Shown: positions 1-20,990 of the stretch, one piece after another | How positions within the stretch are numbered: the first letter of the stretch is position 1 | How the letters are laid out: every line of letters begins with the position of its first letter | Virus record (IMG/VR): IMGVR_UViG_2939121850_000005 | DNA: 20,990 bases | Strand: one strand, 5' to 3' | Origin: a virus | Lineage: Duplodnaviria > Heunggongvirae > Uroviricota > Caudoviricetes | The notes under the pieces: generated by a model | Told to the model about the DNA's origin: nothing | Databases searched by the model: none | What the model saw: the letters and a program-made list of their open reading frames with translations, nothing else | Translations under genes and position numbers: made by a program

Positions 1-258
1 ATGCAAACCGTTATTTTTGGTCGTTCGGGTTGCCCTTACTGTGTGCGTGCAAAAGATCTGGCTGAGAAATTGAGCAATGAACGCGATGATTTTCAGTATC
101 AGTATGTAGATATTCGTGCGGAAGGGATCACTAAAGAAGATCTACAACAAAAGGCAGGTAAACCCGTAGAAACCGTGCCGCAGATTTTTGTCGATCAGCA
201 ACATATCGGCGGCTATACCGATTTTGCTGCATGGGTGAAAGAAAATCTGGACGCCTGA
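1..258 (+). CDS. grxA: Glutaredoxin 1
   Basis: 85-aa ORF with ATG at position 1; CPYC redox motif (GCPYCVRAK); length matches E. coli GrxA; followed by a hairpin. Confidence 0.93.
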   Translation: MQTVIFGRSGCPYCVRAKDLAEKLSNERDDFQYQYVDIRAEGITKEDLQQKAGKPVETVPQIFVDQQHIGGYTDFAAWVKENLDA

Positions 259-266
259 TCGTCTGA

Positions 267-300
267 CAAGCCCTCGCGTTGAGGGCTTTACTGATTTTTT
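267..300 (+). terminator. Intrinsic terminator-like hairpin between convergent grxA and ybjM
   Basis: Inverted repeat aagccctc-gcgt-tgagggctt followed by a T-rich stretch ending in TTTTTT; overlaps the ybjM stop. Confidence 0.5.
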
Positions 301-665
301 CTGTGCTGTGGTTTAAACAAACTACTGATAAATAAGAAACACAGTGCCCCCAGCGCACACCAGAACACCGCGCTTAGTAACCATGCCAGCTCTTGCCAGA
401 ATGAGCGCGTCGGTGAAAAAAACAGCCGCATAATGAGCATCGAACAGGGTGCCGCCAGCATTGCGCCAAACAGAGGTTTCAGGACTTCTCTACGCTGTGA
501 AAAGAAGCTGGCGACTGCTCCAGGAAGAATGAAAAATAGCAAGCCGATTTCAGGATGCCCGGCAGCCCGAAAAGCGCCTTTCATGTGCGTCGCCAGAAAA
601 AGGCACACCACAATGAAGAGGACAAAACAGCAGATTGCCCCCGCCCAACGTTGTTTATGTTTCAC
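288..665 (-). CDS. ybjM: Inner membrane protein YbjM
   Basis: 125-aa hydrophobic ORF with several predicted TM segments; the conserved position between grxA and ybjL and the length fit E. coli YbjM. Confidence 0.85.
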   Translation of the reverse strand: MKHKQRWAGAICCFVLFIVVCLFLATHMKGAFRAAGHPEIGLLFFILPGAVASFFSQRREVLKPLFGAMLAAPCSMLIMRLFFSPTRSFWQELAWLLSAVFWCALGALCFLFISSLFKPQHRKNQ

Positions 666-934
666 TCGTTCCTCCTGACACTGCGTCTATCGAACACATT
701 TTTCGCCAGTGTGGCGTTCAGTAAGATAAAGCCGCTTCGCATTCCATGCTAATATAGGCCAACGCAATTCATATAGCCGTTGATACCTAATGTGATTACA
801 CTAGTAAAATATATTGTTACTTTACTATCGTTTAGGTGCGCTGAATGAATCTGCGCCCTGAATTCTGGTAAAAAACATTATCGTAAATTACCATTTCTTT
901 CAACAGCTTACTAGTAAACAAGAAGTTAGCCTCC

Positions 935-2620
935 GTGAATATAAACGTCGCCGAATTGTTAAATGGGAATTACATTCTGTTATTATTTGTGGTCCTCGCG
1001 CTTGGGCTATGTCTCGGAAAGTTACGACTTGGTTCGATCCAACTGGGTAATTCCATTGGCGTTTTAGTCGTATCGCTGTTATTAGGCCAACAACATTTCA
1101 GCATTAACACCGATGCGCTTAATCTTGGCTTTATGCTGTTTATTTTCTGCGTCGGGGTCGAAGCCGGACCGAACTTTTTTTCCATTTTTTTTCGCGATGG
1201 GAAAAATTACCTAATGTTAGCACTGGTGATGGTTGGCAGTGCGCTGGTGATCGCCTTAGGGTTAGGTAAGCTGTTTGGCTGGGATATTGGCCTGACGGCC
1301 GGTATGTTAGCAGGCTCTATGACGTCGACACCGGTTCTGGTCGGTGCTGGCGATACACTGCGTCATTCCGGCATGGAAAGCAGGCAGCTCTCACTGGCAC
1401 TGGATAATCTGAGCCTCGGGTATGCCTTAACCTATTTAATCGGTCTGGTGAGTTTGATTGTTGGTGCGCGTTACTTGCCGAAATTGCAGCATCAGGACTT
1501 ACAGACCAGCGCCCAGCAAATCGCCCGCGAACGTGGCCTGGACACTGATGCCAACCGTAAGGTTTATTTACCGGTGATCCGCGCCTATCGCGTCGGCCCG
1601 GAACTGGTGGCCTGGACCGACGGCAAAAATCTGCGTGAACTGGGTATTTATCGACAAACCGGCTGCTACATTGAACGTATTCGACGTAACGGGATTCTGG
1701 CAAATCCAGACGGTGATGCCGTGCTACAAATGGGCGATGAAATAGCGTTGGTAGGCTATCCCGACGCCCATGCCCGACTCGATCCCAGCTTCCGTAACGG
1801 TAAAGAAGTTTTCGATCGTGACCTTCTCGACATGCGTATCGTCACTGAAGAAGTGGTCGTTAAAAACCATAACGCTGTAGGTAAACGTCTCGCACAACTG
1901 AAGTTGACCGATCACGGTTGCTTCCTTAACCGCGTCATTCGTAGCCAGATTGAGATGCCGATAGATGACAACGTCGTGCTTAACAAAGGTGACGTTTTAC
2001 AAGTCAGCGGCGATGCCCGCCGCGTAAAAACCATCGCCGATCGCATCGGCTTTATCTCGATTCACAGCCAGGTCACTGACCTGCTGGCATTCTGCGCCTT
2101 CTTTGTTATTGGGCTGATGATCGGGATGATCACCTTCCAGTTCAGCACATTCAGTTTCGGCATGGGGAACGCTGCCGGGTTGTTATTCGCCGGAATTATG
2201 CTGGGCTTTATGCGTGCTAACCACCCGACCTTCGGTTACATTCCGCAAGGTGCATTAAGCATGGTGAAAGAGTTCGGCTTGATGGTGTTTATGGCAGGCG
2301 TTGGTCTGAGCGCCGGTAGCGGTATTAATAACGGCCTGGGCGCGATTGGCGGTCAGATGTTGATTGCCGGATTAATTGTCAGTCTTGTGCCCGTGGTTAT
2401 CTGTTTCTTGTTCGGTGCTTATGTATTGCGAATGAACCGCGCACTGTTGTTCGGCGCAATGATGGGCGCACGCACCTGCGCGCCGGCAATGGAGATCATC
2501 AGTGATACAGCTCGCAGTAACATCCCTGCGCTGGGCTATGCGGGCACCTACGCAATCGCCAACGTCCTGCTGACGCTGGCAGGGACAATCATCGTCATGG
2601 TATGGCCAGGATTAGGATAA
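935..2620 (+). CDS. ybjL: Putative transporter YbjL (aspartate:alanine exchanger family)
   Basis: 561-aa ORF with a GTG start; two membrane domains flanking central soluble repeats; length and synteny match E. coli YbjL. Confidence 0.9.
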
Positions 2621-2732
2621 AACTGAAGTTGCCCTGAAAATGAAATTTTTTTGCACAACCGCAGAACTTTTCCGCAGGGCATCAGTCTTAATTAGTGCCA
2701 CTGCTTTTCTTTGATGTCCCCATTTTGTGGAG

Positions 2733-2775
2733 CCCATCAACCCCGCCATTTCGGTTCAAGGTTGATGGGTTTTTT
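2733..2775 (+). terminator. Intrinsic terminator downstream of ybjL
   Basis: 10-bp stem cccatcaacc / ggttgatggg followed by TTTTTT; probably the last host sequence before the prophage junction. Confidence 0.55.
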
Positions 2776-2855
2776 GTTGCCTGAAATTTAAGCTGTTTAA
2801 AATCATGATGTTAGAAAAACTGTTTTTTAACGATGGCGACAAAATGGCGGCGGCG

Positions 2856-3074
2856 TCAAAGAGAGAGCGCCACCTGTCCTGATTTAATTGGATGCGGCTG
2901 AACCGGATTTGACTCTTTTGGCGTTGCAATCGAACGAACAAAAGTTTCATGGGTAACAAAAGTATGGCTGCAGTTAATGTTCTGGCACTGGTTGTAACGC
3001 TCTTTGGTCAATGAAGATACCTGAAAACTGCTGCGAGTATGGGCGGCACTTCCACACAGTGGGCAAATCATCAT
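2856..3074 (-). CDS. ogr: Ogr/Delta-family zinc-finger late-gene activator
   Basis: 72 aa from the MMICPLCGS start (P2 Ogr is 72 aa); Cys pairs CPLC...CQNINC; GGGGAG about 10 nt upstream; lies at the prophage end as in P2. Confidence 0.8.
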   Translation of the reverse strand: MMICPLCGSAAHTRSSFQVSSLTKERYNQCQNINCSHTFVTHETFVRSIATPKESNPVQPHPIKSGQVALSL

Positions 3075-3255
3075 TTTTCGAGTTCTCCCCATTTTTGCTA
3101 AATTCACAATAATGATACCGCATTATTCCATTTTGCAAACTTAAAAGTTCTCCATTGCGAAGAATCATTCCATTTCGAAATCATCAATCCTCACTTCAAG
3201 CTCCAGACTGGTCGTAAAACCGTTATCCGGGCTGACGGTATGCGTCAGAGTCGTA

Positions 3256-4734
3256 ATGGTCCATTCCGCATCATCTAACGAAGCTGACTTAAACCCTAAC
3301 GTCGCCAACCGCAACAAAGGCCCGCGCCGTCAGCCGGAAAAGAATGTCTTCACCGATGAACAGATTGAGAAGCTGGAAGAAATCTTCCATTCCTCCATGT
3401 TCAACTACCAGCGCCACTGGTGGGAAGCCGGAAAAACCAACCGCATCCGCAACCTGCTGAAGTCACGCCAGATCGGCGCGACCTTTTACTTTGCCCGTGA
3501 AGCCCTGATTGACGCCCTGCTTACCGGACGTAACCAGATTTTCCTTTCCGCCAGTAAGGCACAGGCCCACGTCTTTAAGCAGTACATCATCGACTTCGCC
3601 AAAGAAGTGGATGTGGAACTGAAAGGCGATCCGATGGTGCTTCCTAACGGGGCCACGCTTTACTTCCTCGGCACCAATGCCCGCACGGCCCAGAGTTATC
3701 ACGGCAACCTGTATCTGGATGAATATTTCTGGATACCGAAATTTCAGGAGCTACGCAAAGTGGCTTCCGGTATGGCTATTCACAAGAAATGGCGGCAGAC
3801 CTATTTTTCCACACCATCCAGCCTGACCCACAGTGCTTATCCGTTCTGGTCCGGTGCGCTGTTCAACCGTGGACGCAACAAAGCCGACAAGGTGGACATT
3901 GATCTGTCCCACAGCAATCTGGCCCCCGGCCTGCTGTGCGCTGACGGGCAATACCGCCAGATAGTCACCGTGGAAGATGCGGTGCGCGGCGGCTGTAACC
4001 TGTTCGACCTTGACCAGTTGCGCATGGAATACAGCCCGGACGAATACCAGAACCTGCTGATGTGCGAGTTTGTGGACGATCTCGCGTCCGTGTTCCCGCT
4101 CAGCGAACTACAGGCGTGCATGGTGGACAGTTGGGAAGTCTGGACCGACTTTCATGCACTGGCGCTGCGCCCGTTTGGCTGGCGCGAAGTGTGGATCGGT
4201 TATGACCCGGCAAAAGGTACGCAGAACGGCGACAGCGCCGGATGCGTGGTGGTGGCACCGCCAGCCGTGCCGGGCGGTAAGTTCCGCATTCTTGAGCGTC
4301 ACCAGTGGCGCGGGATGGACTTCCGCGCCCAGGCTGACGCCATCAAAAAACTGACTGAACAGTACAACGTGACATACATCGGTATCGACTCAACCGGCGT
4401 CGGTCACGGGGTTTACGAGAACGTGAAAGCGTTTTTTCCTGCCGTCCGGGAGTTTGTCTACAACCCCAACGTTAAAAATGCCCTGGTACTCAAGGCCTAC
4501 GACATTATCAGTCACCGCCGTCTGGAGTTTGACGCCGGACACACCGACATAGCGCAGTCATTTATGGCAATTCGTCGCGCCACCACCGCCAGCGGCAACC
4601 GCCCGACCTATGAAGCCAGCCGCAGCGAAGAAGCCAGCCATGCCGATCTGGCGTGGGCAACAATGCACGCACTGTTTAACGAGCCGCTGCAGGGCGAGTC
4701 CGCCAATACCAGCAATATTGTGGAGATTTTTTGA
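3256..4734 (+). CDS. P: Terminase ATPase subunit (P2 gpP family), possibly N-terminally truncated
   Basis: 492-aa ORF; Walker-A-like KSRQIGATF and Walker-B-like LYLDEYFW, then a nuclease-like C-terminal half; about 100 aa shorter than P2 gpP as I recall it; stop overlaps the Q start. Confidence 0.75.
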   Translation: MVHSASSNEADLNPNVANRNKGPRRQPEKNVFTDEQIEKLEEIFHSSMFNYQRHWWEAGKTNRIRNLLKSRQIGATFYFAREALIDALLTGRNQIFLSASKAQAHVFKQYIIDFAKEVDVELKGDPMVLPNGATLYFLGTNARTAQSYHGNLYLDEYFWIPKFQELRKVASGMAIHKKWRQTYFSTPSSLTHSAYPFWSGALFNRGRNKADKVDIDLSHSNLAPGLLCADGQYRQIVTVEDAVRGGCNLFDLDQLRMEYSPDEYQNLLMCEFVDDLASVFPLSELQACMVDSWEVWTDFHALALRPFGWREVWIGYDPAKGTQNGDSAGCVVVAPPAVPGGKFRILERHQWRGMDFRAQADAIKKLTEQYNVTYIGIDSTGVGHGVYENVKAFFPAVREFVYNPNVKNALVLKAYDIISHRRLEFDAGHTDIAQSFMAIRRATTASGNRPTYEASRSEEASHADLAWATMHALFNEPLQGESANTSNIVEIF

Positions 4735-5762
4735 TGGGAAAGAGTAAGAAGAACCGCGCTGTGTCGACGAACCAGATTCAGCATAAAAGCCAGACTTCAG
4801 CCGAAGCATTCAGCTTTGGCGATCCCGTTCCTGTTCTGGACCGCCGCGAACTGCTGGACTATGTGGAATGCGTACAGACAGATCGCTGGTATGAGCCGCC
4901 AGTGAGTTTTGACGGACTGGCGCGAACCTTCCGCGCTGCCGTGCATCACAGTTCACCAATTGCGGTGAAATGCAACATTCTGACCAGTACCTACATCCCT
5001 CACCCGCTTCTCAGCCAGCAGGCTTTTTCACGTTTTGTGCAGGACTATCTGGTATTTGGTAACGCTTACCTGGAGAAACGCACGAACCGGTTCGGTGAAG
5101 TTATCGCCCTTGAGCCTGCTCTGGCAAAATACACCCGACGTGGGTTAGACCTGGATACCTACTGGTTTGTGCAATACGGTATGACAACCCAGCCGTATCA
5201 GTTCACGAAAGGCAGCATCTTTCATCTGATGGAACCGGATATCAACCAGGAGATCTACGGCCTGCCCGGTTATCTTTCTGCTATTCCGTCAGCCCTGCTC
5301 AACGAGTCCGCCACGTTGTTCCGCCGTAAGTATTACATTAACGGCAGCCATGCAGGCTTCATCATGTATATGACCGATGCCGCGCAAAACCAAGAGGATG
5401 TGAACAACCTCCGCAACGCGATGAAAAGCGCCAAAGGTCCGGGCAACTTCCGCAACCTGTTTATGTACTCGCCTAACGGCAAAAAGGACGGGCTTCAGAT
5501 TATCCCGTTGTCAGAGGTCGCAGCGAAGGATGAGTTTTTGAATATCAAGAACGTGAGCCGGGACGACATGATGGCGGCACACCGCGTGCCGCCGCAAATG
5601 ATGGGGATAATGCCGAATAATGTTGGGGGTTTTGGGGATGTGGAAAAGGCTAGTAAAGTCTTTGTCCGAAATGAATTAATTCCGTTACAAAAAAGGCTTA
5701 TAGAAATTAATACTTGGCTAAATGAAAAAATCATAGCATTTAATGATTACTCATTAAATTAG
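4734..5762 (+). CDS. Q: Portal protein (P2 gpQ family), 3' end recoded by AT-rich DNA
   Basis: ATG at 4734 overlaps the P stop (TGATG) with GGAGA upstream; 342 aa; base composition falls from about 53% to 27% GC near 5640 within the last 40 codons. Confidence 0.75.
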   Translation: MGKSKKNRAVSTNQIQHKSQTSAEAFSFGDPVPVLDRRELLDYVECVQTDRWYEPPVSFDGLARTFRAAVHHSSPIAVKCNILTSTYIPHPLLSQQAFSRFVQDYLVFGNAYLEKRTNRFGEVIALEPALAKYTRRGLDLDTYWFVQYGMTTQPYQFTKGSIFHLMEPDINQEIYGLPGYLSAIPSALLNESATLFRRKYYINGSHAGFIMYMTDAAQNQEDVNNLRNAMKSAKGPGNFRNLFMYSPNGKKDGLQIIPLSEVAAKDEFLNIKNVSRDDMMAAHRVPPQMMGIMPNNVGGFGDVEKASKVFVRNELIPLQKRLIEINTWLNEKIIAFNDYSLN

Positions 5763-5785
5763 ATAAAAAGGGGTTAATCACCCCT
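5763..5785 (-). terminator. Intrinsic terminator for the KAP NTPase gene
   Basis: Hairpin aggggt-taatc-acccct at 5769..5785, followed on the minus strand by TTTTTAT; lies directly between the convergent Q and KAP genes. Confidence 0.5.
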
Positions 5786-5792
5786 ATAAAAA

Positions 5793-7445
5793 TCACAAAA
5801 ATCGCCTTACACGCATTTTATTAATCGCAGATTCATCTCCAATTCTTATCAAGGCATCCCTTGCCTTTTTCCCTATACGATTCATTCTATCAGAACCATT
5901 ACTAAAATTTCCGAATTTAAGCGCCGTAGCTATTATTGAATCACCACCATCAAGAATGACATTTTTAAATAATTGATAGTAGTCATCTACTGAAGCAGCA
6001 TCCAATATTTCCTCATGTCTATCAGACCAACCATTCTGACCTGATAATTTCTTAAGAACATCATATATTGAACCATCAATATTTATAATCTTAGAATAGG
6101 CTTGAATTTTTGACAACAACTCAGTATCTCTTACGGGATGAACATTCACATAAATAGATTGAACATATTCCTTTAGAGCATCGTTACCATAATTAATAAA
6201 CTGTTCAATCAATTCACTCGCCTTAGCATTCTCTCCGAAATCCCTATATAGTCCGACAACATTATCTAAATCACTTGGAGTCACATATTTCATCCCATCA
6301 ACCACCGCTTGATATAGCTTGTCAACAACCTGATTTTGATTGTCATCAAATGAATTATGAAAGAACTGCCATGCCTCAGATAAGGATCCTCGTTTATTAT
6401 CACGCGTAATCTCCTCATTCCTTAGGCTTATTTGTCTTTGGAAACTGCTCTTATCAAGATAGCCATATCTAACCATATCAATAAGAACCTCATCAAGATC
6501 ATTCGTTTTTCTATATCCATATTTAAGCAAGGTATTAAGCCAGACTTTCTCATGGCCTTCTTCCTTGTCATTATAAGTATATATATTCCTCACTCCCCTA
6601 ATATATTCTAGTGATGGCACATCTCCCTCTGGAGAAAATCCGTAATGGCTCCAACAATACAGAGTTAATGAATGCGCAACTTCATTTGAAATTGTCTCAA
6701 CATCACCTATAATATTTGGTGTTAAGGACACGAAAAAACGTTCTATCTTTTTTAAGATTCGAATATTCTTGATACCTAAAGAAATGGAATATTTACTTAA
6801 CAAGTTATAAACATGAGAATCACCTTTATAGGCTATATCTGCGCATTCTTCTGGTGTTGGATTGTAAGTGATATCTCTATCAATGACCTTTTCTTTATAA
6901 GTAGAATAATCCTCCATACTAGCTGTGCCATTGTTAAGCAATAGAACCACCTTACAATCCTTCTGCTCTTTTAATAGAGATACTAGCCCTAAAACATCTT
7001 TAACATCTAAATTTTTGCCACGCCTTTCTAAGTCATCTATTACTACAATCATTTTAGAAACGGTCAGAAATGACATTGCTTCAAGTGTCGTAGAGAAGTT
7101 TTTTACAACAGGAACTTCTTTTAACAAACCTGCTGCTTTTCGAGAAAATGATTCAAAAAGTCCACTTGCGTTTGTTGTTGCTGTCTCCAAATCAGGTTTA
7201 TTTCCAATATATTCCTTTGTAATTGCATTCTCAAAAATAGAATACTTTAAAGAATCTAGTGAATTTATACCAAAAAGAGAGACATAACTATATCTATTAA
7301 ATGCAACCTTATCTTTATTATCTTTTAGGAACGTATTCCAAGTATAGGTTTTACCAATTCCCCATTCACCCTGTATAGCCATTACTTCTGGTTCTGTAGA
7401 TGAGATAAAATCTGACAACTGTTCTTTGATAAACTCTAAGGACAT
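5793..7445 (-). CDS. KAP-family P-loop NTPase (candidate defence cargo)
   Basis: 551 aa from the ATG at 7445 (GGAGAA upstream; the six-frame track extends it to 7637); Walker A GEWGIGKT (nt 7347..7370) and KAP-type VVIDDLERR motif; about 33% GC. Confidence 0.7.
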   Translation of the reverse strand: MSLEFIKEQLSDFISSTEPEVMAIQGEWGIGKTYTWNTFLKDNKDKVAFNRYSYVSLFGINSLDSLKYSIFENAITKEYIGNKPDLETATTNASGLFESFSRKAAGLLKEVPVVKNFSTTLEAMSFLTVSKMIVVIDDLERRGKNLDVKDVLGLVSLLKEQKDCKVVLLLNNGTASMEDYSTYKEKVIDRDITYNPTPEECADIAYKGDSHVYNLLSKYSISLGIKNIRILKKIERFFVSLTPNIIGDVETISNEVAHSLTLYCWSHYGFSPEGDVPSLEYIRGVRNIYTYNDKEEGHEKVWLNTLLKYGYRKTNDLDEVLIDMVRYGYLDKSSFQRQISLRNEEITRDNKRGSLSEAWQFFHNSFDDNQNQVVDKLYQAVVDGMKYVTPSDLDNVVGLYRDFGENAKASELIEQFINYGNDALKEYVQSIYVNVHPVRDTELLSKIQAYSKIINIDGSIYDVLKKLSGQNGWSDRHEEILDAASVDDYYQLFKNVILDGGDSIIATALKFGNFSNGSDRMNRIGKKARDALIRIGDESAINKMRVRRFL

Positions 7446-7573
7446 GTGTTTTCTCCTAGAAAGATAGCCCCGTATTATAACCCTAGAATTATAAAAGTAA
7501 TGAGCGCGCGCTCGTATCCCCGCCACGCCTGCCCGCTTTATGTAGTGTTTTTCATGCACCTGCATGACATAGG

Positions 7574-7599
7574 CAAAAGCCCGCCAGTTATGACGGGCC
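7574..7599 (-). terminator. Intrinsic terminator downstream of the 883-aa gene
   Basis: Stem gcccg / cgggc with a 10-nt loop at 7579..7598, followed on the minus strand by CTTTTG. Confidence 0.45.
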
Positions 7600-7735
7600 T
7601 CAGCATAAAAGATCCCTAAACGATCATGCGTTTTCATGCAGCATAGTTATGCAGGACTATCTATACATCGACAATCTCAGCTTGACCTCATCAGTCGACA
7701 TCAATCTATATGTCGAGTAACTTGACAGGAACCAT

Positions 7736-10387
7736 TCATTGATCCACAAGAGATAAACTAATCTTTTGCTCAACAGCGTTGAAATCGTTCTCTATACGCA
7801 CCCATAGTACTTTACCTTTGGAATACTCATTCATACGGTTAAAACCTGCAGGCAGTTTTGATTTATGTATTAACCCTGTAATTTTTCCTGTAAAGTTAAC
7901 AAAAACACCATATCTATGATCGCAATTCCGTACAGTACCTTCTAATATATCACCTGACTGATACCTAGCTTCGAACTCTGCCCATTCAGGATCGCGTATC
8001 TTTTCCGCAAATGACTTAACAGCATCAATTGCAGGTTGGATATCAGTTAGCCCGTGATATTCATCTCCAGAAATAAATTCGCCTGAAAAACTTGCTATCG
8101 TTTCACGTTGATTTACAAGAAAATCAACTAACTCCTTAGCATTAGCACTAACCATTTCTTTATTATACTGATTTTGAACTGACCCCATCCTTTCAGAGAC
8201 TCTTCTGGCAATTTGCTCAGTAGGGAAAAGAGTATCTTCTGCTAACGCGGCTAGATAGCTAATATTTGAGAGCATATCCAAATGCACAAACCCAGCCGAG
8301 GATAATCTTAGTAAGTCTTCATCAGTTATTCCAGTCTCTCTAAAATCCTCTGAAACTAAACATTGCCCCTGAAGTAAATAATCGACCTCACGAGTTATAA
8401 CCTTTGGAGAAAAACCAAACTTGACTAATCCGTTTTTTAACGCAAACAAAGGAAAGTATCCTTTAAGTCCAGTTGGACCACTTACCCCAAAATTATTATA
8501 GAACCATTTCAAAATTGCAAACCTAGTAAAATGATTAGCCCTCTCATCATCTTTTTCCGTCGAAAATATATTTTTAAGGTATGAGTTATCGCTATCATAA
8601 AATCGACGATTTAATCGTAATAACACTCTGGTCACAATATGTAAAGGAAGCGCATAGCGTCCTTCACTTTGCCTTATTTTTAAAAACTCACCTTCAGTAA
8701 TATGCCCACTAGTGCAGAACTCCAAGAAAATTTCCAAAGCCCTTCGTATATTTCTTCCTGAAAGACCAACAATCATCCTTCTTATTTGTGCATCATGTAC
8801 AAAAATAGAGTTTGCGATTGATGTTAAATAATATGAACGTTCGTCCTTGCTATATTCAACATTAAAGCCGTTAGGAAGTGAATATGAAAGAGTATTGCTA
8901 GCACTAGTTTTTGTCATTTCTTTAAGAACAAGCTGCACTCTTGAATGAAGAACATAATTAAACAACGGTGGTTCAATACGGAAAACCATATCTTTTAAAG
9001 CGGTGTCAAGAGGAGGACGATCTCTATAATTATCATAAGTTTCTTCTCTCAAGGGAAGAATTATTAGTGATCTAAACTCATTTTGGAGCCATTGAGCAGC
9101 CTGAAACATTAGCAACTGTTCAGACAAAGTTCTTTTATCACAATTATCAAGAACTATTACAACTAATTTACCGCGCTCTGTCCCACAATACCGAGTATAG
9201 GCAAGTGCAGTTTCATGTAAATCTGACTTACATTCCCTAATAATTTTAAACAATTCCTTATTATATTCATCCCCAGAAAGTAATTGCCCCTCCCCCTTAT
9301 TAAACTTATTTATCTCAACAGAATAGAGTTTTTTTAAATTATCCAACAAATCAAAATCAATATCTGGGTAAGCTAACTTACATTGTTGAATTATTTTCCC
9401 TCTAAGCCAATCATAAACTTCCCCTGAAGAAACCGGGGATTCATTCATATTAAAACGTAACCAAAGAGTGGTTTTAATAATATCATTTGGGAGCGCGACT
9501 TCTTTTAAATGATCAATGAAAGTTGTTTTTCCTGAACCAACACTGCCAACAATCAATAAAATTTTATTTTCAAGCGGAGATCGCCCTCTAAATTTTTCAA
9601 TTATTTCTTTGGGATTATCAGTATCTTCAATTAATTTAGAATCACTATTGCTTACTGGTTGAGCAGCCCTGATAATTTTATCTATTGGCTGGGTATAGCG
9701 GTCCCTGCGCTTAGATGAAATATACCCTTCACGAGCGATAAACTGTCGATCATTCAGTGTATTTGGATTAAATATATTTCCATACTCTGATATAAGTGTT
9801 GCACCAAAACTATTATGCCCCACCTCTTCGTTCTGAGCTGCCTTCCCTCCCATCATTCTCCTAGGCTTCCAGAATTTTCTAGGTTTTGATTTAGCTATGA
9901 ATTCCTCAGATAATTTCGAGAGAGCTGTAAACGAAAATTCCTCTAAAAAATTTGCACAATTTTTATCAACAGGTGATATCTCATTTAATCGGTAACTACC
10001 CTGGTTATTATCCCATTCCCCCGCAAGCCACTCATATCCATCAGTAGCTATGATTTTGGTAAGAGGATTCATACCACTCTCATATTTTGCATTCAACTCT
10101 AGCGCATATAATCGTGCTTCCTGAAAAGCGCTATCTAAATCCTCTCCAGGAGTTTTTGCTTCTACTAGTAATACAGGAACACCATTTATAATTACAAGAT
10201 AGTCTGGATAATATATTTTTTTGGTACTACCTTTACCTATCTCTAAGCTTTTAATATTTCTTTTAGTGAGTATATACTCTTTATTTATGCCAAGCCCATC
10301 AACAGATTTCTTAGTCAGAAACGGATAAATTATTTTTTGTTCGATATCACTTTCTGTTTCCTTTACTTTATTTATCTTACTACTCAT
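7736..10387 (-). CDS. Multidomain protein: restriction-endonuclease-like PD-(D/E)xK motif, P-loop NTPase and C-terminal S1/OB domain (candidate defence cargo)
   Basis: 883 aa; YPDYLVIINGVPVLLVEAK (aa 60-78); Walker A GSVGSGKTT (nt 9521..9547); Walker B VVIVLDNCD (aa 409-417); S1-like signature GDILEGTVRNCDHRYGVFVNFTGKITGLIHKSKL...GKVLWVRIEN in the last 75 aa; AAGGA RBS; about 33% GC. Confidence 0.75.
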   Translation of the reverse strand: MSSKINKVKETESDIEQKIIYPFLTKKSVDGLGINKEYILTKRNIKSLEIGKGSTKKIYYPDYLVIINGVPVLLVEAKTPGEDLDSAFQEARLYALELNAKYESGMNPLTKIIATDGYEWLAGEWDNNQGSYRLNEISPVDKNCANFLEEFSFTALSKLSEEFIAKSKPRKFWKPRRMMGGKAAQNEEVGHNSFGATLISEYGNIFNPNTLNDRQFIAREGYISSKRRDRYTQPIDKIIRAAQPVSNSDSKLIEDTDNPKEIIEKFRGRSPLENKILLIVGSVGSGKTTFIDHLKEVALPNDIIKTTLWLRFNMNESPVSSGEVYDWLRGKIIQQCKLAYPDIDFDLLDNLKKLYSVEINKFNKGEGQLLSGDEYNKELFKIIRECKSDLHETALAYTRYCGTERGKLVVIVLDNCDKRTLSEQLLMFQAAQWLQNEFRSLIILPLREETYDNYRDRPPLDTALKDMVFRIEPPLFNYVLHSRVQLVLKEMTKTSASNTLSYSLPNGFNVEYSKDERSYYLTSIANSIFVHDAQIRRMIVGLSGRNIRRALEIFLEFCTSGHITEGEFLKIRQSEGRYALPLHIVTRVLLRLNRRFYDSDNSYLKNIFSTEKDDERANHFTRFAILKWFYNNFGVSGPTGLKGYFPLFALKNGLVKFGFSPKVITREVDYLLQGQCLVSEDFRETGITDEDLLRLSSAGFVHLDMLSNISYLAALAEDTLFPTEQIARRVSERMGSVQNQYNKEMVSANAKELVDFLVNQRETIASFSGEFISGDEYHGLTDIQPAIDAVKSFAEKIRDPEWAEFEARYQSGDILEGTVRNCDHRYGVFVNFTGKITGLIHKSKLPAGFNRMNEYSKGKVLWVRIENDFNAVEQKISLSLVDQ

Positions 10388-10400
10388 ACTCTAGTCCTTA

Positions 10401-10434
10401 TCAAACCAAAAGGCACTTAATTTCTTAAGTGCCT
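10401..10434 (-). terminator. Terminator-like hairpin in the leader of the 883-aa gene
   Basis: Perfect 10-bp stem aggcacttaa / ttaagtgcct with a 4-nt loop, followed on the minus strand by TTTGGTTTG, about 15 nt upstream of the RBS. Confidence 0.4.
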
Positions 10435-10896
10435 ATAATATAGCGTCTGGTAATTTAATAAAAGTCACATGTCAATATCAAAATAAAAAGGCACCTTGAG
10501 ACTAGACCCATAAAAACAAAAAGTCAACATGTTATTTCATACAGTGTGAAAATTAAAGATTTTACAAAACAATAAGTTACAAATCAAACGCGCAATCACA
10601 TGTTGACTGACATCACATATTTAAACTGAAGTAGTAACTTCATTTGCCTTATAGTCTCATGTAACAATTACACTGTTCCTTTAGAGAAGGAACCTTATCT
10701 CTATGAGAACTGTTATATAAACACTTGATGTAAAAAAGCTCAATACCATAGCTACCGCCCATGAGGCTACAGATTGCTGCTTGGGGATATAGAAAGCACA
10801 AATTATAGTAACGATCTGATTCAATAGAGTTCATTTCCATCAAGCTAATCTTCTAGCTTTTATCGATCATTATTTCAATGCACATACAGACTCCCT

Positions 10897-11085
10897 TTAA
10901 CTGGAAACTTCCGTTGACCGGCTGTATTCATGGCTGCGAATTTTCGCCATCAGCTCGTCTGTCAGTTCGGACACCCACTGGATAGCCAGCCGCTTTTCTT
11001 CGTCGCTGCACTCACTAGCCGCTACAAGCTTGATAAAAAAATCAATACGCTGAAGCTTCAATGACTCCAAAAGATAGTCCTGCAT
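10897..11085 (-). CDS. Small hypothetical protein (62 aa) downstream of a LexA box
   Basis: ATG at 11085 preceded by AGGAGG with a 4-nt spacer (MQDYLLESLKLQRIDFF...); identity not recognised. Confidence 0.45.
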   Translation of the reverse strand: MQDYLLESLKLQRIDFFIKLVAASECSDEEKRLAIQWVSELTDELMAKIRSHEYSRSTEVSS

Positions 11086-11133
11086 CTTCCCTCCTATCAT
11101 TACACGGATACACAAAAACTGTATATACACCCA

Positions 11134-11149
11134 CTGTTTATATAAACAG
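11134..11149. promoter_or_regulatory. LexA (SOS) box CTGTTTATATAAACAG
   Basis: Perfect palindromic CTGT-N8-ACAG about 50 nt upstream of the small ORF on the minus strand; TATAAT directly adjacent on the plus strand; a weaker CTGTATATAC half-box lies at 11119. Confidence 0.5.
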
Positions 11150-11243
11150 TATAATAGGAACAGAAAAATGTAAAACTGTTTTTTGTCAGTTAATTGGATG
11201 TACTGATGTCGGTCAATAAAGCACAAAATGTTAAACAGCAGCC

Positions 11244-13637
11244 TTAGTACCATTGACGCCATTTGTCATCTTCCTGCAGCCTCTGGTTACGGTAAAAAAT
11301 ACGTAAACCGGCACCGGATGGAATGCTGCCGCCACGCAGAAGCAAATCAATCTCAGATGCACTACCTTCAAACCCCCTGGTTGTCAGTTCTGCCTCAAGC
11401 TGCAGGCGCTGCTGCTCCAAAATACTCTGTATGTATGCTTTTTTCCGCTTCGGTTTTACCAGTCTCAACCTGGCTGTCAGCTCCCGCCGTTCCTTCTGGC
11501 CCATGTTGTGGAGATATTCCTGCAGCTCCTTCTCATCCATGGTTTTAATATCGGGTAAATCACCCCCTGATTTGTTCAGATTTTCAACAGGGGGACAGTT
11601 ATTGCCACGAGTCCAAGGGGCGCAAGCGCCCTGGTCGGCTGCCGCCTCCTGAACGTCAACGGCTTTACGAACCATTTTCCACTTCACTGCATGAGTGCAG
11701 ATCTTGCCCTCTGCAATGGGTGACCAGATGCCATAAATACGAATGCCATGATCGCCATAGGCGGTCGGCTCTTCGTTGATTTCATAAGCGGTTCTGATGA
11801 GGTGATATTTACGGGGAACCAGTACGCCGCCCTGCTTCATGATGTAGGTGGCAAAACAACCAGCATCAGCAGCAGCCAGAATGGCATCAAGACGCGGGTT
11901 ATCCAGTACCGGCGCACCTGCTTTTTTGTCACCCTGTTGCCTTGCCGCCTGACCAGCCAGCAAGCGAAGTTCACGGTAAGCCTGACGCCCCGGAATACCA
12001 AAGAAGCGGAATTGCTGAACACGATGCAGAGACGCCCAGGCATTCACGTATTCAGCGTTATCACGCAGAGATTTACCCGTTTCCTTGCTGATCTCGCCAG
12101 CCAGACCACGACCGTCAATGTTCTTACTGATATATTTCGCGATGTAGCTTGTCGGCGTTCCTTTGCGCGGGTTAATCAACTCAGACTTAAAGCGCGGCCC
12201 AGTGTTATTGCCCAGCTCCTCGCGGTCTTCACGGATGGCAAACTTACGCAGTAATGCAGTGATGGCACGGCGGTCTTTTTTGCGCATGAAACACAACAGG
12301 TGCCAGTGAACTGTGCCATCATGATGCGGCTCAGCCACCCGCACGCCATACCAGCGCAACCCGGCTTTGTGCATCGCCTTACGAAATGCAGCAAACATAC
12401 CGACCAGATAATCGCTGCTTTGTCTTACCGTCGCGTTTGTCCAGGTCGGGTTTGGTCTGCCGTTATTTAGCGTGGAATGGAAACGCGACGGACAGGTGAT
12501 AGTGTAGAAAACGGCGCAGTCACCGCGCATTTCCGCGATAAGCTCCAGACCTTTAACACAGGCCATCATCTCATTGCGGCGATGCGCAGGGTTGCTGCTG
12601 CTGGCGTTTACCACATCCTCCATGTCCAGCGTGTCGCCGTCTTCGTTCACCAGTTCATGAGAACGGAAAAACTCCAGCGACTTACGACGCTGCTCACGTT
12701 TATGCATCACGGCTTCATAGCTGACATAAGGAGATGCTTTTTTGCTGACCAGGCAAACAGCGCGCAACTGCTCTTCCCGCCATTCGCAACGCATCTTCCA
12801 TAATTTCCGATACCACCAGTCGGCGCACAACATACGCGCCAGCGAACCCGGAATGAGTTCATAGGGCACGGGTTTACGGCGGTTTCTTTTCCGACGGAGT
12901 TGCTCAAACGCAGGTGGGATGACATCCAGACGCAGGGTTTCCGCTGCCACCTTTTCCCATGTCTTGCGGATTTCTTCTGGCTTAACGTCATCGGTGGCAT
13001 ACAAATCACCACAAGCTGCATCAAGGCACATACTCATATGCGCAGCTACCAGGGTGGAAAGGCGTTTCACCTGATCCTGACTCATTTCAGGCAGGATCAG
13101 CAGGCCGTCCAGCCCTTCATGGCTTGCCATAAAGCGAAAAGATGCAGATAGCTGACTGTCGCGTACATGCTCCAGTCGTTCCAGACATGGCTTAATCGTC
13201 TCACGTAAATAGCGGGAATAAGCCTTTGGCCTGCCCAGGCTGCTGAAGTATTCAATACGTTGCATCAGCGGCTTGCTGATATGGGAAGGCTGGGCGTTGA
13301 CGTCCGCCAGAATGACCATGTCTGAATTAAAACGCTGCTGCTCATGCGCCAGCTTTGCCCGGCTAATGAGCTTATCCTGCTCCATTTCGCGCTGGACAGG
13401 ATCACGTGATTCATTAAAGAAATAACGCTCCCAGACCTGATCACTCAGTGCCTCGCGGCGCAACTGTTCCTGCTCGTTATCGGCAGCGTACAGAGTGATC
13501 AGGTTTGAAAGCGTAGAAACCGGCGCAACTTCCGCCGGGTCCAGATAAGGGTTAATGGCCTTTTTCGGGCTGTTCCATGAGAATGCTGCGGCAGCCTCGT
13601 TAAAGCCGCAGCAGTTGTTCATATCGGCATGACTCAT
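11244..13637 (-). CDS. A: Replication initiation endonuclease (P2 gpA family, HUH rolling-circle Rep)
   Basis: 797 aa; HUH motif [10 protein letters not shown] and double-tyrosine motif [13 protein letters not shown]; GGAG RBS; ATGA overlap with the upstream dam stop. Confidence 0.8.
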
Positions 13638-14491
13638 GCACGTACTCCGTACACGGCAGAACTATCCACGCCACGCGAATAATCAAATCCCATCCAGCAG
13701 CGCGGCCCGGAAACAGCAATGATTTCTGTTGCTGATTTACCCTCGCCAGCTGCCACACCGATGCTGCGTTTTACCTTGATATAGTGGTGAGTAAAATTGC
13801 GATACAGCGAACGGATCAGGGATGTGTCACTGTTAGAAACAATGACCGGATGTCCTTCTGATGACCGATGTTCAAGAACGGATGCCAGGTGATACTGGTC
13901 ATCTTCAGTGAAACCATCAGTGTGATAGCCGGAAAACGTACCGTCATATGGCGGATCGCAATACACCACATCTCCCGCCTTCAACATCGCCAGCGTTTCA
14001 TCAAAGCTGGCGCAGATAAACGTCGCTCGCTGGGCTTTTTCTGCAAATGTGCGAAGTTCTTTTTCAGGGAAATACGGATTTTTATAATTACCGTAGGGAA
14101 TGTTGAAATGCCCGCTCTTGTTATAGCGACATAAACCACGGTAACCGTGACGATTGAGATACAGGAAATATACCGCTTTCATGAAATCAGTAATTTCAGT
14201 TGAGCAGTTAAACTCCTGCCTTATGTTGTAATAAGCCACCTCCCTGTTTGCGATCTCAAATAAAACTCTGGCGCGAGATATAAACGATTCACAATCAGCG
14301 GCAACCTTTTTATAGAGGTTGATTAAATCAGGATTAATATCCGCAACCAGATAGCTGGGATAATCCGTTTCCATCATCACAGCACAGGAACCCGCGAAAG
14401 GTTCAACCAGTCGCGGGCCAGCAGGAAGGTATTTTTTCAGTTCTGGCATAATGGCGGTTTTATTTCCCGCCCATTTCAGGATGGTGCTCAT
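13634..14491 (-). CDS. dam: DNA adenine methyltransferase (Dam family)
   Basis: 285 aa from [11 protein letters not shown]; motif I FAGSCAV and catalytic DPPY; GGAGGTG RBS; ATGA overlap with the upstream gene stop. Confidence 0.8.
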
Positions 14492-14715
14492 ACAGCACCT
14501 CCGTTGTAATGTTTGCCTTTCAGTTCTGCGATTTCCTGACAGGTAATGCAAAGCTGCACTCCCGGAATGGCGCGGCGTCGTGCTGGCGGAATTGGCGCTT
14601 CACATTCAATGCAAAGTACGCGTGACACGCCCGGTGATTTGGCACGGGCTGCACGGATATGGCGCTGGCGTTCTTCTTCAACGCGCTGCTGTACGAGATC
14701 CATTGCATCAGCCAT
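14488..14715 (-). CDS. TraR/DksA-family C4 zinc-finger protein
   Basis: 75 aa; CIECEAPIP...CITCQE four-Cys finger, as commonly found in P2-like early operons. Confidence 0.7.
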   Translation of the reverse strand: MADAMDLVQQRVEEERQRHIRAARAKSPGVSRVLCIECEAPIPPARRRAIPGVQLCITCQEIAELKGKHYNGGAV

Positions 14716-14948
14716 TAGTGGATCTCCTGCGCTTCGTTCTGGATTGCTTCAGCAGTCACGCGCAGCAGTTCTGCCGCTTCCACGTGGTTTAGCTGGCGGG
14801 ATGAGATATGACACGCCAGGCTATCAAGGCGAGCAGCCATTGCTTCAGCCCTTGCCCGGCGTTCTTCCAGACGAGCCTCTGTCAGTAAAATATTAAGCCC
14901 TGCGTCATCCGGTCCGGTTTTAGTCGTGAGGGTTTCAATATTACGCAT
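14715..14948 (-). CDS. Hypothetical phage early protein
   Basis: 77 aa from the ATG at 14948 with AGGAG upstream (the track's TTG at 14954 is less likely); Ala/Arg/Glu-rich helical protein. Confidence 0.5.
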   Translation of the reverse strand: MRNIETLTTKTGPDDAGLNILLTEARLEERRARAEAMAARLDSLACHISSRQLNHVEAAELLRVTAEAIQNEAQEIH

Positions 14949-15015
14949 AATCAATTCTCCTGAATTTAGATAAAGGGATGCCCGGCGGGTTTACGCCATT
15001 AATTTCATTAGTTGG

Positions 15016-15357
15016 TTAATTCGGCATGGTTAGCCGTCTGGGAAATAAGCTCACCACTGCACGAAAATGATTCATTGCTTTAATCAGCTCCCGCTTTTCG
15101 TCAGTGGTCAGCTCATTAATGCTGATGCTATGACGTTCAGCTGGAATTTTTGCCATAAAGAATATGGCAGCCAGTGCCCGTTTATTTTGTTCATTATTGA
15201 TATCCCGTGGATCACGCATATCTTTAATAAACCGCTCAAGCTCTGACTCAATATTCAGGCCAAAAACTTTCGCCCTTAACTCCGCAATGTGATTAAGTCC
15301 ATTCAGGCGTTCACCGGGGCTTAATGGAACAGTTGCTGCAGCGCCATTAATTGCCAT
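15016..15357 (-). CDS. Hypothetical phage early protein
   Basis: 113-aa ORF with GGGGGA upstream; protein-like composition in the same early operon. Confidence 0.5.
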   Translation of the reverse strand: MAINGAAATVPLSPGERLNGLNHIAELRAKVFGLNIESELERFIKDMRDPRDINNEQNKRALAAIFFMAKIPAERHSISINELTTDEKRELIKAMNHFRAVVSLFPRRLTMPN

Positions 15358-15379
15358 ACTTCATATCCCCCAAACGCAG

Positions 15380-15604
15380 CTATCGTTCTTTGTTCTTACG
15401 GTAACGCTCAAGAGGAGATACATTTTTTCGTATCGTCTCTTTAACCTGCTCTCCCCGTAAAAACGTCCCATCCTTTAACGTGAAAAAGTAACTGCCATCG
15501 CCCGACAATGACGGATAGCAACAGAGCAAATCATCTTCAGGTACTGAATAACTCTCCCCTCTGTAACGAAACTGATAAACCACTTCACTTTCTGCCGCAT
15601 ACAT
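15380..15604 (-). CDS. Hypothetical small protein (overlaps the next ORF out of frame)
   Basis: 74-aa ORF with GGAGA upstream of its ATG; globular-looking composition. Confidence 0.35.
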   Translation of the reverse strand: MYAAESEVVYQFRYRGESYSVPEDDLLCCYPSLSGDGSYFFTLKDGTFLRGEQVKETIRKNVSPLERYRKNKER

Positions 15605-15771
15605 TTGGACTTTCTCCGTTTCCTCGTGGTCAATTCAGACAGCAATTCATCTTGTGAATGACATGGATGCCAGCGTTTTCCATCCTCACCCGTGATCCAG
15701 CCGTGACCGTAGTGCATTGCCGGGCTTTGTTTTACCAGCAGCGATGCAAATGATGGTTCTTTCGTCAGCAT
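15475..15771 (-). CDS. Hypothetical small protein, translationally coupled to the CII-like gene
   Basis: ATG at 15771 with GAGGTG 3 nt upstream, overlapping the CII-like stop; the first 50 aa look protein-like, the C-terminal half is basic and low-complexity (possible frameshifted remnant). Confidence 0.4.
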   Translation of the reverse strand: MLTKEPSFASLLVKQSPAMHYGHGWITGEDGKRWHPCHSQDELLSELTTRKRRKSKCMRQKVKWFISFVTEGRVIQYLKMICSVAIRHCRAMAVTFSR

Positions 15772-15778
15772 AAACACC

Positions 15779-16288
15779 TCACAGCAAACCGAATGAAGCA
15801 CCAAGGCCAGTCATGGTATCAACTGCACTCGCCATCGCAGGATTAGCCTGTAAACGGGCTTGCAATGAAACAGCAGCCAGCGCCATCAGTCGTGTTACAG
15901 AGTTAATGCTGCTGATAGCATCACGACGACCTGCACTGGTTTTTACATCGCCAGATACCGCACCTGCAGCAACACGCCCGATCTCTGCGGTTGCACTCAT
16001 GACGTAATGCGGTAGTTTCTCTTTTGCCACCTCATTAATCGGAACACATGGCAGACAATGAATCTGTGCCAGAAAACCATCTACCAGCGTTGAATCTTCA
16101 GTCAGATCGGTAAGCAACCAAATTTCTGGTGCGGTTAATAAATGAGGTTGAGCTGGGTTCAGTTTGTTCCGCAGAATCTGCACATTCATGCCTGCACGTT
16201 CTGCCAGTTGCACCAGATTGTGGCGCAGTGCGAATGCACGACAGGCTTCATCAAAATGTGGATGTTTGGAAACTTGGTAATCAAACAT
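15779..16288 (-). CDS. CII-like HTH transcriptional regulator (186 CII-like by position and size)
   Basis: 169 aa from MFDYQ with GAGGTG RBS; HTH-like [16 protein letters not shown]; directly downstream of the Apl/Cox-like gene. Confidence 0.55.
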
Positions 16289-16320
16289 GGTCGACACCTC
16301 TGATGTATCCCAAAATGGAA

Positions 16321-16542
16321 CTAGTTGAATACAACATTGCAATCAGTAAGTGCATCAACGGTAAGAGCAGCAAGGTTGATCATTACCTTTTCTCTTTTCT
16401 TGTCTTTCCGAAGGCGATGCCGAGGGATGCGACCGTCAGCCAGCATATCGTTAATTGTGTCGATTGAAAGACCAGTAAGTTCGCTATAACGCTCAATTGT
16501 GACATGTGGCGTATTCAGGGTTATTGAAATGTTAGGGGTCAT
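16321..16542 (-). CDS. Apl/Cox-like excisionase-type small DNA-binding regulator
   Basis: 73 aa; HTH-like [26 protein letters not shown]; first gene of the lytic-direction operon, divergent from the CI-like gene; AGGAG upstream. Confidence 0.5.
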
Positions 16543-16630
16543 GATGCAACATCTCCTATTGGCTTGTGGTGAGTCAGTTTTAATCGTGGCTTTAACTTCA
16601 CATTTCGGAGAATAGGATCACAAATCGGTT
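16543..16630. promoter_or_regulatory. Immunity switch region (divergent promoter/operator space)
   Basis: 88-bp gap between the divergent Apl-like and CI-like genes; contains 7-bp inverted repeats TCCTATT / AATAGGA about 50 bp apart. Confidence 0.4.
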
Positions 16631-17566
16631 ATGTCAACACATGAAATCACATTTCGCCATGTGGACGAAAAAAAGAAATCCTTAATCATGCAGAATCGCG
16701 GAGGGCAATCGGTTATAGATCGGATACTGAAAGCCTATGGTTTTTCTTCCCGACAAGCATTCTGTAATCACCTAGGTATATCGCAAAGTACAATGGCGAA
16801 CAGGTATGCCCGTGACACTTTCCCTGCTGATTGGGTTGTTATCTGTAGCATGGAGACTGGAGTGCCGGTCGAGTGGTTGGCATTTGGCACTGATACCGAG
16901 AAGGGAAGCATTACAAATAATGCAGAAAAAAGTCACAACAATTGTGACAGCAAGCATCAACATCTCAATAGAGAACAAGACATCCAAAATGAGAACTCTT
17001 TTACTATTAACCAAGGTGGAAAAGCAGCAATAGAGCGAATCGTTTTGGCTTATGGATTTAAGACAAGACAAGCTTTAGCTGATCATATTGGTGTATCAAA
17101 AAGTACATTAGCCAATCGTTACATGAGAGATACCTTTCCTGCTGACTGGATTATTCAATGCTCACTGGAAACCGGTGCTTCATTAACATGGCTAACCACT
17201 GGTAACGGGGCAATGTTTGAAAAGCCTCGAAACGATACTATCACTATCCCATATCATAAAATAATTGATGGATCTCTTGCTCAAGAAACCTTCTTGACTT
17301 TTGACTCTAAGTTGTTAGAAGGAACCTTTCTGCAACCTTTAGCAGTATTCATTGATGAGGAAATATATATTGTAGAATCAAAATTTAATGAAGTTACTGA
17401 TGGCAAGTGGCTTGTGAATATTGAAGGGAAAATAAGTATCAAAGATTTGACTCGCATACCCGTTGGTATGGTTAAAGTTGTAGGCACTAACGCAAGTTTT
17501 GAATGCTTACTTACTGACATTATCGTTTTGGCAAAATGTAAAAGAGTTTTTACTAAAAATGTATAA
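16631..17566 (+). CDS. CI-like repressor with tandemly duplicated HTH domain (186 CI-type)
   Basis: 311 aa; two about 64-aa repeats (aa 24-87 and 129-192, about 60% identical) each with an HTH-like core (ILKAYGFSSRQAFCNHLGISQSTMANRY / IVLAYGFKTRQALADHIGVSKSTLANRY); about 37% GC; start codon uncertain (no clear SD). Confidence 0.6.
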   Translation: MSTHEITFRHVDEKKKSLIMQNRGGQSVIDRILKAYGFSSRQAFCNHLGISQSTMANRYARDTFPADWVVICSMETGVPVEWLAFGTDTEKGSITNNAEKSHNNCDSKHQHLNREQDIQNENSFTINQGGKAAIERIVLAYGFKTRQALADHIGVSKSTLANRYMRDTFPADWIIQCSLETGASLTWLTTGNGAMFEKPRNDTITIPYHKIIDGSLAQETFLTFDSKLLEGTFLQPLAVFIDEEIYIVESKFNEVTDGKWLVNIEGKISIKDLTRIPVGMVKVVGTNASFECLLTDIIVLAKCKRVFTKNV

Positions 17567-17577
17567 AGAGAAACATC

Positions 17578-18522
17578 ATGACTGAACCAACCAATAAAGA
17601 TAGCGAAATAAAAAAACACCTATTAGAATTTCTTGATTCACAGTCTGAAAATATAGCAAAACACTTCTACTCTCATATAAAAGACTTAATAGAAGCAGGA
17701 GAGCTTTCTGAAGCTCATAATAACCTAGCGCTAATTGAAAAATACATAACTAGGCCACCGATGGATGAAGAACCCAATATAAATGAAAATAAAGCCAATA
17801 AAAGAAAAAATGTAAAATCACTTGAACCTAATAATTATGTAGAACATATAATACAATTAGAAGAACGAAACAGCATATTAACTCTACAGTTAGAGCATTA
17901 TACTCAGGATCTTAATAGAAAAAACGCAATAATCGAAAACAACGTAAAACAAATTAATTCATTGATTAGTGAAAATAAGGAACTCCGTAGCCAAGTACAG
18001 CAACAAAGAATCGATGATAAAATCCCCACCTATGTTAACGATGTTAAATCAGATCTTGGTAGTGATGACAAACATTTTATATTGATGTCTATTATCTGGT
18101 CTATTGCAGGGGTATTTTTTGGCTTCCTTGCAGTAGTATCTGCTTTTTTTACATTATACATGAACTTAGATTTAAAAAATCTCACTAACCTTCAGTTAAT
18201 ATATATCTTCACGCGAGGATTAGTTGGAATCGCCATTCTTTCATGGCTATCATATATCTGCCTTAGTAACTCAAAAAAGTACACACATGAATCGATCAGG
18301 CGAAAAGATCGTCGACATGCTTTGATGTTTGGTCAAGTTTTTTTGCAGATATACGGTTCTACAGCAACTAAAGAGGATGCAATAGAAGTCTTTAAGGATT
18401 GGAATATTTCAGGTGACTCTGCATTTTCAGGTCAGACAGAGCAACCACCGAGTTTTGCGTCATTTTTGAATACAATCAAAGACAAAGTTAAAGTAACTGG
18501 AAGTGATAAAGAAACAGATTAA
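17578..18522 (+). CDS. Coiled-coil / two-TM membrane protein of unknown function (candidate exclusion or abortive-infection moron)
   Basis: 314 aa starting 11 nt after the CI-like stop; charged coiled-coil N-terminal half and two hydrophobic helices (FILMSIIWSIAGVFFGFLAVVSAFF, GLVGIAILSWLSYICL); strongly AT-rich. Confidence 0.6.
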   Translation: MTEPTNKDSEIKKHLLEFLDSQSENIAKHFYSHIKDLIEAGELSEAHNNLALIEKYITRPPMDEEPNINENKANKRKNVKSLEPNNYVEHIIQLEERNSILTLQLEHYTQDLNRKNAIIENNVKQINSLISENKELRSQVQQQRIDDKIPTYVNDVKSDLGSDDKHFILMSIIWSIAGVFFGFLAVVSAFFTLYMNLDLKNLTNLQLIYIFTRGLVGIAILSWLSYICLSNSKKYTHESIRRKDRRHALMFGQVFLQIYGSTATKEDAIEVFKDWNISGDSAFSGQTEQPPSFASFLNTIKDKVKVTGSDKETD

Positions 18523-18567
18523 TCATGAACATGTATGCTACTAAGTAAAAAATACATTGAATACTGT

Positions 18568-18575
18568 TGTTATAT
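18568..18575. repeat. 8-bp target-site duplication TGTTATAT (left copy)
   Basis: Identical octamer immediately flanks both IS ends. Confidence 0.6.
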
Positions 18576-19891
18576 GGGTCTTCCCTTGTTGTGGTGGCTG
18601 AAGGCATGATAATGGTGTATTTAATCGCCAGAGGTCACCGCCATGGACGAAAAGTCCCTCTACGCTCATATTCTCAACCTGTCCGATCCGTGGCAGGTAA
18701 AGTCCCTTTCTCTCGATGAAAATGCCGGTTCTGTTACTGTCACTATTGAGATCGCTGAAAACACCCGGCTAGCCTGTCCGACCTGCGGTAAATCCTGTTC
18801 TGTTCACGATCACCGTCATCGTAAATGGCGCCATCTTGATACCTGCCAGTTCACCACTATTGTTGAAGCCGATGTTCCACGAATTATGTGTCCGGAGCAT
18901 GGCTGCCTGACGTTGCCTGTTCCGTGGGCTGGCCCCGGAAGCCGGTATACGTTGCTATTCGAATCGTTCGTTCTCTCATGGCTGAAAATCAGCACCGTTG
19001 ATGCTGTCAGGAAGCAACTTAAGCTCAGTTGGAATGCGGTTGACGGCATTATGACCCGGGCAGTTAAGCGAGGTCTTGCCCGGATAAAAAAGCCATTATC
19101 CGCCCGTCATATGAATGTGGATGAGGTCGCCTTTAAAAAAGGACATCGTTACATAACGGTGATCTCCGATCGCGATGGTCGGGCGCTGGCCTTAACGGAT
19201 GATCGCGGCACAGAGAGTCTTGCCGGCTATCTTCGCACGCTCACTGATGGGCAGTTGCTGGCTATCAAAACGCTCTCAATGGACATGAACGCGGGCTATA
19301 TAAGAGCAGCGCGTATCTACTTACCCAGTGCGGTTGAGAAAATCGCCTTTGACCGCTTCCATGTGGCGAAGCAACTGGGCGAGGTAGTTGATAAAACCCG
19401 TCAGAATGAACATCCGCACCTCCCTGTTGAAAGCCGACACCAGGCAAAAGGAACCCGCTTCCTGTGGCAGTACAGCGATAAGTGGATGACCGAATCCCGG
19501 CAGGAAAAGCTGATGTGGCTGCGTGCACAGATGAAGCTGACGAGCCAGTGCTGGGCGCTGAAAGAGCTGGCAAAGGATATCTGGAACAGGCCATGGAGCG
19601 AGGAAAGACGGAGTGACTGGCAGAGATGGTTGGCGCTGGCGGCTAACAGTGACGTTCCCATGATGAAAAATGCCGCGAAAACGATAGGAAAAAGGCTGTA
19701 CGGGATCCTGAATGCGATGCGACACAGTGTCTCAAACGGAAATGCGGAGGCACTTAACAGCAAGATCAGGCTGCTGAGGATAAAAGCCAGGGGATACCGA
19801 AACCGGGAGCGCTTTAAACTGGGGGTGATGTTCCACTACGGAAAGCTGAATATGGCGTTCTGAGCCTTCCCACCATGATCGGGGAAGACCC
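18576..19891 (+). mobile_element. ISL3-family insertion sequence (1316 bp)
   Basis: Imperfect terminal inverted repeats beginning GGGTCTTCCC at both ends (left 18576..18604; right 19864..19891, reverse complement); one transposase ORF; flanked by an 8-bp direct repeat. Confidence 0.75.
18643..19863 (+). CDS. ISL3-family transposase
   Basis: 406 aa; N-terminal Cys/His zinc-finger (CPTCGKSC...CPEHGC), DDE-type core, C-terminal SNGNAEALNSKIRLLRIKARGYRNRERF typical of ISL3 transposases; GAGGT RBS. Confidence 0.75.
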   Translation: MDEKSLYAHILNLSDPWQVKSLSLDENAGSVTVTIEIAENTRLACPTCGKSCSVHDHRHRKWRHLDTCQFTTIVEADVPRIMCPEHGCLTLPVPWAGPGSRYTLLFESFVLSWLKISTVDAVRKQLKLSWNAVDGIMTRAVKRGLARIKKPLSARHMNVDEVAFKKGHRYITVISDRDGRALALTDDRGTESLAGYLRTLTDGQLLAIKTLSMDMNAGYIRAARIYLPSAVEKIAFDRFHVAKQLGEVVDKTRQNEHPHLPVESRHQAKGTRFLWQYSDKWMTESRQEKLMWLRAQMKLTSQCWALKELAKDIWNRPWSEERRSDWQRWLALAANSDVPMMKNAAKTIGKRLYGILNAMRHSVSNGNAEALNSKIRLLRIKARGYRNRERFKLGVMFHYGKLNMAF

Positions 19892-19899
19892 TGTTATAT
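19892..19899. repeat. 8-bp target-site duplication TGTTATAT (right copy)
   Basis: Identical to 18568..18575, directly abutting the right IS end. Confidence 0.6.
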
Positions 19900-19937
19900 A
19901 CAGTTAAATTTAGCCCTCTGATATGAGGGCATTTTTT

Positions 19938-20990
19938 ATGGCAGTACGAAAACTCACCACAGGAAAATGGCTTTGCGAATGTTACCCCGCCGGACGTAGC
20001 GGACGCCGTGTGCGTAAACAATTCGCCACCAAAGGCGAAGCACTGGCCTTCGAGCGATACACCATGGGGGAAATAGAAGCAAAACCCTGGCTGGGCGAAT
20101 CAGTGGATCGTCGGACACTGAAAGATATGGTTGAGCTATGGTTCAAATTACATGGCAAATCTCTTACTGCCGGACAGCATGTCTACAACAAGCTGCTGTT
20201 GATGGTTGACGCCTTGGGAAATCCCCTTGCAACTGATCTCACCTCAAAAATGTTTGCTCACTATCGAGATAAACGCCTGACAGGCGAGATCTACTTCAGC
20301 GAGAAATGGAAGAAAGGAGCAAGCCCGGTCACCATTAACCTGGAGCAAAGCTATCTAAGTAGTGTTTTTAGCGAACTATCCCGTCTGGGCGAATGGTCGT
20401 ATCCGAACCCACTGGAGAACATGCGAAAATTCACCATCGCAGAAAAAGAGATGGCATGGCTTACCCATGAGCAGATTGTTGAATTGCTGGCTGATTGCAA
20501 ACGTCAGGACCCAATTCTGGCACTGGTAGTTAAGATATGCTTAAGCACAGGCGCACGCTGGCGTGAAGCCGTAAATCTTACCCGCTCACAGGTGACCAAA
20601 TACCGAATTACCTTTGTCAGAACGAAGGGGAAGAAAAACAGAAGCATCCCTATCAGTAAAGAGCTTTACGAAGAGATCATGGCGCTCGATGGGTTCAATT
20701 TCTTCACAGACTGCTATTTTCAATTTTTATCCGTGATGGAAAAAACGTCTATCGTGCTCCCTCGCGGTCAACTCACACACGTTCTGCGCCATACGTTTGC
20801 AGCGCACTTCATGATGTCGGGTGGAAACATTCTGGCCTTACAAAAAATTCTCGGACACCACGATATAAAAATGACTATGCGTTACGCACATCTGGCACCG
20901 GATCATCTGGAAACGGCGCTCCGTTTCAATCCTCTGGCAACGCTGCCAAGTGGCGACAAAGTGGCGGCAGCGGTTGGCATTACCCCGTAA
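19938..20990 (+). CDS. int: Tyrosine integrase (P2 Int family)
   Basis: 350 aa from MAVRKLTTGKW (second in-frame ATG, GAGGG upstream); catalytic region with R...HxxR...Y (ARWREA, HVLRHTFA, RYAHL); stop is the last codon of the window. Confidence 0.85.
   Translation: MAVRKLTTGKWLCECYPAGRSGRRVRKQFATKGEALAFERYTMGEIEAKPWLGESVDRRTLKDMVELWFKLHGKSLTAGQHVYNKLLLMVDALGNPLATDLTSKMFAHYRDKRLTGEIYFSEKWKKGASPVTINLEQSYLSSVFSELSRLGEWSYPNPLENMRKFTIAEKEMAWLTHEQIVELLADCKRQDPILALVVKICLSTGARWREAVNLTRSQVTKYRITFVRTKGKKNRSIPISKELYEEIMALDGFNFFTDCYFQFLSVMEKTSIVLPRGQLTHVLRHTFAAHFMMSGGNILALQKILGHHDIKMTMRYAHLAPDHLETALRFNPLATLPSGDKVAAAVGITP

What the first reader, a model, noticed from the sequence alone, without database searches (positions are those of the whole stretch)
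2776..5762. Prophage is a remnant: ogr lies about 180 bp from terminase gene P, with all capsid, tail and lysis genes missing
In P2-like genomes P and ogr are separated by roughly 25 kb of structural and lysis genes. Here the ogr start (3074) and the P start (3256) are adjacent, and P is about 100 aa shorter than I recall for P2 gpP. The element therefore cannot form particles, yet it keeps intact-looking regulatory, replication and integration modules plus cargo, which suggests selection on the cargo rather than on the phage.
Basis: partly seen in the sequence, partly recalled or inferred. Interest (0 to 1): 0.45.

Follow-up and report, generated by a model that had tools for sequence, protein, structure and literature searches.

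The report
Defective P2-like prophage with internal deletion
This is a P2/186-type prophage of E. coli that lost about 17.5 kb of head, tail and lysis genes in one clean deletion; it is inherited in the ST410 lineage, is already flagged as pseudogenes in RefSeq, and is an ordinary cryptic prophage.

Summary
Compared with the complete Klebsiella phage 4LV2017, window 2665-3280 is the attR/ogr/3'-end-of-D end. Window 3277-5751 is terminase gene P from codon 88 onward, plus portal gene Q. About 17.5 kb is missing in between: P codons 1-87, O, N, M, L, X, the lysis genes, all tail genes and 90% of D. The joint lies at 3277/3278 with 1 nt of microhomology, which points to illegitimate recombination.

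The '492-aa P' is a chimeric ORF: 7 codons read antisense through the D stub, fused to gpP residues 88-572. It lacks the Terminase_5 domain and its late promoter.

The element is bounded by att repeats between ybjL and rcdA, so no structural genes are hidden elsewhere in it. The identical joint is present in 106 of 5,426 complete E. coli genomes, including the ST410 strains AMA1167 and YD786. PGAP already marks D and P as incomplete.

Related prophages at the same site carry two other, independent deletions, and one of those removed the cargo. Remnant copies are near-identical, so 'selection on cargo' cannot be told from recent clonal descent.

The remnant keeps int, cox/apl, CI, A, cos and ogr, so helper-dependent mobilisation is not excluded. 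Nothing found here supports it.

Verdict: correct but ordinary.

The parts
2765..2790 (.). attR core (ATGGGTTTTTTGTTGCCTGAAATTTA). It overlaps the 3' arm and T-run of the ybjL terminator.
   Evidence: A 26-nt direct repeat has its partner at L002 38666-38691, equivalent to window 21065-21090 and just outside the window. The spacing is 18,300 bp. Host-only genomes match the window only up to 2778 or 2790. The terminator hairpin folds at -24.1 kcal/mol, z = -3.4.
2856..3074 (-). ogr, the late-gene activator (72 aa), intact.
   Evidence: Pfam Ogr_Delta E=6.8e-22. PGAP calls it an 'ogr/Delta-like zinc finger family protein'.
3112..3139 (-). Sigma-70-like promoter candidate for ogr (TTTGCA-16-TATCAT).
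   Evidence: Consensus scan only. This is weak evidence.
3165..3277 (-). 3' stub of tail gene D: the last 36 codons plus the stop.
   Evidence: It translates to ...DDAEWTITTLTHTVSPDNGFTTSLELEVRIDDFEME*, matching the C-terminus of 4LV2017 gpD. PGAP: 'late control protein D, incomplete, missing N-terminus'.
3277..3278 (.). Deletion joint. The D-derived sequence ends at CATCATCTA and the P-derived sequence begins at (A)ACGAAGC. One nt of microhomology is shared.
   Evidence: Alignments against three D references and the P reference. blastn coordinates.
3256..4734 (+). Truncated large-terminase gene P. It is a chimeric ORF: 7 codons read antisense through the D stub, then gpP residues 88-572. The ATPase and nuclease domains are kept. 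The N-terminal Terminase_5 domain and the late promoter are lost.
   Evidence: PGAP marks it 'incomplete; missing N-terminus'. No promoter-like site on the + strand upstream.
4734..5762 (+). Portal gene Q, intact. Its start overlaps the P stop codon.
   Evidence: Pfam Phage_portal. TIGR01540, 369 bits. 94.7% DNA identity to 4LV2017.
5793..7445 (-). Cargo 1: KAP-family P-loop NTPase. It is annotated as reaching 7637, but the real start is probably at 7445.
   Evidence: Pfam KAP_NTPase. PADLOC candidate PDC-S49, E=7e-28. phrog_4740 matches full length from the internal Met. An AGGAG sits upstream of 7445.
7503..7652 (-). cos region. The equivalent of the 19-nt cohesive end is at 7511-7529 (GGCGTGGCGGGGATACGAG on the - strand).
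   Evidence: It aligns across the joined right and left ends of phage 186, whose cos is annotated. This 150-bp block is the only part of the hotspot conserved across more than 1,100 E. coli genomes and 43 phage records.
7736..10387 (-). Cargo 2: 883-aa protein with an HsdR_N nuclease-like domain, a P-loop and a C-terminal S1 domain.
   Evidence: Pfam. phrog_14719. Only weak P-loop hits in PADLOC.
10765..17566 (.). Early, replication and immunity module collinear with 4LV2017: gpA 11244-13637 (-), Dam methylase, DksA-like protein, cII 15779-16288 (-), Cox/Apl 16321-16542 (-), CI 16631-17566 (+).
   Evidence: 90.8% DNA identity over 6.4 kb. Pfam and PHROG matches. No pseudogene flags.
17578..18522 (+). 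Cargo 3: 314-aa coiled-coil/membrane protein between CI and int.
   Evidence: phrog_2628 matches full length, function unknown. No Pfam or PADLOC hit.
18576..19891 (+). ISKox3 (ISL3 family), 1,316 bp, with an 8-bp target duplication TGTTATAT at 18568-18575 and 19892-19899. It lies about 46 bp upstream of the int start.
   Evidence: Compared with the empty site in FCI54. Pfam DDE_Tnp_ISL3. Present at this site in only 6 complete genomes. Most remnant copies lack it.
19938..20990 (+). Integrase (tyrosine recombinase). Its stop codon is at the window end.
   Evidence: 94.5% DNA identity to 4LV2017 int. PGAP: 'phage integrase'.

Best explanation
A P2/186-like (Peduoviridae) temperate phage of about 34.5 kb integrated at the attB that overlaps the ybjL terminator, between ybjL and rcdA, in an ancestor of the E. 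coli ST410 lineage. One illegitimate-recombination event with 1 nt of microhomology then joined a point 36 codons before the end of tail gene D to codon 88 of terminase gene P. This removed about 17.5 kb: the divergent P/O late-promoter region and every scaffold, capsid, small-terminase, lysis and tail gene.

The result is a non-particle-forming cryptic prophage of about 17.0 kb, or 18.3 kb in this window's variant, which gained an ISKox3 upstream of int. It has been inherited vertically.

Shown here: the breakpoints, the truncations, the element's boundaries, the clonal distribution, and the later secondary lesions.

Inferred:
- The truncated P and the Q gene are silent leftovers. They survive only because the deletion happened to end there.
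- CI keeps the early operon repressed.
- The cos-proximal and CI-int cargo genes may still be expressed and may give some phage resistance. Their retention so far needs no explanation beyond the short time since the deletion.
For: - Two-block collinearity with a complete phage, and the exact joint.
- P ORF residues 8-492 equal gpP residues 88-572. The Terminase_5 domain (aa 1-52 of intact gpP) is lost.
- D stub.
- att repeats and flanking host genes ybjL and rcdA.
- Identical joint in 106 of 5,426 complete genomes, all listed rows at 100% identity. These include AMA1167 and YD786, which PMC6052333 names as ST410.
- Two remnant copies from Chengdu and Bogota share the same flanking host protein alleles, apart from nfsA.
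- PGAP independently calls D and P 'incomplete'.
- Later lesions are nested within the set: ISKox3 in 6 genomes, IS2 in the KAP gene in 1, and frameshifts in 1.
- Two independent deletions with different breakpoints occur in related prophages at the same site. Loss of the late region is therefore recurrent and haphazard.
- The cargo lies in the known cos-proximal gpA-gpQ hotspot of P2-like phages (PMC9122126).
Against: - No intact progenitor with this cargo was found in 5,426 E. coli genomes or 50,697 phage records. I therefore cannot show that the deletion happened in situ rather than before acquisition.
- Silence of the truncated P and of Q is inferred only from loss of the promoter region and a weak consensus scan.
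- ST410 membership was checked in the literature for only two of the strains.
Confidence: 0.9

Rival explanations
1. Domestication. After the deletion the remnant has been kept by selection for its cargo (KAP NTPase, HsdR_N/P-loop/S1 protein, 314-aa membrane protein, CI-mediated immunity), which protects the host against other phages.
For: - The cargo sits in the defence hotspot next to cos described for P2-like phages (PMC9122126).
- The KAP protein matches a PADLOC defence candidate, PDC-S49.
- Cargo ORFs are intact in almost all copies.
- A 2026 preprint reports defective P2-like elements with conserved defence genes (10.64898/2026.02.27.708500).
Against: - Copies are near-identical and clonal, so intactness carries no information about selection.
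- IS2 disrupts the KAP gene in strain W137.
- An independent remnant at the same site lost the whole hotspot.
- None of the three cargo proteins matches a validated defence system.
Confidence: 0.25
2. Helper-dependent mobile element ('hitcher'). The remnant keeps int, cox/apl, CI, gpA with its origin, cos and ogr. It might therefore still excise, replicate and be packaged by a superinfecting P2/186-like helper, behaving like a nascent satellite.
For: - All of these functions appear intact.
- cos is conserved with phage 186.
- The IS-free element is 16,976 bp, so a dimer (33.95 kb) is close to the roughly 34.5-kb progenitor size (arithmetic).
- Defective prophages of O157 Sakai are reported in the abstract of PMC2669165 to take part in prophage-prophage interactions that aid transfer.
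Against: - It is found only at one chromosomal site, and where flanks were compared the host alleles match.
- The joint is absent from IMG/VR viral contigs, JGI metagenome contigs and the GTDB representative genomes.
- No second closely related P/Q or ogr copy is present in the remnant genomes listed (places_in_record = 1).
- It has no capsid-size or helper-derepression genes of the P4 kind.
- In this window ISKox3 separates int from the CI operon.
Confidence: 0.07
3. Assembly or annotation artefact. The ogr-P adjacency would come from a collapsed or mis-joined assembly.
For: None found.
Against: The identical joint is present in 106 independently sequenced complete genomes from many laboratories and countries. 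Both flanks are collinear with host genes.
Confidence: 0.01

Closest known systems
E. coli K-12 cryptic prophage PR-X (ogrK + yegZ)
   Same: It is a P2-type remnant at an att site that keeps an intact 72-aa ogr gene followed by a 3' fragment of tail gene D. In K-12 the yegZ pseudogene is 219 nt. The attR-end architecture matches window 2856-3277.
   Different: PR-X is only 629 bp and everything else is gone. The window's element still has about 17 kb: truncated P, Q, cos, cargo, A, the immunity genes and int. It also lies at a different chromosomal site (ybjL-rcdA, not cyaR-yegR).
Klebsiella phage 4LV2017 (Peduoviridae, Elveevirus; NC_047818), a complete relative
   Same: It has the same gene order, with 91-96% DNA identity over ogr, D-end, P, Q, the A-to-CI region and int. 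Its cos block is homologous and it also carries cargo on both sides of cos.
   Different: 4LV2017 carries the full O-to-D morphogenesis and lysis block (17.5 kb) and a full-length 572-aa gpP. Its hotspot holds a retron instead of the KAP NTPase and the 883-aa protein.
Defective P2-like prophages retaining hotspot defence genes (Rousset et al. 2022, PMC9122126; bioRxiv 10.64898/2026.02.27.708500)
   Same: The cargo lies in the cos-proximal gpA-gpQ hotspot. Core mobility and structural genes are pseudogenised or lost while neighbouring accessory genes remain intact.
   Different: Those papers describe the class statistically. This specific ST410 remnant, its breakpoints and its cargo were not found described in the papers read here. 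The cargo has no validated defence function.
Satellite phage P4
   Same: It is a small integrative element with int, its own replication, a P2-type cos and an Ogr/Delta-family activator, and it has no structural genes.
   Different: The window's element has no P4 alpha primase, Sid, Psu or Epsilon. Its replication protein is P2-type gpA (PF05840). Every gene is collinear with a P2-like phage at more than 90% DNA identity, so it is a deleted phage and not a member of the P4 family.

Membership tests
P2/186-like (Peduoviridae) prophage | Gene order and sequence collinear with a complete family member: int-CI-cox/apl-cII-...-A-cos-Q-P ... D-ogr. | tested here: met
   blastn against 4LV2017 gives blocks at 91-96% identity covering ogr/D-end, P/Q, A-to-CI and int, in the expected order and orientation. 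Pfam and PHROG matches to Ogr_Delta, Terminase_6N/6C, Phage_portal, Phage_GPA, Phage_CI_repr, Cox-like and CII-like.
P2/186-like (Peduoviridae) prophage | Flanking att direct repeats, with int at one end and ogr at the other. | tested here: met
   A 26-nt repeat 18,300 bp apart, next to ybjL/ogr on one side and int/rcdA on the other.
P2/186-like (Peduoviridae) prophage | P2-type cos site between Q and the A-side accessory region. | tested here: met
   Window 7480-7680 (reverse complement) aligns across the joined right and left ends of phage 186. The first 13 of the 19 cohesive-end bases are identical. The exact P2 cos 19-mer is not present.
P2/186-like (Peduoviridae) prophage | Complete morphogenesis and lysis gene set (O N M L X, lysis, R S V W J I H G, FI FII E T U D) and full-length P. 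| tested here: not met
   Phage positions 15407-32924 are absent. P lacks residues 1-87, including Terminase_5. D is reduced to 36 codons. The element is therefore a defective derivative, not a functional phage.
Cryptic (defective) prophage | Essential phage functions lost through deletion or pseudogenisation, while the element remains integrated and vertically inherited. | tested here: met
   The identical joint is in 106 complete genomes, including ST410 strains. PGAP pseudogene flags. Later IS insertions are nested within the set.
Domesticated prophage (cargo under purifying selection) | Evidence of selection on retained genes after inactivation: dN/dS below 1, or parallel retention across independent remnants. 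| tested here: inconclusive
   Nearly all cargo-bearing copies are at least 99% identical, so there is no variation to analyse. Of two independent remnants at the same site, one keeps a hotspot with different cargo and one lost it entirely.
P4-like satellite | P4 core genes: alpha primase/helicase, sid, psu, epsilon and delta. | tested here: not met
   Replication uses P2-type gpA. No P4 core function appeared among the Pfam, PHROG or PGAP assignments for the element's genes. The backbone is collinear with a P2-like phage. Only cos and an Ogr/Delta-family gene are shared.

The most novel reading that the evidence does not exclude
The roughly 17-kb remnant might not be dead. It keeps int, cox/apl, CI, gpA with its origin, a 186-type cos and ogr, and is almost exactly half the progenitor's length. 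It could be a phage caught in transition to a satellite-like 'hitcher'. On this reading it would excise, replicate and be packaged (for example as a dimer) by a superinfecting P2-like helper, spreading its three uncharacterised cargo genes through the ST410 high-risk clone and beyond.
Probability: 0.06. Interest if true: 0.6.

Novelty: new member of a known kind. Interest (0 to 1): 0.15.

Why it matters
Its significance is modest.
- It gives exact breakpoints for a lineage-specific cryptic prophage found in at least part of E. coli ST410, a lineage described as an international high-risk clone (PMC6052333). That makes it a usable clonal marker.
- With two independent deletions at the same att site and K-12's PR-X, it illustrates how P2-like prophages repeatedly lose the late region.
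- The three intact accessory genes next to cos and int are uncharacterised phage-hotspot genes and are reasonable candidates for defence screening.
- It opens no long-standing question. A specialist would not be surprised.

Tried and rejected
- The exact P2 cos 19-mer with up to 3 mismatches gave no match. cos was then located through the block conserved with 4LV2017 and confirmed against the ends of phage 186.
- An exact-match search for the deletion joint found nothing in GTDB representative genomes, IMG/VR viral contigs or JGI metagenome contigs. There is thus no sign of the joint outside the E. coli lineage, and none in viromes.
- Searches for an intact progenitor carrying the same cargo, in complete E. 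coli genomes and in the phage collection, found none. Outside the remnant genomes, almost nothing but the 150-bp cos block recurs; one genome also has an 80%-identical KAP gene beside cos.
- Local blastn of loci L003-L005 failed because their files never appeared in the sandbox. Targeted alignments replaced it.
- I looked for a new promoter at the joint that might drive the truncated P and Q. No + strand sigma-70-like site lies upstream of 3256, and the ybjL terminator lies upstream.
- PADLOC and NCBIfam gave no validated defence system for the cargo. The only hits were the candidate PDC-S49 and generic P-loop or S1 matches.
- An SOS-inducible Tum/DinI-type antirepressor is present in phage 186 and in the 2017.11.01CC remnant. 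No gene annotated as such is present in this element.
Full report
**1. What is in the sequence**

The window starts in E. coli chromosomal DNA, with ybjL at 935-2620 (+) (Pfam Asp-Al_Ex/TrkA_C; PGAP 'ybjL'). ybjL ends in a strong terminator hairpin.

The 3' arm and T-run of that hairpin overlap a 26-nt att core at 2765-2790. A second copy of the core lies 18,300 bp downstream. That is 75-100 bp beyond the window end, just before rcdA.

Between the two cores, in order:
- ogr, 2856-3074 (-)
- a 36-codon stub of tail gene D, 3165-3277 (-)
- a 5'-truncated terminase gene P, to 4734 (+)
- portal gene Q, 4734-5762 (+)
- a KAP-family NTPase gene (-)
- a cos site
- an 883-aa HsdR_N/P-loop/S1 gene (-)
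- the P2-type early region: gpA, Dam, a DksA-like gene, cII and cox/apl, all (-)
- CI (+)
- a 314-aa membrane protein gene (+)
- an ISKox3 copy
- int (+)

These assignments rest.

**2. The deletion**

blastn against the complete Klebsiella phage 4LV2017 (33,540 bp, Peduoviridae) gives two abutting blocks:
- Window 2665-3280 equals phage 33540->32925: attR, ogr and the last ~116 nt of D, at 95.9% identity.
- Window 3277-5751 equals phage 15406->12932: P from nucleotide 262 onward, plus Q, at 94.7% identity.

Phage positions 15407-32924 (17,518 bp) are missing. This block holds:
- the first 87 codons of P and the divergent P/O promoter region
- O, N, M, L and X
- holin, endolysin and spanin
- R, S, V, W, J, I, H and the tail-fibre assembly gene
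- FI, FII, E, E', T and U
- about 90% of D

Alignment with three independent D references and the P reference places the joint at 3277/3278. The D-derived sequence ends ...CATCATCTA and the P-derived sequence begins (A)ACGAAGC. Only one base of microhomology is shared. This is the signature of illegitimate recombination, not of a site-specific or homology-driven event.

**3. The '492-aa P'**

The ORF at 3256-4734 starts at an ATG that lies in the antisense of the D stub. Its residues 8-492 align to residues 88-572 of the 572-aa gpP of 4LV2017 with 481/485 identities. The phage 186 homologue is 590 codons.

Intact gpP has an N-terminal Terminase_5 domain at residues 1-52 (PF06056). That domain is wholly lost here. 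The ATPase and nuclease domains remain.

The late promoter of the P-Q operon lay in the deleted P/O intergenic region. No sigma-70-like site lies upstream on the + strand, and the ybjL terminator insulates the region. I infer that the truncated P and Q are silent leftovers. This is inference only and was not shown.

**4. Is anything hidden outside the window?**

No. In the complete genome of strain WCHEC020031 the element is bounded by ybjL and rcdA. PGAP marks D and the terminase as 'incomplete; missing N-terminus' and flags nothing else in the element.

**5. Distribution**

The joint with its flanks (window 2400-4200) is present at full coverage in 106 of 5,426 complete E. coli genomes. All listed rows are 100% identical, with one copy per genome.

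The listed strains include AMA1167 and YD786. Roer et al. name both as sequence type 410 (PMC6052333). Copies from Chengdu and Bogota share the same flanking host protein alleles, apart from nfsA.

The cargo block occurs in 108 genomes, and every context I inspected (three genomes) was the remnant. No intact progenitor with this cargo was found in the E. coli set or among 50,697 phage records. The joint is absent from the GTDB representatives, IMG/VR and the JGI metagenome contigs.

Secondary lesions are nested within the set:
- ISKox3 (18576-19891, with the 8-bp duplication TGTTATAT) is present in only 6 genomes and absent from most copies.
- IS2 splits the KAP gene in strain W137.
- Strain FCI54 shows frameshifts in gpA and in the 883-aa gene. 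These may be sequencing errors.

The order of events is therefore integration, then deletion, then sporadic further decay.

**6. Recurrence**

Related prophages at the same ybjL-rcdA site carry two other deletions with different breakpoints:
- In strain 2017.11.01CC, 756 nt of D are joined to the last 276 nt of P. Q and a different cargo are retained.
- In strain AH21, 309 nt of D are joined to the middle of gpA. P, Q, cos and the whole hotspot are lost, and an IS5-family element has removed the immunity region.

K-12's cryptic prophage PR-X is ogrK plus a 219-nt fragment of D.

Loss of the late block is thus recurrent and haphazard. All of the ybjL-site cases were found through ogr/D similarity. 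The apparent 'ogr is always kept' pattern is therefore an ascertainment effect and I draw nothing from it.

**7. What the remnant can still do**

cos is retained. Window 7480-7680 (reverse complement) aligns across the joined right and left ends of phage 186, with GGCGTGGCGGGGATACGAG against the 186 sequence GGCGTGGCGGGGAAAGCAT. This 150-bp block is the only part of the hotspot conserved in more than 1,100 other E. coli genomes.

With int, cox/apl, CI, gpA and ogr also apparently intact, excision, replication and helper-dependent packaging are formally possible. The IS-free element is 16,976 bp, about half of the roughly 34.5-kb progenitor.

Nothing observed supports actual mobility:
- It occupies one site, with matching flanks where I compared them.
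- It has no virome or metagenome hits.
- The listed remnant genomes hold no second closely related P2-like copy.

In this window's variant ISKox3 separates int from the CI operon. No gene annotated as a Tum/DinI-type antirepressor is present in the element. Phage 186 and the 2017.11.01CC remnant both have one. Mitomycin C induction is therefore not expected to work well.

**8. The cargo and the 'selection' claim**

The cargo lies in the cos-proximal gpA-gpQ hotspot that Rousset et al. showed to hold anti-phage systems in P2-like phages (PMC9122126). A further gene lies in the CI-int gap.

What the searches found for the cargo:
- The KAP NTPase matches the untested PADLOC candidate PDC-S49.
- All three proteins fall in PHROG families of unknown function.
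- None matches a validated defence system.

A 2026 preprint already reports defective P2-like elements whose mobility genes are pseudogenised while neighbouring defence genes stay intact. It leaves open whether this reflects domestication (10.64898/2026.02.27.708500).

For this element the copies are near-identical, so intactness says nothing about selection. W137 and AH21 show that the cargo can be lost.

**9. Verdict**

The element is a defective P2/186-like prophage of the ST410 lineage, of a well-known kind, and RefSeq already flags its truncated genes. Interest is low. The only reading that would raise it, a functional helper-dependent element, has no positive evidence.

Noticed in passing
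window 5793-7637 (-) and 7503-7652: The 614-aa ORF, as listed and as annotated by PGAP, runs across the cos region. The KAP and PHROG matches begin at an internal Met at 7445, which is preceded by AGGAG. The real gene is therefore probably 5793-7445 (550 aa), and the RefSeq start looks over-extended.
   Followed up: partly
window 5793-10387 and 17578-18522: There are three uncharacterised accessory genes in known P2 variable spots. They are a KAP NTPase (PADLOC candidate PDC-S49, phrog_4740), an 883-aa HsdR_N + P-loop + S1 protein (phrog_14719) on the other side of cos, and a 314-aa coiled-coil/membrane protein (phrog_2628) between CI and int. None matches a validated defence system. At DNA level the block occurs in full only in the 108 remnant genomes.
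   Followed up: partly
window 18568-19899: ISKox3 (ISL3 family, 1,316 bp, 8-bp duplication TGTTATAT) lies about 46 bp upstream of int and is present in only 6 complete genomes. ISL3-family elements also sit next to related integrase genes in other genomes (CFSAN064035 with ISKox3, ZY22049 with ISEc53). This hints at an insertion hot spot upstream of P2-like int genes.
   Followed up: partly
window 2731-2790: The att core overlaps the 3' arm and T-run of the ybjL intrinsic terminator (-24.1 kcal/mol, z = -3.4). The prophage end therefore rebuilds the terminator of the host gene.
   Followed up: partly
L004 20001-33400 and L005 20001-26400: Two further defective P2-like prophages occupy the same ybjL-rcdA site in other E. 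coli strains (2017.11.01CC and AH21). Their internal deletions are independent. Each starts inside D and ends in P or in gpA.
   Followed up: yes
window 3277-4734 vs L001 13949-15406: P is 94.7% identical to the Klebsiella phage at DNA level but 99% identical at protein level. Nearly all differences are therefore synonymous. This reflects strong purifying selection on the terminase while the phage was still active, before the deletion.
   Followed up: no
window 5768-5785: A GC-rich hairpin flanked by A/T runs sits in the 30-bp gap between the convergent Q and KAP genes. It looks like a bidirectional terminator.
   Followed up: no

Follow-up and report, generated by a model that had tools for sequence, protein, structure and literature searches.

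What occupies the AT-rich interval between the portal gene Q and the replication gene A of this P2/186-like element, and does it work as one system or as separate genes? The window, meaning the whole 20,990-nucleotide stretch that was analysed, carries Q on the plus strand at 4731-5762 (phrog_68, E 8.5e-176) and the replication endonuclease gene A on the minus strand at 11244-13637 (phrog_91, E 6e-289; also annotated by PGAP). A first-pass annotation had placed here, at the Q-to-A hotspot of a P2/186-like prophage, a single AT-rich island with two large NTPase genes as candidates for an undescribed defence system, jointly or separately. The setting is as it proposed, cargo lying between Q and A and adjacent to cos. 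The carrier is not an intact prophage: the D-to-P structural block is deleted and ISKox3 is present, and the host element is a decayed 186/P2-like prophage remnant. Because this host is decaying, selection on the cargo in this particular lineage is uncertain.

Composition delimits the cargo. By composition count the low-GC stretch runs from about 5690 to 11243 with a mean GC of about 0.34-0.35. The predicted fall inside the 3’ end of Q is real, from 0.55 in the P/Q body to 0.22 in the last 72 nt of Q (5691-5762), but the level is above the 30% first estimated and is not sustained up to gene A, being broken at 7503-7653 by a 151-bp block (GC 0.517) and again, at 10897-11085, by a small conserved ORF (GC 0.476). 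The left (5763-7502) and right-hand (7654-10896) cargo have GC 0.337 and 0.352, respectively, against 0.528 for gene A, and GC3 is 0.26 in each cargo gene versus 0.57-0.69 in P, Q and A. As the final 70-160 nt of Q are AT-rich and divergent, with a C-terminus unlike that of Q in CP019275.1, the left junction lies inside the 3’ end of Q. The small ORF near the right boundary (62 aa, minus strand, phrog_698) is conserved 3’ of A in many 186-like prophages and is a component of the phage backbone, not cargo.

The 151-bp block at 7503-7653 (GC 0.52) is the cos core and its flank, a conserved segment common to many P2-like phages, which gives 83-89% DNA matches in 45 phage records (query positions 1904-2054) and aligns with 186, Salmonella, Providencia and E. 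coli loci. Within it the minus strand carries a 186-type cohesive-end sequence at 7511-7529, GGCGTGGCGGGGATACGAG, the counterpart in 186 being GGCGTGGCGGGGAAAGCAT. Since cos and its conserved flank stand between the two large genes, the A-Q interval is not the single island first described; it comprises two insertion slots, Q-cos and cos-A, whose genes would lie at opposite ends of the packaged genome. The cos-proximal gpA-gpQ defence hotspot of P2-like phages has been described (Rousset et al. 2022, Cell Host Microbe, PMC9122126), with old/tin in this position in P2, and the P2/P4 hotspot setting is also treated in a 2026 preprint (bioRxiv 10.64898/2026.02.27.708500). In phage 186 the same position holds tum/orf97, and the comparison of related P2-like prophages suggested in the first-pass annotation does reveal differing contents among otherwise syntenic elements. 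The table of Rousset 2022 (PMC9122126) treats A-Q as one hotspot, whereas here it is split by cos and the cargo of each slot is exchanged independently.

The Q-cos slot holds a gene for a KAP-family P-loop NTPase (7445-5793, minus strand). Its assignment to this family agrees with the earlier call (KAP_NTPase PF07693, 30.2 bits, Pfam cut-off 20), but its length is 550 rather than 551 residues, with an AGGAG Shine-Dalgarno sequence 7 nt 5’ of the ATG; the PGAP alternative of 614 aa starts at 7637 and reads through cos. An N-terminal Cdc6/ORC-like NTPase module (residues ~1-250) precedes a C-terminal half that is wholly helical and less well conserved. Both Walker motifs, A (GxxGxGKT) and B (hhhhDDxxR), are conserved, with G26, G29, G31, K32, T33, D137, D138, E140 and R141 invariant, and the interval between them is filled by a low-confidence, non-hydrophobic insert (residues 84-119). 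Many KAP proteins, though not all, have transmembrane helices in or beside the NTPase domain. None is found in the KAP protein here (maximum Kyte-Doolittle(19) score 1.35), which is predicted to be soluble. The 65-nt leader between cos and the start codon (7446-7510, minus strand) contains two perfect TATAAT hexamers in addition to the AGGAG and is a putative promoter, with a weak -35 and not flagged by the scan that gave the hairpins. Copies of the gene at 99.6% and 80% identity retain this leader, and a 42% identical Salmonella copy has another one. Directly 3’ of the stop codon, where the KAP and Q genes converge, is a terminator-like hairpin with a T-run (AGGGGTGATTAACCCCT TTTTATC, 5769-5785, minus strand).

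As the first-pass annotation had anticipated, neither cargo protein has a full-length match to a named and validated defence system in PADLOC v2. The best defence-database match to KAP is the PADLOC candidate PDC-S49 (E 7e-28, 96 bits, residues 6-428 against profile positions 9-440 of 624), itself only a candidate, with partial coverage and a modest score; a literature search found no paper mentioning PDC-S49, and PADLOC gave no Tmn match to KAP at E<=0.01. The closest validated comparison is Reve, a single-gene KAP/ATPase defence of P4 hotspots (bioRxiv 10.64898/2026.02.27.708500). Like KAP it is one soluble protein, comparable in length (586 vs 550 aa) and encoded in a cos-adjacent P2/P4 hotspot, its top fold matches are likewise ORC, and its N-terminal NTPase is homologous to that of KAP (26% identity over 227 aa; hhalign probability 98%, E 2.5e-13, residues 4-249). 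The C-terminal halves, however, have no detectable similarity, so that homology does not extend over the full length, and Reve is located in a P4 satellite where KAP is in a P2-like prophage. The KAP P-loop domain, fused to an uncharacterised C-terminal region, is also common to EF_KAP and its relatives, Tmn (Gao 2020) and PifA of plasmid F, although EF_KAP and Tmn have the transmembrane helices that KAP here lacks, and beyond the NTPase domain no similarity of KAP to other KAP defences was detectable. EF_KAP requires its Walker B for defence (PMC12632615). KAP would probably act in the manner of the single-protein defences Reve, EF_KAP and PifA, with ATP hydrolysis needed and the variable helical C-terminal half as the possible carrier of specificity or effector function.

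The cos-A slot holds a single-gene module encoding an 883-aa protein (10387-7736, minus strand). Pfam agrees with the domains named for it earlier: HSDR_N (33.2 bits, cut-off 25.1), P-loop matches at 271-433 and S1 (30 bits, cut-off 22). Their order is an N-terminal PD-(D/E)xK nuclease, a conserved linker, the NTPase, a winged-helix/helical region and a C-terminal S1 domain (~801-883), which puts on one polypeptide an effector, a central P-loop NTPase accompanied by helical and winged-helix domains, and a module in the C-terminal sensor position. The triad D62, E76 and K78 is present on conserved β-strands of the nuclease, and the NTPase is of a Cdc6/ORC-STAND/KAP-like type with Walker A at 281-289 and Walker B D414; all of these are invariant in 35 sequences whose identity goes as low as 46%. 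A confident AF2 model was obtained, and structure searches return, for the core, Cdc6/ORC, plant NLRs, Apaf-1/CED-4 and RADAR RdrA, and S1 and HsdR N-terminal nuclease folds for the two ends. As the core scores higher against Cdc6/ORC than against NLRs, and has no NB-ARC or NACHT Pfam match, we use ‘NLR-like’ as a label for architecture and not as proven ancestry. The PGAP name, HsdR (type I restriction enzyme), is rejected; there is neither an SF2 helicase/translocase nor an adjacent hsdM/hsdS.

Do the two genes work together? In a joint system KAP could, for instance, regulate the nuclease-NTPase, with one transcript spanning cos when the element is circular or integrated as a prophage. The two genes are on the same strand, are listed as one arrangement in Table S5A of Rousset 2022 (PMC9122126), and adjoin one another at all 109 copies of the 883-aa gene in complete E. 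coli genomes (KAP is in 123 E. coli genomes). These 109 copies are all at least 99% identical, and therefore represent one recent element, not a repeated association. Elsewhere the genes are found singly, in several independent prophages and genera. Where the 883-aa gene is missing, the Q-cos slot can hold a KAP homologue (99.6%, 80% and 42% identical), and intact P2-like prophages that have no KAP carry 883-aa homologues (90-51% identical) in their cos-A slots (Hafnia and Enterobacter, 89-90%; Yersinia, 78%; Providencia, 51%). With cos and its flank intervening, KAP equipped with its own leader and terminator-like hairpin, and the 883-aa protein curated as a single-gene system (Rousset 2022, PMC9122126), a two-component system appears very improbable, and the distribution indicates that the two genes are independent of each other. 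We consider it probable instead that they are two unrelated single-gene cassettes in the cos-flanking slots of a defective 186/P2-like prophage, each most likely encoding an anti-phage defence protein that acts alone.

The 883-aa family is large, with 1357 cluster representatives (50% identity) at E <= 0.001 and named matches in Proteobacteria and Acidobacteria. Conservation is lowest in S1 (31% identity, the core having 59-64%). The nuclease does not vary among relatives, but S1 is swapped, at the same position, for one or two RRM domains (P0273, P0262), an exchange that points to RNA binding. A clade of ~810 aa has no detectable C-terminal RNA-binding domain, which would make this domain inessential to the core activity, and about one third of the full-length representatives keep the nuclease with no recognisable RNA-binding tail. 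A tentative reading is that the family, under SOS control in P2/186-like prophages, comprises NLR-like receptors for nucleic acid instead of protein, in which a swappable S1/RRM module senses phage RNA or ssDNA, or an S1 decoy is presented, to switch on the ATP-gated nuclease; S1 may be the module of most members and RRM of some, and the decoy may mimic ribosomal protein S1 for S1-binding phage factors. In the mechanism that we consider more probable, the winged-helix region and S1, a single-stranded RNA/DNA-binding domain, would recognise infection-associated nucleic acid and license ATP-dependent oligomerisation of the Cdc6/ORC-STAND-like NTPase. The oligomer would activate the PD-(D/E)xK nuclease to cut DNA, resulting in abortive infection or direct destruction of phage DNA.

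The same domains could be arranged around RNA as target. Some PD-(D/E)xK enzymes are RNases. The best S1 matches include RNase R, PNPase and RNase II, in which S1 is C-terminal, and as RNase R and PNPase hold their substrate RNA through S1, the S1/RRM module could bind substrate rather than sense; RRM is likewise an ssRNA-binding fold, and the structural neighbour RADAR RdrA has an RNA-loading state. The NTPase would then power or gate cleavage of host or phage transcripts, rRNA or tRNA, probably still with abortive infection as its role. Against this, HSDR_N-type nuclease domains are known in DNA-cleaving restriction enzymes, and the third of representatives without a recognisable tail nevertheless retain the nuclease. 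We regard an RNA-directed enzyme as rather unlikely.

A receptor-like organisation invites comparison with the Avs and other NLR-like STAND defence proteins with N-terminal nuclease effectors, which were reportedly described by Gao et al. (2020/2022). These share with the 883-aa protein an N-terminal nuclease, a switch NTPase with helical/winged-helix domains and a variable C-terminal module on one polypeptide, and both are mobile prophage cargo. There are clear differences: no Avs or bNACHT HMM in PADLOC matches the 883-aa protein, Cdc6/ORC and KAP/RdrA are relatives of its core that are at least as near, and its nuclease is fixed while the tail varies. Where Avs proteins have TPR-like repeats binding phage proteins, no TPR/LRR/WD40-type repeat sensor is found, the C-terminus being a nucleic-acid-binding S1 here and RRM or nothing in relatives.

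The claim that the genes were undescribed proved overstated. Both are in the 2022 catalogue as anti-phage candidates, and KAP in addition matches PDC-S49 and shares its NTPase module with Reve. The 883-aa protein is system #23 there, ‘HSDR_N_2/KAP_NTPase/NB-ARC’, annotated as NLR-like with a nuclease effector; Table S5A lists the exact three-gene arrangement with protein accessions, and system #23 is absent from the systems tested (Rousset 2022, PMC9122126). The representative of system #8, ‘KAP_NTPase’, shares only 24% identity with KAP here, at the N-terminus. A literature search found no experiments on either protein. The locus as such is no discovery, since hotspot and genes were already catalogued; newly noted here are the S1/RRM tail exchange, the LexA boxes before the cos-A cargo and the remnant state of the prophage. 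The accessible part of the catalogue’s note on system #23 (PMC9122126) mentions neither the tail exchange nor LexA boxes.

These boxes bear on expression of the 883-aa gene, which is probably under LexA/SOS control. A perfect LexA-box core, taCTGTTTATATAAACAGtg, lies at 11134-11149 between A and the 62-aa ORF, where phage 186 has the LexA site of its SOS promoter p95, and a box 3’ of A is also present in 186 and six of the compared loci (L005, L009, L016, L017, L019 and L020). A second, imperfect LexA-box-like element, CTGTATGAAATAACAT (10529-10544, minus strand), is beside a TTGACT hexamer some 150 nt before the start of the 883-aa gene, and recurs 142-157 nt upstream in cassettes of 78-90% identity. 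It has one core mismatch, and such matches are frequent by chance (8 found vs 5.9 expected); binding of LexA here is putative. With one box at the entrance of the cos-A slot and another travelling with the cassette, the sequences suggest SOS gating of some prophage defence cargo. The 5’ leader also carries a 10-bp hairpin with a U-run (10411-10434, minus strand) 24 nt before the start codon, present too in the Hafnia and Enterobacter cassettes, possibly an attenuator or a terminator of upstream transcription.

The hotspot also holds partition systems and toxins, and only 3/8 additional P2-hotspot systems gave phage protection (Rousset 2022, PMC9122126); KAP moreover invariably adjoins cos and the portal gene. 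One or both genes could serve counter-defence, replication or packaging, addiction or host fitness. We think this improbable. Their patchy presence among otherwise syntenic prophages indicates that neither is a core phage function, and homologues exist away from phages, some of them at chromosomal sites around which no phage genes could be identified. The 883-aa gene is found beside HigBA toxin-antitoxin genes in P. aeruginosa, on a 511-kb metagenomic contig by itself, and in Bradyrhizobium beside an integrase. In domain logic both proteins match validated defence proteins, one joining a nuclease to a switch NTPase and the other being a KAP NTPase. The hotspot setting also favours defence, since 3/8 additional P2-hotspot systems, 8/11 putative P4 systems and 6/8 unknown P4 loci protected against phage (Rousset 2022 / 2026 preprint). 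Nor, despite the lost D-to-P block, ISKox3 and the IS insertions or split 883-aa ORF of a few genomes, do the genes look like inert passengers decaying with a defective prophage. Both ORFs are intact and identical to the widespread alleles P0001 and P0121, the catalytic residues are retained and ~105/109 E. coli copies of the 883-aa gene are uninterrupted; that they are mere passengers is highly unlikely.

The slot structure affects how systems of this hotspot are delimited and cloned, and joint function should not be assumed for gene pairs that straddle cos. KAP is a further candidate in the emerging class of single-protein KAP NTPase defences. If confirmed, the 883-aa protein would represent a widespread single-gene family in which a restriction-type nuclease that stays fixed and a Cdc6/STAND/KAP-like switch NTPase are joined to exchangeable RNA-binding tails (S1 or RRM), a candidate form of innate immunity that senses RNA and is separate from CRISPR and CBASS.

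The composition profile falls from a GC of ~0.53-0.59 over the terminase and portal genes to 0.33-0.39 between ~5600 and ~11200, and returns to ~0.53 in gene A. Measured by segment, GC is 0.55 in the body of P and Q, 0.22 in the last 72 nt of Q, 0.337 over 5763-7502, 0.352 over 7654-10896 and 0.528 in A, so that the drop between Q and A described in the first-pass annotation is real, at a level of ~0.34 rather than the ~30% it gave. The AT-rich region is filled by two long ORFs on the minus strand (7445..5793 and 10387..7736), with a GC3 of 0.26 compared to 0.57-0.69 in P, Q and A, and Pfam confirms the domains originally called, KAP_NTPase in the smaller protein and HSDR_N, a P-loop region and S1 in the larger, 883-aa protein. 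By PHROG and PGAP annotation the flanking genes are portal Q on one side and replication endonuclease A on the other, and the element, which also has CI, CII, Fil and Dam, is 186/P2-like; in phage 186 the same place is occupied by tum/orf97. GC, ORF, Pfam and flank evidence together indicate that the earlier observation, including the location, was correct with minor numerical corrections, among them a KAP protein of 550 rather than 551 aa.

The region is not, however, the single island it was taken for. A 151-bp block (7503-7653, GC 0.52), 83-89% identical to many P2-like phages, lies between the two genes, and reading this conserved block together with a degenerate pattern located a 186-type cos cohesive end on the minus strand at 7529-7511 (GGCGTGGCGGGGATACGAG; 186 counterpart GGCGTGGCGGGGAAAGCAT); no P2-type cos (GGCGAGGCGGGGAAAGCAC) was found with up to 3 mismatches allowed. 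Alignment with 186 and five other prophages shows backbone conservation over ~125 bp on the A side, the 19-nt end and ~8 bases, with cargo starting directly past this flank, which places the KAP gene between cos and the portal and the 883-aa gene between A and cos. The two genes thus occupy separate cargo slots, and in the packaged genome would be at opposite ends. The A-cos interval is the old/tin/tum slot, and the Q-cos interval in 186 is only 176 bp. Nothing fills the latter slot in 186 or in the elements of Providencia, Yersinia and Enterobacter. E. coli and Salmonella carry KAP homologues there and Hafnia a 123-aa ORF (locus L017, 8021-8392), and locus L016 (CP019275.1, 4195-5869) has a frameshifted, unrelated gene of ~558 aa whose C-terminal part is hydrophobic. 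Such unrelated cargo in other P2-like elements makes the Q-cos slot a genuine variable site, a small hotspot in its own right, and bears out the cargo variability expected across related prophages. Within the conserved flank of cos, at ~50-70 nt from the cohesive end, a minus-strand hairpin and T-run (7573-7599, GCCCGTCATAACTGGCGGGC TTTT) could either stop transcription of the cos-A slot ahead of cos or belong to the region recognised by the terminase. Rfam gave no match over 5600-11300 at E<=1.

The two genes had also been proposed as a possible joint system, and their distribution argues against this. Among complete E. coli genomes the KAP gene is found in 123 and the 883-aa gene in 109, all 109 copies of the latter being at least 99% identical, which indicates one recent element. 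In a few of these genomes (E. coli records H1 [NZ_CP163067.1], H2 [NZ_AP024560.1], H104 and H105) the island has an insertion of the IS2/IS3 family, or annotation splits the 883-aa ORF in two, which suggests occasional inactivation. The KAP gene occurs without its neighbour in an intact O25b:H4 prophage (80% copy, with other cargo), in the same slot of Salmonella prophages (42% copy), and in non-P2 contexts in Shewanella and Pseudomonas. Conversely, intact P2-like prophages with the 883-aa gene but no KAP are found in Hafnia and Enterobacter (89-90% copies), Yersinia (78%) and Providencia (51%), and the gene likewise lacks KAP in P. aeruginosa, where it adjoins HigBA, and in Bradyrhizobium, where it adjoins the integrase of an unrelated prophage. 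This separate occurrence of each gene makes a joint two-gene system very unlikely. Compared with each other, the two cargo proteins show no sequence similarity.

The KAP family (1025 matches of ~550-560 aa at 42-45% identity, those that are named being mostly from Gammaproteobacteria) has invariant Walker A and Walker B (DDxER) motifs. RefSeq/PGAP calls give 614 aa in this lineage and 550 aa in other strains. The longer form was rejected as an artefact since its extra 64 codons (7446-7637) are cos and conserved flank; the 550-aa start has a strong AGGAG Shine-Dalgarno, PHROG 4740 aligns from residue 1, and homologue alignments begin at the same internal ATG. Two TATAAT hexamers lie in the 65-nt leader of the gene, and a hairpin resembling a terminator follows its stop codon. 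In 50,697 phage records tblastn detected only distant matches of the protein (25-30% identity); PDB sequences searched with the family profile gave nothing significant, and NCBIfam gave no match. Neither cargo protein had been matched to a named defence system at first pass; PADLOC v2 now links the KAP protein to candidate PDC-S49 (E 7e-28, partial coverage) and gives P-loop-level matches only for the 883-aa protein. Reve, validated in a 2026 preprint (bioRxiv 10.64898/2026.02.27.708500), consists of one KAP/ATPase gene found in P4 hotspots. Its sequence, taken from the preprint supplement, contains an NTPase module homologous to that of the KAP protein (BLASTP 26% identity over 227 aa, E 3e-12; hhalign probability 98%, residues 4-249), whereas the C-terminal halves are unrelated. 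Walker-B-dependent defences in which KAP NTPases are fused to uncharacterised C-terminal regions are likewise described in a 2025 preprint (PMC12632615). The protein belongs to a class of which some members were recently validated and, like Reve and EF_KAP, may act as an ATP-dependent single-protein defence in which the variable C-terminal half would set the specificity or the effect.

The 883-aa family (724 matches, conserved over their full length at 47-55% identity across Proteobacteria and Acidobacteria; 1357 matches at E <= 0.001 among 50%-identity cluster representatives) shows no variation in the PD-(D/E)xK triad (D62/E76/K78), in Walker A (G281-T289) or at D414 of Walker B. The protein matches several MarR-type winged helices, and its S1 tail is similar to domains 3 and 4 of ribosomal S1. 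None of the solved structures spans the full architecture, TM-scores being at most 0.23. NCBIfam matches, to S1 and the EcoAI N-terminus, are at domain level only, and tblastn against the 50,697 phage records gave no match. The core of two distant relatives scores above the Pfam KAP_NTPase threshold, and two others have nSTAND5 matches below threshold, so that the core could be of the STAND, KAP or ORC clade. The S1 tail is the least conserved part (31% identity versus 59-64% in the core). When cluster representatives were searched with residues 250-883 and the matches typed, the nuclease was always kept, also at 27-30% identity, whereas the tail varied: S1 is present in 42 of the 90 representatives having nuclease and core, the tail is absent from ~27 (~810 aa) and untyped in ~10, and in two RRM_1 domains stand exactly at the S1 position. 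One of these, P0262 (990 aa), has two RRMs; the other, P0273 (887 aa; locus L023, 6001-8664), has one (801-880) and lies on a 511-kb prokaryotic metagenomic contig, where its gene adjoins radical-SAM/HxsD genes and PrkA. That two ssRNA-binding folds with no relation to each other replace one another at this position speaks for a tail that serves to bind single-stranded nucleic acid. The main rival reading of such a tail is that the protein is an RNA-cleaving enzyme whose substrate is held by the S1 or RRM domain. In the reading we prefer, the winged-helix/S1 end would recognise nucleic acid and so gate an ATP-dependent NTPase assembly, which would in turn activate the PD-(D/E)xK nuclease. This proposed mechanism is like that of nuclease-Avs proteins, from which the 883-aa protein differs by its nucleic-acid-binding tail.

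Between A and the conserved 62-aa ORF lies a perfect LexA-box core (11134-11149, taCTGTTTATATAAACAGtg), where the p95 SOS promoter of 186 has its LexA site, and equivalent boxes follow A in seven other loci. An imperfect LexA-like box (10529-10544, CTGTATGAAATAACAT) abuts a TTGACT hexamer ~150 nt upstream of the 883-aa gene; the cassettes of Hafnia, Enterobacter and Yersinia keep its sequence and approximate distance (142-157 nt). One-mismatch boxes are common by chance. A conserved 10-bp hairpin and U-run is found 24 nt ahead of the start codon; this local hairpin alone is notable, the leader RNA fold overall being not significantly more stable than shuffles (z -1.68). From these sequence elements we infer SOS control of the cos-A cargo and leader attenuation. 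A 64-aa ORF in this interval (10649-10843) was considered spurious, having a TTG start, no PGAP annotation and poor conservation among cassettes. The 883-aa cassette stands directly after the 62-aa ORF (10897-11085); most related 186-like prophages (loci L004, L005, L009, L016 and L017) have a DinI/Tum-like gene after this ORF, which is missing here.

The prophage itself is a remnant. In the PGAP annotation a partial late-control gene D (~3165-3296) abuts an N-terminally truncated large terminase (3277-4734) within the interval 2856-4734, which also contains ogr (2856-3074); this indicates loss of the entire structural block that separates D from P. The prophage adjoins ybjL (935-2620). A second AT-rich patch (GC ~0.30-0.35, GC3 0.26) lies between CI (16631/16688-17566) and the integrase, where the papers place a minor hotspot of P2. 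The protein encoded there (17578-18522, plus strand; phrog_2628) has 314 aa, an N-terminal region resembling a coiled coil, and strong TM segments (Kyte-Doolittle 2.35); no PADLOC, Pfam or NCBIfam family was found for it. An ISL3-family ISKox3 transposase gene (18643-19863, plus strand) separates it from the phage integrase (19923 onward).

The gpA-gpQ cos-proximal hotspot was defined by Rousset et al. 2022 (PMC9122126), whose Table S5A lists the same gene arrangement with the same accessions and whose Table S5B gives the 883-aa protein as single-gene system #23, so the system cannot be called undescribed; the protein was not among their tested constructs. Literature on PDC-S49, both WP accessions, HSDR_N with S1 in defence, and nSTAND5 gave nothing useful, and S1, HsdR and KAP are not mentioned in a 2026 STAND survey or a 2025 modularity preprint. 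We consider that the KAP and 883-aa genes are most likely two autonomous single-gene anti-phage modules, a role proposed because of hotspot position, mobility, AT-rich cargo signature, domain logic and the published success rates for such hotspot loci, ~38-75% (PMC9122126; bioRxiv 10.64898/2026.02.27.708500). Published catalogue entries already cover the locus, its arrangement and an NLR-like interpretation of the 883-aa protein. To these our analysis adds the division into two slots by cos, firm evidence for the independence of the two genes, a fixed nuclease with a variable S1/RRM tail, the LexA boxes, and the remnant state of the prophage that carries them.

Follow-up and report, generated by a model that had tools for sequence, protein, structure and literature searches.

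In a 20,990-nucleotide stretch of DNA (the whole stretch analysed, referred to below as the window), the 3′ end of the portal gene Q is strongly AT-rich and meets the end of an oppositely oriented cargo gene almost at once, which raises the question of whether acquisition of the cargo has cost the element its cos site and the native terminus of its portal, as a preliminary description of this locus had proposed. We consider it probable that the window represents a P2-like prophage from Escherichia coli, defective and of the Fels-2/4LV2017 type, in which the cos core is intact, and that its layout reflects exchange of a cargo module reaching from the end of Q to cos.

The element has the gene order Q(+), cargo, cos(−), cargo, A(−), and its defect is due to a 17.5-kb deletion that removed the head, lysis and tail genes, not to loss of cos. 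The deletion spans from codon 88 of the terminase gene P to near the end of D, with the junction at 3277-3280; the equivalent of positions 15407-32924 of Klebsiella phage 4LV2017 is missing and D is represented by its 3′ end only. What is left of P encodes a protein with Terminase_6N and Terminase_6C domains (Pfam) and 99% identity to residues 88-572 of 4LV2017 gpP, and is labelled a partial pseudogene by PGAP. The complete P, O, N and M genes with lysis and tail genes by which an inducible P2-like prophage is recognized are thus not found together in this element. Replication gene A is kept, as is an integrase gene that extends past the window at its 3′ end; a search of the window for tRNA genes gave none. 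The features discussed below are listed in Table 1.

Table 1. Features of the window between the deletion junction and the second cargo gene.
Feature	Position	Strand	Basis or remark
Terminase large subunit gene P, 5′-truncated	3277..4734	+	without first 87 codons
Conserved body of Q, proposed left recombination anchor	4731..5645	+	Pfam Phage_portal
Q tail (last ~38 codons), AT-rich, hypervariable, cargo-linked	5646..5762	+	identity break and linkage
KAP terminator hairpin	5768..5785	−	terminator-like, AGGGGTGATTAACCCCT then TTTTATCTAA
KAP-family P-loop NTPase gene, 550 aa	5793..7445	−	cargo of the cosL-Q slot
Cassette-specific KAP leader with probable promoter, abutting cos	7446..7510	−	identity within KAP carriers
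Putative 19-nt cohesive-end core of cos, GGCGTGGCGGGGATACGAG	7511..7529	−	homology to P2/186 cohesive ends
Whole conserved putative cos block: TGCAT-repeat right arm, core, GCGCGC	7500..7653	−	conservation
Hairpin and T-run in cos right arm	7579..7599	−	consensus GGCCCGCCAGAACTGGCGGGC then TTTT
Second, independent cargo gene of the cos-A slot, 883 aa	7736..10387	−	Pfam HSDR_N and S1

The preliminary description found no cos and supposed that the cargo had replaced it. This was mistaken: a putative P2-family cos is present in the window, 1.7 kb beyond Q and behind the KAP gene. The cos of P2, 186 and P4 has been described as having 19-nt 5′ cohesive ends and a 55-bp conserved core (Ziermann & Calendar 1990, as given in PMC5694545 and PMC9594776). 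Like P2 and 186, the window has a G-rich 19-mer flanked by AAGCGGGC(A/G) and GCGCGC, in the same orientation relative to Q, which is transcribed toward cos as in P2, and repeated TGCAT motifs on the A-gene side; aligned with both phages, the junction reads AAGCGGGC(A/G), the 19-mer and then (T/C)GCGCGC. The core matches that of P2 at 14/19 and that of 186 at 15/19 positions, and over a 58-nt stretch the matches were 44/58 (P2) and 43/58 (186), compared with 48/58 between P2 and 186 themselves. The block also lies where a cos is expected, in the interval between the early region on the A side and Q. On the other hand, the core departs from those of P2 and 186 in its final six bases (ATACGAG versus AAAGCAC/T), the homology on the Q side stops 7 nt past the core, and the block is situated 1.74 kb from Q rather than ~150 bp.

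The window core is identical to the annotated cos of the plaque-forming phage SEN8, whose record starts exactly at the 19-mer, and the same core is found in Fels-2; the SEN8 paper likewise names this 19-mer as cos, an assignment made during annotation. By blastn, the cos block was retrieved from 80-89 phage records with E values down to 4e-50. It occurs in 74 of 81 loci including the window (70 distinct copies), where 108 of its 154 columns are at least 95% conserved and the 19-nt core is invariant among the relatives. This conservation (GC content of the block, 51%) holds whatever the adjacent cargo, with the Q-side homology ending right after GCGCGC, and in one relative (L010) the right-arm hairpin carries a compensatory pair of changes.

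Two circumstances bear on the site having been overlooked. Searching the window for the P2 19-mer itself, with 3 mismatches allowed at most, produced no match, because the window core differs from P2 at 5 positions, and these differences may be the reason why a consensus search by eye failed; the core was located with the pattern GGCGNGGCGGGG, which is shorter than the 19-mer, giving a 12-mer match on the correct strand. In addition, cos was missed because an over-extended KAP reading frame covers it: the mechanical ORF (5793-7637) and the RefSeq CDS (614 aa) both run across cos. The possibility that the 614-aa frame is real and the cos-like block is coding was rejected, since the 64-codon extension has in-frame stops in three relatives (L008, L010 and L011) and the block is conserved beside unrelated cargo. 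The real start is the ATG at 7445, given that AGGAG precedes it and in-frame stops lie upstream of it in the relatives.

The KAP gene (33.8% GC) encodes a protein that matches KAP_NTPase (Pfam, PF07693) over residues 8-193 with 30.2 bits against a cutoff of 20, above the gathering score; against PADLOC it matches only the candidate model PDC-S49 (E = 6.9e-28). Its leader is 98.5% identical to those of two relatives (L008 and L009) and unrelated in loci with other cargo; TATAAT-like hexamers can be seen in it by eye, and a promoter scan called no KAP promoter beside cos. A tblastn search of 50,697 phage records with the KAP protein gave only distant relatives of at most 31% identity, and intact carriers of the KAP cassette were accordingly drawn from IMG/VR. 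At its 3′ end, the interval from the Q stop (5762) to the KAP stop (5793) is 30 bp long and, as first described, contains a single terminator hairpin and nothing else; the hairpin itself runs from 5785 to 5769 on the minus strand, and the T-run of the terminator overlaps the Q stop codon.

We then considered the end of Q. The reported step in base composition was confirmed: the last 120 nt of Q (5640-5759) have a GC content of 27.5%, compared with 53.3% for the preceding 120 nt, which corresponds to z = −5.7 relative to the mean of all 120-nt intervals in P and the Q body (minimum there, 44.2%), and GC3 is 0.225 in the tail and 0.637 in the body. Conservation breaks at the same place. The mean pairwise nucleotide identity per 15-nt interval is 0.86-0.99 in the Q body from 5001 to 5645 (56 distinct relatives) and falls to 0.56-0.79 from 5646, with a third-position identity of 0.35-0.49 and a first/second-position identity of 0.66-0.93, against ~0.98-1.0 in the rest of Q; among 80 relatives the collapse was located at ~5646, about codon 306. 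The tail is not foreign DNA but a divergent allelic form of the C-terminus that belongs to the portal, and it carries VFVRNEL.PLQ..(..)N.W, a C-terminal motif common to P2 and 186 portals. The earlier view that the 3′ end of Q is tied to the cargo stands, as the linkage described below and the 100% identity of the tail to those of L008 and L009 attest, whereas the notion that foreign DNA overwrote the native terminus does not, the motif being kept.

The AT-rich tail is not a sign of decay or immobilisation either. AT-rich tails with cos downstream occur in functional P2-like phages, the very finding that the preliminary description had named as refuting it, and the layout taken as a mark of immobilisation recurs in SEN8, Fels-2 and RE-2010 and in L008, L009 and L011; SEN8 was plaque-purified and CsCl-banded (SEN8 paper). 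These three Felsduovirus members share with the window the cos core, cargo between cos and Q, and an AT-shifted Q tail (GC content of 40%, 38% and 33% for SEN8, Fels-2 and RE-2010, respectively), and the Elveevirus 4LV2017, with a P protein 99% identical, shares the cos block, cos-Q cargo and an AT-shifted tail (33-40% GC over this set of phages). The window differs from all of them in its cargo, a KAP NTPase, and in lacking all head, lysis and tail genes. Phages whose slot is empty have tails of normal GC content (MLG42, 0.59; L035, 0.48).

In order to relate tails to cargos, we compared 80 loci, which are the closest of at least 599 relatives, are not independent of one another and are prophage or viral predictions of unknown viability. 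Tail identity was at least 0.91 in pairs with the same cargo (n = 40) and at most 0.81 in pairs with unrelated cargo (n = 2582), whereas the 300 nt upstream of the tail gave 0.95 and 0.92, respectively; co-segregation of tail and cargo was perfect, and the sequence beyond cos was not linked. The KAP carriers illustrate this pattern. Between the window and L008/L009, identity is 92-97% in the Q body, 100% in the tail, 99.2-99.6% in KAP, 100% in the cos core and 83-87% in the cos right arm; for L010/L011 the values are about 92% in Q before the tail, 82.5% in the tail and about 80% in KAP. Tail GC also correlates with cargo GC (rho = 0.50, p = 7e-5). An origin of the linkage in near-clonal pairs was rejected, because same-cargo pairs with less than 94% identity in the Q body keep tails 91-100% identical, and because pairs at least 98% identical in the Q body with different cargo have tails only 60-76% identical.

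The slot is a known one. The cosL-gpQ position has been called a hotspot (Dodd & Egan 1996, as cited in PMC5694545), the same source recounting that retrons Ec67 and Ec86 replace DNA at this position of a 186-like prophage, and a gpA-gpQ hotspot was described by Rousset et al. 2022 (PMC9122126); the KAP cassette adds another case. In the window the slot is occupied by the KAP gene, flanked by the Q stop on one side and by the cos core (7511) on the other; in the relatives cos lies 148 to 3486 bp away from the Q stop, with cargos including AbiU in Fels-2 (1.86 kb) and RE-2010, HNH in SEN8 (2.2 kb) and a retron in 4LV2017. There were 56 distinct tails among the 80 loci, whose Q is 93-98% identical, and by the tail-cargo linkage the number of distinct cargos would be comparable; in 12 pairs the Q body is at least 98% identical and the cargo is unrelated. 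As a contrast, among relatives of P2 proper the Q-cos gap is ~150 bp in 77 of 79, with tails ~98% identical to that of P2 (at least 92.7%), in a sample that consists of the top 80 by identity and is hence biased toward P2-like tails. The second cargo gene, on the other side of cos, encodes a protein with HSDR_N and S1 above cutoff and an AAA_29 P-loop match below threshold (19.5 bits against a cutoff of 27). It is absent from L008-L011, which carry the KAP cassette, and the two sides of cos therefore assort independently.

The locus resembles the P2 cos-proximal hotspot (PMC9122126, PMC5694545) in having AT-rich, defence-type cargo beside cos that varies among near-identical core genes. It is unlike that hotspot as described in two respects: the left edge of the exchange lies ~115 nt inside the portal gene and not at the portal terminator, and cosL-Q and cos-A are here two independently assorting slots. 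According to a 2026 survey (PMC13586616), defence genes are almost unlinked to core genes taken as a whole; the linkage seen here, in contrast, involves the final ~38 codons of Q and no more of the gene.

These observations point to an exchangeable module that includes the Q tail and has the Q body and the cos core as its limits. Starting at codon ~306 of Q, it would take in the terminator, the KAP NTPase gene and the leader of that gene and stop at the cos cleavage core, and with a length of 1.74 kb it separates cos from Q, where P2 has ~150 bp. Homology for exchange would come from the conserved Q body at one end and from the cos core with the right arm at the other. We infer that the exchange combines homologous recombination within the Q body with a second event near cos, either a crossover inside the cos block or, as Rousset et al. 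proposed, recombination stimulated by the ends that terminase cuts or by cohesive ends. In linear virion DNA the module would be the extreme left end, so that a single crossover in Q and end-joining at the shared cohesive ends would suffice. Recombination of phage lambda is focused at cos, where the double-strand end made by terminase is the entry point, and P2 is said to package from monomeric circles. By analogy, recombination of the lambda type would account for the coincidence of one module boundary with the cos core and for the presence of hotspots to either side of cos. With no more than 81% identity between tails from different modules, crossovers inside them would essentially never occur, and each cargo would therefore keep its own portal-tail allele, diverging in step with the cargo and AT-rich like it; the AT-richness itself would probably have arisen because the tail has long been linked to AT-rich cargo in a region of little recombination.

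Rather than having become AT-rich in place, the tails might have been imported ready-made with the cargo from P2-like phages of AT-rich hosts. The near-saturated third-position identity (0.35-0.49), the very sharp boundary and the way tail GC tracks cargo GC would all fit such an origin. However, the tail and KAP are similarly diverged between the window and L010/L011 (82.5% and about 80%), as expected of co-divergence in place, the GC-richer tails that accompany different cargos remain similar to the tail of the empty slot (as in the RLQELN.WLGEEVIRFEPY series), and an AT-rich donor lineage has not been identified. Import is therefore a somewhat unlikely account, and we favour co-divergence within the module.

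The competence of this particular cos copy for packaging is uncertain, because 18 of its 154 positions depart from the family consensus, against a median of 11, including two in the conserved hairpin arm. Of the 108 columns conserved at 95% or more, four carry a change (7617, 7616, 7593 and 7590); those at 7593 and 7590 are the hairpin-arm substitutions, in columns invariant in the other 69 copies. The block could accordingly be read as a decayed relic that terminase cannot use, making the remnant effectively cos-defective: 40 of the 69 other copies have no change at such columns, and selection on cos may have relaxed once the morphogenesis genes were lost. Against this, the 19-mer and ~30 nt on each side fit the consensus except for one change (7548), at least 3 such deviations occur in 9 of the 69 other copies as well, and by inspection the hairpin retains 7 Watson-Crick pairs and one G-T of its original 9. 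We regard a decayed cos as unlikely and retain the reading in which the core is intact.

There is little reason to expect that the linkage of tail and cargo is functional, in the sense that portal C-termini are co-adapted to the adjacent defence gene or have been diversified against portal-sensing defences. The association is complete and the amino-acid variability of the tail is far above that of the rest of Q, which would fit such a coupling; yet every type of cargo seen is linked (KAP, AbiU, retron and HNH), and suppressed recombination beside non-homologous DNA predicts the same without any coupling. Selection on the tails could not be assessed since their synonymous sites are saturated. 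It is likewise improbable that the tail is a working part of the cargo module, for example by sparing the element's own portal from triggering the defence gene, or by evading rival elements' portal-sensing defences; if this were true, part of the virion would change along with every exchange of a defence gene.

That cargo insertion deleted cos, overwrote the native Q terminus and contributed to immobilisation is hardly credible: the prophage is truly defective, the 30 bp between the Q and KAP stops hold a hairpin and no cos, and the tail is cargo-like at 27.5% GC, yet a cos with a perfect core lies within 7500-7653, the same layout is found in Fels-2, RE-2010 and the plaque-forming SEN8, the same arrangement of tail and KAP cassette occurs in prophages whose P, O, N and M genes are full-length (L008, L009 and L011), and the C-terminal motif of the portal is retained in the tail.

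Loss of cos is thus not why this element is defective, which corrects a false inference, and the same masking of cos by an over-extended reading frame is likely in the E. coli genomes, about 127 in number, in which this stretch occurs. For the Fels-2/4LV2017 lineage, the model refines the P2 defence hotspot in that the unit exchanged would take in the final ~115 nt of an essential structural gene and run through to the cos core. It gives concrete breakpoints to the proposal that cargo exchange is driven by cos ends, and makes the portal tail allele a simple sequence marker for tracking cassettes. In principle, a related helper phage might be able to package a remnant such as this one, which bears cos and keeps gene A as well as an integrase gene.

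The composition of Q, the portal gene, changes abruptly near its 3′ end, as the preliminary description had stated: the last 120 nt contain 27.5% GC and the 120 nt before them 53.3%, and across 120-nt windows of P and the Q body (the part upstream of 5646) the minimum was 44.2% (z = −5.7 for the last 120 nt; GC3 = 0.225 in the tail, the last ~38 codons, and 0.637 in the body). Mean pairwise identity of Q, computed over 56 distinct sequences, was 0.86–0.99 up to 5645 and 0.56–0.79 from 5646, at the break point chosen in that description, and third-position identity was ~0.7–0.8 before the break and 0.35–0.49 after it. The 30 bp between the stop codons of Q and the KAP gene contained, as described, a single feature, a hairpin and T-run terminating KAP. 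Replacement of the native Q terminus by a cargo insertion or exchange, which had been suggested from these features, was not borne out by comparison with P2 and 186. The AT-rich tail is still the portal's own C-terminus; the motif VEKA..VFVRNEL.PLQ.....N.W was common to these two phages and 52 distinct tail peptides. Tail GC tracked cargo GC (rho = 0.50, p = 7e-5), and it was normal in phages with an empty slot (0.59 in MLG42 and 0.48 in the relative L035).

The association of tail with cargo, also proposed there, was complete: tail identity was at least 0.91 in 40 of 40 same-cargo pairs and at most 0.81 in all 2582 different-cargo pairs, while the 300 nt upstream of the tail gave 0.95 and 0.92, respectively. 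Tails were just 60–76% identical in 12 pairs with Q bodies at least 98% identical and unrelated cargo, and 91–100% identical in 15 pairs with Q bodies less than 94% identical and the same cargo. Sequence beyond cos, the packaging site, was unlinked to cargo; 26 of the 40 same-cargo pairs differed there, and the 883-aa gene of the window was not present in any other KAP carrier examined. Identity of the window to L008 and L009, two related KAP loci, was 92–97% in the Q body, 100% in the Q tail, 100% in the Q–KAP gap, 99.2–99.6% in the KAP gene, 100% in the cos 19-mer and 83–87% in the cos right arm, and the sequences were unrelated beyond cos. For L010 and L011, which bear a more distant KAP allele, the values were 82.5% in the tail, ~80% in KAP and ~92% in Q before the tail; tail and KAP have diverged together.

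The exact 19-mer of P2 cos had no match in the window with up to 3 mismatches allowed, but the shorter GGCGNGGCGGGG had a single zero-mismatch match at 7518–7529 (−), in the orientation expected from P2. In P2 orientation the junction (left flank, 19-mer, right flank) reads ...GGTGCATGAAAAACACTACATAAAGCGGGCA, GGCGTGGCGGGGATACGAG, CGCGCGCT... in the window, ...GGTGCATTAAAACCGCCCCGTGAAGCGGGCG, GGCGAGGCGGGGAAAGCAC, TGCGCGCT... in P2 and ...CATAAAGTGGGCA, GGCGTGGCGGGGAAAGCAT, TGCGCGCC... in 186, and over a 58-nt stretch the window equals P2 at 44 and 186 at 43 positions. The cos block matched 80–89 phage records (best E = 4e-50). The record of Salmonella phage SEN8 starts with the window's 19-mer, which it annotates as cos, and ends immediately before the same 19-mer; the SEN8 genome paper, working with plaque-purified, CsCl-banded phage, named it cos, an assignment made in annotation and not by end mapping. 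The Fels-2 core is identical as well. Judged by its sequence, a P2-family cos is present in the window, which refutes the preliminary description's claim that cos is missing.

The block was found in 74 of 81 loci (the window counted), and in its 70 distinct copies the 19-mer was invariant and homology on the Q side ended directly after GCGCGC. The core and immediate flanks of the window's copy are perfect; 18 of the block's 154 positions depart from the family consensus (median of the other copies, 11), and 4 of these changes (7617, 7616, 7593 and 7590) are at columns at least 95% conserved. Those at 7593 and 7590 fall within a single arm of a conserved hairpin, and the other 69 copies show no variation at either column. 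Some relaxed constraint is possible. This right-arm hairpin (consensus GGCCCGCCAGAACTGGCGGGC), which is followed by TTTT and has a compensatory double change in L010, could be an early-operon terminator or part of terminase recognition.

Both the mechanical KAP ORF and the RefSeq CDS (614 aa, WP_023147874.1) span cos, which accounts for its having been missed. Since their 64 extra codons (7446–7637, −) have in-frame stops in L008, L010 and L011, the start annotated by RefSeq/PGAP is probably wrong; with the ATG at 7445 as start codon, which has AGGAG ahead of it, the KAP domain starts at residue 8. An over-extended KAP CDS would hide cos in every genome so annotated.

Features of the window
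Feature	Position	Strand	Remark
Host ybjL	935–2620		
ogr	2856–3074	−	attR side; then 3′ end of D
D–P junction	3277–3280		
P	3277–4734		lacks first 87 codons
Q	4731–5762		
KAP NTPase gene	5793–7637 (mechanical ORF)	−	after Q, before 883-aa gene
cos block	7500–7653		
Putative cohesive-end core (19-mer)	7529–7511	−	
Right-arm hairpin	7579–7599	−	
883-aa gene	7736–10387	−	
121-aa ORF	10897–11262	−	no Pfam family
gpA	11244–13637	−	then dam
Immunity region			beyond dam; CI repressor; followed by ISL3 transposase and integrase
314-aa ORF	17578–18522	+	no Pfam family
ISL3-family transposase gene	18643–19863	+	

The ORF map, Pfam scans and whole-phage comparison with Klebsiella phage 4LV2017 showed a P2-like prophage reversed relative to the P2 map. 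Its defect is a 17.5-kb deletion: 4LV2017 positions 15407–32924 (the P 5′ end, the entire set of head, lysis and tail genes, and the greater part of D) are absent, the D 3′ end is fused to P codon 88, and the alignments at 2665–3280 and 3277–5751 overlap by 4 bp at the junction. ogr and the attR side are kept. In an identical E. coli chromosome PGAP labels both D and P as partial pseudogenes, and 127 complete E. coli genomes contain 5400–7800 at ~100% identity. The tail–cargo arrangement, which had been taken as a sign of immobilisation, is not one: L008, L009 and L011 (contigs of 33.6, 37.8 and 25 kb) have the same or a related tail–KAP–cos arrangement with full-length P, O, N and M. Fels-2 and RE-2010 are inducible phages. 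SEN8 forms plaques (SEN8 genome paper).

Homology to 4LV2017 is broken from 17176 to 19924. The 314-aa ORF (C-terminal half predicted hydrophobic) falls in this region, downstream of the CI repressor, as does the transposase gene (DDE_Tnp_ISL3, E = 1e-55), which has the CI immunity region on one side and the integrase gene on the other. In the interval from the 883-aa gene to gpA (10388–11243), homology to 4LV2017 picks up again at 10765; besides the 121-aa ORF, PGAP places a 62-aa hypothetical protein there, and relatives such as Fels-2 and RE-2010 have a DinI/Tum-like gene in the corresponding region.

The Q stop and the cos block are 1737 bp apart in the window and 148 to 3486 bp apart in relatives. 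The cargo between them is AbiU in RE-2010 and Fels-2 (1858 bp in the latter), a hypothetical gene with an HNH nuclease gene in SEN8 (2.2 kb), a retron in 4LV2017 and the KAP NTPase (PF07693; PADLOC candidate PDC-S49) in the window. The cos–Q position is a place of foreign gene uptake in P2-like phages (PMC5694545); Dodd and Egan (1996), as cited there, described retrons Ec67 and Ec86 replacing DNA between cos and a terminator of a 186-like prophage, and the wider gpA–gpQ interval is a P2 defence hotspot (Rousset et al. 2022, PMC9122126). In relatives of P2 proper the slot is mostly empty (gap ~150 bp in 77 of 79), with tails ~98% identical to that of P2 (minimum 92.7%; 79 loci in a sample biased toward P2-like tails). 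Two of these 79 loci (within L090–L169) have 1.4–1.9 kb inserted between a P2-type, GC-normal tail and cos, so insertions without tail change occur too; these may be recent events. On the other side of cos, the cos–A slot is occupied by the AT-rich (35% GC) 883-aa gene, whose product has an HsdR-N-type nuclease domain and, at its C-terminus, an S1 RNA-binding domain (both above the Pfam cutoff), a central P-loop match below threshold (19.5 bits, cutoff 27) and a marginal PADLOC match (mad3, E = 4.8e-4), and which may be an undescribed defence gene.

With these module boundaries, complete tail–cargo linkage and independent assortment on either side of cos, co-resident P2-like genomes would most likely swap modules through one crossover within the conserved Q body and an event at cos. 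The latter could be a crossover inside the block, or recombination stimulated by ends that are cut or cohesive, on which Rousset et al. speculated (PMC9122126). In linear virion DNA the module would form the extreme left end, so that one Q crossover plus annealing of shared cohesive ends would suffice. Between modules, tails are probably too diverged for homologous recombination, and each would therefore stay with its cargo, making the break at 5646 self-maintaining. The AT-richness of the tail may reflect import from AT-rich donor phages, or long residence beside AT-rich cargo in a recombination-cold stretch; long residence is favoured because the tail co-diverged with KAP.

None of cos, cargo slot and hotspot is new in itself; what is new is the KAP cassette that fills the slot. 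A 2026 survey reported defence genes as almost unlinked to whole core genes (PMC13586616). In the literature read on the P2 hotspot, we did not find it stated that the last ~38 portal codons, perfectly linked to cargo, belong to the exchanged unit, or that cos divides the hotspot into two slots that assort independently. Inclusion of the portal tail and the splitting of slots by cos refine the picture of this hotspot and do not amount to a new kind of system.

Follow-up and report, generated by a model that had tools for sequence, protein, structure and literature searches.

A single-gene KAP-like NTPase module beside the cos site of a defective P2/186-like prophage, with a probable anti-phage role

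To what end does a defective prophage carry a P-loop NTPase gene between its portal gene and its cos site, and does this gene work alone or together with the larger gene on the other side of cos? The window, by which we mean the whole stretch of 20,990 nucleotides that was analysed, is E. coli chromosome from ybjL to rcdA with a defective 186/P2-like prophage, in which ogr, portal, gpA, Dam, a CII/Fil/CI block, an integrase and a truncated terminase are annotated; the prophage also holds a small hypothetical gene, a 314-aa low-GC gene, ISKox3, an 883-aa gene (HsdR_N/P-loop/S1) and the NTPase gene. The reading that we favour, with a probability of roughly 0.6, is that the NTPase gene is by itself a complete cargo module of a P2/186-like prophage, with its own promoter and terminator, and that its product is a soluble NTPase which most likely acts against phages.

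Translation of the minus strand gives a 550-aa P-loop NTPase at 5793-7445, closed by a TGA stop codon (5795-5793). An earlier, sequence-only reading had proposed a stand-alone gene here, and every element that it had named (the ORF, the motifs, the RBS, the TATAAT and the terminator) was found in its place. The features that bear on the extent of the gene are the following.

5793-7445, minus strand: coding sequence of the 550-aa KAP-like P-loop NTPase, supported by its translation, by Pfam, PADLOC and PHROG matches, by homologs and by dN/dS
7452-7457, minus strand: RBS GGAGAA, separated by 6 nt from the ATG at 7445, kept in the 77-80% alleles
7446-7637, minus strand: spurious 5' extension of the 614-aa ORF (WP_023147874.1), judged from the ORF list, RefSeq, the homolog alignment and GC3
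7503-7529, minus strand: cos core, made of the 19-nt cohesive end GGCGTGGCGGGGATACGAG (7529-7511) followed by CGCGCGCT; right-hand boundary of the cassette
7575-7598, minus strand: hairpin and U-run upstream of cos, conserved, in a position like that of t95b of phage 186

Two gene models compete for the start codon. The list of open reading frames gives a 614-aa ORF (5793-7637), open from an in-frame ATG at 7637, and RefSeq annotates this longer form in this lineage as WP_023147874.1; the sequence-only reading had judged it too long at the N-terminus and had preferred the ATG at 7445, and the homologs bear this out. When 30 homologs with identities down to 41% were aligned, all 30 were found to start, with MS(L/V/I), at the very Met encoded at 7445, the extension being absent from every one of them, and the full-length homologs recovered by a word-indexed search, more than 1000 in number, are 548-562 aa long. 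The 64 additional codons (7446-7637) run across the upstream terminator hairpin and the cos core and have a GC3 of 0.47, against 0.26 in the NTPase gene; a good RBS lies ahead of 7445, and in three other genomes, which carry the 99.7%, 99.2% and 80% alleles, the RefSeq model too is 550 aa long. That the true product is the 614-aa RefSeq protein is hardly credible in the face of these observations, and the fused ORF was rejected on the homolog alignment, by which the genuine start codon is the ATG at 7445. The RefSeq model WP_023147874.1 in this lineage therefore starts 64 codons too early and crosses cos.

The family of the protein was assigned from two motifs and a profile match.

7347-7370, minus strand: Walker A motif GEWGIGKT (residues 26-33), with residues invariant in 30 homologs
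7020-7046, minus strand: Walker B motif VVIDDLERR (residues 134-142), with residues invariant in 30 homologs, aligning to IVVMDDLDR of PifA

Both motifs had been cited as the mark of a KAP NTPase, and both lie where predicted, with key residues that do not vary among the 30 homologs (G26, W28, G29, G31, K32 and T33 in Walker A; I136, D137, D138, E140 and R141 in Walker B). They fit the KAP-type Walker A GxxGxGK[ST] and a Walker B of the form hhhhDD with an acidic/Arg pair (DDLDR-type). The Pfam profile KAP_NTPase (PF07693) matches residues 8-193 with 30.2 bits (E 3.6e-7; gathering cut-off 20 bits) over profile positions 6-224 of 293, ATPase_2 and AAA_16 give weaker, sub-threshold Pfam matches, no NCBIfam family matches, and a sequence search for relatives of solved structure returned none, the best E value being 0.11. 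The type members of the KAP family are Kidins220/ARMS and PifA of plasmid F, and transmembrane helices inserted within the NTPase domain are reportedly, from a description by Aravind and colleagues in 2004, typical of many members. No membrane-type segment was found in the present protein; since the highest 19-residue Kyte-Doolittle mean is 1.35, the transmembrane insert is absent. At the position of the KAP transmembrane helices the structural model instead shows a low-confidence, soluble helical insert (residues 85-127, pLDDT below 50).

The KAP family and the NTPase have in common a GxWGxGKT Walker A, an hhhhDDLxR Walker B and a helical C-terminal extension after the NTPase domain; however, PifA scores 148.5 bits over the full KAP profile where the NTPase scores 30 bits over positions 6-224 of 293, and pairwise similarity between the two is confined to the Walker segments, in which GAWGSGKT and IVVMDDLDR of PifA align with GEWGIGKT and VVIDDLER. 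Because the profile and the motifs fit while the transmembrane insert is absent and the similarity to PifA is Walker-only, 'KAP-like' is the safest label, and a divergent, soluble KAP-like NTPase is the best-supported reading. Of the earlier assignment to the KAP NTPases, the profile match above the cut-off stands; the match is weak and partial, however, and the protein has no transmembrane insert.

The AF2 model of the NTPase has a mean pLDDT of 81.8, and in it the N-terminal part takes an AAA+ fold like that of ORC/Cdc6, with a P-loop alpha/beta core, a helical lid, a polar sensor-1 residue and a conserved lid Arg, all of which are found in AAA+/STAND-like folds. Its predicted core is thus of the AAA+ type, carries a lid and resembles ORC/Cdc6 and STAND proteins. 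The top Foldseek match is an ORC ATPase module, and at the head of the structural matches stand replication initiators together with AAA+ proteins that bind DNA, TnsC and MuB among them. Compared with the ORC/Cdc6 initiator-clade AAA+ proteins and the STAND NTPases (Apaf-1, NLRs), sequence identity is 10-16% and the whole-protein TM-score about 0.3, and the NTPase core is not followed by the winged-helix or repeat sensor domain of those proteins. What follows it is a domain of another kind.

5796-6575, minus strand: predicted all-helical C-terminal domain, residues 291-550

These C-terminal 260 residues have no match among solved structures, and no effector domain could be recognised in the NTPase. 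A search with them alone gives 1233 clusters (50% identity). Among the 150 best, the domain occupies about residues 300-555 of proteins that are 550-600 aa long, or belongs to a fragment, and it always follows this NTPase, no other architecture being found among them. The helical domain appears, from its distribution among these matches, to be specific to this family.

We then consider how the gene would be transcribed. The signals concerned are these.

5764-5785, minus strand: intrinsic terminator, AGGGGT-GATTA-ACCCCT then TTTTT (hairpin 5785-5769 and T-run)
7474-7479, minus strand: candidate -10 hexamer TATAAT, the conserved one; best -35 ATTACT at 16-nt spacing, 3/6
7488-7493, minus strand: second TATAAT, not conserved, replaced by GATAGT in diverged alleles

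At the 3' end, the terminator hairpin that had been proposed from the sequence is indeed there: it begins 7 nt past the stop codon, is followed by the T-run and has a folding energy of -10.8 kcal/mol (z -2.3). The plus strand has no U-run after the hairpin, and the terminator therefore belongs to the NTPase gene and not to the portal gene. At the 5' end, the leader between cos and the ATG measures about 57 nt, and the hairpin on the far side of cos (7598-7579; -20.3 kcal/mol, z -4.2) is kept in six prophages, in which, by eye, differences in the stem still pair. By its sequence this hairpin is a terminator for transcription arriving from the 883-aa gene side, and the NTPase transcript must then start within the 57-nt leader, unless there is read-through of the upstream terminator.

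For the promoter claimed by the sequence-only reading the outcome is mixed. The perfect TATAAT (7479-7474) lies 16 nt ahead of the RBS, and GGGTTATAATA is identical in the 99.7, 99.2, 80 and 77% alleles; it is kept, as are the RBS and a block surrounding the -35 position, in alleles that have diverged by about 20% in DNA. However, a consensus promoter scan listed neither TATAAT, both being missed because the -35 is weak (3/6), and the hexamer occurs on this strand of the AT-rich island at the chance rate (7 against about 6 expected). We keep the promoter as plausible because the -10 is conserved and because of its position; we regard a promoter of its own in the leader as likely.

The sequence-only reading had further described the gene as an independent transcription unit beside the 883-aa gene, and this is what the comparison of prophages supports: the upstream hairpin and the cos core lie between the two genes, and, with the NTPase gene in the same slot, the neighbours across cos vary from one carrier to another, as listed here.

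E. coli UTME-8, an intact prophage: 99.7% allele; across cos, only DinI and a small ORF
E. coli MB06173: 99.2% allele; across cos, a 72-aa and 280-aa pair
E. coli 504237: 80% allele; across cos, a 203-aa protein
E. coli contig L009: 77% allele; across cos, a 66-aa and 260-aa pair
Salmonella: 42% allele; across cos, a 72-aa and 280-aa pair
E. coli AF5: 554-aa homolog, with a DNA match of 69% over 190 nt; across cos, a HEPN protein

Could the NTPase nevertheless be one half of a two-gene system with the adjacent 883-aa protein? The two genes are neighbours on the same strand in one low-GC island, the table of Rousset et al. 2022 gives both as one arrangement, and all 109 complete E. coli genomes with the 883-aa gene also have the NTPase (115 complete genomes carry an NTPase allele at 99% identity or more). 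This co-occurrence, however, traces to one near-identical locus (99-100% identity), and conserved co-occurrence across lineages was not found. The 99.7% allele has only DinI across cos and other alleles have four other neighbours, while P2-like prophages of Enterobacter encode a homolog (90%) of the 883-aa protein but have no NTPase gene ahead of the portal gene. Since each gene is found without the other in other prophages, we regard them as independent modules. A strong, conserved terminator and cos stand between them, which puts them at opposite ends of the linear phage genome. A joint system is therefore very improbable, and this reading was rejected because each gene occurs without the other; the 883-aa neighbour is worth treating as a separate system.

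The surroundings of the gene place it in a known region of P2-like phages. Positions 5500-11000 form an island of 34% GC in surroundings of about 50% in the composition profile, and within it the NTPase cassette can be delimited.

5763-7502, minus strand: cargo cassette of about 1.74 kb and about 34% GC, from the portal stop codon to the cos core

The cos core (7529-7503) can be aligned with the cosL annotations of phage 186 (GGCGTGGCGGGGAAAGCAT) and P2, which have 19-nt cohesive ends, while a literature search for the sequence that P2 cos requires yielded nothing usable; the 27 nt of the core are identical in six prophages, namely this one and five further ones from Escherichia and Salmonella, and in the alignment of leaders the similarity between cassettes ends right after GCGCGCT of the cos core. 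With gpA at 11244-13637 and the portal gene at 4731-5762, the NTPase lies between gene A and the portal gene Q, beside cos, on the portal side, and the 883-aa gene on the gpA side. As cos separates them, the two genes would lie at opposite ends of the linear virion genome, with 85 bp between its left end and the start codon of the NTPase gene. In P2 and 186, in contrast, no gene lies between cos and the portal gene, and all cargo (in P2, old and tin) is found on the side of gpA. The P2 'hotspot' is really two independent cargo slots with cos between them.

The prophage itself is decayed. A fragment of D is joined to a terminase gene whose 5' end is missing, from which it follows that all structural genes have been deleted; D and P are pseudogenes, and ISKox3 has inserted. 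These lesions raise the question of whether the NTPase gene is here a silent remnant, the more so as an IS3-family element lies within the matched hotspot region of two carrier genomes (IS2 in one of them). Against this, more than 100 genomes carry identical, undamaged copies of the ORF, the RBS, the -10 hexamer and the terminator, and the family is under purifying selection as judged from sequence divergence (dN/dS about 0.13 against the 80% allele). We consider a silent remnant improbable. The retention of the gene in this lineage tells little about selection, because the prophage is defective and the carriers share the locus at 99-100% identity (a 5.9-kb region in 109 of 5426 complete E. 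coli genomes).

The family extends well beyond P2-like prophages: it comprises 1233 or more clusters (50% identity), and its members are found in prophages, on plasmids and in chromosomal islands. PHROG 4740, which has no assigned function, matches the NTPase over its full length (E 1e-124). Homologs of 44-46% identity come from an integrative island of Pseudomonas, from Shewanella and from a chromosomal locus of Vibrio, and no conserved neighbour was found in these three contexts. Full-length homologs of 25-39% identity are carried by Enterobacteriaceae plasmids of about 110 kb, a 109-kb Escherichia phage record, Burkholderia phages and plasmids of Rhizobium, Agrobacterium and Nostoc.

The link with defence comes from three directions: a profile, the slot and precedents among KAP-type proteins. 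The best PADLOC match is PDC-S49 (E 6.9e-28), in which residues 6-428 of the NTPase align with positions 9-440 of the 624 of the model; the 554-aa allele matches the same model (E 1e-29). Both are single-gene candidates; however, the C-terminal 120 residues of the NTPase are not covered, and from this alignment the NTPase would be a relative of PDC-S49 and not clearly of the same family. The PADLOC PDCs are 145 predicted candidates that lie inside BREX, DISARM and type I RM systems; no paper mentioning PDC-S49, and no experiment on the NTPase or a close homolog, was found in the literature. As for the slot, the stretch from gpA to gpQ in P2-like phages has been described in print as a defence hotspot, and Table S5 of Rousset et al. 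2022 holds the exact gene trio with the same RefSeq protein ids, with no KAP entry among the tested systems of Table S2; in about one quarter of P2-like phages the gpA-gpQ hotspot holds a non-defence system (plasmid partitioning). In the Klebsiella P2-like phage Kp4845-2 the same cos-portal sub-slot that holds the NTPase here is occupied by Lamassu (LmuA and LmuB, E 1e-142 and 2e-253).

Several proteins in which an uncharacterised C-terminal region comes after a KAP-type NTPase, an arrangement that the present protein shares, are connected with defence. EF_KAP of Enterococcus gives Walker-B-dependent, non-abortive defence, and three metagenomic KAP fusions are further precedents (PMC12632615); unlike the NTPase, EF_KAP has two N-terminal transmembrane helices. 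Reve, a single-gene KAP/ATPase from P4 satellites, strongly protects E. coli against Drexlerviridae (10.64898/2026.02.27.708500) and, compared by its description, resembles the NTPase in its P2/P4 hotspot origin and in having an ORC ATPase module as top Foldseek match. QatA of qatABCD multimerises and binds DNA and is dispensable for defence; it differs from the NTPase in being part of a four-gene operon. PifA of plasmid F is itself a phage-exclusion protein.

Taking these associations together, the most likely role of the NTPase, on our analysis, would be to protect the lysogen from other phages. In the scheme that we propose, the cargo, an insertion flanked by the cos cleavage site and the portal gene, would be transcribed from its own promoter in the leader of about 57 bp past cos and would end at its own terminator, and the product would need neither the 883-aa gene nor any conserved partner. 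The helical C-terminal domain, as sensor or effector, may recognise a phage component or a DNA structure; NTP binding and hydrolysis at the Walker A and B sites could then bring about an oligomeric or DNA-bound state that would block replication of the invader, in parallel with the Walker-B-dependent, non-abortive defence of other KAP-domain proteins.

The structural matches also suit a different role, that of a non-defence accessory gene of mobile elements, possibly an ORC/Cdc6-like DNA-binding ATPase for maintenance, replication control or partition, or else a counter-defence gene. Such a role would agree with the replication initiators and DNA-binding AAA+ proteins (TnsC, MuB) at the top of the structural search, with the frequency of homologs on plasmids, including the Enterobacteriaceae plasmids of about 110 kb, with the absence of an effector domain and with the many P2 hotspot cargos that have nothing to do with defence. 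Yet homologs also sit at chromosomal spots without an element replication context, relatives (PDC-S49) are embedded in BREX, DISARM and RM systems, Lamassu occupies the same slot of a related phage, and the NTPase is kept by a prophage without structural genes; we therefore hold this role to be rather unlikely and retain the anti-phage reading. A bolder version of the latter, to which we give little weight, is a new type of single-protein immune sensor, in which a soluble, ORC/Cdc6-like KAP NTPase joined to a helical domain of a kind not seen before would both detect and neutralise phage with no classical effector; the fixed position at the far left end of P2/186-type genomes could also link the NTPase to cos, for instance by acting on cos-ended or P4-type DNA.

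If the anti-phage reading holds, a widespread family would join the small set of KAP-type single-protein defences and bring to it a soluble, easily studied member; current understanding is not overturned by these findings. The protein was already known from its RefSeq annotation, its PHROG, its resemblance to a PADLOC candidate and a supplementary table of 2022, while the corrected start, the architecture of a hotspot split by cos, the stand-alone module in a slot shared with Lamassu and the fold assignment are new here. The context had escaped the sequence-only reading, in which the gene does not appear as P2/186-like prophage hotspot cargo on the left-end side of cos, present in a published table.

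The slot between cos and the portal gene also carries other cargo. In Klebsiella phage Kp4845-2 it holds a pair of genes of the Lamassu defence system, LmuA (359 aa) and LmuB (557 aa), which makes it a general site for cargo, separate from the one on the gpA side.

Kp4845-2, 707-3434: Lamassu pair, in the cos-to-portal slot
Kp4845-2, 3527-3539: cos core
E. coli UTME-8 and E. coli MB06173, 6001-7653: 99% alleles of the KAP-like NTPase cassette

In both E. coli prophages the NTPase cargo lies on the left-end side of cos, and the head and packaging gene block is intact in the stretch analysed.

The sequence-only reading was that the 614-aa NTPase frame runs too far at its N-terminus, and this is confirmed. 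The RefSeq CDS WP_023147874.1 is 64 codons too long at its start; RefSeq calls the protein as 550 aa in other genomes.

Window 7446-7637, minus strand: spurious 5' extension of WP_023147874.1 (614 aa), drawn across the cos core of the prophage as well as a terminator hairpin

Across cos, the uncharacterised 883-aa neighbour looks like a separate candidate for a single-gene defence system.

Window 7736-10387, minus strand: 883-aa gene with HsdR_N-type, P-loop ATPase and S1 domain matches

By these matches, the protein joins a nuclease-like N-terminus of HsdR_N type to a P-loop ATPase and carries an S1 RNA-binding domain at its C-terminus. The protein matched PHROG 14719, and a PADLOC search returned no specific family. 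More than 700 full-length homologs are spread over Proteobacteria and Acidobacteria, and in Enterobacter P2-like prophages the homolog is the sole occupant of the gpA-side slot.

The window prophage itself is defective. A terminase gene without its 5' end directly adjoins a fragment of late-control gene D, so the structural genes have been deleted as a whole block.

Window about 2850-3260: late-control D fragment/terminase junction
Window 16631-17566, plus strand: CI repressor ORF, with repressor-family matches
Window 17578-18522, plus strand: 314-aa gene, flanked by the CI repressor gene on one side and ISKox3/integrase on the other
Window 18643-19863: ISKox3 (ISL3-family), adjoining the integrase gene

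The 314-aa gene (GC about 30-35%) occupies the int-cI hotspot described in the literature for P2-like phages. Its product matches PHROG 2628 end to end and had no match in an NCBIfam search; in the E. coli contig with the 77% NTPase allele, the int-cI slot holds another KAP_NTPase protein, of 443 aa, instead. The CI ORF is 292-311 aa long, compared with 191-210 aa for CI of related prophages, and gives several separate repressor-family matches; its greater length may reflect a duplication or fusion.

Follow-up and report, generated by a model that had tools for sequence, protein, structure and literature searches.

A probable cos region of the Fels-2/186 type between two cargo genes in a P2-family prophage remnant of Escherichia coli

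The 290-bp spacer (7446..7735) that separates two cargo genes in a 20,990-nucleotide stretch of viral DNA from IMG/VR, the whole of which is referred to here as the window, is very probably the cos (cohesive-end DNA-packaging) region of a P2-family prophage of the Fels-2/186 type, together with the ends of the cargo cassettes that adjoin it on both sides. The main value of this assignment is corrective, in that an apparent promoter and operator region is better understood as a phage packaging site. An earlier, sequence-only reading of the spacer had located its features correctly and had rightly treated the neighboring genes as two units, but it had taken part of the site for an operator and had not recognized the cos region as such.

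The window holds a defective prophage remnant of the P2/186/Fels-2 type from E. coli, flanked, according to the annotation, by the host genes ybjL (a paralogue of yidE) and rcdA. Its genes are arranged in the order ogr, a 'D/'P fusion, Q, the KAP gene, the spacer, a gene for a protein of 883 aa, a small ORF, gpA, dam, and, farther on, CII/CI, ISKox3, and int. The ogr gene and the 'D/'P fusion occupy ~2856..4734, the portal gene Q lies at 4731..5762 and gpA at 13637..11244, and ISKox3, a copy of an ISL3-family element situated between a CI-side ORF and int, is found at 18643..19863. The gpP gene is annotated as a pseudogene, joined to a D fragment and missing its N terminus, and gpM and the remaining late genes are absent from the prophage as annotated; intact copies of the cognate terminase genes gpM and gpP are accordingly not found in the same element. 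With gpM, the N terminus of gpP, and all other late genes lost, the cos region is an orphan relic without action in cis, a circumstance that affects the use of the site but not its identity. A 4.8-kb stretch around the spacer is 100% identical in 108 complete E. coli genomes, and the D/P deletion junction is common to 105 of the about 108 E. coli genomes that carry this pair of cargo genes, so that this is a single clonal, defective element.

Identity and conservation of the cos block

The conserved part of the spacer is a non-coding block of 150 bp (7504..7653, minus strand), whose conservation in other phages is far above chance. The stretch from about 7503 to 7653 matches a non-coding block in 93 records of Peduoviridae (P2-family phages) at 85-90% identity. 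Among these are Fels-2, RE-2010, SopEPhi, and many P2-like phages of Klebsiella, Yersinia, and Escherichia, and in every one of the phage records the matching block has the gpA-side genes on one side and the portal gene Q on the other. In Fels-2 and RE-2010, it has the same position and orientation as in the window, following the gpA/DinI-side genes and preceding a different cargo gene, which is in turn followed by Q. In an alignment of 44 distinct relatives, similarity extends from (G/C)TGCAT at one boundary to CGCGCGC at the other, with unrelated sequence on both flanks. The neighborhood in the window reads gpA, cargo, cos, cargo, Q, with the 5' end of the 19-mer that forms the cohesive end reading toward Q, and this order and orientation agree with those in P2, 186, Fels-2, and SEN8.

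The internal organization of the block is best seen against phages for which cos has been annotated. The circular junctions of P2, 186, PSP3, and P4 were rebuilt from both ends of their linear records, cos being annotated at 1..19 in those of P2, 186, and PSP3, and were compared with the window without gaps after anchoring at the nick. Five elements are common to the six sequences compared (the window, Fels-2, P2, 186, PSP3, and P4): three motifs of the form (T)GCAT(G) between about -128 and -95, an inverted repeat around -65..-54, the sequence ATGCAnnTGCATkAAAA at -36..-20, the sequence AAGCGGGCr at -9..-1, and the 19-nt cohesive end, which is followed by yGCGCGC at +20..+26. On its minus strand, the window reads CATAAAGCGGGCA up to the nick, then GGCGTGGCGGGGATACGAG, then CGCGCGC. 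The distal cluster of three (T)GCAT(G) motifs is located at 7621..7653 (minus strand), in a register equal to that in P4, P2, 186, PSP3, and Fels-2; the exact sequence TGCATGAAAA has two copies in the window, both of them within the cos block and the second at 7640..7631. The proximal motif, which here takes the form ATGCAGGTGCATGAAAA (7549..7565, minus strand), is likewise found in P2, P4, 186, and PSP3. The TGCAT repeats and the inverted repeat may serve as binding sites for proteins; two recent papers, on P2-like diversity and on lateral transduction, give no information on sub-sites of cos.

Within the block, the stretch shared by P2 and P4 corresponds to a core of 55 bp (7504..7558, minus strand; -29..+26 from the top-strand nick). 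Compared without gaps, the core of the window is identical to that of Fels-2 at 54 of 55 positions, to PSP3 at 44, to 186 at 43, to P4 at 42, and to P2 at 41, so that it is shared even with a satellite, P4. Because the interval -29..+26 spans exactly 55 bp, of which 52 are identical between P2 and P4, it fits the "55-bp core" of Ziermann & Calendar 1990, as that work is quoted in PMC5694545 and PMC9594776. The cos function of P2 and P4 is itself established (PMC9122126, PMC9594776).

The predicted 19-nt 5' cohesive end, GGCGTGGCGGGGATACGAG (7511..7529, minus strand), is of the GGCG(A/T)GGCGGGGA... type and matches the annotated cos of 186 and PSP3 at 15 of 19 positions and that of P2 at 14 of 19. 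The predicted nicks, 19 nt apart, would fall between 7530 and 7529 on the minus strand and between 7510 and 7511 on the plus strand. An identical cos 19-mer has been given for the Salmonella phage SEN8 in a genome announcement (PMC5427200), and the SEN8 record starts with this 19-mer and ends in ...AAAGCGGGCA, that is, it is cut exactly at the nick predicted here. As the SEN8 19-mer is labeled a "putative cos site" and was assigned during annotation, the nick positions proposed for the window rest on homology to P2, 186, and PSP3. The terminase of a functional phage of this type, made up of the small subunit gpM and the large subunit gpP, would recognize the roughly 150-bp block and nick it at these two positions, leaving 5' cohesive ends of the sequence given above.

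The same features recur in a broader set of 120 distinct cos junctions, obtained by scanning IMG/VR with a cos core pattern and supplemented with phage records. TGCAT at -29..-25 and AAAA at -23..-20 are each conserved in 118-120 of the 120 junctions, and positions +15 and +18, which are outside the bases fixed by the search pattern, are identical in all of them. The CGCGCGC at the right edge of the core (7504..7510, minus strand; +20..+26) mirrors GCGGGC(A) at -7..-1 (7530..7536). Its GCGCG (+21..+25) is conserved in 119-120 of the 120 junctions, whichever gene comes next; conservation is still 112/120 at +26 and collapses at +27 (58/120), beyond which the sequences are unrelated. Positions -2, -3, -5, -6, and -7 are complementary to +21, +22, +24, +25, and +26, respectively, in 93-100% of the junctions, and these mirrored GCGCGC and GCGGGC flanks suggest a partly symmetric nicking site.

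At columns that are conserved at 90% or more, the cos block of the window has five private changes, two of which are in the hairpin (7590 and 7593), a number that is at the high end among close relatives and is not decisive for decay. These changes are compatible with drift of an unused cos, and the site may be decaying.

Palindrome, hairpin, and competing readings of the block

The perfect palindrome GAGCGCGCGCTC, for which the earlier coordinates (7502..7513) are correct, is made up of the last three bases of the cohesive end (GAG, +17..+19), the CGCGCGC of the core (+20..+26), and two bases of the cargo cassette (TC, +27 and +28). Ten of its 12 bases (7504..7513) thus belong to the 55-bp cos core of P2, P4, 186, PSP3, and Fels-2, and the predicted bottom-strand nick, between 7510 and 7511, lies inside it. 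As the outer bases fall in a variable zone, the full 12 bp are found in only five of 44 close relatives that have the same 19-mer; the palindrome at the same center reaches 8 bp in 17 of these relatives and 10 bp in 16. As such, the palindrome is unremarkable, since the window has six perfect 12-bp palindromes against 5.8 +/- 2.3 in Markov-1 simulations, and 9% of simulated spacers hold one. It most likely represents the right-hand edge of the cos core, straddling the bottom-strand nick.

The sequence-only reading had instead suggested that this palindrome may be an operator for an unidentified regulator, lying where the -35 element of a promoter for KAP would be; the spacer would then be given over mainly to transcriptional control. 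The symmetry is indeed perfect, its position is 8-14 nt upstream of the -35 region expected for the TATAAT hexamers of the spacer, and the KAP cassette does seem to have a -10 element of its own. The GC core, however, tracks cos throughout the junctions surveyed, whether these stand before unrelated genes or directly before Q, and is therefore conserved with cos irrespective of the gene downstream; symmetry past 8-10 bp is not conserved, palindromes of this length occur at the chance level, this one has a single copy in the window, and the annotation of the neighborhood shows no regulator gene beside it. An operator is thus a very improbable account of the palindrome, and a secondary regulatory use of its GC-rich center is at most formally conceivable. 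Slightly less probable again is that the block is a small regulatory RNA or a cis-regulatory leader, as might be suggested by a conserved non-coding sequence with a stable hairpin and a T run behind it: a covariance-model search of 7200..8000 against Rfam 15 gave no match at E <= 1, no promoter is called upstream inside the block, and the cos core, together with repeats held in common with P2 and P4, accounts for the conservation. The least probable of these readings is that the block is coding and specifies the N-terminal 64 residues of a KAP protein of 614 aa, as in the RefSeq/PGAP model (5793..7637), which starts at 7637 and runs across cos. From ATG 7637 the window does have an open frame, as annotated in RefSeq, but this frame contains a stop codon within the block in 24 of the 44 relatives, so that the PGAP model is an over-extension; the same block stands before unrelated genes, and the PADLOC and Pfam models and all homologues begin at MSLEF (7445). 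The start at ATG 7445..7443, which has AGGAG at 7457..7453, 7 nt upstream, is the correct one, and the spacer has a length of 290 bp only with this start. Homologues of KAP in three other loci (L027 and L102, at 77-79% amino acid identity, and L012, at 42%) stand directly behind the same cos with the same MSL... start, and distant phage homologues align from residue 1.

The minus-strand hairpin at 7598..7579 had also been placed accurately. It reads GCCCGTC-ATAACT-GGCGGGC and is followed by TTTT at 7578..7575; hairpin and T run together take up 7575..7601, with a core stem formed by 7598..7592 and 7585..7579. With a folding energy of -20.3 kcal/mol (z = -3.98; matched by 1 of 200 shuffles), it is the sole listed feature of the spacer that stands out by itself as bare sequence. 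Downstream of the stem there is only UUUU, followed by GCCU, and the T run is conserved in relatives. A simple scan for promoters and terminators over 5500..11500 made no call within the spacer and passed over the hairpin as well, probably because the extension of the stem takes up some of the T run. The hairpin consensus of the 44 Fels-2-type sequences is GGCCCGCCAG-AA/TT-CTGGCGGGCTTTTGC, which folds at about -24 kcal/mol; in the window, the two private substitutions convert CCAG, otherwise conserved at 90% or more, into TCAT, and the folding energy given above is attained despite them. The hairpin corresponds to the inverted repeat of the family, CCAG-N2-3-CTGG, at -65..-54 from the nick. 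As 186, PSP3, P4, and further groups have this repeat in a shorter form, at an equal distance from the nick and without a T run, it looks like a sub-site of cos that has been lengthened into a terminator-like hairpin in the Fels-2 lineage.

The Fels-2-type hairpin with its T run is probably a terminator as well, ending the transcript with the 883-aa gene. A rival account, which is unlikely but carries more weight than any of the alternatives considered above, holds that the hairpin acts at the DNA level only, as a cos sub-site for the binding of terminase or a host factor or for bending, and that transcription of the 883-aa gene continues across cos into KAP. The short-armed repeat without a T run in 186, PSP3, P4, and most other groups speaks for such a restricted role, as does 186 itself, in which the annotated terminator t95b is upstream of the cos block and not inside it. 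Covariation is also nearly absent among the 44 relatives (paired cells, 94.8%; only two double changes), so that a role in RNA and a role in DNA are inseparable by this means. In the Fels-2 type, however, the arms are extended to a G+C-rich stem of 9-11 bp, the TTTT that follows is nearly invariant and is confined to the strand transcribed from the A side, and this hairpin is the only terminator candidate between the stop codon of the 883-aa gene and KAP. The two roles are in any case not mutually exclusive, and a hairpin that is part of cos and most likely also stops the upstream transcript remains the preferred reading.

Cargo genes on the two sides of cos

The slot between cos and Q is occupied by a gene for a KAP-family P-loop NTPase of 550 aa (5793..7445, minus strand), which matches the Pfam family KAP_NTPase (E = 3.6e-7) and, in an alignment that begins at residue 6, the PADLOC candidate single-gene defence family PDC-S49 (E = 6.9e-28). 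A cassette-specific leader of 58 bp (7446..7503, minus strand) lies between this gene and the cos block and contains, in addition to the ribosome-binding site AGGAG, a candidate -10 element. Two TATAAT hexamers had been put forward as promoter elements, and both are present on the minus strand (7493..7488 and 7479..7474), but only the second is conserved with the KAP cassette: the first reads GATAGT in the leaders of the two close KAP homologues, whereas GGGTTATAATA and the ribosome-binding site are conserved there. TATAAT occurs 18 times on the two strands of the window. The hexamer at 7479..7474 is a perfect -10, the best -35 match in the leader is 3/6, and the scan called no sigma-70-like site in the spacer. 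KAP is most likely transcribed from a promoter of its own within the leader, combining this consensus -10 with a weak -35. At the other end of the slot, Q and KAP are convergent and only 30 bp apart (5763..5792), with one hairpin, AGGGGTTAATCACCCCT at 5769..5785, whose T run is on the KAP strand only.

The slot between gpA and cos holds the 883-aa gene (7736..10387, minus strand), the product of which has an HSDR_N nuclease-like N terminus, a P-loop ATPase region, and, at the C terminus, an S1 RNA-binding domain. PADLOC matches to this protein are only faint, and a tblastn search of 50,697 phage records returned no homologue, so that assortment cannot be traced from this side; the gene is regarded as an uncharacterized candidate defence gene. 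The 82 bp between its stop codon and the cos block (7654..7735, minus strand) form an element-specific 3' tail of the cassette, with no similarity to the 44 aligned relatives upstream of the block. This tail includes 13-nt direct repeats 45 bp apart, at 7659..7671 and 7704..7716 (ATCTATACATCGA and ATCTATATGTCGA on the plus strand), and an inverted repeat centered on GTCGAC.

Farther upstream, a perfect LexA-box-like palindrome, CTGTTTATATAAACAG, is found at 11134..11149, between the end of gpA and the small ORF (11085..10897, minus strand). The minus strand also has a terminator-like hairpin at 10434..10411, AGGCACTTAAGAAATTAAGTGCCT with TTTGGTTT behind it. It is only 23 nt upstream of the start codon of the 883-aa gene, a placement like that of t95a, the partial terminator after tum in phage 186. 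Because the succession of LexA-like box, small ORF, and hairpin resembles the p95-tum-t95a-orf97-t95b arrangement of 186, the right-end operon, possibly with the 883-aa gene included, may be under SOS control.

That the two cargo genes are separate units and not one operon, as the sequence-only reading had concluded, is right, and for a stronger reason than had been given. Between the genes there is a stable hairpin with a T run, the KAP cassette has its own conserved -10 element and ribosome-binding site, and in other loci this cos, with different upstream neighbors, precedes a KAP homologue. The genes are on opposite sides of the cos cleavage site and thus at opposite chromosome ends in virion DNA: in the packaged chromosome, KAP would be at the extreme left end beside Q, and the 883-aa gene at the extreme right end. 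One of the loci with a close KAP homologue (L027) has a Fels-2-type gene as the upstream neighbor, and the locus with the more distant homologue (L012) has no homologue of the 883-aa gene. The two cargo genes have been independently acquired and assort independently.

Lineages of the family differ in how the two slots are used. In a survey of cos-to-Q distances across loci L011-L130 and phage loci, grouped by the type of cohesive end, 25 of 30 Fels-2-type loci have a distance of at least 559 bp, and 23 of 27 P2-type loci one of about 185 bp. The cos-to-Q slot is accordingly filled with cargo in 25/30 loci with the Fels-2-type end and in 4/27 with the P2-type end, indicating that the preferred cargo side of cos differs between lineages. 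The cos-proximal locus between gpA and gpQ is a known hotspot for defence genes (PMC9122126), and the interval between cosL and Q is described in PMC5694545, with reference to Dodd & Egan 1996 and Nakayama 1999, as a known site of foreign-gene uptake. The pair formed by the 883-aa HSDR_N/P-loop/S1 gene and KAP does not appear in the main text of the hotspot papers.

Several consequences follow for annotation. The RefSeq gene model for this KAP NTPase wrongly crosses cos, and the gpA-gpQ "hotspot" consists of two slots parted by cos, so that genes found across cos from each other should not be assumed to form one system. For KAP itself, the match is to a single-gene candidate family, and its assortment does not follow that of its neighbor. 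The conserved elements of the block also make up a compact map (three distal TGCAT motifs, the inverted repeat at -65..-54, the proximal TGCA-TGCAT-AAAA, and the mirrored GCGSGC flanks) that could be of use in designing cosmids for P2-type transducing particles. A more speculative proposal, and a decidedly improbable one, is that the orphan cos can be used in trans by a Fels-2-type helper and that the hairpin is both a site for terminase or a host factor and a terminator insulating the two slots. If this were so, a superinfecting or co-resident helper could package the remnant of roughly 18 kb, perhaps in dimeric form, and the packaged DNA would carry int, CI, replication genes, and two candidate defence genes, making the remnant an incipient satellite-like element.

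Comparison with known cos regions and cargo loci

The general strategy of the site is familiar from phage lambda, in which cos (cosQ-cosN-cosB) combines staggered nicks in a partly symmetric site with repeated elements on one side to produce 5' cohesive ends. The site in the window would work alike, but it has no sequence homology to that of lambda, and its ends are of 19 nt rather than 12 nt.

Homology begins with the cos regions of P2, 186, PSP3, and P4, which, like that of the window, lie between the right end of the early region and Q in equal orientation. These sites also give 19-nt 5' ends and have the same succession of AAGCGGGCr, the cohesive end GGCG(A/T)GGCGGGGA..., and yGCGCGC, with TGCAT repeats and an inverted repeat in the register of the window and a core identity of 41-44/55. 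They differ in the last six bases of the cohesive end (TACGAG in the window, AAGCAT in 186, and AAGCAC in P2), in the inverted repeat, which is extended to a terminator-like hairpin in the window, and in the presence of a cargo gene between cos and Q, as Q in P2, 186, and PSP3 begins within about 185 bp. The replacement in the window reaches the stop codon of Q, and the tQ/tW terminator that follows Q in P2, 186, and PSP3 is gone.

The gene content to the right of gpA finds its closest parallel in the SOS operon of 186, p95(LexA)-tum-t95a-orf97-t95b, which ends just before cos. The window likewise has a LexA-box-like sequence after gpA, a small ORF, a hairpin, a cargo gene, and a hairpin before the nick. 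Unlike the 186 operon, however, it has no annotated homologue of dinI or of the C-terminal part of tum, and its only candidate terminator before the nick is inside the cos block, whereas t95b is upstream of it. Variable genes between gpA and gpQ, as found here, are also characteristic of the cos-proximal hotspots of P2-like phages, such as the old/tin locus and the retrons Ec67 and Ec86 next to cos (PMC9122126). For P2-like phages, foreign genes in the interval from cosL to Q are reported in PMC5694545, and the gene in this position in the window is one that matches PADLOC family PDC-S49.

The nearest relatives of the site are the Felsduovirus-type cos regions of Fels-2, RE-2010, SopEPhi, SEN8, and many P2-like phages of Klebsiella and Yersinia, which have an identical 19-mer (for SEN8, PMC5427200), a core identity of 54/55 (Fels-2), 85-90% identity over 150 bp, the same hairpin, and cargo on both sides. 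The window is set apart from them by its five private substitutions, of which the hairpin has two, by its state as a terminase-less remnant, and by other cargo genes. The region is thus a known kind of element, a P2-family cos of the Fels-2/SEN8 type, in a layout with flanking cargo that is already known.

Follow-up and report, generated by a model that had tools for sequence, protein, structure and literature searches.

The locus studied here raises the question of what a single protein that combines a nuclease, an ATPase and an RNA-binding fold does for the prophages that carry it, and to which signal it responds. The ways in which innate immune proteins of bacteria recognize infection are understood only in part: phage proteins are the signal for most single-chain NTPase receptors that have been studied, and few cases of direct phage-RNA sensing outside CRISPR are documented. 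The DNA analyzed, hereafter the window, is the whole stretch of 20,990 nucleotides of IMG/VR virus record IMGVR_UViG_2939121850_000005. The analyses confirmed the gene for the 883-aa protein as a module of one gene, with wide conservation, that P2-like prophages carry as cargo in their defense hotspot. An anti-phage role is very probable, and RNA may be the cue. We consider the chances about even that this is a self-contained, single-polypeptide anti-phage (or anti-mobile-element) protein working by the mechanism proposed below.

The domain layout was determined on a structure model built with an alignment, since a single-sequence AlphaFold model gave a pLDDT of 35 and was set aside (Table 1). 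An earlier note, made from the sequence, had read a nuclease motif, a P-loop NTPase and an S1 domain in the translation, and all three calls proved correct: in the model, the N-terminal D...ExK motif lies within a PD-(D/E)xK fold and the C-terminal 75 amino acids form an OB/S1 fold. The nuclease is of the HSDR_N type, and its residues P61, D62, E76 and K78 are unchanged in the alignment of all 107 homologs. The linker that follows has a mean entropy of 1.28 bits with many invariant residues, and shows low pLDDT at residues 231-247. Structure comparison of the model identified residues 261-560 as an AAA+ fold, and the core with its Walker A and B motifs, the helical lid and the C-terminal winged helix together place the protein in the ORC/Cdc6-type structural class. 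The lid is the block of lowest entropy in the protein (0.44-0.49 bits). Its conserved motif appears sensor-2-like by eye, and the conserved R455 and “GRNIRRAL” (R547/R548) match Arg-finger and sensor-2 positions by eye only; likewise, oligomerization is a putative assignment from motifs read by eye. The S1 domain (PF00575) has the five-stranded OB fold, the S1 sequence signature and nucleic-acid-binding residues, and its closest counterparts are domains 3 and 4 of ribosomal protein bS1, a host protein with which T4 proteins are reported to interact. The hairpin upstream of the gene is, from its sequence, a candidate insulating terminator or operator.

Table 1. Coordinates in the window of the nuclease-NTPase-S1 gene, its domains and motifs, and the upstream hairpin.
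Feature	Residues (aa)	Position	Strand	Remarks
Nuclease-NTPase-S1 gene, complete, 883 aa		7736..10387	(-)	ORF list and translation; RefSeq WP_001678413.1
HsdR-N-type PD-(D/E)xK nuclease domain, presumed effector	1-170	9878..10387	(-)	
Catalytic motif P-D62 ... E76-A-K78	61-78	10154..10207	(-)	invariant residues in homologs
Basic linker, highly conserved (KPRR, GG, QNEE, FNP, RRxR, PID)	171-260	9608..9877	(-)	no fold assigned
AAA+ P-loop NTPase core (ORC/Cdc6/BrxC/STAND-like)	261-475	8963..9607	(-)	
Walker A GSVGSGKTT	281-289	9521..9547	(-)	G281, G284, G286, K287, T289 invariant
Walker B VVIVLDNCDK	409-418	9134..9163	(-)	D414, N415, D417, K418 invariant; model strand 408-414
Helical lid with conserved “SGRNIRRALEIF” motif	476-560	8708..8962	(-)	model helices 476-558
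Helical region and MarR-like winged-helix domain (~641-720)	561-720	8228..8707	(-)	
Long helical stalk, most variable region	721-808	7964..8227	(-)	helices 724-768, 784-797, 800-808; entropy 2.45 bits
S1 (OB-fold) domain, predicted single-stranded nucleic-acid binding	809-883	7739..7963	(-)	
Perfect hairpin, 10-bp stem and T-run, 23 nt upstream of ATG		10411..10434	(-)	terminator-like scan and sequence reading

Searches with the model and the sequence pointed to several NTPase families. Fold matches of the model included CED-4, Apaf-1/Dark, NRC3, NLRP3 and ZAR1, with ORC/Cdc6 and BrxC being slightly better structural matches than the STAND proteins; a profile search against the PDB (E ≤ 10) did not match ORC/Cdc6 at the sequence level. 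Pfam matches to nSTAND5/3/6, NACHT and NB-ARC were all sub-threshold, no repeat-family (TPR-like) match was obtained with Pfam or in the model, and a structural search of BFVD returned single-domain matches only. The RefSeq name of the protein is a domain label and says nothing of its function.

Comparison of the relatives revealed a fixed chassis with a variable tail. The same N-terminal nuclease domain was present in all 84 full-length representatives, with the start of the core always at residue ~170-180; effector swapping of the Avs/NLR kind was looked for in this set and none was found. The tail, by contrast, is labile: it is an S1 domain in the present protein, while some relatives have an RRM in its place and others lack it. 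An RNA-binding module has been repeatedly added, swapped or lost on a constant nuclease-ATPase platform. The replacement by an RRM weakens the idea of the S1 domain as a decoy of ribosomal protein S1. All S1-less representatives retain PD[YF]...E[AV]K (P0238 alone has ETK) and, because they keep the entire chassis, the RNA-binding tail cannot be the sole sensor.

The gene was found in 109 of 5,426 complete E. coli genomes, every copy lying within one prophage island (at least 99% identity among the 109 copies) and encoding a 100% identical protein; no orthology to a housekeeping enzyme was detected. Of ~1,260 E. coli records with matches to the P2 genes on its flanks, only these 109 have it, so the gene does not belong to the phage core. 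In E. coli, it sits in a decayed prophage whose structural genes are all gone, next to a KAP-family NTPase gene and a 62-aa ORF, and this copy could be a passenger. The family is carried by temperate phages of several Enterobacterales genera, including Escherichia, Providencia and Yersinia; members were found in prophages and IMG/VR contigs, while tblastn against the INPHARED phage genomes returned zero matches. In the P2-like elements, as a comparison of 14 loci showed, the gene is flanked by replication gene A and portal gene Q, in a slot whose contents vary among relatives, and elsewhere it adjoins lambda P or a D5 primase. Homologs also occur outside phages, and one (L012) has no recognizable mobile-element or defense neighbors. 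The possibility that a small conserved ORF on the portal side of the gene acts as its partner was considered and rejected.

The earlier note had called the architecture unrecognized and the protein a sensor-effector, possibly RNA-guided. The first statement was fair, because no PADLOC model matches: for the protein and five relatives the defense models were unmatched, with only P-loop-only matches at E ≥ 5e-4 (mad3, AriA, PtuA). The gene is not, however, an unseen object, because its arrangement in the P2 hotspot is already listed in Rousset 2022 (Table S5; PMC9122126) and it is predicted by machine learning as a novel defense gene, with a published log-odds of 13, in DefensePredictor (Table S10). 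WP_001678413.1 is absent from Table S2 of Rousset 2022 and so was not among the systems cloned and tested in that work. Literature searches (by accession, S1 plus STAND, and S1/RRM plus anti-phage) did not find a characterization of the protein, nor, in the literature searched, a report of its anti-phage activity or of oligomerization triggered by a phage protein. Neither S1, OB-fold nor P2-like is mentioned in the Avs survey preprint PMC12803255, and the protein is not among the entries of a 2026 P2/P4 hotspot preprint. A sensor-effector role is plausible and is backed by the P2 defense hotspot, the mobile-element borders and the independent machine-learning prediction. The name FS_HsdR_like, which comes from DefenseFinder, was not found as a term in the literature searched. 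RNA guidance was dropped because an Rfam scan of the island (E ≤ 1) matched nothing; in addition, no conserved non-coding partner was seen, the homologs having upstream gaps as short as 60 bp and as long as more than 800 bp, and S1-less relatives exist.

According to the mechanism proposed here, the gene is cargo of the cos-proximal defense hotspot in P2-like prophages, and its product unites an HsdR-type PD-(D/E)xK nuclease as presumed effector, an ORC/Cdc6/STAND-like AAA+ NTPase with lid as putative nucleotide-dependent switch or oligomerizer, a winged helix, and a helical stalk ending in a predicted single-stranded-RNA-binding domain. In the uninfected cell, the protein would be a compact inactive monomer. 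Upon infection, the S1 tail and the winged helix would bind a nucleic acid present only in infected cells, in the first place RNA of the phage or else a transcription or replication intermediate that contains RNA, and this binding would lead to ATP-dependent assembly of the AAA+ modules, bringing the nuclease domains together to cut DNA, so that the phage is stopped and the cell possibly killed. In its narrower form, which we consider less likely than not, the protein would be an innate, non-CRISPR receptor of phage RNA, in which a plug-in S1 or RRM on a stalk licenses an ORC/Cdc6-like AAA+ switch that drives a restriction-type DNA nuclease. Several observations weigh against the proposed mechanism: the effector is never swapped, unlike in typical Avs/NLR-like families; the protein lacks PADLOC matches; the L012 homolog lacks telling neighbors; S1-less relatives retain the chassis; the E. 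coli copy may be a passenger in its decayed prophage; and the Arg-finger, sensor-2 and oligomerization assignments come from motifs read by eye, with ORC/Cdc6 unmatched in sequence.

An RNA-targeting role, as the earlier note had also suggested, is less likely than the proposed mechanism and, on its own, unlikely. The S1/RRM tail would then deliver an RNA substrate to a PD-(D/E)xK domain acting as an ATP-regulated RNase, and infection would be aborted by degradation of phage or host transcripts, tRNA or rRNA.

Somewhat more doubtful is a restriction-like, NTP-dependent nuclease whose winged helix and AAA+ module see foreign or modified DNA, with the S1 domain serving only to anchor the enzyme to transcripts or single-stranded regions, and without death of the cell. 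The HsdR-type nuclease, the BrxC/ORC-like NTPase and the winged helix agree with it, as does the dispensability of the tail in S1-less members, and in Nitrosospira the gene for the homolog immediately follows those for a helicase-type R subunit and a methyltransferase/specificity fusion. However, the window and most of the loci examined contain no cognate methyltransferase, and the protein has no SF2 or McrB-type motor. This explanation also leaves self/non-self discrimination and the repeated gain of RNA-binding folds unaccounted for.

We regard as improbable an Avs/NLR-like protein sensor, in which the C-terminal half would bind a conserved phage protein, with S1 as bait for phage factors directed at ribosomal protein S1, and STAND-type oligomerization would activate the nuclease. 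The order of N-terminal effector, NTPase and C-terminal sensor fits, and so do the matches to CED-4 and the other NLR-type folds, the sub-threshold STAND, NACHT and NB-ARC hits, and the proximity of the tail to bS1 domains 3 and 4; an interaction of T4 proteins with host S1 is indicated by PMC9409239.

It is very improbable that the gene has no defense function and instead serves the phage as an accessory factor or in replication (as an ORC/Cdc6-like initiator joined to a nuclease, beside gpA), or is a selfish addiction module stabilizing the element. The adjacency to replication genes, the ORC/Cdc6-like fold and the retention of the gene in a prophage remnant devoid of structural genes would suit such a role, but against it stand its restriction to 109 of the flank-matching records, a slot otherwise home to old/tin, retrons, R-M systems and toxins, the occurrence of the gene outside phages and the high defense log-odds. 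Least probable of all is a two-gene system in which the protein works only with the downstream KAP-family NTPase (5793-7637): the two genes share a strand, a 98-bp gap, all 109 E. coli genomes and one arrangement in Table S5 of Rousset 2022, but these copies are a single island, the full KAP gene is missing at every other locus examined (12 P2-like hotspots and 8 non-P2 contexts), other phages show downstream just a 26-45-aa remnant resembling the KAP N-terminus, and PADLOC has a single-gene candidate that the KAP protein itself matches (PDC-S49, 7e-28). From the genomic contexts, KAP was rejected as an obligate partner, and the gene is inherited alone.

The family offers a compact, single-gene test case for infection sensing, and, given the natural exchange of S1 for RRM, chimeras would allow a direct test of what RNA does. 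Because temperate phages of several Enterobacterales carry the gene, it may influence how susceptible bacteria are to phages, a point of interest for phage therapy. If the RNA-receptor reading is true, single-chain nuclease-NTPase immunity would have a new branch that senses RNA and that temperate phages spread in order to keep out their competitors; if the protein is inactive or redundant, it would still calibrate machine-learning defense predictions.

Among known systems, Avs proteins (e.g., Avs3/Avs4, with Mrr/PD-(D/E)xK effectors) and bacterial NLR-like proteins are likewise single chains in which an N-terminal nuclease precedes a P-loop NTPase, its lid and winged helix and a C-terminus that varies, and are likewise carried on prophages, satellites and defense islands. 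In contrast, the 883-aa protein and its five relatives match none of the Avs/NLR-like models in PADLOC, the protein has, in place of TPR or other repeat sensors, a winged helix followed by a stalk of 88 aa and an S1 domain of 75 aa, and its family never exchanges the effector (84/84). HsdR shares the HSDR_N-type nuclease, but the present protein lacks the SF2 motor (ResIII and Helicase_C of Pfam unmatched) and HsdM/HsdS, and has an AAA+ module in the motor position; adjacent HsdM/HsdS genes were found neither in the window nor in 12 context loci except L009, which holds its own complete R subunit. ORC/Cdc6 and BrxC of BREX have the same AAA+ with lid and winged helix, whereas sequence similarity to them is undetectable, the AAA+ module of the present protein is joined to a nuclease and an RNA-binding domain, and its gene has neither BREX partner genes nor a replication-origin role. 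CoCoNuT systems (PMC11090510) also combine an NTPase, a PD-(D/E)xK-type nuclease and an OB-fold RNA-binding domain on coiled-coil or stalk-like helices, and the involvement of RNA was predicted there from architecture alone. They are multi-gene systems with a McrB-type GTPase, a McrC nuclease, extensive coiled coils and HEPN or other RNases, while in the system described here one gene encodes both the ORC/STAND-like NTPase and the HsdR-type nuclease; AAA_5, McrB and McrC had no Pfam or PADLOC match. The S1 domains of bS1 (domains 3-4), PNPase, RNase R and Tex are comparable to the tail, which differs in being a single domain at the end of the helical stalk of a nuclease-NTPase and in being exchanged for an RRM or lost among relatives. 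Finally, although Old (ABC ATPase-Toprim) and Tin are unrelated to the protein in sequence, the old/tin cargo of P2 and the other systems of the P2 hotspot share with its gene the same gpA-gpQ slot, the low GC content and the variable nature of the cargo.

Translation confirmed the 883-codon ORF proposed in the earlier note as a genuine reading frame of the minus strand, the plus strand over the same interval having many stops, and all the peptides quoted there were found at the given residue numbers. Pfam searches identified HSDR_N (33.2 bits; cutoff 25.1) and S1 (30.0 bits; cutoff 22), with only below-threshold AAA matches over the P-loop region, and PHROG 14719, of unknown function, covers aa 9-765 (E 5.7e-162). 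Foldseek matched Cdc6/Orc1, CED-4, Dark/Apaf-1 and NRC3, and this agreement gave the seven-part layout listed in the table, in which the N-terminus has a PD-(D/E)xK fold and the C-terminus an OB fold; the two structural outcomes that the earlier note named as refuting were thus looked for and did not occur.

Features of the window, of the 883-aa protein and of the related loci
Feature	Window nt (strand) or locus	Residues (aa)	Remark
883-aa gene, WP_001678413.1	7736-10387 (-)		ATG 10387; stop 7736-7738
Nuclease		1-170	
Nuclease motif YPDYLVIINGVPVLLVEAK		60-78	
Conserved basic linker	9608-9877 (-)	171-260	
NTPase		261-475	
Walker A GSVGSGKTT		281-289	
Walker B VVIVLDNCD		409-417	
Lid		476-560	
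Helical region and winged helix		561-720	
Helical stalk		721-808	
S1		809-883	S1-like tail of the earlier note, aa ~809-883
Low-GC island	about 5.5-11 kb		34% GC
gpD fragment and truncated terminase	~2850-5762; L033:8357-11263		Prophage remnant
KAP-family NTPase, WP_023147874	5793-7637 (-)		614 aa
Palindrome	10411-10434 (-)		Perfect 10-bp stem
62-aa gene, WP_001376441	10897-11085 (-)		
Mechanical 121-aa ORF	10897-11262		
Replication gene A	11244-13637		
CI repressor ORF	16631-17566 (+)		311 aa; 292 aa in RefSeq
Gene with weak DUF996 match	17578-18522 (+)		No convincing family match
ISKox3 copy and integrase	18643-19863		ISKox3 adjoins the integrase
RES-domain protein	L018:10870-12096		408 aa
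Protein without family match	L021:11055-11738		227 aa
Tail-less relative, WP_047062017	L007:4824-7328		834 aa; Klebsiella pneumoniae IncF plasmids

Among 107 homologs, the invariant residues include P61, D62, E76 and K78 of the nuclease, G281, G284, G286, K287 and T289 of Walker A, D414, N415, D417 and K418 of the Walker B region, and also P445 and R447. Variability was lowest in the NTPase, lid and linker (1.1-1.3 bits entropy) and highest in the stalk and S1 (2.3-2.5 bits), where the canonical nucleic-acid-binding positions are kept nonetheless (F829 in 98/107, H841 in 75/107, D/N870 in 96/107 and K/R875 in 105/107). The family profile matched domains 3 and 4 of bS1 (domain E 2.4e-12) and recovered no solved relative of the NTPase by sequence. 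By eye, VFRIEPP and SGRNIRRALEIF may correspond to two Cdc6/ORC regions, box VII and sensor-2, and R455 may occupy the position expected of an arginine finger. The arginine-rich linker is strikingly conserved, with many invariant residues and the motifs KPRR, GG, QNEE, GHNxFGA, FNP, RRxRY and PID; it received no fold assignment, has a low-confidence stretch at aa 231-247, and might serve as an arm that binds nucleic acid or as an autoinhibitory latch.

When 1.84 billion representatives were searched exhaustively by phmmer with the core (aa 171-720) as query, 1,077 proteins matched at E<=1e-3, 214 of them at E<=1e-30, and in full-length matches the core always started at residue ~170-180. Scanning 84 full-length representatives with domain HMMs built from A1 revealed the same nuclease domain in all 84 and S1 in 44; about 30 (770-860 aa) lack a C-terminal domain, and several of S1-class length have different C-terminal content. 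Two family representatives carry RRM domains at the S1 position according to Pfam, P0135 with two (94.9 bits) and P0147 with one (25.2 bits; cutoff 20.7). In an approximate core tree (rough NJ, BLOSUM distances, midpoint rooting), a tail-less clade is basal, and S1 is the majority state of a derived clade, from within which the RRM pair and a number of tail-less forms branch. The tail is labile, its evolution on this tree requiring at least nine state changes.

Because two unrelated ssRNA-binding folds are found at one position of a fixed chassis of nuclease, NTPase, lid and winged helix, we argue that the selected function of the tail is binding of RNA (or single-stranded nucleic acid). The swap also disfavours mimicry specific to ribosomal S1, and the tail-less forms show that the tail is an accessory rather than the sole sensor. 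Tail-less relatives on plasmids (Phaeobacter, Klebsiella IncF, Rhizobium) aligned over aa 10-777 with 21-28% identity, and none matched a PADLOC model. One of them, WP_047062017, is a distant relative (23% identity over aa 60-610) that many conjugative plasmids of Klebsiella carry under the annotation 'hypothetical'; since it has no PADLOC match, it may belong to a branch of this uncharacterised family that resides on plasmids.

The window is from E. coli, and the identical region in RefSeq, located between ybjL and rcdA, is a 186/P2-like prophage in decay. The 883-aa gene lies in a low-GC island whose flanks have ~50% GC, with replication gene A and the Dam methylase on one side and the portal gene and a terminase fragment on the other. 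RefSeq lists ogr, a gpD fragment fused to a terminase fragment, portal, the KAP NTPase, the 883-aa gene, the 62-aa ORF, gpA, Dam, CII, CI, a low-GC hypothetical gene, ISKox3 and integrase. The gene was present in 109 of 5,426 complete E. coli genomes, every copy with at least 99% identity and in one island, and the flanking phage genes alone matched in about 1,260 records.

In the prophage remnant, the terminase is truncated at its N-terminus (492 aa vs. ~590 aa) and directly adjoins the late-control gpD fragment, and thus the capsid, tail and lysis genes have all been deleted; the genes for regulation and replication remain intact, as does the hotspot cargo. The CI repressor ORF contains two Phage_CI_repr HTH stretches and its Yersinia relative is shorter (~191 aa), which suggests that the N-terminal DNA-binding region of the ORF has been duplicated or extended. 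The gene with the weak DUF996 match may be cargo of another variable slot in 186/P2-like phages. The mechanical 121-aa ORF is in fact WP_001376441, a small gene common at the gpA side of the hotspot; PHROG 698 matched only aa 60-121, and the RefSeq start is an internal ATG. The palindrome (AGGCACTTAA-gaaa-TTAAGTGCCT, then TTTGGTTT) is located 23 nt before the ATG of the 883-aa gene, where an AT-rich intergenic region of 510 bp ends, and could be a terminator insulating it against read-through from the gpA operon, an operator or a 5'-UTR element.

Rousset et al. (2022; PMC9122126) described the old/tin hotspot of P2-like phages, to which the gpA-gpQ interval corresponds. By local tblastn on all the loci fetched, 14 P2-like loci carry the gene between gpA and portal (51-100% identity, two E. 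coli copies included), and in Providencia (51%) and Yersinia (78%) the 883-aa homolog is the sole large gene there. The remaining cargo differs between loci: in the same hotspot, the S1-nuclease gene is followed by the RES-domain protein in L018 and by the protein without family match in L021; both are candidates for further conflict genes. Elsewhere, homologs adjoin an integrase (Bradyrhizobium, Acidobacteria), or lie at a prophage edge (Acetobacter), beside HigBA (Pseudomonas), immediately after an R-M pair (Nitrosospira), after lambda P in a lambdoid phage or after a D5-type primase; one locus has no mobile-element marks. These contexts indicate a self-contained module moving between accessory slots of mobile elements. 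The domain observation of the earlier note is upheld, and its interpretation in part. An RNA-guided mechanism finds no support, as the island has no Rfam match and the non-coding regions flanking the homologs vary in length (gaps of 60 bp to >800 bp).

DefensePredictor (Science 2026; PMC13092281) lists WP_001678413.1 in Table S10, sheet 'uncharacterized_clusters', with an independent machine-learning mean log-odds of 13.05 (min 11.1, max 16.1; strict cutoff 4), predicted_defensive TRUE, defense_homolog FALSE and the category 'Predicted novel defense gene'; its tables of cloned or validated units do not include it. The accessions are likewise missing from the tested-systems table of Rousset et al. 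(2022), the protein from a 2026 P2/P4 hotspot preprint, and literature searches by accession and on S1, RRM and STAND with anti-phage found no characterisation. The gene is uncharacterised, unnamed and outside PADLOC, yet already catalogued and computationally predicted to be defensive.

The evidence best supports reading it as a single-chain defence protein, in which an ORC/Cdc6/STAND-like AAA+ switch, presumably assembling in an ATP-dependent manner, would control an HsdR-type nuclease acting on DNA, and the winged helix and stalk-mounted ssRNA-binding tail would give the infection cue, possibly RNA, or the targeting. Less likely readings are an RNA-targeting enzyme, an Avs-like sensor of protein and a restriction-like DNA recogniser, the last of which would agree with the HsdR-type domain and, as in Nitrosospira, an R-M neighbour. 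A non-defence phage function would fit the neighbouring replication genes, and both the hotspot placement and the prediction score argue for defence.

An obligate pair with the KAP-family NTPase, which in E. coli lies downstream on the same strand after a 98-bp gap and matches the PADLOC single-gene candidate PDC-S49 (7e-28), is largely rejected, as the 883-aa gene is inherited alone: among the loci examined, no full KAP gene accompanied homologs outside E. coli, and no conserved small ORF accompanied the gene in the fetched loci. The KAP NTPase also matches PHROG 4740, its first ~46 aa match another, PHROG 28685, and local tblastn detected no more than a remnant of 26-45 aa, similar to its N-terminus, just downstream of the 883-aa gene in other P2-like loci that lack the KAP gene, which suggests that the KAP gene was inserted by recombination into an older small ORF, giving a chimeric N-terminus.

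The 883-aa gene is one among many predicted defence genes, distinguished by the natural S1/RRM swap, which opens the RNA-sensing hypothesis to direct test. As effector-NTPase-sensor proteins, Avs/NLR-type systems are closest to it in working, but it differs in three of the defining features tested (defence HMMs, repeat sensor and effector exchange). The NTPase is no closer to STAND proteins than to ORC/Cdc6 and BrxC, and the nuclease domain is the sole part in common with HsdR. The nearest conceptual precedent is CoCoNuT, in which an NTPase-nuclease system carries an RNA binder of OB fold; unlike the single-gene system described here, it is multi-gene and McrBC-type, and itself known by prediction only (PMC11090510).

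Follow-up and report, generated by a model that had tools for sequence, protein, structure and literature searches.

The 883-aa gene of this prophage is preceded by a stem-loop that, judging from how it changes among relatives, is a real and conserved element under selection as an RNA structure. It lies on the minus strand (10411..10434), between a sigma-70 promoter and the ribosome binding site (RBS). We propose that it is probably an intrinsic terminator, which would insulate the 883-aa gene and attenuate the gene's own promoter, giving low and buffered expression. The structure, its conservation, the covariation in its stem and its fixed position are direct observations, as are the promoter signature and the lack of other terminators or leader structures. 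A leader-embedded intrinsic terminator is itself a known kind of element, and the one described here is an ordinary regulatory element that is well supported.

The whole stretch of DNA analysed (the window, 20,990 nucleotides) is E. coli chromosome with a decayed P2/186-like prophage adjoining ybjL. On the minus strand, a Dam methylase gene precedes replication gene A (11244-13637). Then come a 62-aa gene and a GC-poor stretch, which contains genes for the 883-aa protein and for a KAP-family NTPase. Portal and terminase are encoded on the strand opposite to the 883-aa gene. Comparison with prophages whose site is empty or otherwise filled (L204, L203) gave the edges of an inserted gene cassette of ~3.1 kb and ~35% GC (7654..10756, minus strand). 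Backbone homology ends at 10757 against L204 and at 10737 against L203 (phage SEN8); at the other edge it is back at 7653 against both. In the cassette, the 883-aa gene is flanked by a 5' regulatory region and a short 3' UTR. Its site, between gpA and the portal gene gpQ, is the known cargo hotspot (old/tin site) of P2-like phages (Rousset et al. 2022, PMC9122126; PMC13586616).

The prophage is a remnant. Its terminase gene is truncated, and late gene D is only a fragment, adjoining ogr. An ISKox3 (ISL3-family) transposase stands between the prophage integrase and the CI region, according to the annotation of the identical locus L001 (window 1-5800 and 14500-20990). Despite this decay, more than 100 E. 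coli genomes share the two cargo genes with their regulatory regions, intact and identical in sequence.

The regulatory region was found identical in 107-108 of the 5,426 complete E. coli genomes. In BLAST searches of these genomes and 50,697 phage records (E <= 10), the promoter, leader and hairpin travel only with the 883-aa gene. The remaining matches were at chance level, and the one examined, in E. coli 042, was not in a P2-like prophage. When the collection was scanned with the promoter block, two among the at least 120 matches listed were this cassette. A coding sequence conserved in an unrelated family of phages dominated those matches.

The 883-aa gene (7736..10387, minus strand) encodes a protein with three Pfam assignments. 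They consist of a PD-(D/E)xK nuclease-like HSDR_N domain, a P-loop NTPase and a C-terminal S1 RNA-binding domain, the last one matching bS1. The protein falls in phrog_14719 (unknown function), and PADLOC 2.0 gave no confident family for it. Some relatives show faint nSTAND_NTPase5 matches on the P-loop part. It is plausible that the gene is an uncharacterised single-gene anti-phage defence candidate. Its product is probably harmful or toxic; we infer the toxic or defensive role. Within the text covered by a term search, the P2-hotspot literature (PMC9122126; PMC13586616) contains no mention of 5' terminators, of a cassette promoter or of the 883-aa family. Likewise, titles and abstracts on type III toxin-antitoxin (TA) systems contain no description of the cassette element or of this gene.

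We recovered the loci of relatives (numbered with an L) from genomes, IMG/VR and metagenomes, and the 883-aa homologues form a graded series of identity. All relatives at 65-100% identity occupy the gpA-to-portal hotspot in various P2-like prophages. At 49-57% identity, four of the six loci are in the hotspot (the Proteus, Morganella and Providencia clade), and L035 and L208 are elsewhere. Every locus recovered from Enterobacterales (Escherichia, Enterobacter, Hafnia, Yersinia, Serratia, Proteus, Morganella and Providencia) is at the hotspot. The 883-aa gene is usually alone at the hotspot, so the KAP NTPase gene of the window is a separate insertion.

The stem-loop computation agrees with the initial annotation, which had reported a perfect 10-bp-stem hairpin with a U-rich tract at 10401..10434 on the minus strand. 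Its arms (10411-10420 and 10425-10434) are complementary at all 10 positions and enclose a 4-nt loop. Stem-loop computation and conservation delimit the element as AGGCACUUAA-GAAA-UUAAGUGCCU; read along the minus strand, AGGCACTTAA-GAAA-TTAAGTGCCT is followed by TTTGGTTTGA. With 10 bp, no mismatch, 4 G-C pairs and -13.4 to -13.9 kcal/mol, the stem is as stable as expected for an intrinsic terminator. The 40-nt segment folds at -13.9 kcal/mol (z = -4.2), and none of 200 shuffles equalled it. The tail UUUGGUUUGA (10401..10410, minus strand) is interrupted by GG, and with T at six of its first eight bases it has the U-run of an intrinsic terminator. It is followed by a Shine-Dalgarno (SD) sequence, AAGGA (10399-10395), and by the ATG (10387-10385), which together span 10385..10399 on the same strand. 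The hairpin ends 23 nt from the ATG. The 5.9 kb of AT-rich stretch present six terminator-like sites, against 3.4 +/- 2.4 expected. One such site is thus unremarkable here, and the weight of the argument rests on conservation and not on this single sequence.

We compared about 15 diverged versions of the cassette (49-100% protein identity) at the P2/186-like hotspot, and the hairpin was found in ~13 of the 15 distinct cassettes. Only in the Serratia type (L022, L042) is the hairpin missing, although the promoter is there. Where present, the hairpin ends 16-29 nt ahead of the ATG, mostly 21-23 nt. The U-run, SD and spacer fill this gap, which leaves no room for a promoter between hairpin and RBS. 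In the ten alignable variants, 91% of the stem cells are paired, against 23-51% with slid partners. Four stem pairs show compensatory double changes (e.g. G-C to A-U, C-G to U-A), and G-U wobbles are tolerated. This pattern fits an RNA structure and not a DNA palindrome. Other variants (L024, L036/L205, L206 and L209) have an unrelated stem sequence, with a strong hairpin and 5-9 U at the same position. Among six close relatives, identity is 98% in the hairpin, 82% in the coding sequence, 81% in the promoter block and ~61% in the middle of the leader. By these values the hairpin is the most strongly constrained element of the cassette among close relatives. In ~24 homologues from outside P2 prophages, no hairpin lies 30 nt or less from the start; this contrast is confounded because these homologues are far more distant and GC-richer.

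The tails of the hairpins are not uniform. L019, L021, L032 and L206 show an uninterrupted U-run of 7-9, and several variants have an A-run ahead of the stem. The E. coli-type variants present interrupted U-tracts (UUUUGGUUU, UUUAUUAUA, and UUUGCCAUA in L016), and the L016 tail is weak, with T at only three of eight positions. To judge from these tails, the E. coli-type elements may be weak terminators. The interrupted tracts, like the hairpin-less Serratia-type cassette, are points against a terminator role. The interrupted tracts would suit a hairpin that acts mainly after transcription, as protection against RNase E and/or as a translation enhancer or standby site (with the U-rich stretch) at a set distance from the SD. 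The near-constant 21-23 nt to the ATG would also suit it, as would the Proteus/Morganella/Providencia clade, in which the hairpin is possibly very near the 5' end of the transcript. Nevertheless, the constant spacing is what minimal packing of U-tract, SD and spacer gives. Moreover, four independent variants carry 7-9 uninterrupted U and several have the A-run. This is the textbook shape of a terminator, and a stabiliser needs neither feature. We consider a mainly post-transcriptional function quite unlikely.

The promoter signals are upstream of the hairpin on the minus strand. The -35 hexamer TTGACT (10522..10527) is invariant in 11 distinct cassette variants. The -10 hexamer TAGTCT (10499..10504) follows after 17 nt, and transcription is predicted to start at ~10492. 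TTGACT, the 17-nt spacer and TAnnnT do not change in the 11 variants, and the remaining -10 positions vary. Fixed critical positions with variable non-critical ones are the signature of a working sigma-70 promoter, and on this pattern such a promoter is conserved upstream of the hairpin. At the predicted 5' end of the transcript there is a conserved box, GCCTTTTT (10485..10492, minus strand). Its block, (A/G)TGCCTTTTA, also given as (A/G)UGCCUUUUA, is kept in all 11 variants (alignment A1). Between the conserved promoter block and the hairpin, ~50 nt of AU-rich leader are barely alignable. This middle portion (10435..10484, minus strand) is hypervariable and unstructured.

An element abutting the -35 box, CTGTATGAAATAACAT (10529..10544, minus strand), has the form CTGT-N8-ACAT (CTGTAT-N6-ACAT). 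Its CTGT and CA are invariant in alignment A1. The form CTGT-N8-ACAT is present in 10 of the 11 variants, and L024 has CTGT-N8-TCAG. The heterology index of the element is 10.4-15.4, compared with 1.9-4.5 for the boxes upstream of tum-like genes. It is about the third-best LexA-type site in the 21-kb window by a matrix built from ~23 sites, which is adequate for ranking and not for absolute thresholds. Control of the cassette promoter by LexA through this putative weak LexA-like element is possible, though less likely than not. Two other candidate sites were rejected. A CRP-like TGTGA-N6-TCAAC (10617-10602) is centred near -117, a non-canonical position, and is poorly conserved. The Ogr/Delta type requires TGT-N12-ACA, and the spacing here is N8.

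The same region had been described as carrying a thrice-repeated AAAGTCA(A)CATGT motif, with the copies read as operator sites for some regulator. The stretches do exist (10461-10475, 10520-10534 and 10599-10608), but the claim of three copies is weak. Allowing two mismatches, AAAGTCAACATGT matches at 10520, at 10598 (minus strand) and at an unrelated site, 15601. These three matches compare with 0.75 expected, and 2 of 100 shuffles reach three. The copy at 10461 matches only with a gap. What might suggest operators is the relation of copies 2 and 3. They form a significant 15-nt inverted repeat (10522-10536 and 10594-10608, 57 nt apart) with 14/15 matches (93% complementary), and none of 500 shuffles gave its equal. 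Copy 3 (10594..10608, no strand assigned) is the upstream arm of this repeat, and in other cassettes its region keeps a semi-conserved TCAAYAT core near -100 (alignment A1). On the other hand, 9 of the 11 other variants show no significant inverted repeat at that position, so it is mostly specific to the window. Copy 2 is the -35 hexamer itself together with the right half of the CTGT-N8-ACAT element, and it alone recurs upstream of homologues. Copy 1 falls within the hypervariable leader, and the other cassettes have nothing that corresponds to it. Enrichment of the motif in the window is marginal. Operator function for these copies is thus very unlikely.

The order promoter, terminator, gene is the classic layout of an attenuator, and read-through could then be regulated. 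The switch might be SOS, infection, an RNA or protein acting in trans at the 5' box, or a complex of Nus/boxA type, and the gene would be induced on demand. Some features are consistent with it. The 5' box is kept in all 11 variants and resembles the 3' arm of the hairpin, and the CTGT-N8-ACAT element by the -35 box is conserved. In addition, the box agrees at 6-7 of 9 positions with boxA (UGCUCUUUA). Its variable positions are within the boxA core. However, RNAalifold on six leaders recovered the terminator hairpin as the only conserved structure, with no antiterminator alternative. The leader is hypervariable between box and hairpin. A search of Rfam with 10000-11400 (E <= 5) gave two chance matches, both outside the leader. 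By eye, no conserved ORF was seen in the leader sequences of the variants; in the window the only candidate is ATG-TGA, and L010 lacks an ATG altogether. The LexA-like box is weak (heterology index 10-15).

The likeness of the box to the 3' arm corresponds to an 18-nt direct repeat of 78% identity (10394-10411 and 10471-10488). One copy is the first part of the leader (GTGCCTTTTTATTTTGATATTGAC), and the other runs from the hairpin 3' arm to the SD (GTGCCTTTTGGTTTGATAAGGAC). The repeat reaches significance in only 2 of 10 loci, the window and L010 (p ~0.001-0.006); in the eight other variants it does not. We rejected an antiterminator formed by the 5' box: its likeness to the 3' arm and tail does not co-evolve across loci, and hand pairing of the box with the 5' arm gives no more than 4-6 bp. 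Sequestration of the SD was also rejected. In the minimum-energy fold of the window sequence, the U-tract and SD are paired to leader bases 30-47, a pairing that is not conserved. Regulated read-through therefore seems unlikely to us, and we retain the terminator with unswitched read-through.

The transcription that the terminator would meet comes from the phage genes upstream. The upstream edge of the cassette cuts the phage dinI gene, leaving a pseudogene (10724..10885, minus strand) with a stop at codon 11 and a truncation near residue 54. With DinI of SEN8 as query, tblastn gave 46% identity over residues 1-54, with the internal stop. A 64-aa ORF (10649-10843), already suspected to be non-coding, is the in-frame remainder of this pseudogene, running into the cassette. 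It has no Pfam, PADLOC or PHROG match.

Next to the pseudogene is an SOS-type unit (10897..11151, minus strand) formed by LexA boxes (11151-11132 and 11136-11117) and the 62-aa gene (11085-10897). The heterology index is 3.7 for the box at 11132-11151 and 7.7 for the one at 11117-11136. These two boxes upstream of the 62-aa gene, TACTGTTTATATAAACAGTG and AACTGTATATACACCCACTG, are strong and overlap, and L010 and L016 have equivalents. The 62-aa protein is 95% identical to SEN8_47 and matches phrog_698 (function unknown). By gene and box content, the unit resembles the antirepressor-type, SOS-inducible unit known in 186-like phages. The p95/tum SOS operon of phage 186, which has a strong LexA box, a small gene and a dinI-like gene directly downstream of gene A, shares its layout with this upstream neighbour. 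Unlike in that operon, dinI is a pseudogene in the window, and the cassette hairpin is the first terminator that the unit meets. The terminator scan found none between the SOS-type unit and the hairpin. In the window, L013, L019 and L021, the hairpin is the sole same-strand terminator-like site between gpA/tum/dinI and the 883-aa gene.

At the other end, a backbone terminator, GCCCGTCATAACTGGCGGGC then TTTTGCCTAT (7569..7598, minus strand; stem 7598-7579 plus T-run), ends the cassette transcript just ahead of the cos-like GGCGTGGCGGGGA (7529-7517). Of 62 related prophage loci, nearly all carry this hairpin ~50 nt before GGCG(T/A)GGCGGGG. Where a prophage has an empty site, it is the first thing that the transcript of dinI meets, ~130 nt past that gene. 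The cassette would have landed between dinI/tum and the backbone terminator with cos, pushing this terminator 3 kb away. Since the insertion displaces it, the cassette hairpin becomes the first terminator before the gene.

This end shows other features. Just before cos, the backbone terminator has GCATGA repeats on both sides (CTGCATGAAAACGCATGATCG ... TGTCATGCAGGTGCATGAAAAAC; 7540-7650, minus strand), which are kept at the same place in L010, L013, L016, L018, L021, L024 and L204. A role in packaging or terminase binding is conceivable for them, and so is a regulatory one. The 614-aa KAP ORF (5793-7637, minus strand) is over-extended. Its first 64 codons cross the backbone terminator and the cos-like site (7445-7637). 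Residues 1-46 match phrog_28685, and the KAP match (phrog_4740) begins at residue 65, where AGGAG and an ATG (7445) are found. The real KAP gene is probably 7445-5793. Its position beyond cos from the 883-aa cassette suggests that it probably occupies a second, independent cargo site.

Other cargos at the site differ in this respect. E. coli ATCC 8739 (L212, 6352-6412) has an unrelated cargo with the terminator GAGGCGATGTCAATCAGATATCGCCTT then GTTTTTTGTC, 54 nt past dinI and 33 nt ahead of the ATG. There is no room for a promoter of its own, and from this arrangement the cargo would be expressed only via read-through from the SOS unit. A 5' terminator was nonetheless a minority feature in the survey of 62 distinct cargo regions at the site, and ~10 of 16 sampled cargos with plus-strand genes have none. 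Most other cargos lack it, so insulation is not a general need of the site. It is a property of some cassettes.

The cassette would then be laid out as a weak LexA-box-like element, a sigma-70 promoter, a ~50-nt leader, a terminator, SD and ATG. The 23 nt that separate the hairpin from the ATG are too few for a promoter, so transcription of the 883-aa gene depends wholly on polymerases that pass the hairpin. The first job of the hairpin would be to stop transcripts from the SOS-inducible tum/dinI unit and from the early gpA operon. The second would be to attenuate the cassette's own promoter. The outcome would be a probably toxic protein at a low, buffered level. One fact argues against the insulator. 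A pure insulator is expected upstream of the cassette promoter, yet the hairpin is downstream of it. Termination itself, read-through that would be partial and constitutive, and a toxic or defensive protein are our reading of the sequences. The initial annotation, too, had placed an attenuator or insulator between the RBS and any upstream promoter. Covariation, replacement hairpins, the upstream promoter and the absence of a second terminator all point the same way.

This cassette is an example of how a cargo of a prophage hotspot may wire itself into the transcription of its host phage, with its own promoter and a terminator set against the RBS. Placed downstream of SOS-inducible and early operons, a probably harmful nuclease/NTPase would thereby not be over-expressed. 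Cloning the 883-aa gene with its native promoter includes the terminator, and assays would consequently depend on read-through. If read-through were regulated, the cassette would be a simple system in which to study how a prophage immunity gene is induced.

Among known systems, type III TA loci (ToxIN, AbiQ/antiQ, CptIN and TenpIN) have the order promoter, non-coding RNA, Rho-independent terminator and effector (PMC3401426, PMC5086642). The cassette shares this order, including a terminator before the effector gene, as well as the location on a mobile element and an anti-phage role, here a putative one; the effector of the cassette also carries an RNA-binding domain. By analogy with toxI-terminator-toxN, promoter, leader and terminator could form a separate small RNA gene of ~90 nt. 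Its RNA would be a partner of the S1-domain protein, as antitoxin or decoy sensor, and the terminator would set the ratio of RNA to protein. Selection on the promoter, the 5' box and the hairpin agrees with this idea, which, if true, would put a repeat-less layout of type III TA kind on an NTPase-type immune protein.

Nevertheless, the differences are considerable. Tandem RNA repeats are absent from the cassette: TRF (score >= 30) found none, and the repeat search gave short two-copy matches only. The RNA body is hypervariable and not conserved. The element is missing in L022/L042 and in all non-P2 homologues, despite the same protein architecture. The effector has the PD-(D/E)xK/P-loop/S1 composition and is not an RNase of the ToxN/AbiQ type; Pfam (HSDR_N, S1 and P-loop only) and PADLOC gave no match to a ToxN, AbiQ, CptN or TenpN endoribonuclease. 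A small RNA gene at this place is highly improbable.

Like the known cargos of the P2 hotspot (old/tin site), the cassette brings an AT-rich gene between gene A and the portal gene, on many P2-like backbones. Like the trp and pyrBI leader attenuators and riboswitch platforms, it has a promoter, a stem-loop with a U-run and an RBS, with expression via read-through. In contrast to those attenuators and riboswitches, it presents no conserved antiterminator, leader peptide or aptamer. From this comparison, the cassette hairpin looks less like a switch than like a fixed damper and insulator.

Follow-up and report, generated by a model that had tools for sequence, protein, structure and literature searches.

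The 20,990-nucleotide stretch of viral DNA analyzed in this study (hereafter, the window) contained a region in which a replication gene A was followed by a 62-aa ORF (ORF62, tumA), a pseudogene of the tumB/dinI type, and two larger cargo genes, with a CI repressor gene elsewhere in the window (Table 1). ORF62 directly follows gene A, as tum does in the record of phage 186, which agrees with the original prediction of a small ORF at the tum position; gene A, lying upstream, anchors the synteny with 186 tum. The 883-aa cargo gene was likewise co-oriented with ORF62, as had been proposed, both lying on the minus strand.

The element hosting this region is a defective E. coli prophage of the Fels-2/186 type in the P2 family. 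The structural genes were deleted, a fragment of gene D was fused to a truncated terminase gene, and a copy of ISKox3 was found between the CI region and int, whereas CI, cII, A, and dam were full-length. The locus was present at ≥99% identity in 108 complete E. coli genomes. The CI gene, named 'phage repressor protein CI' in RefSeq, showed no match to Peptidase_S24 in Pfam, and its domain composition indicates that it is a 186-type repressor without a self-cleaving peptidase domain. A search of Rfam with the whole window, and with a relaxed threshold over 10350-11250, returned only the host RybB (2700-2778) and a chance match below the threshold.

Table 1. Features of the tumA region, the cargo genes, and the CI gene in the window.
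Feature	Position	Strand	Sequence, basis, or remark
Terminator after cargo gene 2	5769-5785		Terminator scan
Cargo gene 2, 614-aa KAP-family P-loop NTPase	5793..7637	-	Pfam KAP_NTPase
Cargo gene 1, 883 aa	7736..10387	-	HsdR_N nuclease-like domain, P-loop, and C-terminal S1 domain; Pfam, PHROG
Terminator-like hairpin	10411..10434	-	AGGCACTTAAGAAATTAAGTGCCT + UUUUGG; terminator scan; 23 nt before cargo ATG
Cargo's own promoter (predicted)	10499..10527	-	TTGACT-N17-TAGTCT; conserved in 7 loci
LexA-box-like sequence (weak lead)	10529..10544	-	CTGTATGAAATAACAT; abuts -35 of cargo promoter
tumB/dinI pseudogene	10652..10885	-	TAG at codon 11; homology recognisable to ~10735
tumA, 62-aa antirepressor-type gene	10897..11085	-	ATG at 11085, TAA at 10899-10897
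Shine-Dalgarno AGGAGG	11090..11095	-	4 nt before ATG; invariant in 9-sequence alignment
LexA box 2 (candidate)	11119..11134	-	GTGGGTGTATATACAG; one nucleotide in common with box 1
LexA box 1	11134..11149	.	CTGTTTATATAAACAG; perfect palindrome
-10 hexamer TACTGT, tumA promoter (putative)	11146..11151	-	17-nt spacer; invariant TATACTGT in 9-sequence alignment
-35 hexamer TTTACA, tumA (p95-like) promoter (putative)	11169..11174	-	Invariant block GTTTTACAT, 9 aligned loci
Replication gene A	11244..13637	-	Pfam Phage_GPA, E 4e-128
CI repressor, presumed TumA target	16688..17566	+	Pfam Phage_CI_repr x2 (PF07022) and Phage_CI_C (PF16452)

LexA boxes and putative promoter upstream of ORF62

The predicted perfect CTGT-N8-ACAG sequence, a 16-mer palindrome with an A+T-rich spacer, was found at box 1 and was the single match in the window. 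Since 0.14 matches to the CTGT-N8-ACAG pattern were expected in the window, and 13 of 100 shuffles of the window contained at least one, the match by itself is only weakly significant. It is the conservation at the same place across related loci that puts box 1 beyond chance: each of the 15 related phage loci examined had CTGT-N8-ACAG over the -10, upstream of a homologous ORF, and another 4 loci from IMG/VR had it there as well. In a 9-sequence alignment of the spacer between A and tumA, both half-sites, the -35, and the -10 were invariant, while the flanks were variable and contained indels. Additionally, box 1 ranked first among the 41,942 20-mers of the window with a HI-like score of 3.2, an approximate value calculated with a matrix of known E. 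coli LexA sites. Sequence and conservation support box 1 as a LexA operator, placed where tum lies in 186, and because the site is near-consensus, binding of LexA to it is almost certain, whatever follows downstream. A further sequence, CTGTTATATAAACAC at ~10710, was discarded owing to its wrong spacing and its location inside the decayed dinI.

The putative tumA promoter was placed by analogy with the annotated p95 promoter of 186 (TTCACA-18-TACTGT), and an alternative -10 reading, TATACT at 11148-11153, would give a spacer of 15 nt. The overlap of box 1 with the -10-like TACTGT/TATACT exactly matches the arrangement annotated for p95 of 186. The TACTGT hexamer is weak by consensus, and a consensus promoter scan of the window called no promoter at the tumA -35/-10. 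The distance from the end of box 1 to the ATG was 48 nt, close to the earlier estimate of about 50 nt, and the strong AGGAGG site noted in the original prediction was identified as well (Table 1).

The candidate box 2 gave the second-best HI-like score of the window (7.8) and was present in 12 of 12 Fels-2-type loci with scores of 6.3-12.4, all calculated with the same approximate matrix; it was absent at the same offset in loci of the 186, PSP3, ESSI-2, Yersinia, and ENT90 types, where the scores were 27-36. As two 16-mers sharing one nucleotide, the pair of boxes has the geometry of the colicin-type double operator. The cea operator of ColE1 (NC_001371, 5063-5093) has the same one-nucleotide share and the same 15-bp offset, and in both cases the first box is near-consensus and the second carries a GTGG left half; moreover, the 20-mer of box 2 in ColE1, CAGTGGTTATATGTACAGTA, is identical to that of Fels-2. 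The ColE1 cea double box controls a toxin/lysis operon, whereas the pair in the window precedes a phage antirepressor gene. In colicins, double overlapping SOS boxes are associated with repression so tight that basal expression is not detectable (PMC2994835). A colicin-like double box in the tum promoter of Fels-2-type phages would predict very tight, late induction.

Relationship of ORF62 to the Tum antirepressor

The product of tumA matched phrog_698 (E 2.6e-35) and was identical to Fels-2 STM2728 at 53 of 62 positions. Pairwise BLASTP of ORF62 against 186 Tum gave no alignment, and profiles were therefore required to link the two proteins. Using hhalign, ORF62 aligned to a profile of the Tum N-terminal part and TumA (96.2% probability, E 2.4e-9, columns 2-42 on 2-42). 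A Tum N-terminal HMM recovered ORF62 at E 1.9e-5, with the next best at 2.3 (2,080 segments), and the reverse HMM search recovered 186 Tum at E 4e-4, with the next-best matches above 2. The comparison with 186 Tum suggested in the original prediction has thus revealed homology of ORF62 to the N-terminal half of that protein (residues 1-70), detected by hhalign and by reciprocal HMM searches. The comparison with the DinI family suggested alongside it had the opposite outcome, as ORF62 was not DinI-like (hhalign against Fels-2 DinI, 0.8% probability). The DinI-like part of 186 Tum comprises residues 72-142, and its counterpart at the locus is the downstream pseudogene, not ORF62. A PDB search with 186 Tum likewise returned only DinI (1ghh), via the C-terminal half, and when PDB sequences were searched using the profile of ORF62, nothing meaningful was returned. 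ORF62 had no match in Pfam, NCBIfam, or PADLOC, and its predicted structure was a two-helix hairpin (pLDDT 88). In databases, the family of ORF62 is labelled as unknown or hypothetical (PHROG 698; RefSeq WP_001376441).

A 121-aa in-frame extension of ORF62 (10897-11262) in the mechanical ORF list was discarded, and the 62-aa start was preferred because the upstream alignment contained indels that were not multiples of three and because homologs are annotated at 60-62 aa. Comparison of tumA with SEN8 identified 13 nucleotide differences, distributed as 2, 1, and 10 over the first, second, and third codon positions, a pattern indicating that tumA is under purifying selection. By contrast, the nucleotide identity of the tumB remnant to the dinI genes of SEN8 and Fels-2 fell from 0.85 over the first 39 nt to 0.26, and its differences were spread evenly over the codon positions (42/30/39) in a codon-by-codon comparison.

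The original prediction had regarded the small ORF as either a tum-like remnant or a new small SOS-induced protein. Its relation to tum holds for the N-terminal half, but tumA is not a remnant, because it is intact and differs from SEN8 mostly at third positions, nor is it a new protein. On the basis of homology and gene order, ORF62 corresponds to tumA, the first half of the "split tum" described for Fels-2 and PSP3. The order of gpA, tumA, and a DinI-like coding sequence was common to SEN8, MLG42, SopEPhi, Fels-2, PSP3, and 186, in the last of these as a fusion. Judged by its pattern of decay, the true remnant at the locus is the DinI-like tumB directly downstream of tumA, which the first reading of the sequence had missed.

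Proposed SOS operon and comparison with known systems

The features of the sequence and their conservation, together with the homology of ORF62 and the type of repressor, lead us to infer that this region is very probably the SOS operon of a Fels-2/186-type prophage of the P2 family. In undamaged cells, LexA would occupy the strong box 1 over the -10, and probably also the weaker overlapping box 2 over the transcription start, both of which would shut the promoter. Upon DNA damage, RecA would become active, LexA would undergo self-cleavage, and the promoter would fire, leading to production of the 62-aa two-helix TumA. As suggested by its homology to PSP3 TumA and to the N-terminal half of 186 Tum, this protein may bind the non-cleavable CI and block its binding to the operator, and the early lytic operon, comprising an apl-like gene, cII, fil, dam, and A, would then be derepressed. 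In an intact phage, these steps would induce the prophage. Since the structural genes have been deleted, the outcome in this element would be limited to early-gene expression, possible in-situ replication or excision, or a trans effect on a second prophage of the P2-like type. The DinI-like modulator half (tumB) has decayed. TumA was 85-95% identical across phages whose CI was 36-53% identical to that of the window, and because TumA does not co-vary with CI, any specific pairing of TumA with the CI of this element is putative.

The closest documented precedents are found in 186, Fels-2, and PSP3. In the 186 record (U32222), p95 is annotated with 'SOS-dependent transcription of SOS operon' and a LexA site over the -10, and tum, directly after gene A, with 'expression repressed by LexA; inhibits CI DNA binding'. 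The window resembles 186 in having a putative LexA-repressed promoter right after gene A, a CI of the same type without the autocleavage domain, and a product homologous to the N-terminal half of Tum at profile level. The SOS operon of 186 also reaches a downstream accessory gene (orf97); the corresponding read-through in the window is putative. In contrast, the antirepressor and DinI-like halves are fused in 186 into one Tum protein of 146 aa, whose pairwise identity to ORF62 is too low for BLASTP, and 186 has a single LexA box and a 5' UTR of 20 nt, compared with 48 nt in the window.

According to Lemire et al. 2011 (PMC3121763), a stop codon divides tum into two genes in Fels-2 and PSP3, and the antirepressor activity of PSP3 was attributed to the upstream gene, cited as a personal communication (PMC3121763). 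The PSP3 record describes tumA as 'similar to 5' end 186 tum; UV induction of prophage' and lists tumB in addition. The gene pairs of Fels-2 (STM2728/STM2726.1) and PSP3 (tumA/tumB) occupy the same place as in the window, between gene A and the gpA-gpQ hotspot, with the same first gene of 60-62 aa and the same LexA box over the -10. Fels-2 also has the same double overlapping box, whereas the TumA of PSP3 is of a sequence subtype more distant from ORF62, and its locus has a single box. The window differs from both phages in that the second gene (tumB/dinI) is a pseudogene and the element is a defective E. coli remnant. The Gifsy antirepressors GfoA and GftA (PMC3121763) offer a likeness by operon layout, with a LexA-controlled promoter preceding a small antirepressor gene and a dinI homolog, and with a repressor that is not cleaved; however, these operons belong to lambdoid phages and have the reversed order, with dinI first. 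The SOS-tumA module is of an already known kind, surviving here in a crippled E. coli prophage, and is largely ordinary.

The box and ORF might instead be inert leftovers, intact in sequence but of no consequence in a defective prophage and persisting through a young clonal lineage. This explanation, which we consider possible but rather unlikely, is consistent with the deleted structural genes, the decayed tumB, and the ISKox3 copy between the CI region and int, as well as with the near-identity of the locus among the 108 E. coli genomes, which is too close for a measure of selection within the lineage; in a defective prophage, the module may simply be a clonal passenger. It fits less well with an intact tumA, whose promoter, two boxes, and ribosome-binding site are likewise intact, next to a decayed tumB, with the full-length CI, cII, A, and dam, and with a near-consensus site at which LexA binding is almost certain.

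Cargo genes downstream of the putative SOS promoter

In PADLOC, cargo gene 2 was recovered as candidate PDC-S49 (E 7e-28), and cargo gene 1 showed weak P-loop matches only. A tblastn search of GenBank phages with the first 300 aa of the cargo gene 1 protein gave no match, and homologs of the cargo were found in IMG/VR. Seven loci from differing phage backgrounds, whose cargo genes showed 65-100% identity, shared the predicted cargo promoter in the form TTGACT-N17-TAGNCT. A scan of IMG/VR for this promoter block returned six contigs already known by their cargo protein and one at a contig end, giving no evidence that the block is a portable module. Collinear homology between the region upstream of the cargo and the regulatory region of ColE1 was considered and discarded, as it amounted to a block of 19-28 nt in a different order.

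These observations bear on the idea, going back to the original suggestion that DNA damage could raise transcription into the cargo, that the SOS promoter mainly drives the 883-aa and 614-aa hotspot cargo genes, with transcription reading through tumA, the dead dinI, and a leaky hairpin, so that the putative defence genes would be damage-inducible. All of the elements have one orientation, the terminator scan detected no intrinsic terminator from 10897 to 10434 of the minus strand, and the same cargo lies directly behind a LexA-boxed tumA in four loci (L017, L020, L024, and L021). In 186, the SOS operon read from p95 takes in orf97, which follows a partial terminator (t95a), and SOS, LexA, and tum are unmentioned in the P2-hotspot papers compared, which we counted for this idea. 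Nevertheless, the cargo retains its own conserved promoter in every context examined, and no coding sequence is intact in the ~510 nt from the tumA stop to the cargo ATG, a stretch that may therefore be prone to Rho-dependent termination. The hairpin just before the cargo ATG bears on both sides: its U tract is interrupted (UUUUGGUUUGA) and termination could thus be partial, but it gave folding z-scores of -3.0 and -4.4, and hairpins with a U run but different sequence occupy the same place in L021 and L023, so that the structure is kept in three sequences. The weak LexA-like box abutting the cargo promoter would offer a direct route to SOS control, and its counterparts in homologous loci lie in the same register with scores of 9.2-16; however, its HI-like score of 11.6, the third in the window, is at the level of chance matches (12.1 and 12.2), and it lacks the invariant G of CAG. 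It was discarded as a confident LexA site because its score was indistinguishable from those of the best chance sites. On balance, we regard SOS control of the cargo as the main role of the promoter as improbable.

Equally doubtful in our estimate is a broader version, in which the cargo of the gpA-gpQ anti-phage hotspot in 186/Fels-2-type phages would be SOS-wired by read-through across the decayed tumB and the leaky hairpin and/or by the LexA-like box, the surviving tumA serving as a damage switch for the pair of 883-aa and KAP-NTPase genes; alternatively, TumA, decoupled from the CI immunity type, could act as a trans-inducer of heteroimmune P2-like prophages.

It is very unlikely that ORF62 is a DinI-family or other new SOS modulator acting on RecA and no antirepressor, an idea compatible with its co-transcription with a dinI homolog elsewhere and its annotation as merely 'hypothetical', because it has no DinI similarity in Pfam or by hhalign, because its profile is significantly homologous to the half of Tum that is not DinI-like, and because the 186 record gives the modulating role to the DinI-like portion (Tum95.5).

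The SOS-controlled TumA antirepressor operon preferred here contains nothing surprising for a specialist in P2 and 186. Nevertheless, it assigns a putative function to the PHROG 698/WP_001376441 family, whose relationship to Tum is beyond the reach of pairwise BLAST. The presence of the gpA-gpQ defence hotspot just 3' of an SOS promoter raises the question of whether hotspot cargoes are damage-inducible. Additionally, a defective prophage present in 108 complete E. coli genomes keeps a near-consensus, putatively SOS-controlled regulatory switch, which matters for the interpretation of SOS transcriptomes and for prophage cross-talk after DNA damage, such as during quinolone treatment.

Predicted operator and promoter of the 62-aa gene

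A pattern scan of the window for CTGT-N8-ACAG returned a single match in 20,990 bases, where 0.14 would be expected by chance and at least one occurred in 13 of 100 shuffles. This match, a perfect palindromic LexA box (box 1), is followed 48 nt downstream by the ATG at 11085 of a 62-codon ORF with its stop codon at 10899-10897. The positions and numbers of the original prediction for the box, the AGGAGG site, and the 62-aa ORF were all confirmed in the sequence. Its placement of the box at the position of phage 186 tum also held, since the 186 record has at the same place the promoter p95 ('SOS-dependent'), a LexA site overlapping the -10, and tum. The box was found at this position in 15 of 15 phage loci and in four IMG/VR loci, and an alignment of nine sequences contained the invariant blocks GTTTTACAT (-35), TATACTGT, TATAAACAGT, and TACAG.

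Fels-2-type loci carried a second LexA-type 16-mer (box 2) starting at the final G of box 1. A heterology-index-type matrix, rebuilt with 28 LexA sites of E. coli, reproduced the published ranking with lower absolute values and is therefore approximate. With this approximate matrix, box 1 (3.2) and box 2 (7.8) were the two best of the 41,942 20-mers in the window; box 2 scored 6.3-12.4 in 12 of 12 Fels-2-type loci, and the same offset scored 27-36 in 186, PSP3, ESSI-2, Yen324, and ENT90. The boxes of the window share the colicin double-operator geometry of CTGTATATAAAACCAGTGGTTATATGTACAG, upstream of cea in ColE1 (NC_001371), and the box-2 20-mer of Fels-2 is identical to that of ColE1. In colicins, repression is very tight and basal expression undetectable where two boxes overlap (PMC2994835); by analogy, the double operator of the window would be repressed as tightly.

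Coordinates of features in the window
Feature	Position	Strand	Remarks
rybB, host sRNA gene	2700-2778		Rfam RF00110, 105 bits; adjoins the ogr-side prophage end
ogr	about 2856-3074		first prophage gene in window order
Tail gene D fragment	about 3277		fused to N-terminally truncated large terminase gene
Portal gene Q	4731-5762	plus	
Terminator	5785-5769		closes the cargo operon
KAP-family NTPase, 614 aa	5793-7637	minus	second cargo gene
HsdR_N / P-loop / S1 protein, 883 aa	7736-10387	minus	first cargo gene
Pre-cargo hairpin	10434-10411		folding z-scores -3.0 and -4.4
Cargo promoter	10527-10499	minus	TTGACT-N17-TAG(T/C)CT
LexA-like 16-mer	10544-10529		CTGTATGAAATAACAT; abuts the cargo -35
tumB/dinI frame	ATG 10885	minus	MCIEIMIDKS, then TAG at codon 11
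62-aa ORF (tumA)	10897-11085	minus	between 883-aa gene and gene A
AGGAGG	11095-11090	minus	
LexA box 2	11134-11119	minus	GTGGGTGTATATACAG
LexA box 1	11149-11134		CTGTTTATATAAACAG; 16-mer
-10-like TACTGT	11151-11146	minus	first bases of the 20-mer TACTGTTTATATAAACAGTG
-35-like TTTACA	11174-11169	minus	followed by a 17-nt spacer
Replication gene A	11244-13637	minus	
dam, then small early genes			between gene A and cII
cII	15779-16342	minus	
CI	16688-17566	plus	
314-aa ORF, ISKox3 copy, then int			after CI in window order

Relationship to the split tum genes

The mechanical ORF list offered an alternative start with an in-frame 121-aa extension up to 11262. This start was rejected because the upstream region of the homologs aligns with non-triplet indels and every homolog carries an annotation of 60-62 aa; the 62-aa start is therefore considered real. 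The product had no match in Pfam, NCBIfam, or PADLOC and falls in PHROG 698 ('unknown function'; hypothetical in RefSeq). Homologs were detected by tblastn in 74 phage records, nearly all Peduoviridae, with hosts in Klebsiella, Escherichia, Salmonella, Yersinia, and Cronobacter. Wherever the records examined were annotated, the homolog lay directly behind gene A; a 77-aa DinI gene came next in most cases (SEN8, MLG42, SopEPhi, Cartapus, RE2010, and Fels-2).

Direct BLASTP between the 62-aa product and 186 Tum found nothing, and the gap was bridged by intermediates from ESSI-2, Yersinia phages vB_YenM_324 and 201.16, and ENT90. A profile of the 62-aa type aligned with the Tum N-terminal/TumA profile at an hhalign probability of 96.2% (E 2.4e-9, columns 2-42 on 2-42). 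As a control, an HMM of the Tum N-terminal part only was run against 2,080 stop-to-stop segments drawn from the window, 186, PSP3, Fels-2, and the E. coli locus, and nothing but the 62-aa product and Fels-2 STM2728 reached significance (E about 2e-5, the next hit at 2.3). With the reverse HMM, 186 Tum was recovered at E 4e-4, ahead of the next hit at 2.6. Similarity to DinI was absent by hhalign (probability 0.8%), and the protein is not of the DinI family. A single-sequence AlphaFold model (mean pLDDT 88) folds as a hairpin of two helices, 2-23 and 28-61.

The ORF had been proposed to be a tum-like remnant or a new small SOS-induced protein. The relation to tum stands at the profile level, whereas decay does not, since the ORF is intact and, of its 189 nucleotides, 13 differ from SEN8, mostly (10) in third codon positions, a pattern of purifying selection. 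Nor is the protein new, as 53 of 62 residues are identical to STM2728 (62 aa), the upstream half in Fels-2. The sequence comparisons thus identify an intact tumA, the putative antirepressor half of a split tum. The 146-aa tum of 186, annotated as 'expression repressed by LexA; inhibits CI DNA binding', has internal starts, and Tum95.5 corresponds to its DinI-like C-terminal half. In Fels-2 and PSP3, tum is split in two by a stop codon (Lemire et al. 2011, PMC3121763); PSP3 tumA is annotated as 'similar to 5' end 186 tum; UV induction of prophage' and tumB as 'similar to dinI and 3' end of 186 tum'. PMC3121763 places the antirepressor activity of PSP3 in the upstream gene, citing a personal communication that appears in Bunny et al. 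2002.

The downstream half fares differently in the window. Its early TAG, an identity to SEN8 dinI fading from 0.85 over the first 39 nt to 0.26 (chance level) by the 3' end, differences evenly spread over codon positions (42/30/39), and a G+C content of 35% vs 46% in intact dinI identify tumB as a pseudogene, its 3' part replaced by A+T-rich cargo DNA. Wherever the cargo adjoins a Fels-2-type tumA (window 10652-10885 and IMG/VR loci L020 and L024), the downstream dinI/tumB is truncated or decayed, which suggests a recombination boundary of the cassette inside dinI.

Cargo operon and its upstream region

The cargo forms a two-gene minus-strand operon (5793-10387) in the gpA-gpQ interval, where P2-like phages are known to have an anti-phage hotspot (Rousset et al. 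2022, PMC9122126). The 883-aa protein combines an HsdR_N nuclease-like domain with a P-loop and carries an S1 RNA-binding domain at its C-terminus, and its N-terminal 300 aa had no homolog among GenBank phages by tblastn. The KAP-family NTPase matched the PADLOC candidate PDC-S49 (E 7e-28), and the cargo matched no named defence system. Cargo homologs (44-100% identity) occurred in 13 IMG/VR loci.

Transcription from the tum SOS promoter was also suggested to run on into the cargo. The two are co-oriented, the scan called no minus-strand terminator from tumA to 10434, and 186 orf97 inside the p95 operon provides a precedent. However, roughly 510 nt without intact coding sequence separate the tumA stop from the cargo ATG, and the cargo has its own promoter, which the 65-100% identical counterparts of the 883-aa gene in other phage backgrounds share. 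In addition, a hairpin with a U run lies about 65 nt past this promoter and 15-25 nt before the ATG, two homologous loci (L021 and L023) have a hairpin of different sequence at the same position, and a terminator closes the operon. SOS-linked expression of the cargo is therefore possible but unsupported, and is considered unlikely. In Fels-2 (L030), a terminator-like hairpin (25315-25341, minus) follows tumB at the start of the orf97-sized gene STM2726 and calls to mind 186 with its partial terminator t95a; the corresponding stretch has been lost from the window.

A conserved block upstream of the 883-aa gene (window 10385-10560, minus; about 2815-3003 in L017, L019, L020, L021, L023, and L024) comprised, in order, the LexA-like 16-mer, the TTGACT-N17-TAGNCT promoter, a variable leader, and the hairpin with U run just before the ribosome-binding site. 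The register of the 16-mer was kept in homologs, and its score of 11.6 (9.2-16 in homologs) was no better than the best chance sites with the approximate matrix. The hairpin was conserved in structure with three different sequences across homologs and could be an attenuator, an insulator, or a small RNA; the block had no Rfam match. The 19-nt string TTTTTAACTTATTGTTTTA was common to the ColE1 cea leader (L029, about 437-455) and the region upstream of the cargo promoter, being exact in L020 (about 2808-2826) and near-exact in the window (about 10560-10590) and L021, and was not collinear with the SOS boxes.

Host prophage and predicted SOS response

The window comes from an E. coli chromosome. 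Over 1 kb it shows 100% identity to WCHEC020031 and numerous other genomes, and of 5,426 complete genomes 108 matched at ≥99% identity. It carries a defective P2-family prophage between ybjL/rybB and rcdA, in which the gene D-terminase fusion indicates that all head, tail, and lysis genes have been deleted. Between CI and the integrase gene, 17578-19863 (plus) holds a 314-aa ORF, for which Pfam, NCBIfam, and PADLOC gave no match, and the transposase gene of ISKox3 (ISL3 family); these may uncouple int from the lysogenic operon.

Like the 286-aa CI of PSP3, the CI repressor of the window (292 aa) is of the long form, in which the N-terminal helix-turn-helix is duplicated (two Phage_CI_repr domains) and joined to Phage_CI_C; the CI proteins of 186 (192 aa) and Fels-2 (210 aa) are shorter. 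Pfam detected no S24 self-cleavage domain in the CI of the window, and SOS induction must therefore use an antirepressor, as in 186. DNA damage would lead to LexA cleavage, derepression of the tum promoter, and TumA synthesis, and TumA would inactivate CI and release the early operon, ending in this element without virions. TumA was 85-95% identical among phages with CI just 36-53% identical to that of the window, and ST11-OXA245phi3.1 combined a 98% identical CI with an 85.5% identical TumA; thus, TumA identity does not follow CI identity across phages. Two readings fit: the TumA-CI pairing may be loose, or TumA may recognise some feature conserved among CI proteins, in which case cross-talk would be possible.

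Taken together, the locus is one more split-tum SOS operon of the family known from Fels-2 and PSP3, in which the tum of 186 occurs unfused; its operator is of the colicin double type, its tumB is decayed, and its host prophage is defective. SOS, LexA, and tum are unmentioned in the P2-hotspot accounts examined, including PMC9122126. The only elements with some novelty are the double operator at tumA, the profile-level link assigning a predicted function to PHROG 698, and the idea that the gpA-gpQ hotspot may sit within reach of an SOS promoter.

Follow-up and report, generated by a model that had tools for sequence, protein, structure and literature searches.

A phage 186-type CI repressor with two non-identical helix-turn-helix domains in a defective E. 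coli prophage

The CI repressor of phage 186 serves as a model of how a protein wheel that wraps DNA controls genes cooperatively. Repressors of this type assemble into dimers and into a 14-mer wheel by which DNA is wrapped or looped, and they act at three operators of the early lytic promoter pR, at the sites FL and FR about 300 bp to either side, and at sites of the promoter pB. Their prophages are induced in the SOS response through the LexA-controlled antirepressor Tum and not through self-cleavage of the repressor. In 186, one CI oligomer (wheel) occupies FL or FR along with the pR operators (PMC3675496), and the helix-turn-helix (HTH) domain has two distinct recognition sequences, according to the title of Shearwin et al. 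(2002, J Biol Chem 277:3186), which PMC3675496 cites. Two CI sites are annotated at pB of 186. P2 C, the immunity repressor of a related phage group, binds direct repeats (PMC2995052). A review of P2-like regulatory regions noted longer linkers and C-terminal domains, and it did not note a duplication. Neither in this review nor in a full-text literature search did we find a description of a 186-type CI with two HTH domains.

We analyzed a stretch of 20,990 nucleotides (referred to below as the window) from the IMG/VR virus record IMGVR_UViG_2939121850_000005. It contains a prophage of E. coli located between ybjL and rcdA, in which ogr, the portal gene, two cargo genes, A, dam, fil, cII, an apl/cox-like gene, cI, a 314-aa open reading frame (ORF), an ISL3-family insertion sequence (IS) and int are kept. 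The cI gene (positions 16631 to 17566, + strand) lies between int and the divergent apl-cII operon, and cargo and the IS element intervene between cI and int. The apl/cox-like excisionase-repressor gene is found at 16321 to 16542 (− strand; phrog_575, E = 7e-31), and cII of the CP76 family at 15779 to 16288 (− strand; PF06892, E = 4e-42). This gene order, int-(cargo)-cI/apl-cII-fil-...-A, matches that of 186, and it is the same in the intact phage 4LV2017. In NZ_CP033401, cI is annotated as "phage repressor protein CI," and two-HTH relatives are named likewise.

The cI ORF encodes 311 aa. An alternative start chosen by PGAP, Met20 at 16688, would give a protein of 292 aa; both HTH domains (or heads) are retained either way. 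Pfam identified two stretches of Phage_CI_repr (PF07022, E = 3.9e-58) and, at residues 206 to 304, Phage_CI_C (PF16452, E = 1.6e-26). The product can thus be divided into an N-terminal extension (codons 1 to 22, 16631 to 16696), a first HTH domain, D1 (residues 23 to 90, 16697 to 16900), a disordered polar linker (residues 91 to 127, 16901 to 17011), a second HTH domain, D2 (residues 128 to 195, 17012 to 17215), and a 186-type CI C-terminal (oligomerization) domain (17216 to 17563), all on the + strand. Residues 24 to 87 and 129 to 192 were identical at 37 of 64 positions (58%) in an ungapped alignment, with a maximum of 15/64 in 100,000 sequence shuffles, and the halves compared by BLASTP gave an E value of 2e-33 and 49% identity across 85 aa. 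The repeats are separated by 41 polar residues (88 to 128), and the C-terminal part has 119 aa. A first-pass annotation of this DNA had proposed a CI-like repressor with two HTH domains, built of repeats at about 60% identity, a 41-aa polar linker and a C-terminal domain of about 120 aa; the self-alignment agreed with this layout, and the CI assignment was confirmed by the two PF07022 matches and the 186-type C-terminal domain.

The HTH fold was also present in a structure prediction. A monomer model was made with AlphaFold2, using 44 two-HTH homologues as the input alignment. It contained five-helix bundles at residues 25 to 85 and 130 to 190, a tether with a pLDDT below 50 at residues 89 to 126, and a β-rich C-terminal domain with a pLDDT of about 90; a helix at residues 13 to 20 was predicted with modest confidence. 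The pTM was 0.40, so that the model is uninformative on the mutual arrangement of the domains. The best PDB matches found with Foldseek were 2fjr_A (E = 1e-17) and, for the C-terminal domain, 2fkd_A (TM score, 0.92; rmsd, 1.6 Å). In a sequence alignment, the whole of 186 CI (2fjr_A) matched residues 133 to 308 (E = 2e-28), with D2 corresponding to residues 10 to 80 of 2fjr_A. The recognition helices of D1 (SQSTMANRYAR) and D2 (SKSTLANRYMR) differed at three positions only (Q/K, M/L, and A/M). The cI product is therefore a 186-type CI, made of D2 and the C-terminal domain, plus a non-identical N-terminal HTH domain, D1, on a disordered tether of about 38 residues. It shares with coliphage 186 CI (PDB 2FJR and 2FKD) the PF07022 HTH family and the PF16452 oligomerization fold, whereas 186 CI has 192 aa and lacks the extra N-terminal HTH and the tether.

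Other repressor types could be set aside. The P2 C repressor is a small (about 100 aa), single-domain protein without the 186-type C-terminal domain, whereas the window protein has 311 aa and three domains; no search gave a match between the window protein and the P2 C family, all matches being to the 186 CI family, and membership in the P2 C family was therefore ruled out. A self-cleaving repressor of the LexA or lambda CI type was rejected because Peptidase_S24 (PF00717) was absent from the cI product in the Pfam search; similarity of its fold to LexA C-terminal domains was remote only. Tandem HTH domains are also found in the prophage-associated Wmk protein of Wolbachia (PMC12889037), but these are of the XRE type and not PF07022, and Wmk has no oligomerization domain and is not an immunity repressor. 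Searches with PADLOC and NCBIfam assigned neither the repressor nor the ORF downstream of it to a specific family. The first-pass annotation had also suggested a repurposed sensor. A role as a sensor or defense regulator was dismissed, since no ligand-type domain was found in the product and the gene stands in the usual place of cI, within early regions that are otherwise of the standard 186-like kind; neither the window nor the early regions of the examined relatives showed a further cI, and none is annotated in 4LV2017.

A recent tandem duplication was ruled out as the origin of the two heads. Only 21 of 64 third codon positions (33%) were shared by the repeats, and the heads had different nearest relatives. 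In 47 of 47 two-HTH proteins, the heads were less similar to each other than each was to the head of a single-HTH CI, and the single-HTH lineage was a different one for each head, with mean identities of 76% between D1 and its single-HTH relative, 83% between D2 and its single-HTH relative, and 57% between D1 and D2. For the window protein, D1 was 79% identical to a single-HTH CI of about 207 aa and D2 was 87% identical to P0040, an approximately 199-aa CI, compared with 54% between D1 and D2. D1 and the 22-residue N-terminal extension resembled the ~207-aa type (e.g., P0057 and L044). D2 and the C-terminal domain together were 67% identical to P0040, and the end of the linker was homologous to the N terminus of the ~199-aa-type CI. 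The CIs of the ~199-aa type (KP12 and P0040) and of the ~207-aa type (P0057 and L044) have one head, whereas the window CI has both; each type contributes one module, and the ~207-aa type also contributes the pR operators (see below). The mosaic was visible at the DNA level as well. According to blastn, positions 16213 to 16590 were 96% identical to KP12, a Klebsiella phage of the ~199-aa type, positions 16596 to 16860 matched ~207-aa-type prophages at 71 to 72%, and positions 17013 to 17202 matched the HTH of KP12 at 74%, which places a breakpoint at 16590 to 16596. The phage backbone around the fused cI is of the ~199-aa type. The low third-codon identity, the different nearest relatives and the DNA mosaic indicate a fusion of heterologous modules, or else a very old duplication, and not the internal tandem duplication in situ that had been assumed in the first-pass annotation. 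A module consisting of the pR operators, the N-terminal extension and D1 appears to have come from the ~207-aa lineage and to have been fused in frame before a ~199-aa-type CI. Such a mosaic origin means that recombination can move a cassette of operators plus reading head while the resident repressor stays, and immunity groups that are new or broadened may arise through the transfer of this cassette between phages.

The pairing of heads varied across the family. At least four D1 subtypes were paired with a rather uniform D2. A second enterobacterial two-HTH group had a D1 clade of its own, and in a Shewanella two-HTH group, D1 and D2 paired with each other. Judged from these two relationships, there are at least three independent origins of tandem heads in the family. 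That they arose repeatedly, in one case together with a C-terminal domain of the S24 peptidase type, speaks for a selectable function.

The region upstream of cI was then compared among phages of the different CI types. A consensus scan (10/12) predicted the early lytic promoter pR at 16609 to 16637 on the − strand, directed towards apl and faced by cI; the first-pass annotation had likewise named a divergent promoter at 16543 to 16630. Its −35 hexamer, TTGACA (16637 to 16632), and its −10 hexamer, TATTCT (16614 to 16609), were both conserved in relatives, and the cI start codon lies within ATGTCAA, the reverse complement of TTGACAT. At pR we found three candidate operators, O1 to O3, as same-strand repeats of TCACWnnnCGS on the + strand (16598 to 16608, 16618 to 16628, and 16647 to 16657). 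This motif had 5 matches in the window, versus 2.1 expected, and 3 of them were within 60 bp. The arrangement resembles that of 186 in that cI faces apl-cII, three repeats lie over pR, and candidate distal sites are found at FR/FL-like distances; it differs in that 186 has A-type inverted repeats at pR. The TCACWnnnCGS repeats occurred at the same offsets (−33, −13, and +16) in phages with a single-HTH, D1-like CI (L044, L067, and L061). In two other two-HTH subgroups, too, the pR repeats resembled those of phages with D1-similar single heads (L086 with L007; L092 with L041). Single-HTH phages of the ~199-aa type have TCCCCAAATGGGA-like inverted repeats at pR, and these operators were absent from pR of the two-HTH phages. 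A search for TCCCNNNNNGGGA with at most one mismatch near cI in two-HTH phages gave chance-level matches only, apart from a shared FR-like site. Since D1-type repeats are present at pR both in phages with D1-like single heads and in two-HTH phages, D1 and the candidate pR operators travel together.

Candidate sites of a second class were located away from pR. The FR-like site TCCCAAAATGGAA (16308 to 16320, + strand), at the apl/cII junction and thus at the position of FR in 186, matched the ~199-aa-type pR operator TCCCCAAATGGGA at 11 of 13 positions. A second, statistically weak candidate, ATCCAAAATGAGAAC (16982 to 16996, + strand), is inside cI at the junction between the linker and D2, about 366 bp from pR like FL in 186. 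It is positionally homologous to the operator-like repeat TACCCAAGTGAGATC in the first cI codons of the ~199-aa type; its conservation could be explained by protein-level constraint on the arm preceding D2. The exact motif CAAAATGGAA occurred twice in the window, at 16311 to 16320 (the FR position of 186) and at 3126 to 3135 (the pB position of 186). The latter copy is over the putative −35 element of the promoter region of the late activator gene ogr/B (3075 to 3164, − strand), the equivalent of pB. The expectation that CAAAATGGAA sites would be found only in two-HTH and ~199-aa-type phages was contradicted: the FR-like and pB motifs were conserved in phages of every CI type, including those with single-HTH, D1-like CIs, and the ~207-aa-like phage ST13-OXA48phi12.1 also carries them. 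The CAAAATGGAA motifs therefore give no means of telling D1 targets from D2 targets. The FR-like and pB motifs may not serve CI at all; pE or cII signals are located there in 186. The FR-like, pB and internal sites are therefore no more than candidate targets of D2.

The explanation that we favor, with a probability of roughly 50%, is that cI encodes the immunity repressor at work in a defective 186-like prophage, and that its fused heads would be assigned to different sites, D1 to pR and D2 to a second site class. In this scheme, D2 and the C-terminal domain would build a 186-like oligomer, and D1, on its flexible tether, would read the pR operators that arrived with it. Pairs of D1, held by the C-terminal-domain dimer or wheel, would bind the three TCACWnnnCGS operators overlapping pR, and D1 would thereby set the immunity specificity. 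D2 would keep the specificity of its single-HTH relatives for TCCCnAAATGGGA-like inverted repeats; its site class would comprise the FR-like site at the apl/cII junction and might extend to the internal cI site and to the promoter of ogr. In addition or instead, D2 could act on superinfecting relatives of the ~199-aa type, at their pR operators. The two sequence classes read by a single HTH in 186 would thus be split between two dedicated heads of one oligomer. The specificities of D1 and D2 may overlap, because their recognition helices differ so little. We regard it only as a tentative, rather doubtful proposition that the heads differ in specificity on one oligomeric wheel, with D1 giving the phage its own immunity at pR and D2 serving both a second operator class and a second immunity group. 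If it were true, natural repressors of dual specificity, able to evade immunity as well as to impose it, would have been created repeatedly by recombination. A subunit with two different heads also offers a direct handle on how head number, tether length and specificity contribute to wrapping, looping and immunity.

Engineered single-chain 434 repressors bind one operator with the two heads of one chain. D1 and D2 of one chain might sit side by side on one asymmetric operator, with TCAC contacted by one head and the TCGG/TCGC half by the other, so that the operator-binding unit would be the chain and not the dimer. The pR repeats are indeed non-palindromic, and a flexible tether of about 38 aa would permit such a placement. 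A monomeric mycobacteriophage repressor also contacts an asymmetric site with two domains of one chain (PMC9283540); such repressors differ from the window CI in having unrelated folds, in being monomeric, and in having a second domain that is not a repeated HTH. We consider the side-by-side arrangement unlikely, however, because the single-HTH, D1-like CIs of L044, L067 and L061 have the same kind of asymmetric repeats at the same offsets, which makes a second head unneeded, and because the nearest relatives of D2 use a different operator type.

According to another explanation, the phage's own genome holds no essential target for D2, which is kept for repressing superinfecting ~199-aa-type relatives, whose own repressors the phage would escape by means of its swapped pR operators. 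Several observations fit this explanation. In apl, cII and the ogr promoter, the backbone shares about 96% identity with KP12, D2 has the same recognition helix as the ~199-aa-type single head to which it is 87% identical, and D1 is variable in the two-HTH proteins while D2 is uniform. However, the argument is purely inferential, and a core function would account equally well or better for the strong purifying selection that D2 shows in widely divergent hosts and in independent two-HTH lineages (see below). We rate this explanation as rather improbable; it is compatible with the favored one, and repression of superinfecting relatives could be an extra benefit.

To quantify the selection, pN and pS were compared for pairs of two-HTH alleles, with synonymous sites near saturation. 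In D1, pN was 0.10 to 0.14 versus a pS of 0.7 to 0.86, and in D2, pN was 0.14 to 0.26 versus a pS of 0.55 to 0.94. In the linker, which differs among homologues in both length and sequence, pN was about equal to pS (~0.6). Judged by these ratios, purifying selection is strong on both heads and not on the linker. In 44 homologues, residues of the recognition helix were invariant or nearly so in both heads; the conserved ones were S51, S53, T54 and R58 in D1 and S156, S158, T159, R163 and Y164 in D2. Either head could in principle be a passenger, D2 as a structural spacer for the folding or packing of the C-terminal domain, or D1 as a non-functional leftover of recombination. This is quite improbable, since pN was far below pS in both heads, the recognition-helix residues were invariant and the adjoining linker drifted freely, and since D1 covaried with the pR operators. 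Codons 1 to 22 behaved differently, with a pS of only 0.17 to 0.38 in several pairs, versus 0.7 to 0.9 in the HTH domains. This low synonymous divergence suggests a constraint at the DNA level, in keeping with the overlap of these codons with the −35 hexamer of pR and with the third repeat, O3. Selection on the cI copy of this particular prophage may be relaxed because the morphogenesis genes are lost, yet an allele 98.7% identical to it is present in Klebsiella phage records.

Many complete E. coli genomes, assembled independently, carried the region at 100% identity, and the full-length cI allele was present in 115 of 5,426 complete E. coli genomes. An assembly artefact, which the first-pass annotation had named as a possibility, or two adjacent genes read as one, is extremely improbable given that the same allele is found in more than 100 independent complete genomes and in phage records, that about 45 divergent clusters likewise keep an open frame, and that no conserved internal Met precedes D2. 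In a search of 5.8 billion proteins, 48 of the best 120 matches were two-HTH clusters (290 to 330 aa), or about 45 clusters at 90% identity, with about 1,800 member sequences, alongside 73 single-HTH clusters of 187 to 209 aa. The two-HTH clusters originated from Escherichia, Klebsiella, Salmonella, Enterobacter, Citrobacter, Edwardsiella and Kosakonia. When D2 alone was searched exhaustively against 1.84 billion representatives, just 224 proteins reached an E value of ≤0.001. Two complete heads were present in 21 of 156 analyzed family sequences (listed representatives at 50% identity plus a few references); distant two-HTH members came from Hafnia, Pantoea, Citrobacter, Edwardsiella, Enterobacter and Shewanella, and all of those tested had two PF07022 domains and PF16452, with one exception, which has an S24 peptidase C-terminal domain. 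The intact phage 4LV2017 (L089) encodes a two-HTH CI of 313 aa. The architecture is therefore not unusual, as it had first been called; the two-HTH CI is a real and widespread member of the 186 CI family that has recurred in evolution, a common mosaic variant of a well-known repressor that is apparently unstudied rather than rare. It is frequent in the prophages of clinical E. coli and Klebsiella.

Two members of the family deviate in their C-terminal part. The metagenomic protein P0243 (330 aa) is the exception mentioned above and carries two Phage_CI_repr heads followed by a LexA-like Peptidase_S24 domain, a layout implying that tandem heads are not bound to the 186-type oligomerization domain. 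In L004 (Dryocola sp. BD586), a two-HTH allele of 229 aa (4001 to 4690) has both heads and no C-terminal domain; this could represent a pseudogene or a natural truncation.

Several other features of the prophage were noted. In the interval from 2856 to 5762, the entire tail, capsid and lysis block is missing. The ogr/B gene (2856 to 3074, − strand) is followed by a small fragment of gene D (approximately 3165 to 3296, − strand), which directly joins an N-terminally truncated gene for the terminase large subunit (ending at 4734, + strand); the portal gene follows at 4731 to 5762. Between the portal gene and the replication region, a known variable hotspot of P2-like phages, there are two cargo genes (5793 to 10387, − strand). 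One encodes a P-loop NTPase of 614 aa with a match to PDC-S49, a PADLOC candidate family (E = 7e-28), and the other encodes an 883-aa protein with an annotated HsdR N-terminal domain; the pair is probably an anti-phage system. In 4LV2017, an annotated RNA-directed DNA polymerase beside a hypothetical gene (10905 to 12888) occupies the hotspot after gene A, possibly a retron-type defense system.

Just after the replication gene A, a perfect palindromic LexA box, CTGTTTATATAAACAG, was found at 11134 to 11149, about 50 bp upstream of a conserved 62-aa ORF (10897 to 11085, − strand; phrog_698). The box and the ORF are in the position of the LexA-controlled tum operon of 186. The 62-aa product had no similarity to 186 Tum and was rejected as a Tum antirepressor; neither a Tum homologue nor a DinI-like gene was found in the window. 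The ORF may encode a different SOS-controlled antirepressor.

The 314-aa ORF between cI and int (17578 to 18522, + strand) belongs to phrog_2628, and its Pfam matches to membrane-protein families were weak and below threshold. In relatives (L084, L085, L086, L092, L093, L001, and L091), the contents of the slot between cI and int differed and included GmrSD_N with HEPN_RiboL-PSP, a 558-aa "chromosome segregation ATPase," and several unknowns. This slot looks like a second variable cargo hotspot, and its genes are probably cotranscribed with cI in lysogens. An ISL3-family element with an ISKox3-like transposase of 406 aa (18643 to 19863, + strand) is inserted between the cargo ORF and int, and it may uncouple int from the lysogenic transcript.

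Follow-up and report, generated by a model that had tools for sequence, protein, structure and literature searches.

Directly downstream of the repressor gene of a decayed P2/186-type prophage, the window (the whole stretch of DNA that was analyzed, 20,990 nucleotides) encodes a 314-aa protein that we regard, with somewhat better than even confidence, as a single-protein, lysogen-expressed abortive-infection or exclusion device of the inner membrane, and its gene as a candidate defense gene. This reading draws independent, circumstantial support from the slot that the gene occupies, from homologous modules fused to TIR and EAD11 domains, and from the defense islands in which such modules lie. 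As judged by profile matches, the protein belongs to phrog_2628 and to a module superfamily that has no name, and it is neither RexAB nor detectably SLATT.

The prophage remnant and its lysogenic operon

The window is part of the chromosome of E. coli WCHEC020031, with identical sequence. The prophage lies between ybjL and rcdA, with ybjM and ybjL the first genes in the window and int adjoining rcdA. Its gene order starts with ogr, a D fragment, a terminase gene fragment, and the portal gene, continues through a two-gene AT-rich island, replication gene A, dam, small early genes, and fil, and ends with cII, an apl-like gene, cI, the 314-aa ORF, ISKox3, and int. Because the late genes have been lost and ISKox3 has been inserted, the prophage is a fixed remnant, in which cI, the ORF, and the A-Q island are still kept.

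The layout of the genetic switch agrees with the annotated map of phage 186. An Apl/Cox-like gene (16321..16542, − strand), identified through a weak HTH_17 match in Pfam, is the first of the divergent lytic operon and sets the orientation of the switch; it is followed by cII (15779-16288), which has a Phage_CP76 match in Pfam. A promoter-like site was found on the − strand, reading from 16637 to 16609. The repressor gene (16631..17566, + strand) is annotated by RefSeq as “phage repressor protein CI” with a start at 16688, and its product contains two Phage_CI_repr domains (aa 24-86 and 132-196) and a Phage_CI_C domain (E 4e-58 and 2e-26), so the gene that a sequence-only reading had called CI-like encodes, by Pfam, a 186-type CI. 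The lysogenic transcription unit opens with this cI, which encodes a duplicated HTH domain.

The cI reading frame stops with TAA at 17566, and the next ATG follows after an 11-nt spacer, AAGAGAAACATC (17567..17577, + strand). It opens the gene for the 314-aa predicted inner-membrane protein (17578..18522, + strand; WP_001678408), which has a G+C content of 33% overall (0.30-0.35 across the gene) compared to 0.43-0.54 in most other parts of the prophage. A scan of the + strand from 16300 to 18700 revealed no terminator-like site. The coordinates, base composition, and terminator scan thus agree with the initial description of an AT-rich ORF that starts 11 nt past the CI-like stop with no terminator between the two.

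Downstream, an ISL3-family element of 1325 bp, ISKox3 (18569..19893, + strand; Pfam DDE_Tnp_ISL3, name from RefSeq), sits 46 nt past the ORF stop, between the ORF and int. Its boundaries were set by comparison with related locus L002, and its transposase occupies 18643-19863. The element leaves the ORF and the link between cI and the ORF untouched, but it cuts a conserved region upstream of int. In the intact allele (E. coli 08-00022, NZ_CP013662 902808-904642), which lacks the element, the ORF follows cI after 11 nt and int follows the ORF after a 91-nt spacer; a hairpin located 67 nt past the ORF stop probably terminates the cI-ORF transcript there. The allele of the uropathogen CFT073 (WP_000377448.1) shows the same arrangement. 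In the window, the corresponding terminator-like hairpin (GCCCTC-tgatat-GAGGGC followed by T6; 19913..19937, + strand) abuts the ATG of int and is kept in most E. coli-type relatives; int itself (19938..20990, + strand) encodes a P2/186-type tyrosine integrase according to both Pfam (Int_N and Phage_integrase) and RefSeq.

On the annotated map of phage 186, the pL lysogenic operon consists of cI, int, and orf69, and the cI stop abuts the int start. Compared with that map, the ORF is an insertion into a 186-type pL operon directly after cI, which makes its site the 186-family counterpart of the rexAB position. Because it lies inside the lysogenic operon after cI, the ORF would be co-made with the repressor in every lysogen. 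We fetched 51 related loci (8 genome loci and 43 viral contigs encoding relatives) and found the order cII<-apl<-|->cI->ORF->int in 48 of them. This synteny is kept despite considerable divergence (40-66% identity for CI and 38-63% for the ORF), it is seen also in full-size prophages of 32-38 kb, and in most relatives cI and the ORF are 9-30 nt apart. The ORF is retained across many CI immunity types, with single-HTH and double-HTH repressors alike. Among the relatives, G+C content is 0.30-0.36 for the ORF, 0.38-0.46 for cI, and 0.46-0.54 for int; since that of the ORF falls below both of the others, the gene is acquired cargo within the lysogenic unit. The neighborhood survey that the sequence-only reading had called for therefore places the homologs in the prophage cI-int interval, with three exceptions: in three Chimaeribacter chromosomes the homolog is an orphan between housekeeping genes, outside any prophage and with host-like G+C content.

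In phage lambda, rexA and rexB lie directly downstream of cI and are co-transcribed with it in the lysogen, and the membrane component is expected to act on membrane integrity. The suggestion that the gene is rexAB-like holds for its position after the repressor and, in prediction, for action at the membrane, and neither system is required for growth of its own phage. It does not extend to homology, as no RexA or RexB homolog was detected with PADLOC (RexAB models included), Pfam, or NCBIfam, nor to composition: whereas lambda has a soluble RexA and a RexB with four transmembrane (TM) helices, here there is one polypeptide with two TM helices and a sensor-like cytoplasmic N-terminus. The gene after the ORF is int, or the insertion sequence in the window. 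The context also differs from that of lambda, in that the gene lies between cI and int of a 186/P2-type prophage.

The match of the protein to phrog_2628, a family of unknown function, extends along its whole length (positions 1-314 of 314; E 3.8e-215, 713.8 bits), but because that family carries no functional annotation, membership explains nothing; the RefSeq name of WP_001678408 is likewise “hypothetical protein”. No significant family was found for the protein in Pfam, NCBIfam, or PADLOC. Sub-threshold hits to DUF996, DUF2207_C, and LeoC were rejected as compositional matches, i.e., TM and coiled-coil noise. Neither single-sequence nor profile searches of solved structures returned anything meaningful, and in the literature we found no paper that mentions the accession and no description of the family, including under TIR-TM proteins and repressor-adjacent exclusion genes. 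By megablast, 115 of 5426 complete E. coli genomes carry the gene, always on the chromosome, and a more sensitive search revealed diverged alleles in 38 further genomes. It is carried by about 2-3% of sequenced E. coli, CFT073 among them. In 114 E. coli genomes the gene is intact and identical or >95% identical, and the 111 near-identical E. coli copies may be the product of clonal inheritance and not of selection. A tblastn search of 50,697 deposited phage genomes gave no match, and the PHROG family must therefore derive from prophage entries. The gene is absent from phage 186 itself, and the Klebsiella “phage” records that share this CI come to an end at its stop codon.

A fast-evolving head and a conserved C-terminal module

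Hydropathy analysis placed two TM helices at approximately aa 167-195 and 205-229, joined by a periplasmic loop of about nine residues (196-204; hairpin at 18076..18264, + strand), as the sequence-only reading had proposed. Seven K/R residues within 20 residues past TM2 predict an N-in/C-in topology with both ends cytoplasmic. An AlphaFold model built from 110 homologs (mean pLDDT 74.6) begins with three helices (aa 7-21, 28-39, and 43-58) and a low-confidence linker (59-78), after which one unbroken helix (aa 79-194, pLDDT >90) carries a coiled coil straight into TM1; a further helix (204-259) extends TM2 into the cytoplasm and is followed by two more. The coiled-coil stalk (aa 79-138; 17812..17991, + strand) is supported by a single heptad register in which 63% of a/d positions are hydrophobic compared to 33% overall. 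The N-terminal half had been described as a coiled coil, which is accurate from aa 79 onward but overlooks the linker and the three-helix domain (aa 7-58; 17596..17751, + strand) that come first. Jackhmmer detected this domain in 90 close relatives but in no remote relative, confining it to the clade of Enterobacterales prophages, and its nonsynonymous divergence (dN) shows that it evolves fast.

The conserved module starts with a juxtamembrane helix (aa 139-166; 17992..18075, + strand) whose alignment pattern, VQQxRIDxKIPxYVxxVKxxLxxDDxxF, includes the invariant residues Q142, I145, D146, Y152, V153, and D164 and can be aligned with remote relatives. Within TM2, R213 and the G214 that follows it are both invariant in the close family. 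The C-terminal tail had been called short; it is instead 85 residues long and the most conserved stretch of the protein. Its cytoplasmic part (aa 230-292; 18265..18453, + strand) bears the signature E238-x5-D244-R245-x-H247-A248-[IL]-x-F251-G252 ... W275-N276 ... F283.

Among the Enterobacterales members, the first 125 residues are freely variable and residues 139-292 nearly invariant. Estimates of dN are ∼1.0 for the N-terminal part and 0.25 for the module, i.e., 4-5 times lower in the latter. These are to be read as relative values only, because synonymous sites are saturated in nearly all pairs, which makes dN/dS unusable, and in the one pair that is close, changes are too few (N-domain ratio of 1.04 on 78 codons). 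By this relative measure, and by its intact state in the 114 genomes, the gene is constrained, with purifying selection on the module; fast N-terminal evolution would also be consistent with a low-constraint spacer. An internal start at the nearly invariant M170, which would yield a SieB/Esc-like short form, was also considered and was dropped because no Shine-Dalgarno-like sequence precedes it.

When 1.84 billion cluster representatives were screened with a profile built on aa 125-314, 464 matched at E<=1e-3 and 286 at E<=1e-10, from many phyla. In every match the module is C-terminal, with a median of one residue past it and an N-terminal part of 0-245 aa, and the N-terminal parts form several unrelated clusters. 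Among 123 remote relatives, Pfam identified N-terminal TIR_2 in 24, TIR in 11, EAD11 in 8, MgtE_N-like repeats in 6, and ThsB_TIR in 3. When a profile of the remote module was run against a second database, 249 proteins were found; most of the best 120 are TIR fusions of ∼312 aa, from Pseudomonas, Undibacterium, Paenibacillus, Psychrobacillus, Niallia, and metagenomes. The module occurs, TIR-fused, in non-phage contexts too (Firmicutes, Bacteroidota, and others). In Thoeris, CBASS, and Pycsar, TIR domains serve as NADase effectors or generate signals (PMC9122126), and EADs tether effector or signaling domains to conflict-system cores (PMC7159879).

That the close and remote modules belong together is indicated by hhalign (probability 100%, E 1.3e-47, 179 columns) and by the signature, each residue of which (E238, D244, R245, H247, A248, F251, G252, W275, N276, and F283) is shared by 219 or more of the 231 remote members; the basic position in TM2, R213 here, is K or R in 144 of the 231 (62%). 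The window protein has the full signature and the same plan of a C-terminal module behind a variable N-terminal domain. Modeled alone, the module reached a pLDDT of 87.5 and a pTM of 0.72, and fold searches returned generic helical hairpins only, with no specific structural neighbor. PADLOC has no model for the module, and representative members that lack TIR had no match of any kind there, so the PDC-S66, LeoBC, and TIR-TM matches of some remote relatives are not the module's and were set aside as owed to their TIR or coiled-coil parts. DUF6161 was rejected as a relative because it matched only one of 123 remote members, below threshold (E 8.5e-4).

Among the closest known parallels to the module are SLATT-type and other two-TM effectors (CBASS Cap14/Cap15, Pycsar PycTM, and type II Thoeris ThsA), which also combine a two-helix membrane hairpin with conserved cytoplasmic helices. 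SLATT is a predicted pore-forming effector (PMC7159879). An association with TIR domains and conflict systems is a further likeness, one that applies to the module superfamily only, as the window contains no such partner. However, the module is C-terminal and has its own signature, E-x5-DRxHA-x-FG…WN, and the operon of the prophage version encodes neither a nucleotide cyclase nor a TIR partner. Pfam SLATT matched neither the protein (E<=0.1) nor any of 16 module sequences (E<=10), and fold matches to SLATT proteins were non-significant (E 0.16-0.44). Eleos/Leo (LeoC/LeoBC) was considered and rejected, since the LeoC match (E 0.011) covers the coiled coil and TM1 only and no GTPase gene is adjacent. 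By these comparisons the module is an undescribed family, unlike any SLATT profile tested, that spans phyla and is often fused to immune domains.

The cI-int interval as a cargo site

Several relatives of the prophage carry additional AT-rich genes between the homolog and int, and most of these match known or candidate defense systems. PD-T7-4 was found in L047 (E 8e-76), PDC-S20, with KAP-family NTPases, in L007, L041, L044, and L049 (down to E 3e-164), and PDC-M11A/B in L046 (E 2e-131 and 1e-48); L006 has a protein with bPH and SHOCT domains, identified by Pfam domains only. In Klebsiella phage 4LV2017, CI is followed by two unrelated genes. Judging by this predicted cargo, the cI-int slot of the 186-type relatives is a defense slot. 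A cI-int defense hotspot has been described in K139-like P2-related phages (Rousset 2022, PMC9122126), and a 2026 survey placed 8% of P2 defense systems between integrase and primase (PMC13586616). The slot seen here resembles these hotspots in lying between repressor and integrase, in belonging to the P2 family, and in its variable defense cargo. It differs in that the K139-like hotspot was described for phages of Vibrionaceae, the E. coli hotspots so far being A-Q and the tail region, and in that here one gene family holds the first position of the slot almost invariably.

Mycobacteriophage prophages provide a second precedent, as their defense genes (e.g., gp30/31 of Sbash) are expressed in the lysogen from beside the immunity repressor, act against heterotypic phages, and in some cases encode membrane or ion-channel-like proteins. 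The location between repressor and integrase is shared with the present gene, but the hosts and sequences are unrelated, and the defense role of the 186-type prophage gene is a predicted one.

We also examined the neighborhoods of ten remote members, four of which were uninformative. A Paenibacillus sp. member adjoins a Shedu SduA_C gene, Mrr_cat, and an NB-ARC protein, and the member of P. kribbensis adjoins an OLD-like TOPRIM ATPase and HEPN_RiboL-PSP. In Grimontia marina the neighbors are CTD1/MComp1/SMC_N genes, which we take to be an ABC-three-component, Lamassu-type set, and another member adjoins SymE and HicB. The Niallia member lies at a prophage end, after holin and amidase genes, and that of Psychrobacillus between two integrases. 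A module that is found behind immune domains, in defense islands, and in a prophage defense slot is most simply interpreted as a conflict-system component.

Proposed mode of action and alternative explanations

We propose that the gene is accessory cargo of the lysogenic operon, which would be expressed together with the repressor in every lysogen. Its N-terminal three-helix domain may sense something that an infecting phage makes or perturbs; with its high dN relative to the module, this head is the likeliest determinant of specificity. The coiled coil, which forms one helix with TM1, could relay the signal or drive oligomerization. The juxtamembrane helix, the TM hairpin with its buried basic residue, and the cytoplasmic tail would then damage or depolarize the membrane, with abortive infection or exclusion of the incoming phage as the outcome, and the single polypeptide would be a functional analog of RexA and RexB combined. 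No enzymatic or known sensor domain was found in the window protein, and since it lacks an enzymatic domain, the module or an oligomer of it is the likeliest executor. More tentatively, and with rather less than even confidence, we suggest that the module may constitute a phylum-spanning family of immune membrane effectors distinct from SLATT, with the surface of the tail as a gate, and that 186-type prophages may have captured it under a private, fast-evolving sensor head to give a one-protein, Rex-like abortive-infection device wired firmly to the repressor gene. In TIR fusions, the gate may answer the TIR product or TIR oligomerization.

A lysogen could also be protected without cell death if the protein blocked injection of phage DNA at the inner membrane. 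P22 SieA, T4 Imm, and HK97 gp15 are membrane proteins that prevent injection of incoming DNA without killing, and K139, a member of the P2 family, encodes its exclusion protein Glo in the same region. The glo gene has been described as the K139-family immunity gene (PMC4870250), and a predicted lysogen-expressed inner-membrane protein beside the repressor is in keeping with superinfection exclusion of this type. However, only ∼9 residues of the protein would face the periplasm and every conserved residue would be cytoplasmic, the homologous modules fused to TIR and EAD11 better fit a signaling or effector logic than an injection block, and SieB (PF14163) was matched by only one of 16 module sequences at a non-significant E of 0.14, so we consider pure exclusion improbable. 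Also unlikely is a role in lysogeny control, in which the protein would be a membrane-anchored tuner of the repressor, integration, or induction, for instance by coupling the state of the envelope to the switch, and not a defense factor. The gene is indeed always the first after cI even when other cargo lies downstream, it is kept across many CI immunity types, and it sits between cI and an int gene whose own upstream region is LexA-box-like, with a CTGT-N8-ACAG site; yet phage 186 and all deposited phage genomes do without it, 4LV2017 has unrelated genes at that place, the module occurs in non-phage TIR fusions, and the low G+C content marks the gene as acquired cargo.

The module might alternatively be a membrane anchor or a sensor of membrane state, with the prophage version using its coiled coil to recruit or sequester a partner, whether as defense, decoy, or inhibitor. 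In TIR fusions the effector would then be the TIR domain, for which NADase or signal-generating activity is known, and the strictly conserved residues of the module, being polar and cytoplasmic, speak for binding or gating more than for a simple pore lining. Against this, the module has no partner but an adaptor in the EAD11 fusions, where it must be the cargo, and many members, the window protein included, are standalone proteins whose N-termini are only helical or coiled-coil, so that the module must function by itself; a mere anchor or sensor is thus doubtful to much the same degree as pure exclusion. Least probable, in our estimation, is that the gene is a moron for host fitness (envelope stress or colonization) or a decaying passenger with no current function. 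Its annotation as hypothetical, its location in a remnant prophage with deleted late genes and an insertion sequence beside it, and the homolog in the uropathogen CFT073 are all compatible with such a gene, but the purifying selection on the module, the synteny in prophages of 32-38 kb, the defense genes common to the slot, and the immune-domain fusions of the relatives are not readily accounted for. Abortive infection or exclusion by a single membrane protein made in the lysogen thus continues to be the reading that we prefer.

If it is correct, the gene would represent a new single-gene defense and would bring with it a new membrane-effector module, one carried by hundreds of TIR-fused proteins to which present tools attach only the label “TIR domain protein”. 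The cI-int junction of Enterobacterales 186-type prophages would then be a site of defense cargo beside the A-Q and tail hotspots. The presence of the gene in clinically important lineages of E. coli and Klebsiella makes it relevant to phage therapy. The protein itself would offer a tractable one-protein analog of RexAB, in which phage sensing is coupled to membrane damage and whose alleles differ mostly in the putative sensor head.

A prophage remnant with a double-domain repressor

The prophage is a remnant: between positions 2856 and 5762 of the window, ogr precedes 132 bp of late gene D joined to a terminase gene that lacks its 5' end, with the portal gene next, so that the genes for capsid, tail and lysis have been deleted. 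Over 100 complete E. coli genomes carry a near-identical copy of it. Whereas the CI of phage 186 has one Phage_CI_repr DNA-binding domain, that encoded at 16631-17566 has two in tandem (aa 24-86 and 132-196), followed by the CI C-terminal domain, and CI proteins of relatives come in two forms, single-domain (~190 aa) or double-domain (~311 aa).

Cargo of the remnant and its relatives

Replication gene A and the portal gene flank an AT-rich island of two genes (5793-10387, minus strand; G+C 0.32-0.38), at the known P2 defence hotspot. Its first gene encodes a 613-aa P-loop NTPase matching the PADLOC candidate defence system PDC-S49 (E 7e-28); the second encodes an 882-aa protein labelled "HsdR N-terminal domain-containing" in RefSeq, for which a PADLOC scan gave no significant match.

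In the related loci L019 (7044-8531, minus strand) and L018, where the allele of the 314-aa membrane protein gene is 96% identical, the spacer between this gene and int, occupied in the window by ISKox3, holds an insert of ~1.9 kb (57% G+C). Identified by eye only, this insert is the second mobile element to have entered the spacer independently; it encodes a 495-aa protein with the look of a reverse transcriptase from a group II intron. In the deposited Klebsiella phage 4LV2017 (L060 5776-7432), the post-cI slot carries an unrelated 349-aa protein, for which a family match was not found, and then a 201-aa multi-TM protein; these look like another uncharacterised pair of soluble and membrane proteins in a repressor operon.

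LexA-box-like sites and a hairpin at int

The sole CTGT-N8-ACAG site in the window (11134-11149) lies just past gene A and 5' of a small ORF (10897-11085/11262, minus strand), which is where phage 186 has its LexA-controlled p95-tum antirepressor unit. Site and ORF may be the SOS induction module of this prophage.

A hairpin rich in G+C, GCCCTC-N6-GAGGGC, and its T6 run (window 19913-19937, equivalent to 7012-7036 of L002, the intact allele without ISKox3) end exactly at the int ATG. Most E. coli-type relatives keep the hairpin, and changes in its stem compensate each other (AGCCCTCA…TGAGGGCT). It could terminate the transcript of cI and the membrane protein gene or control int translation.

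About 50 nt 5' of the int start lies a LexA-box-like site, CTG[TG]-N8-ACAG (L002 6987-7002, with an equivalent in ~45 related loci), flanked by a TTGAC[CA]/TTGAAT hexamer on one side and a TTAAAT hexamer on the other. It is the sole such site in the 12.9 kb of L002 (chance expectation 0.12), and it still adjoins int in loci with extra cargo; in the window, ISKox3 (18569/19893) inserted inside the box and split it. These features of the site suggest that int in this lineage has its own SOS-controlled promoter, whereas in phage 186 int directly follows cI.
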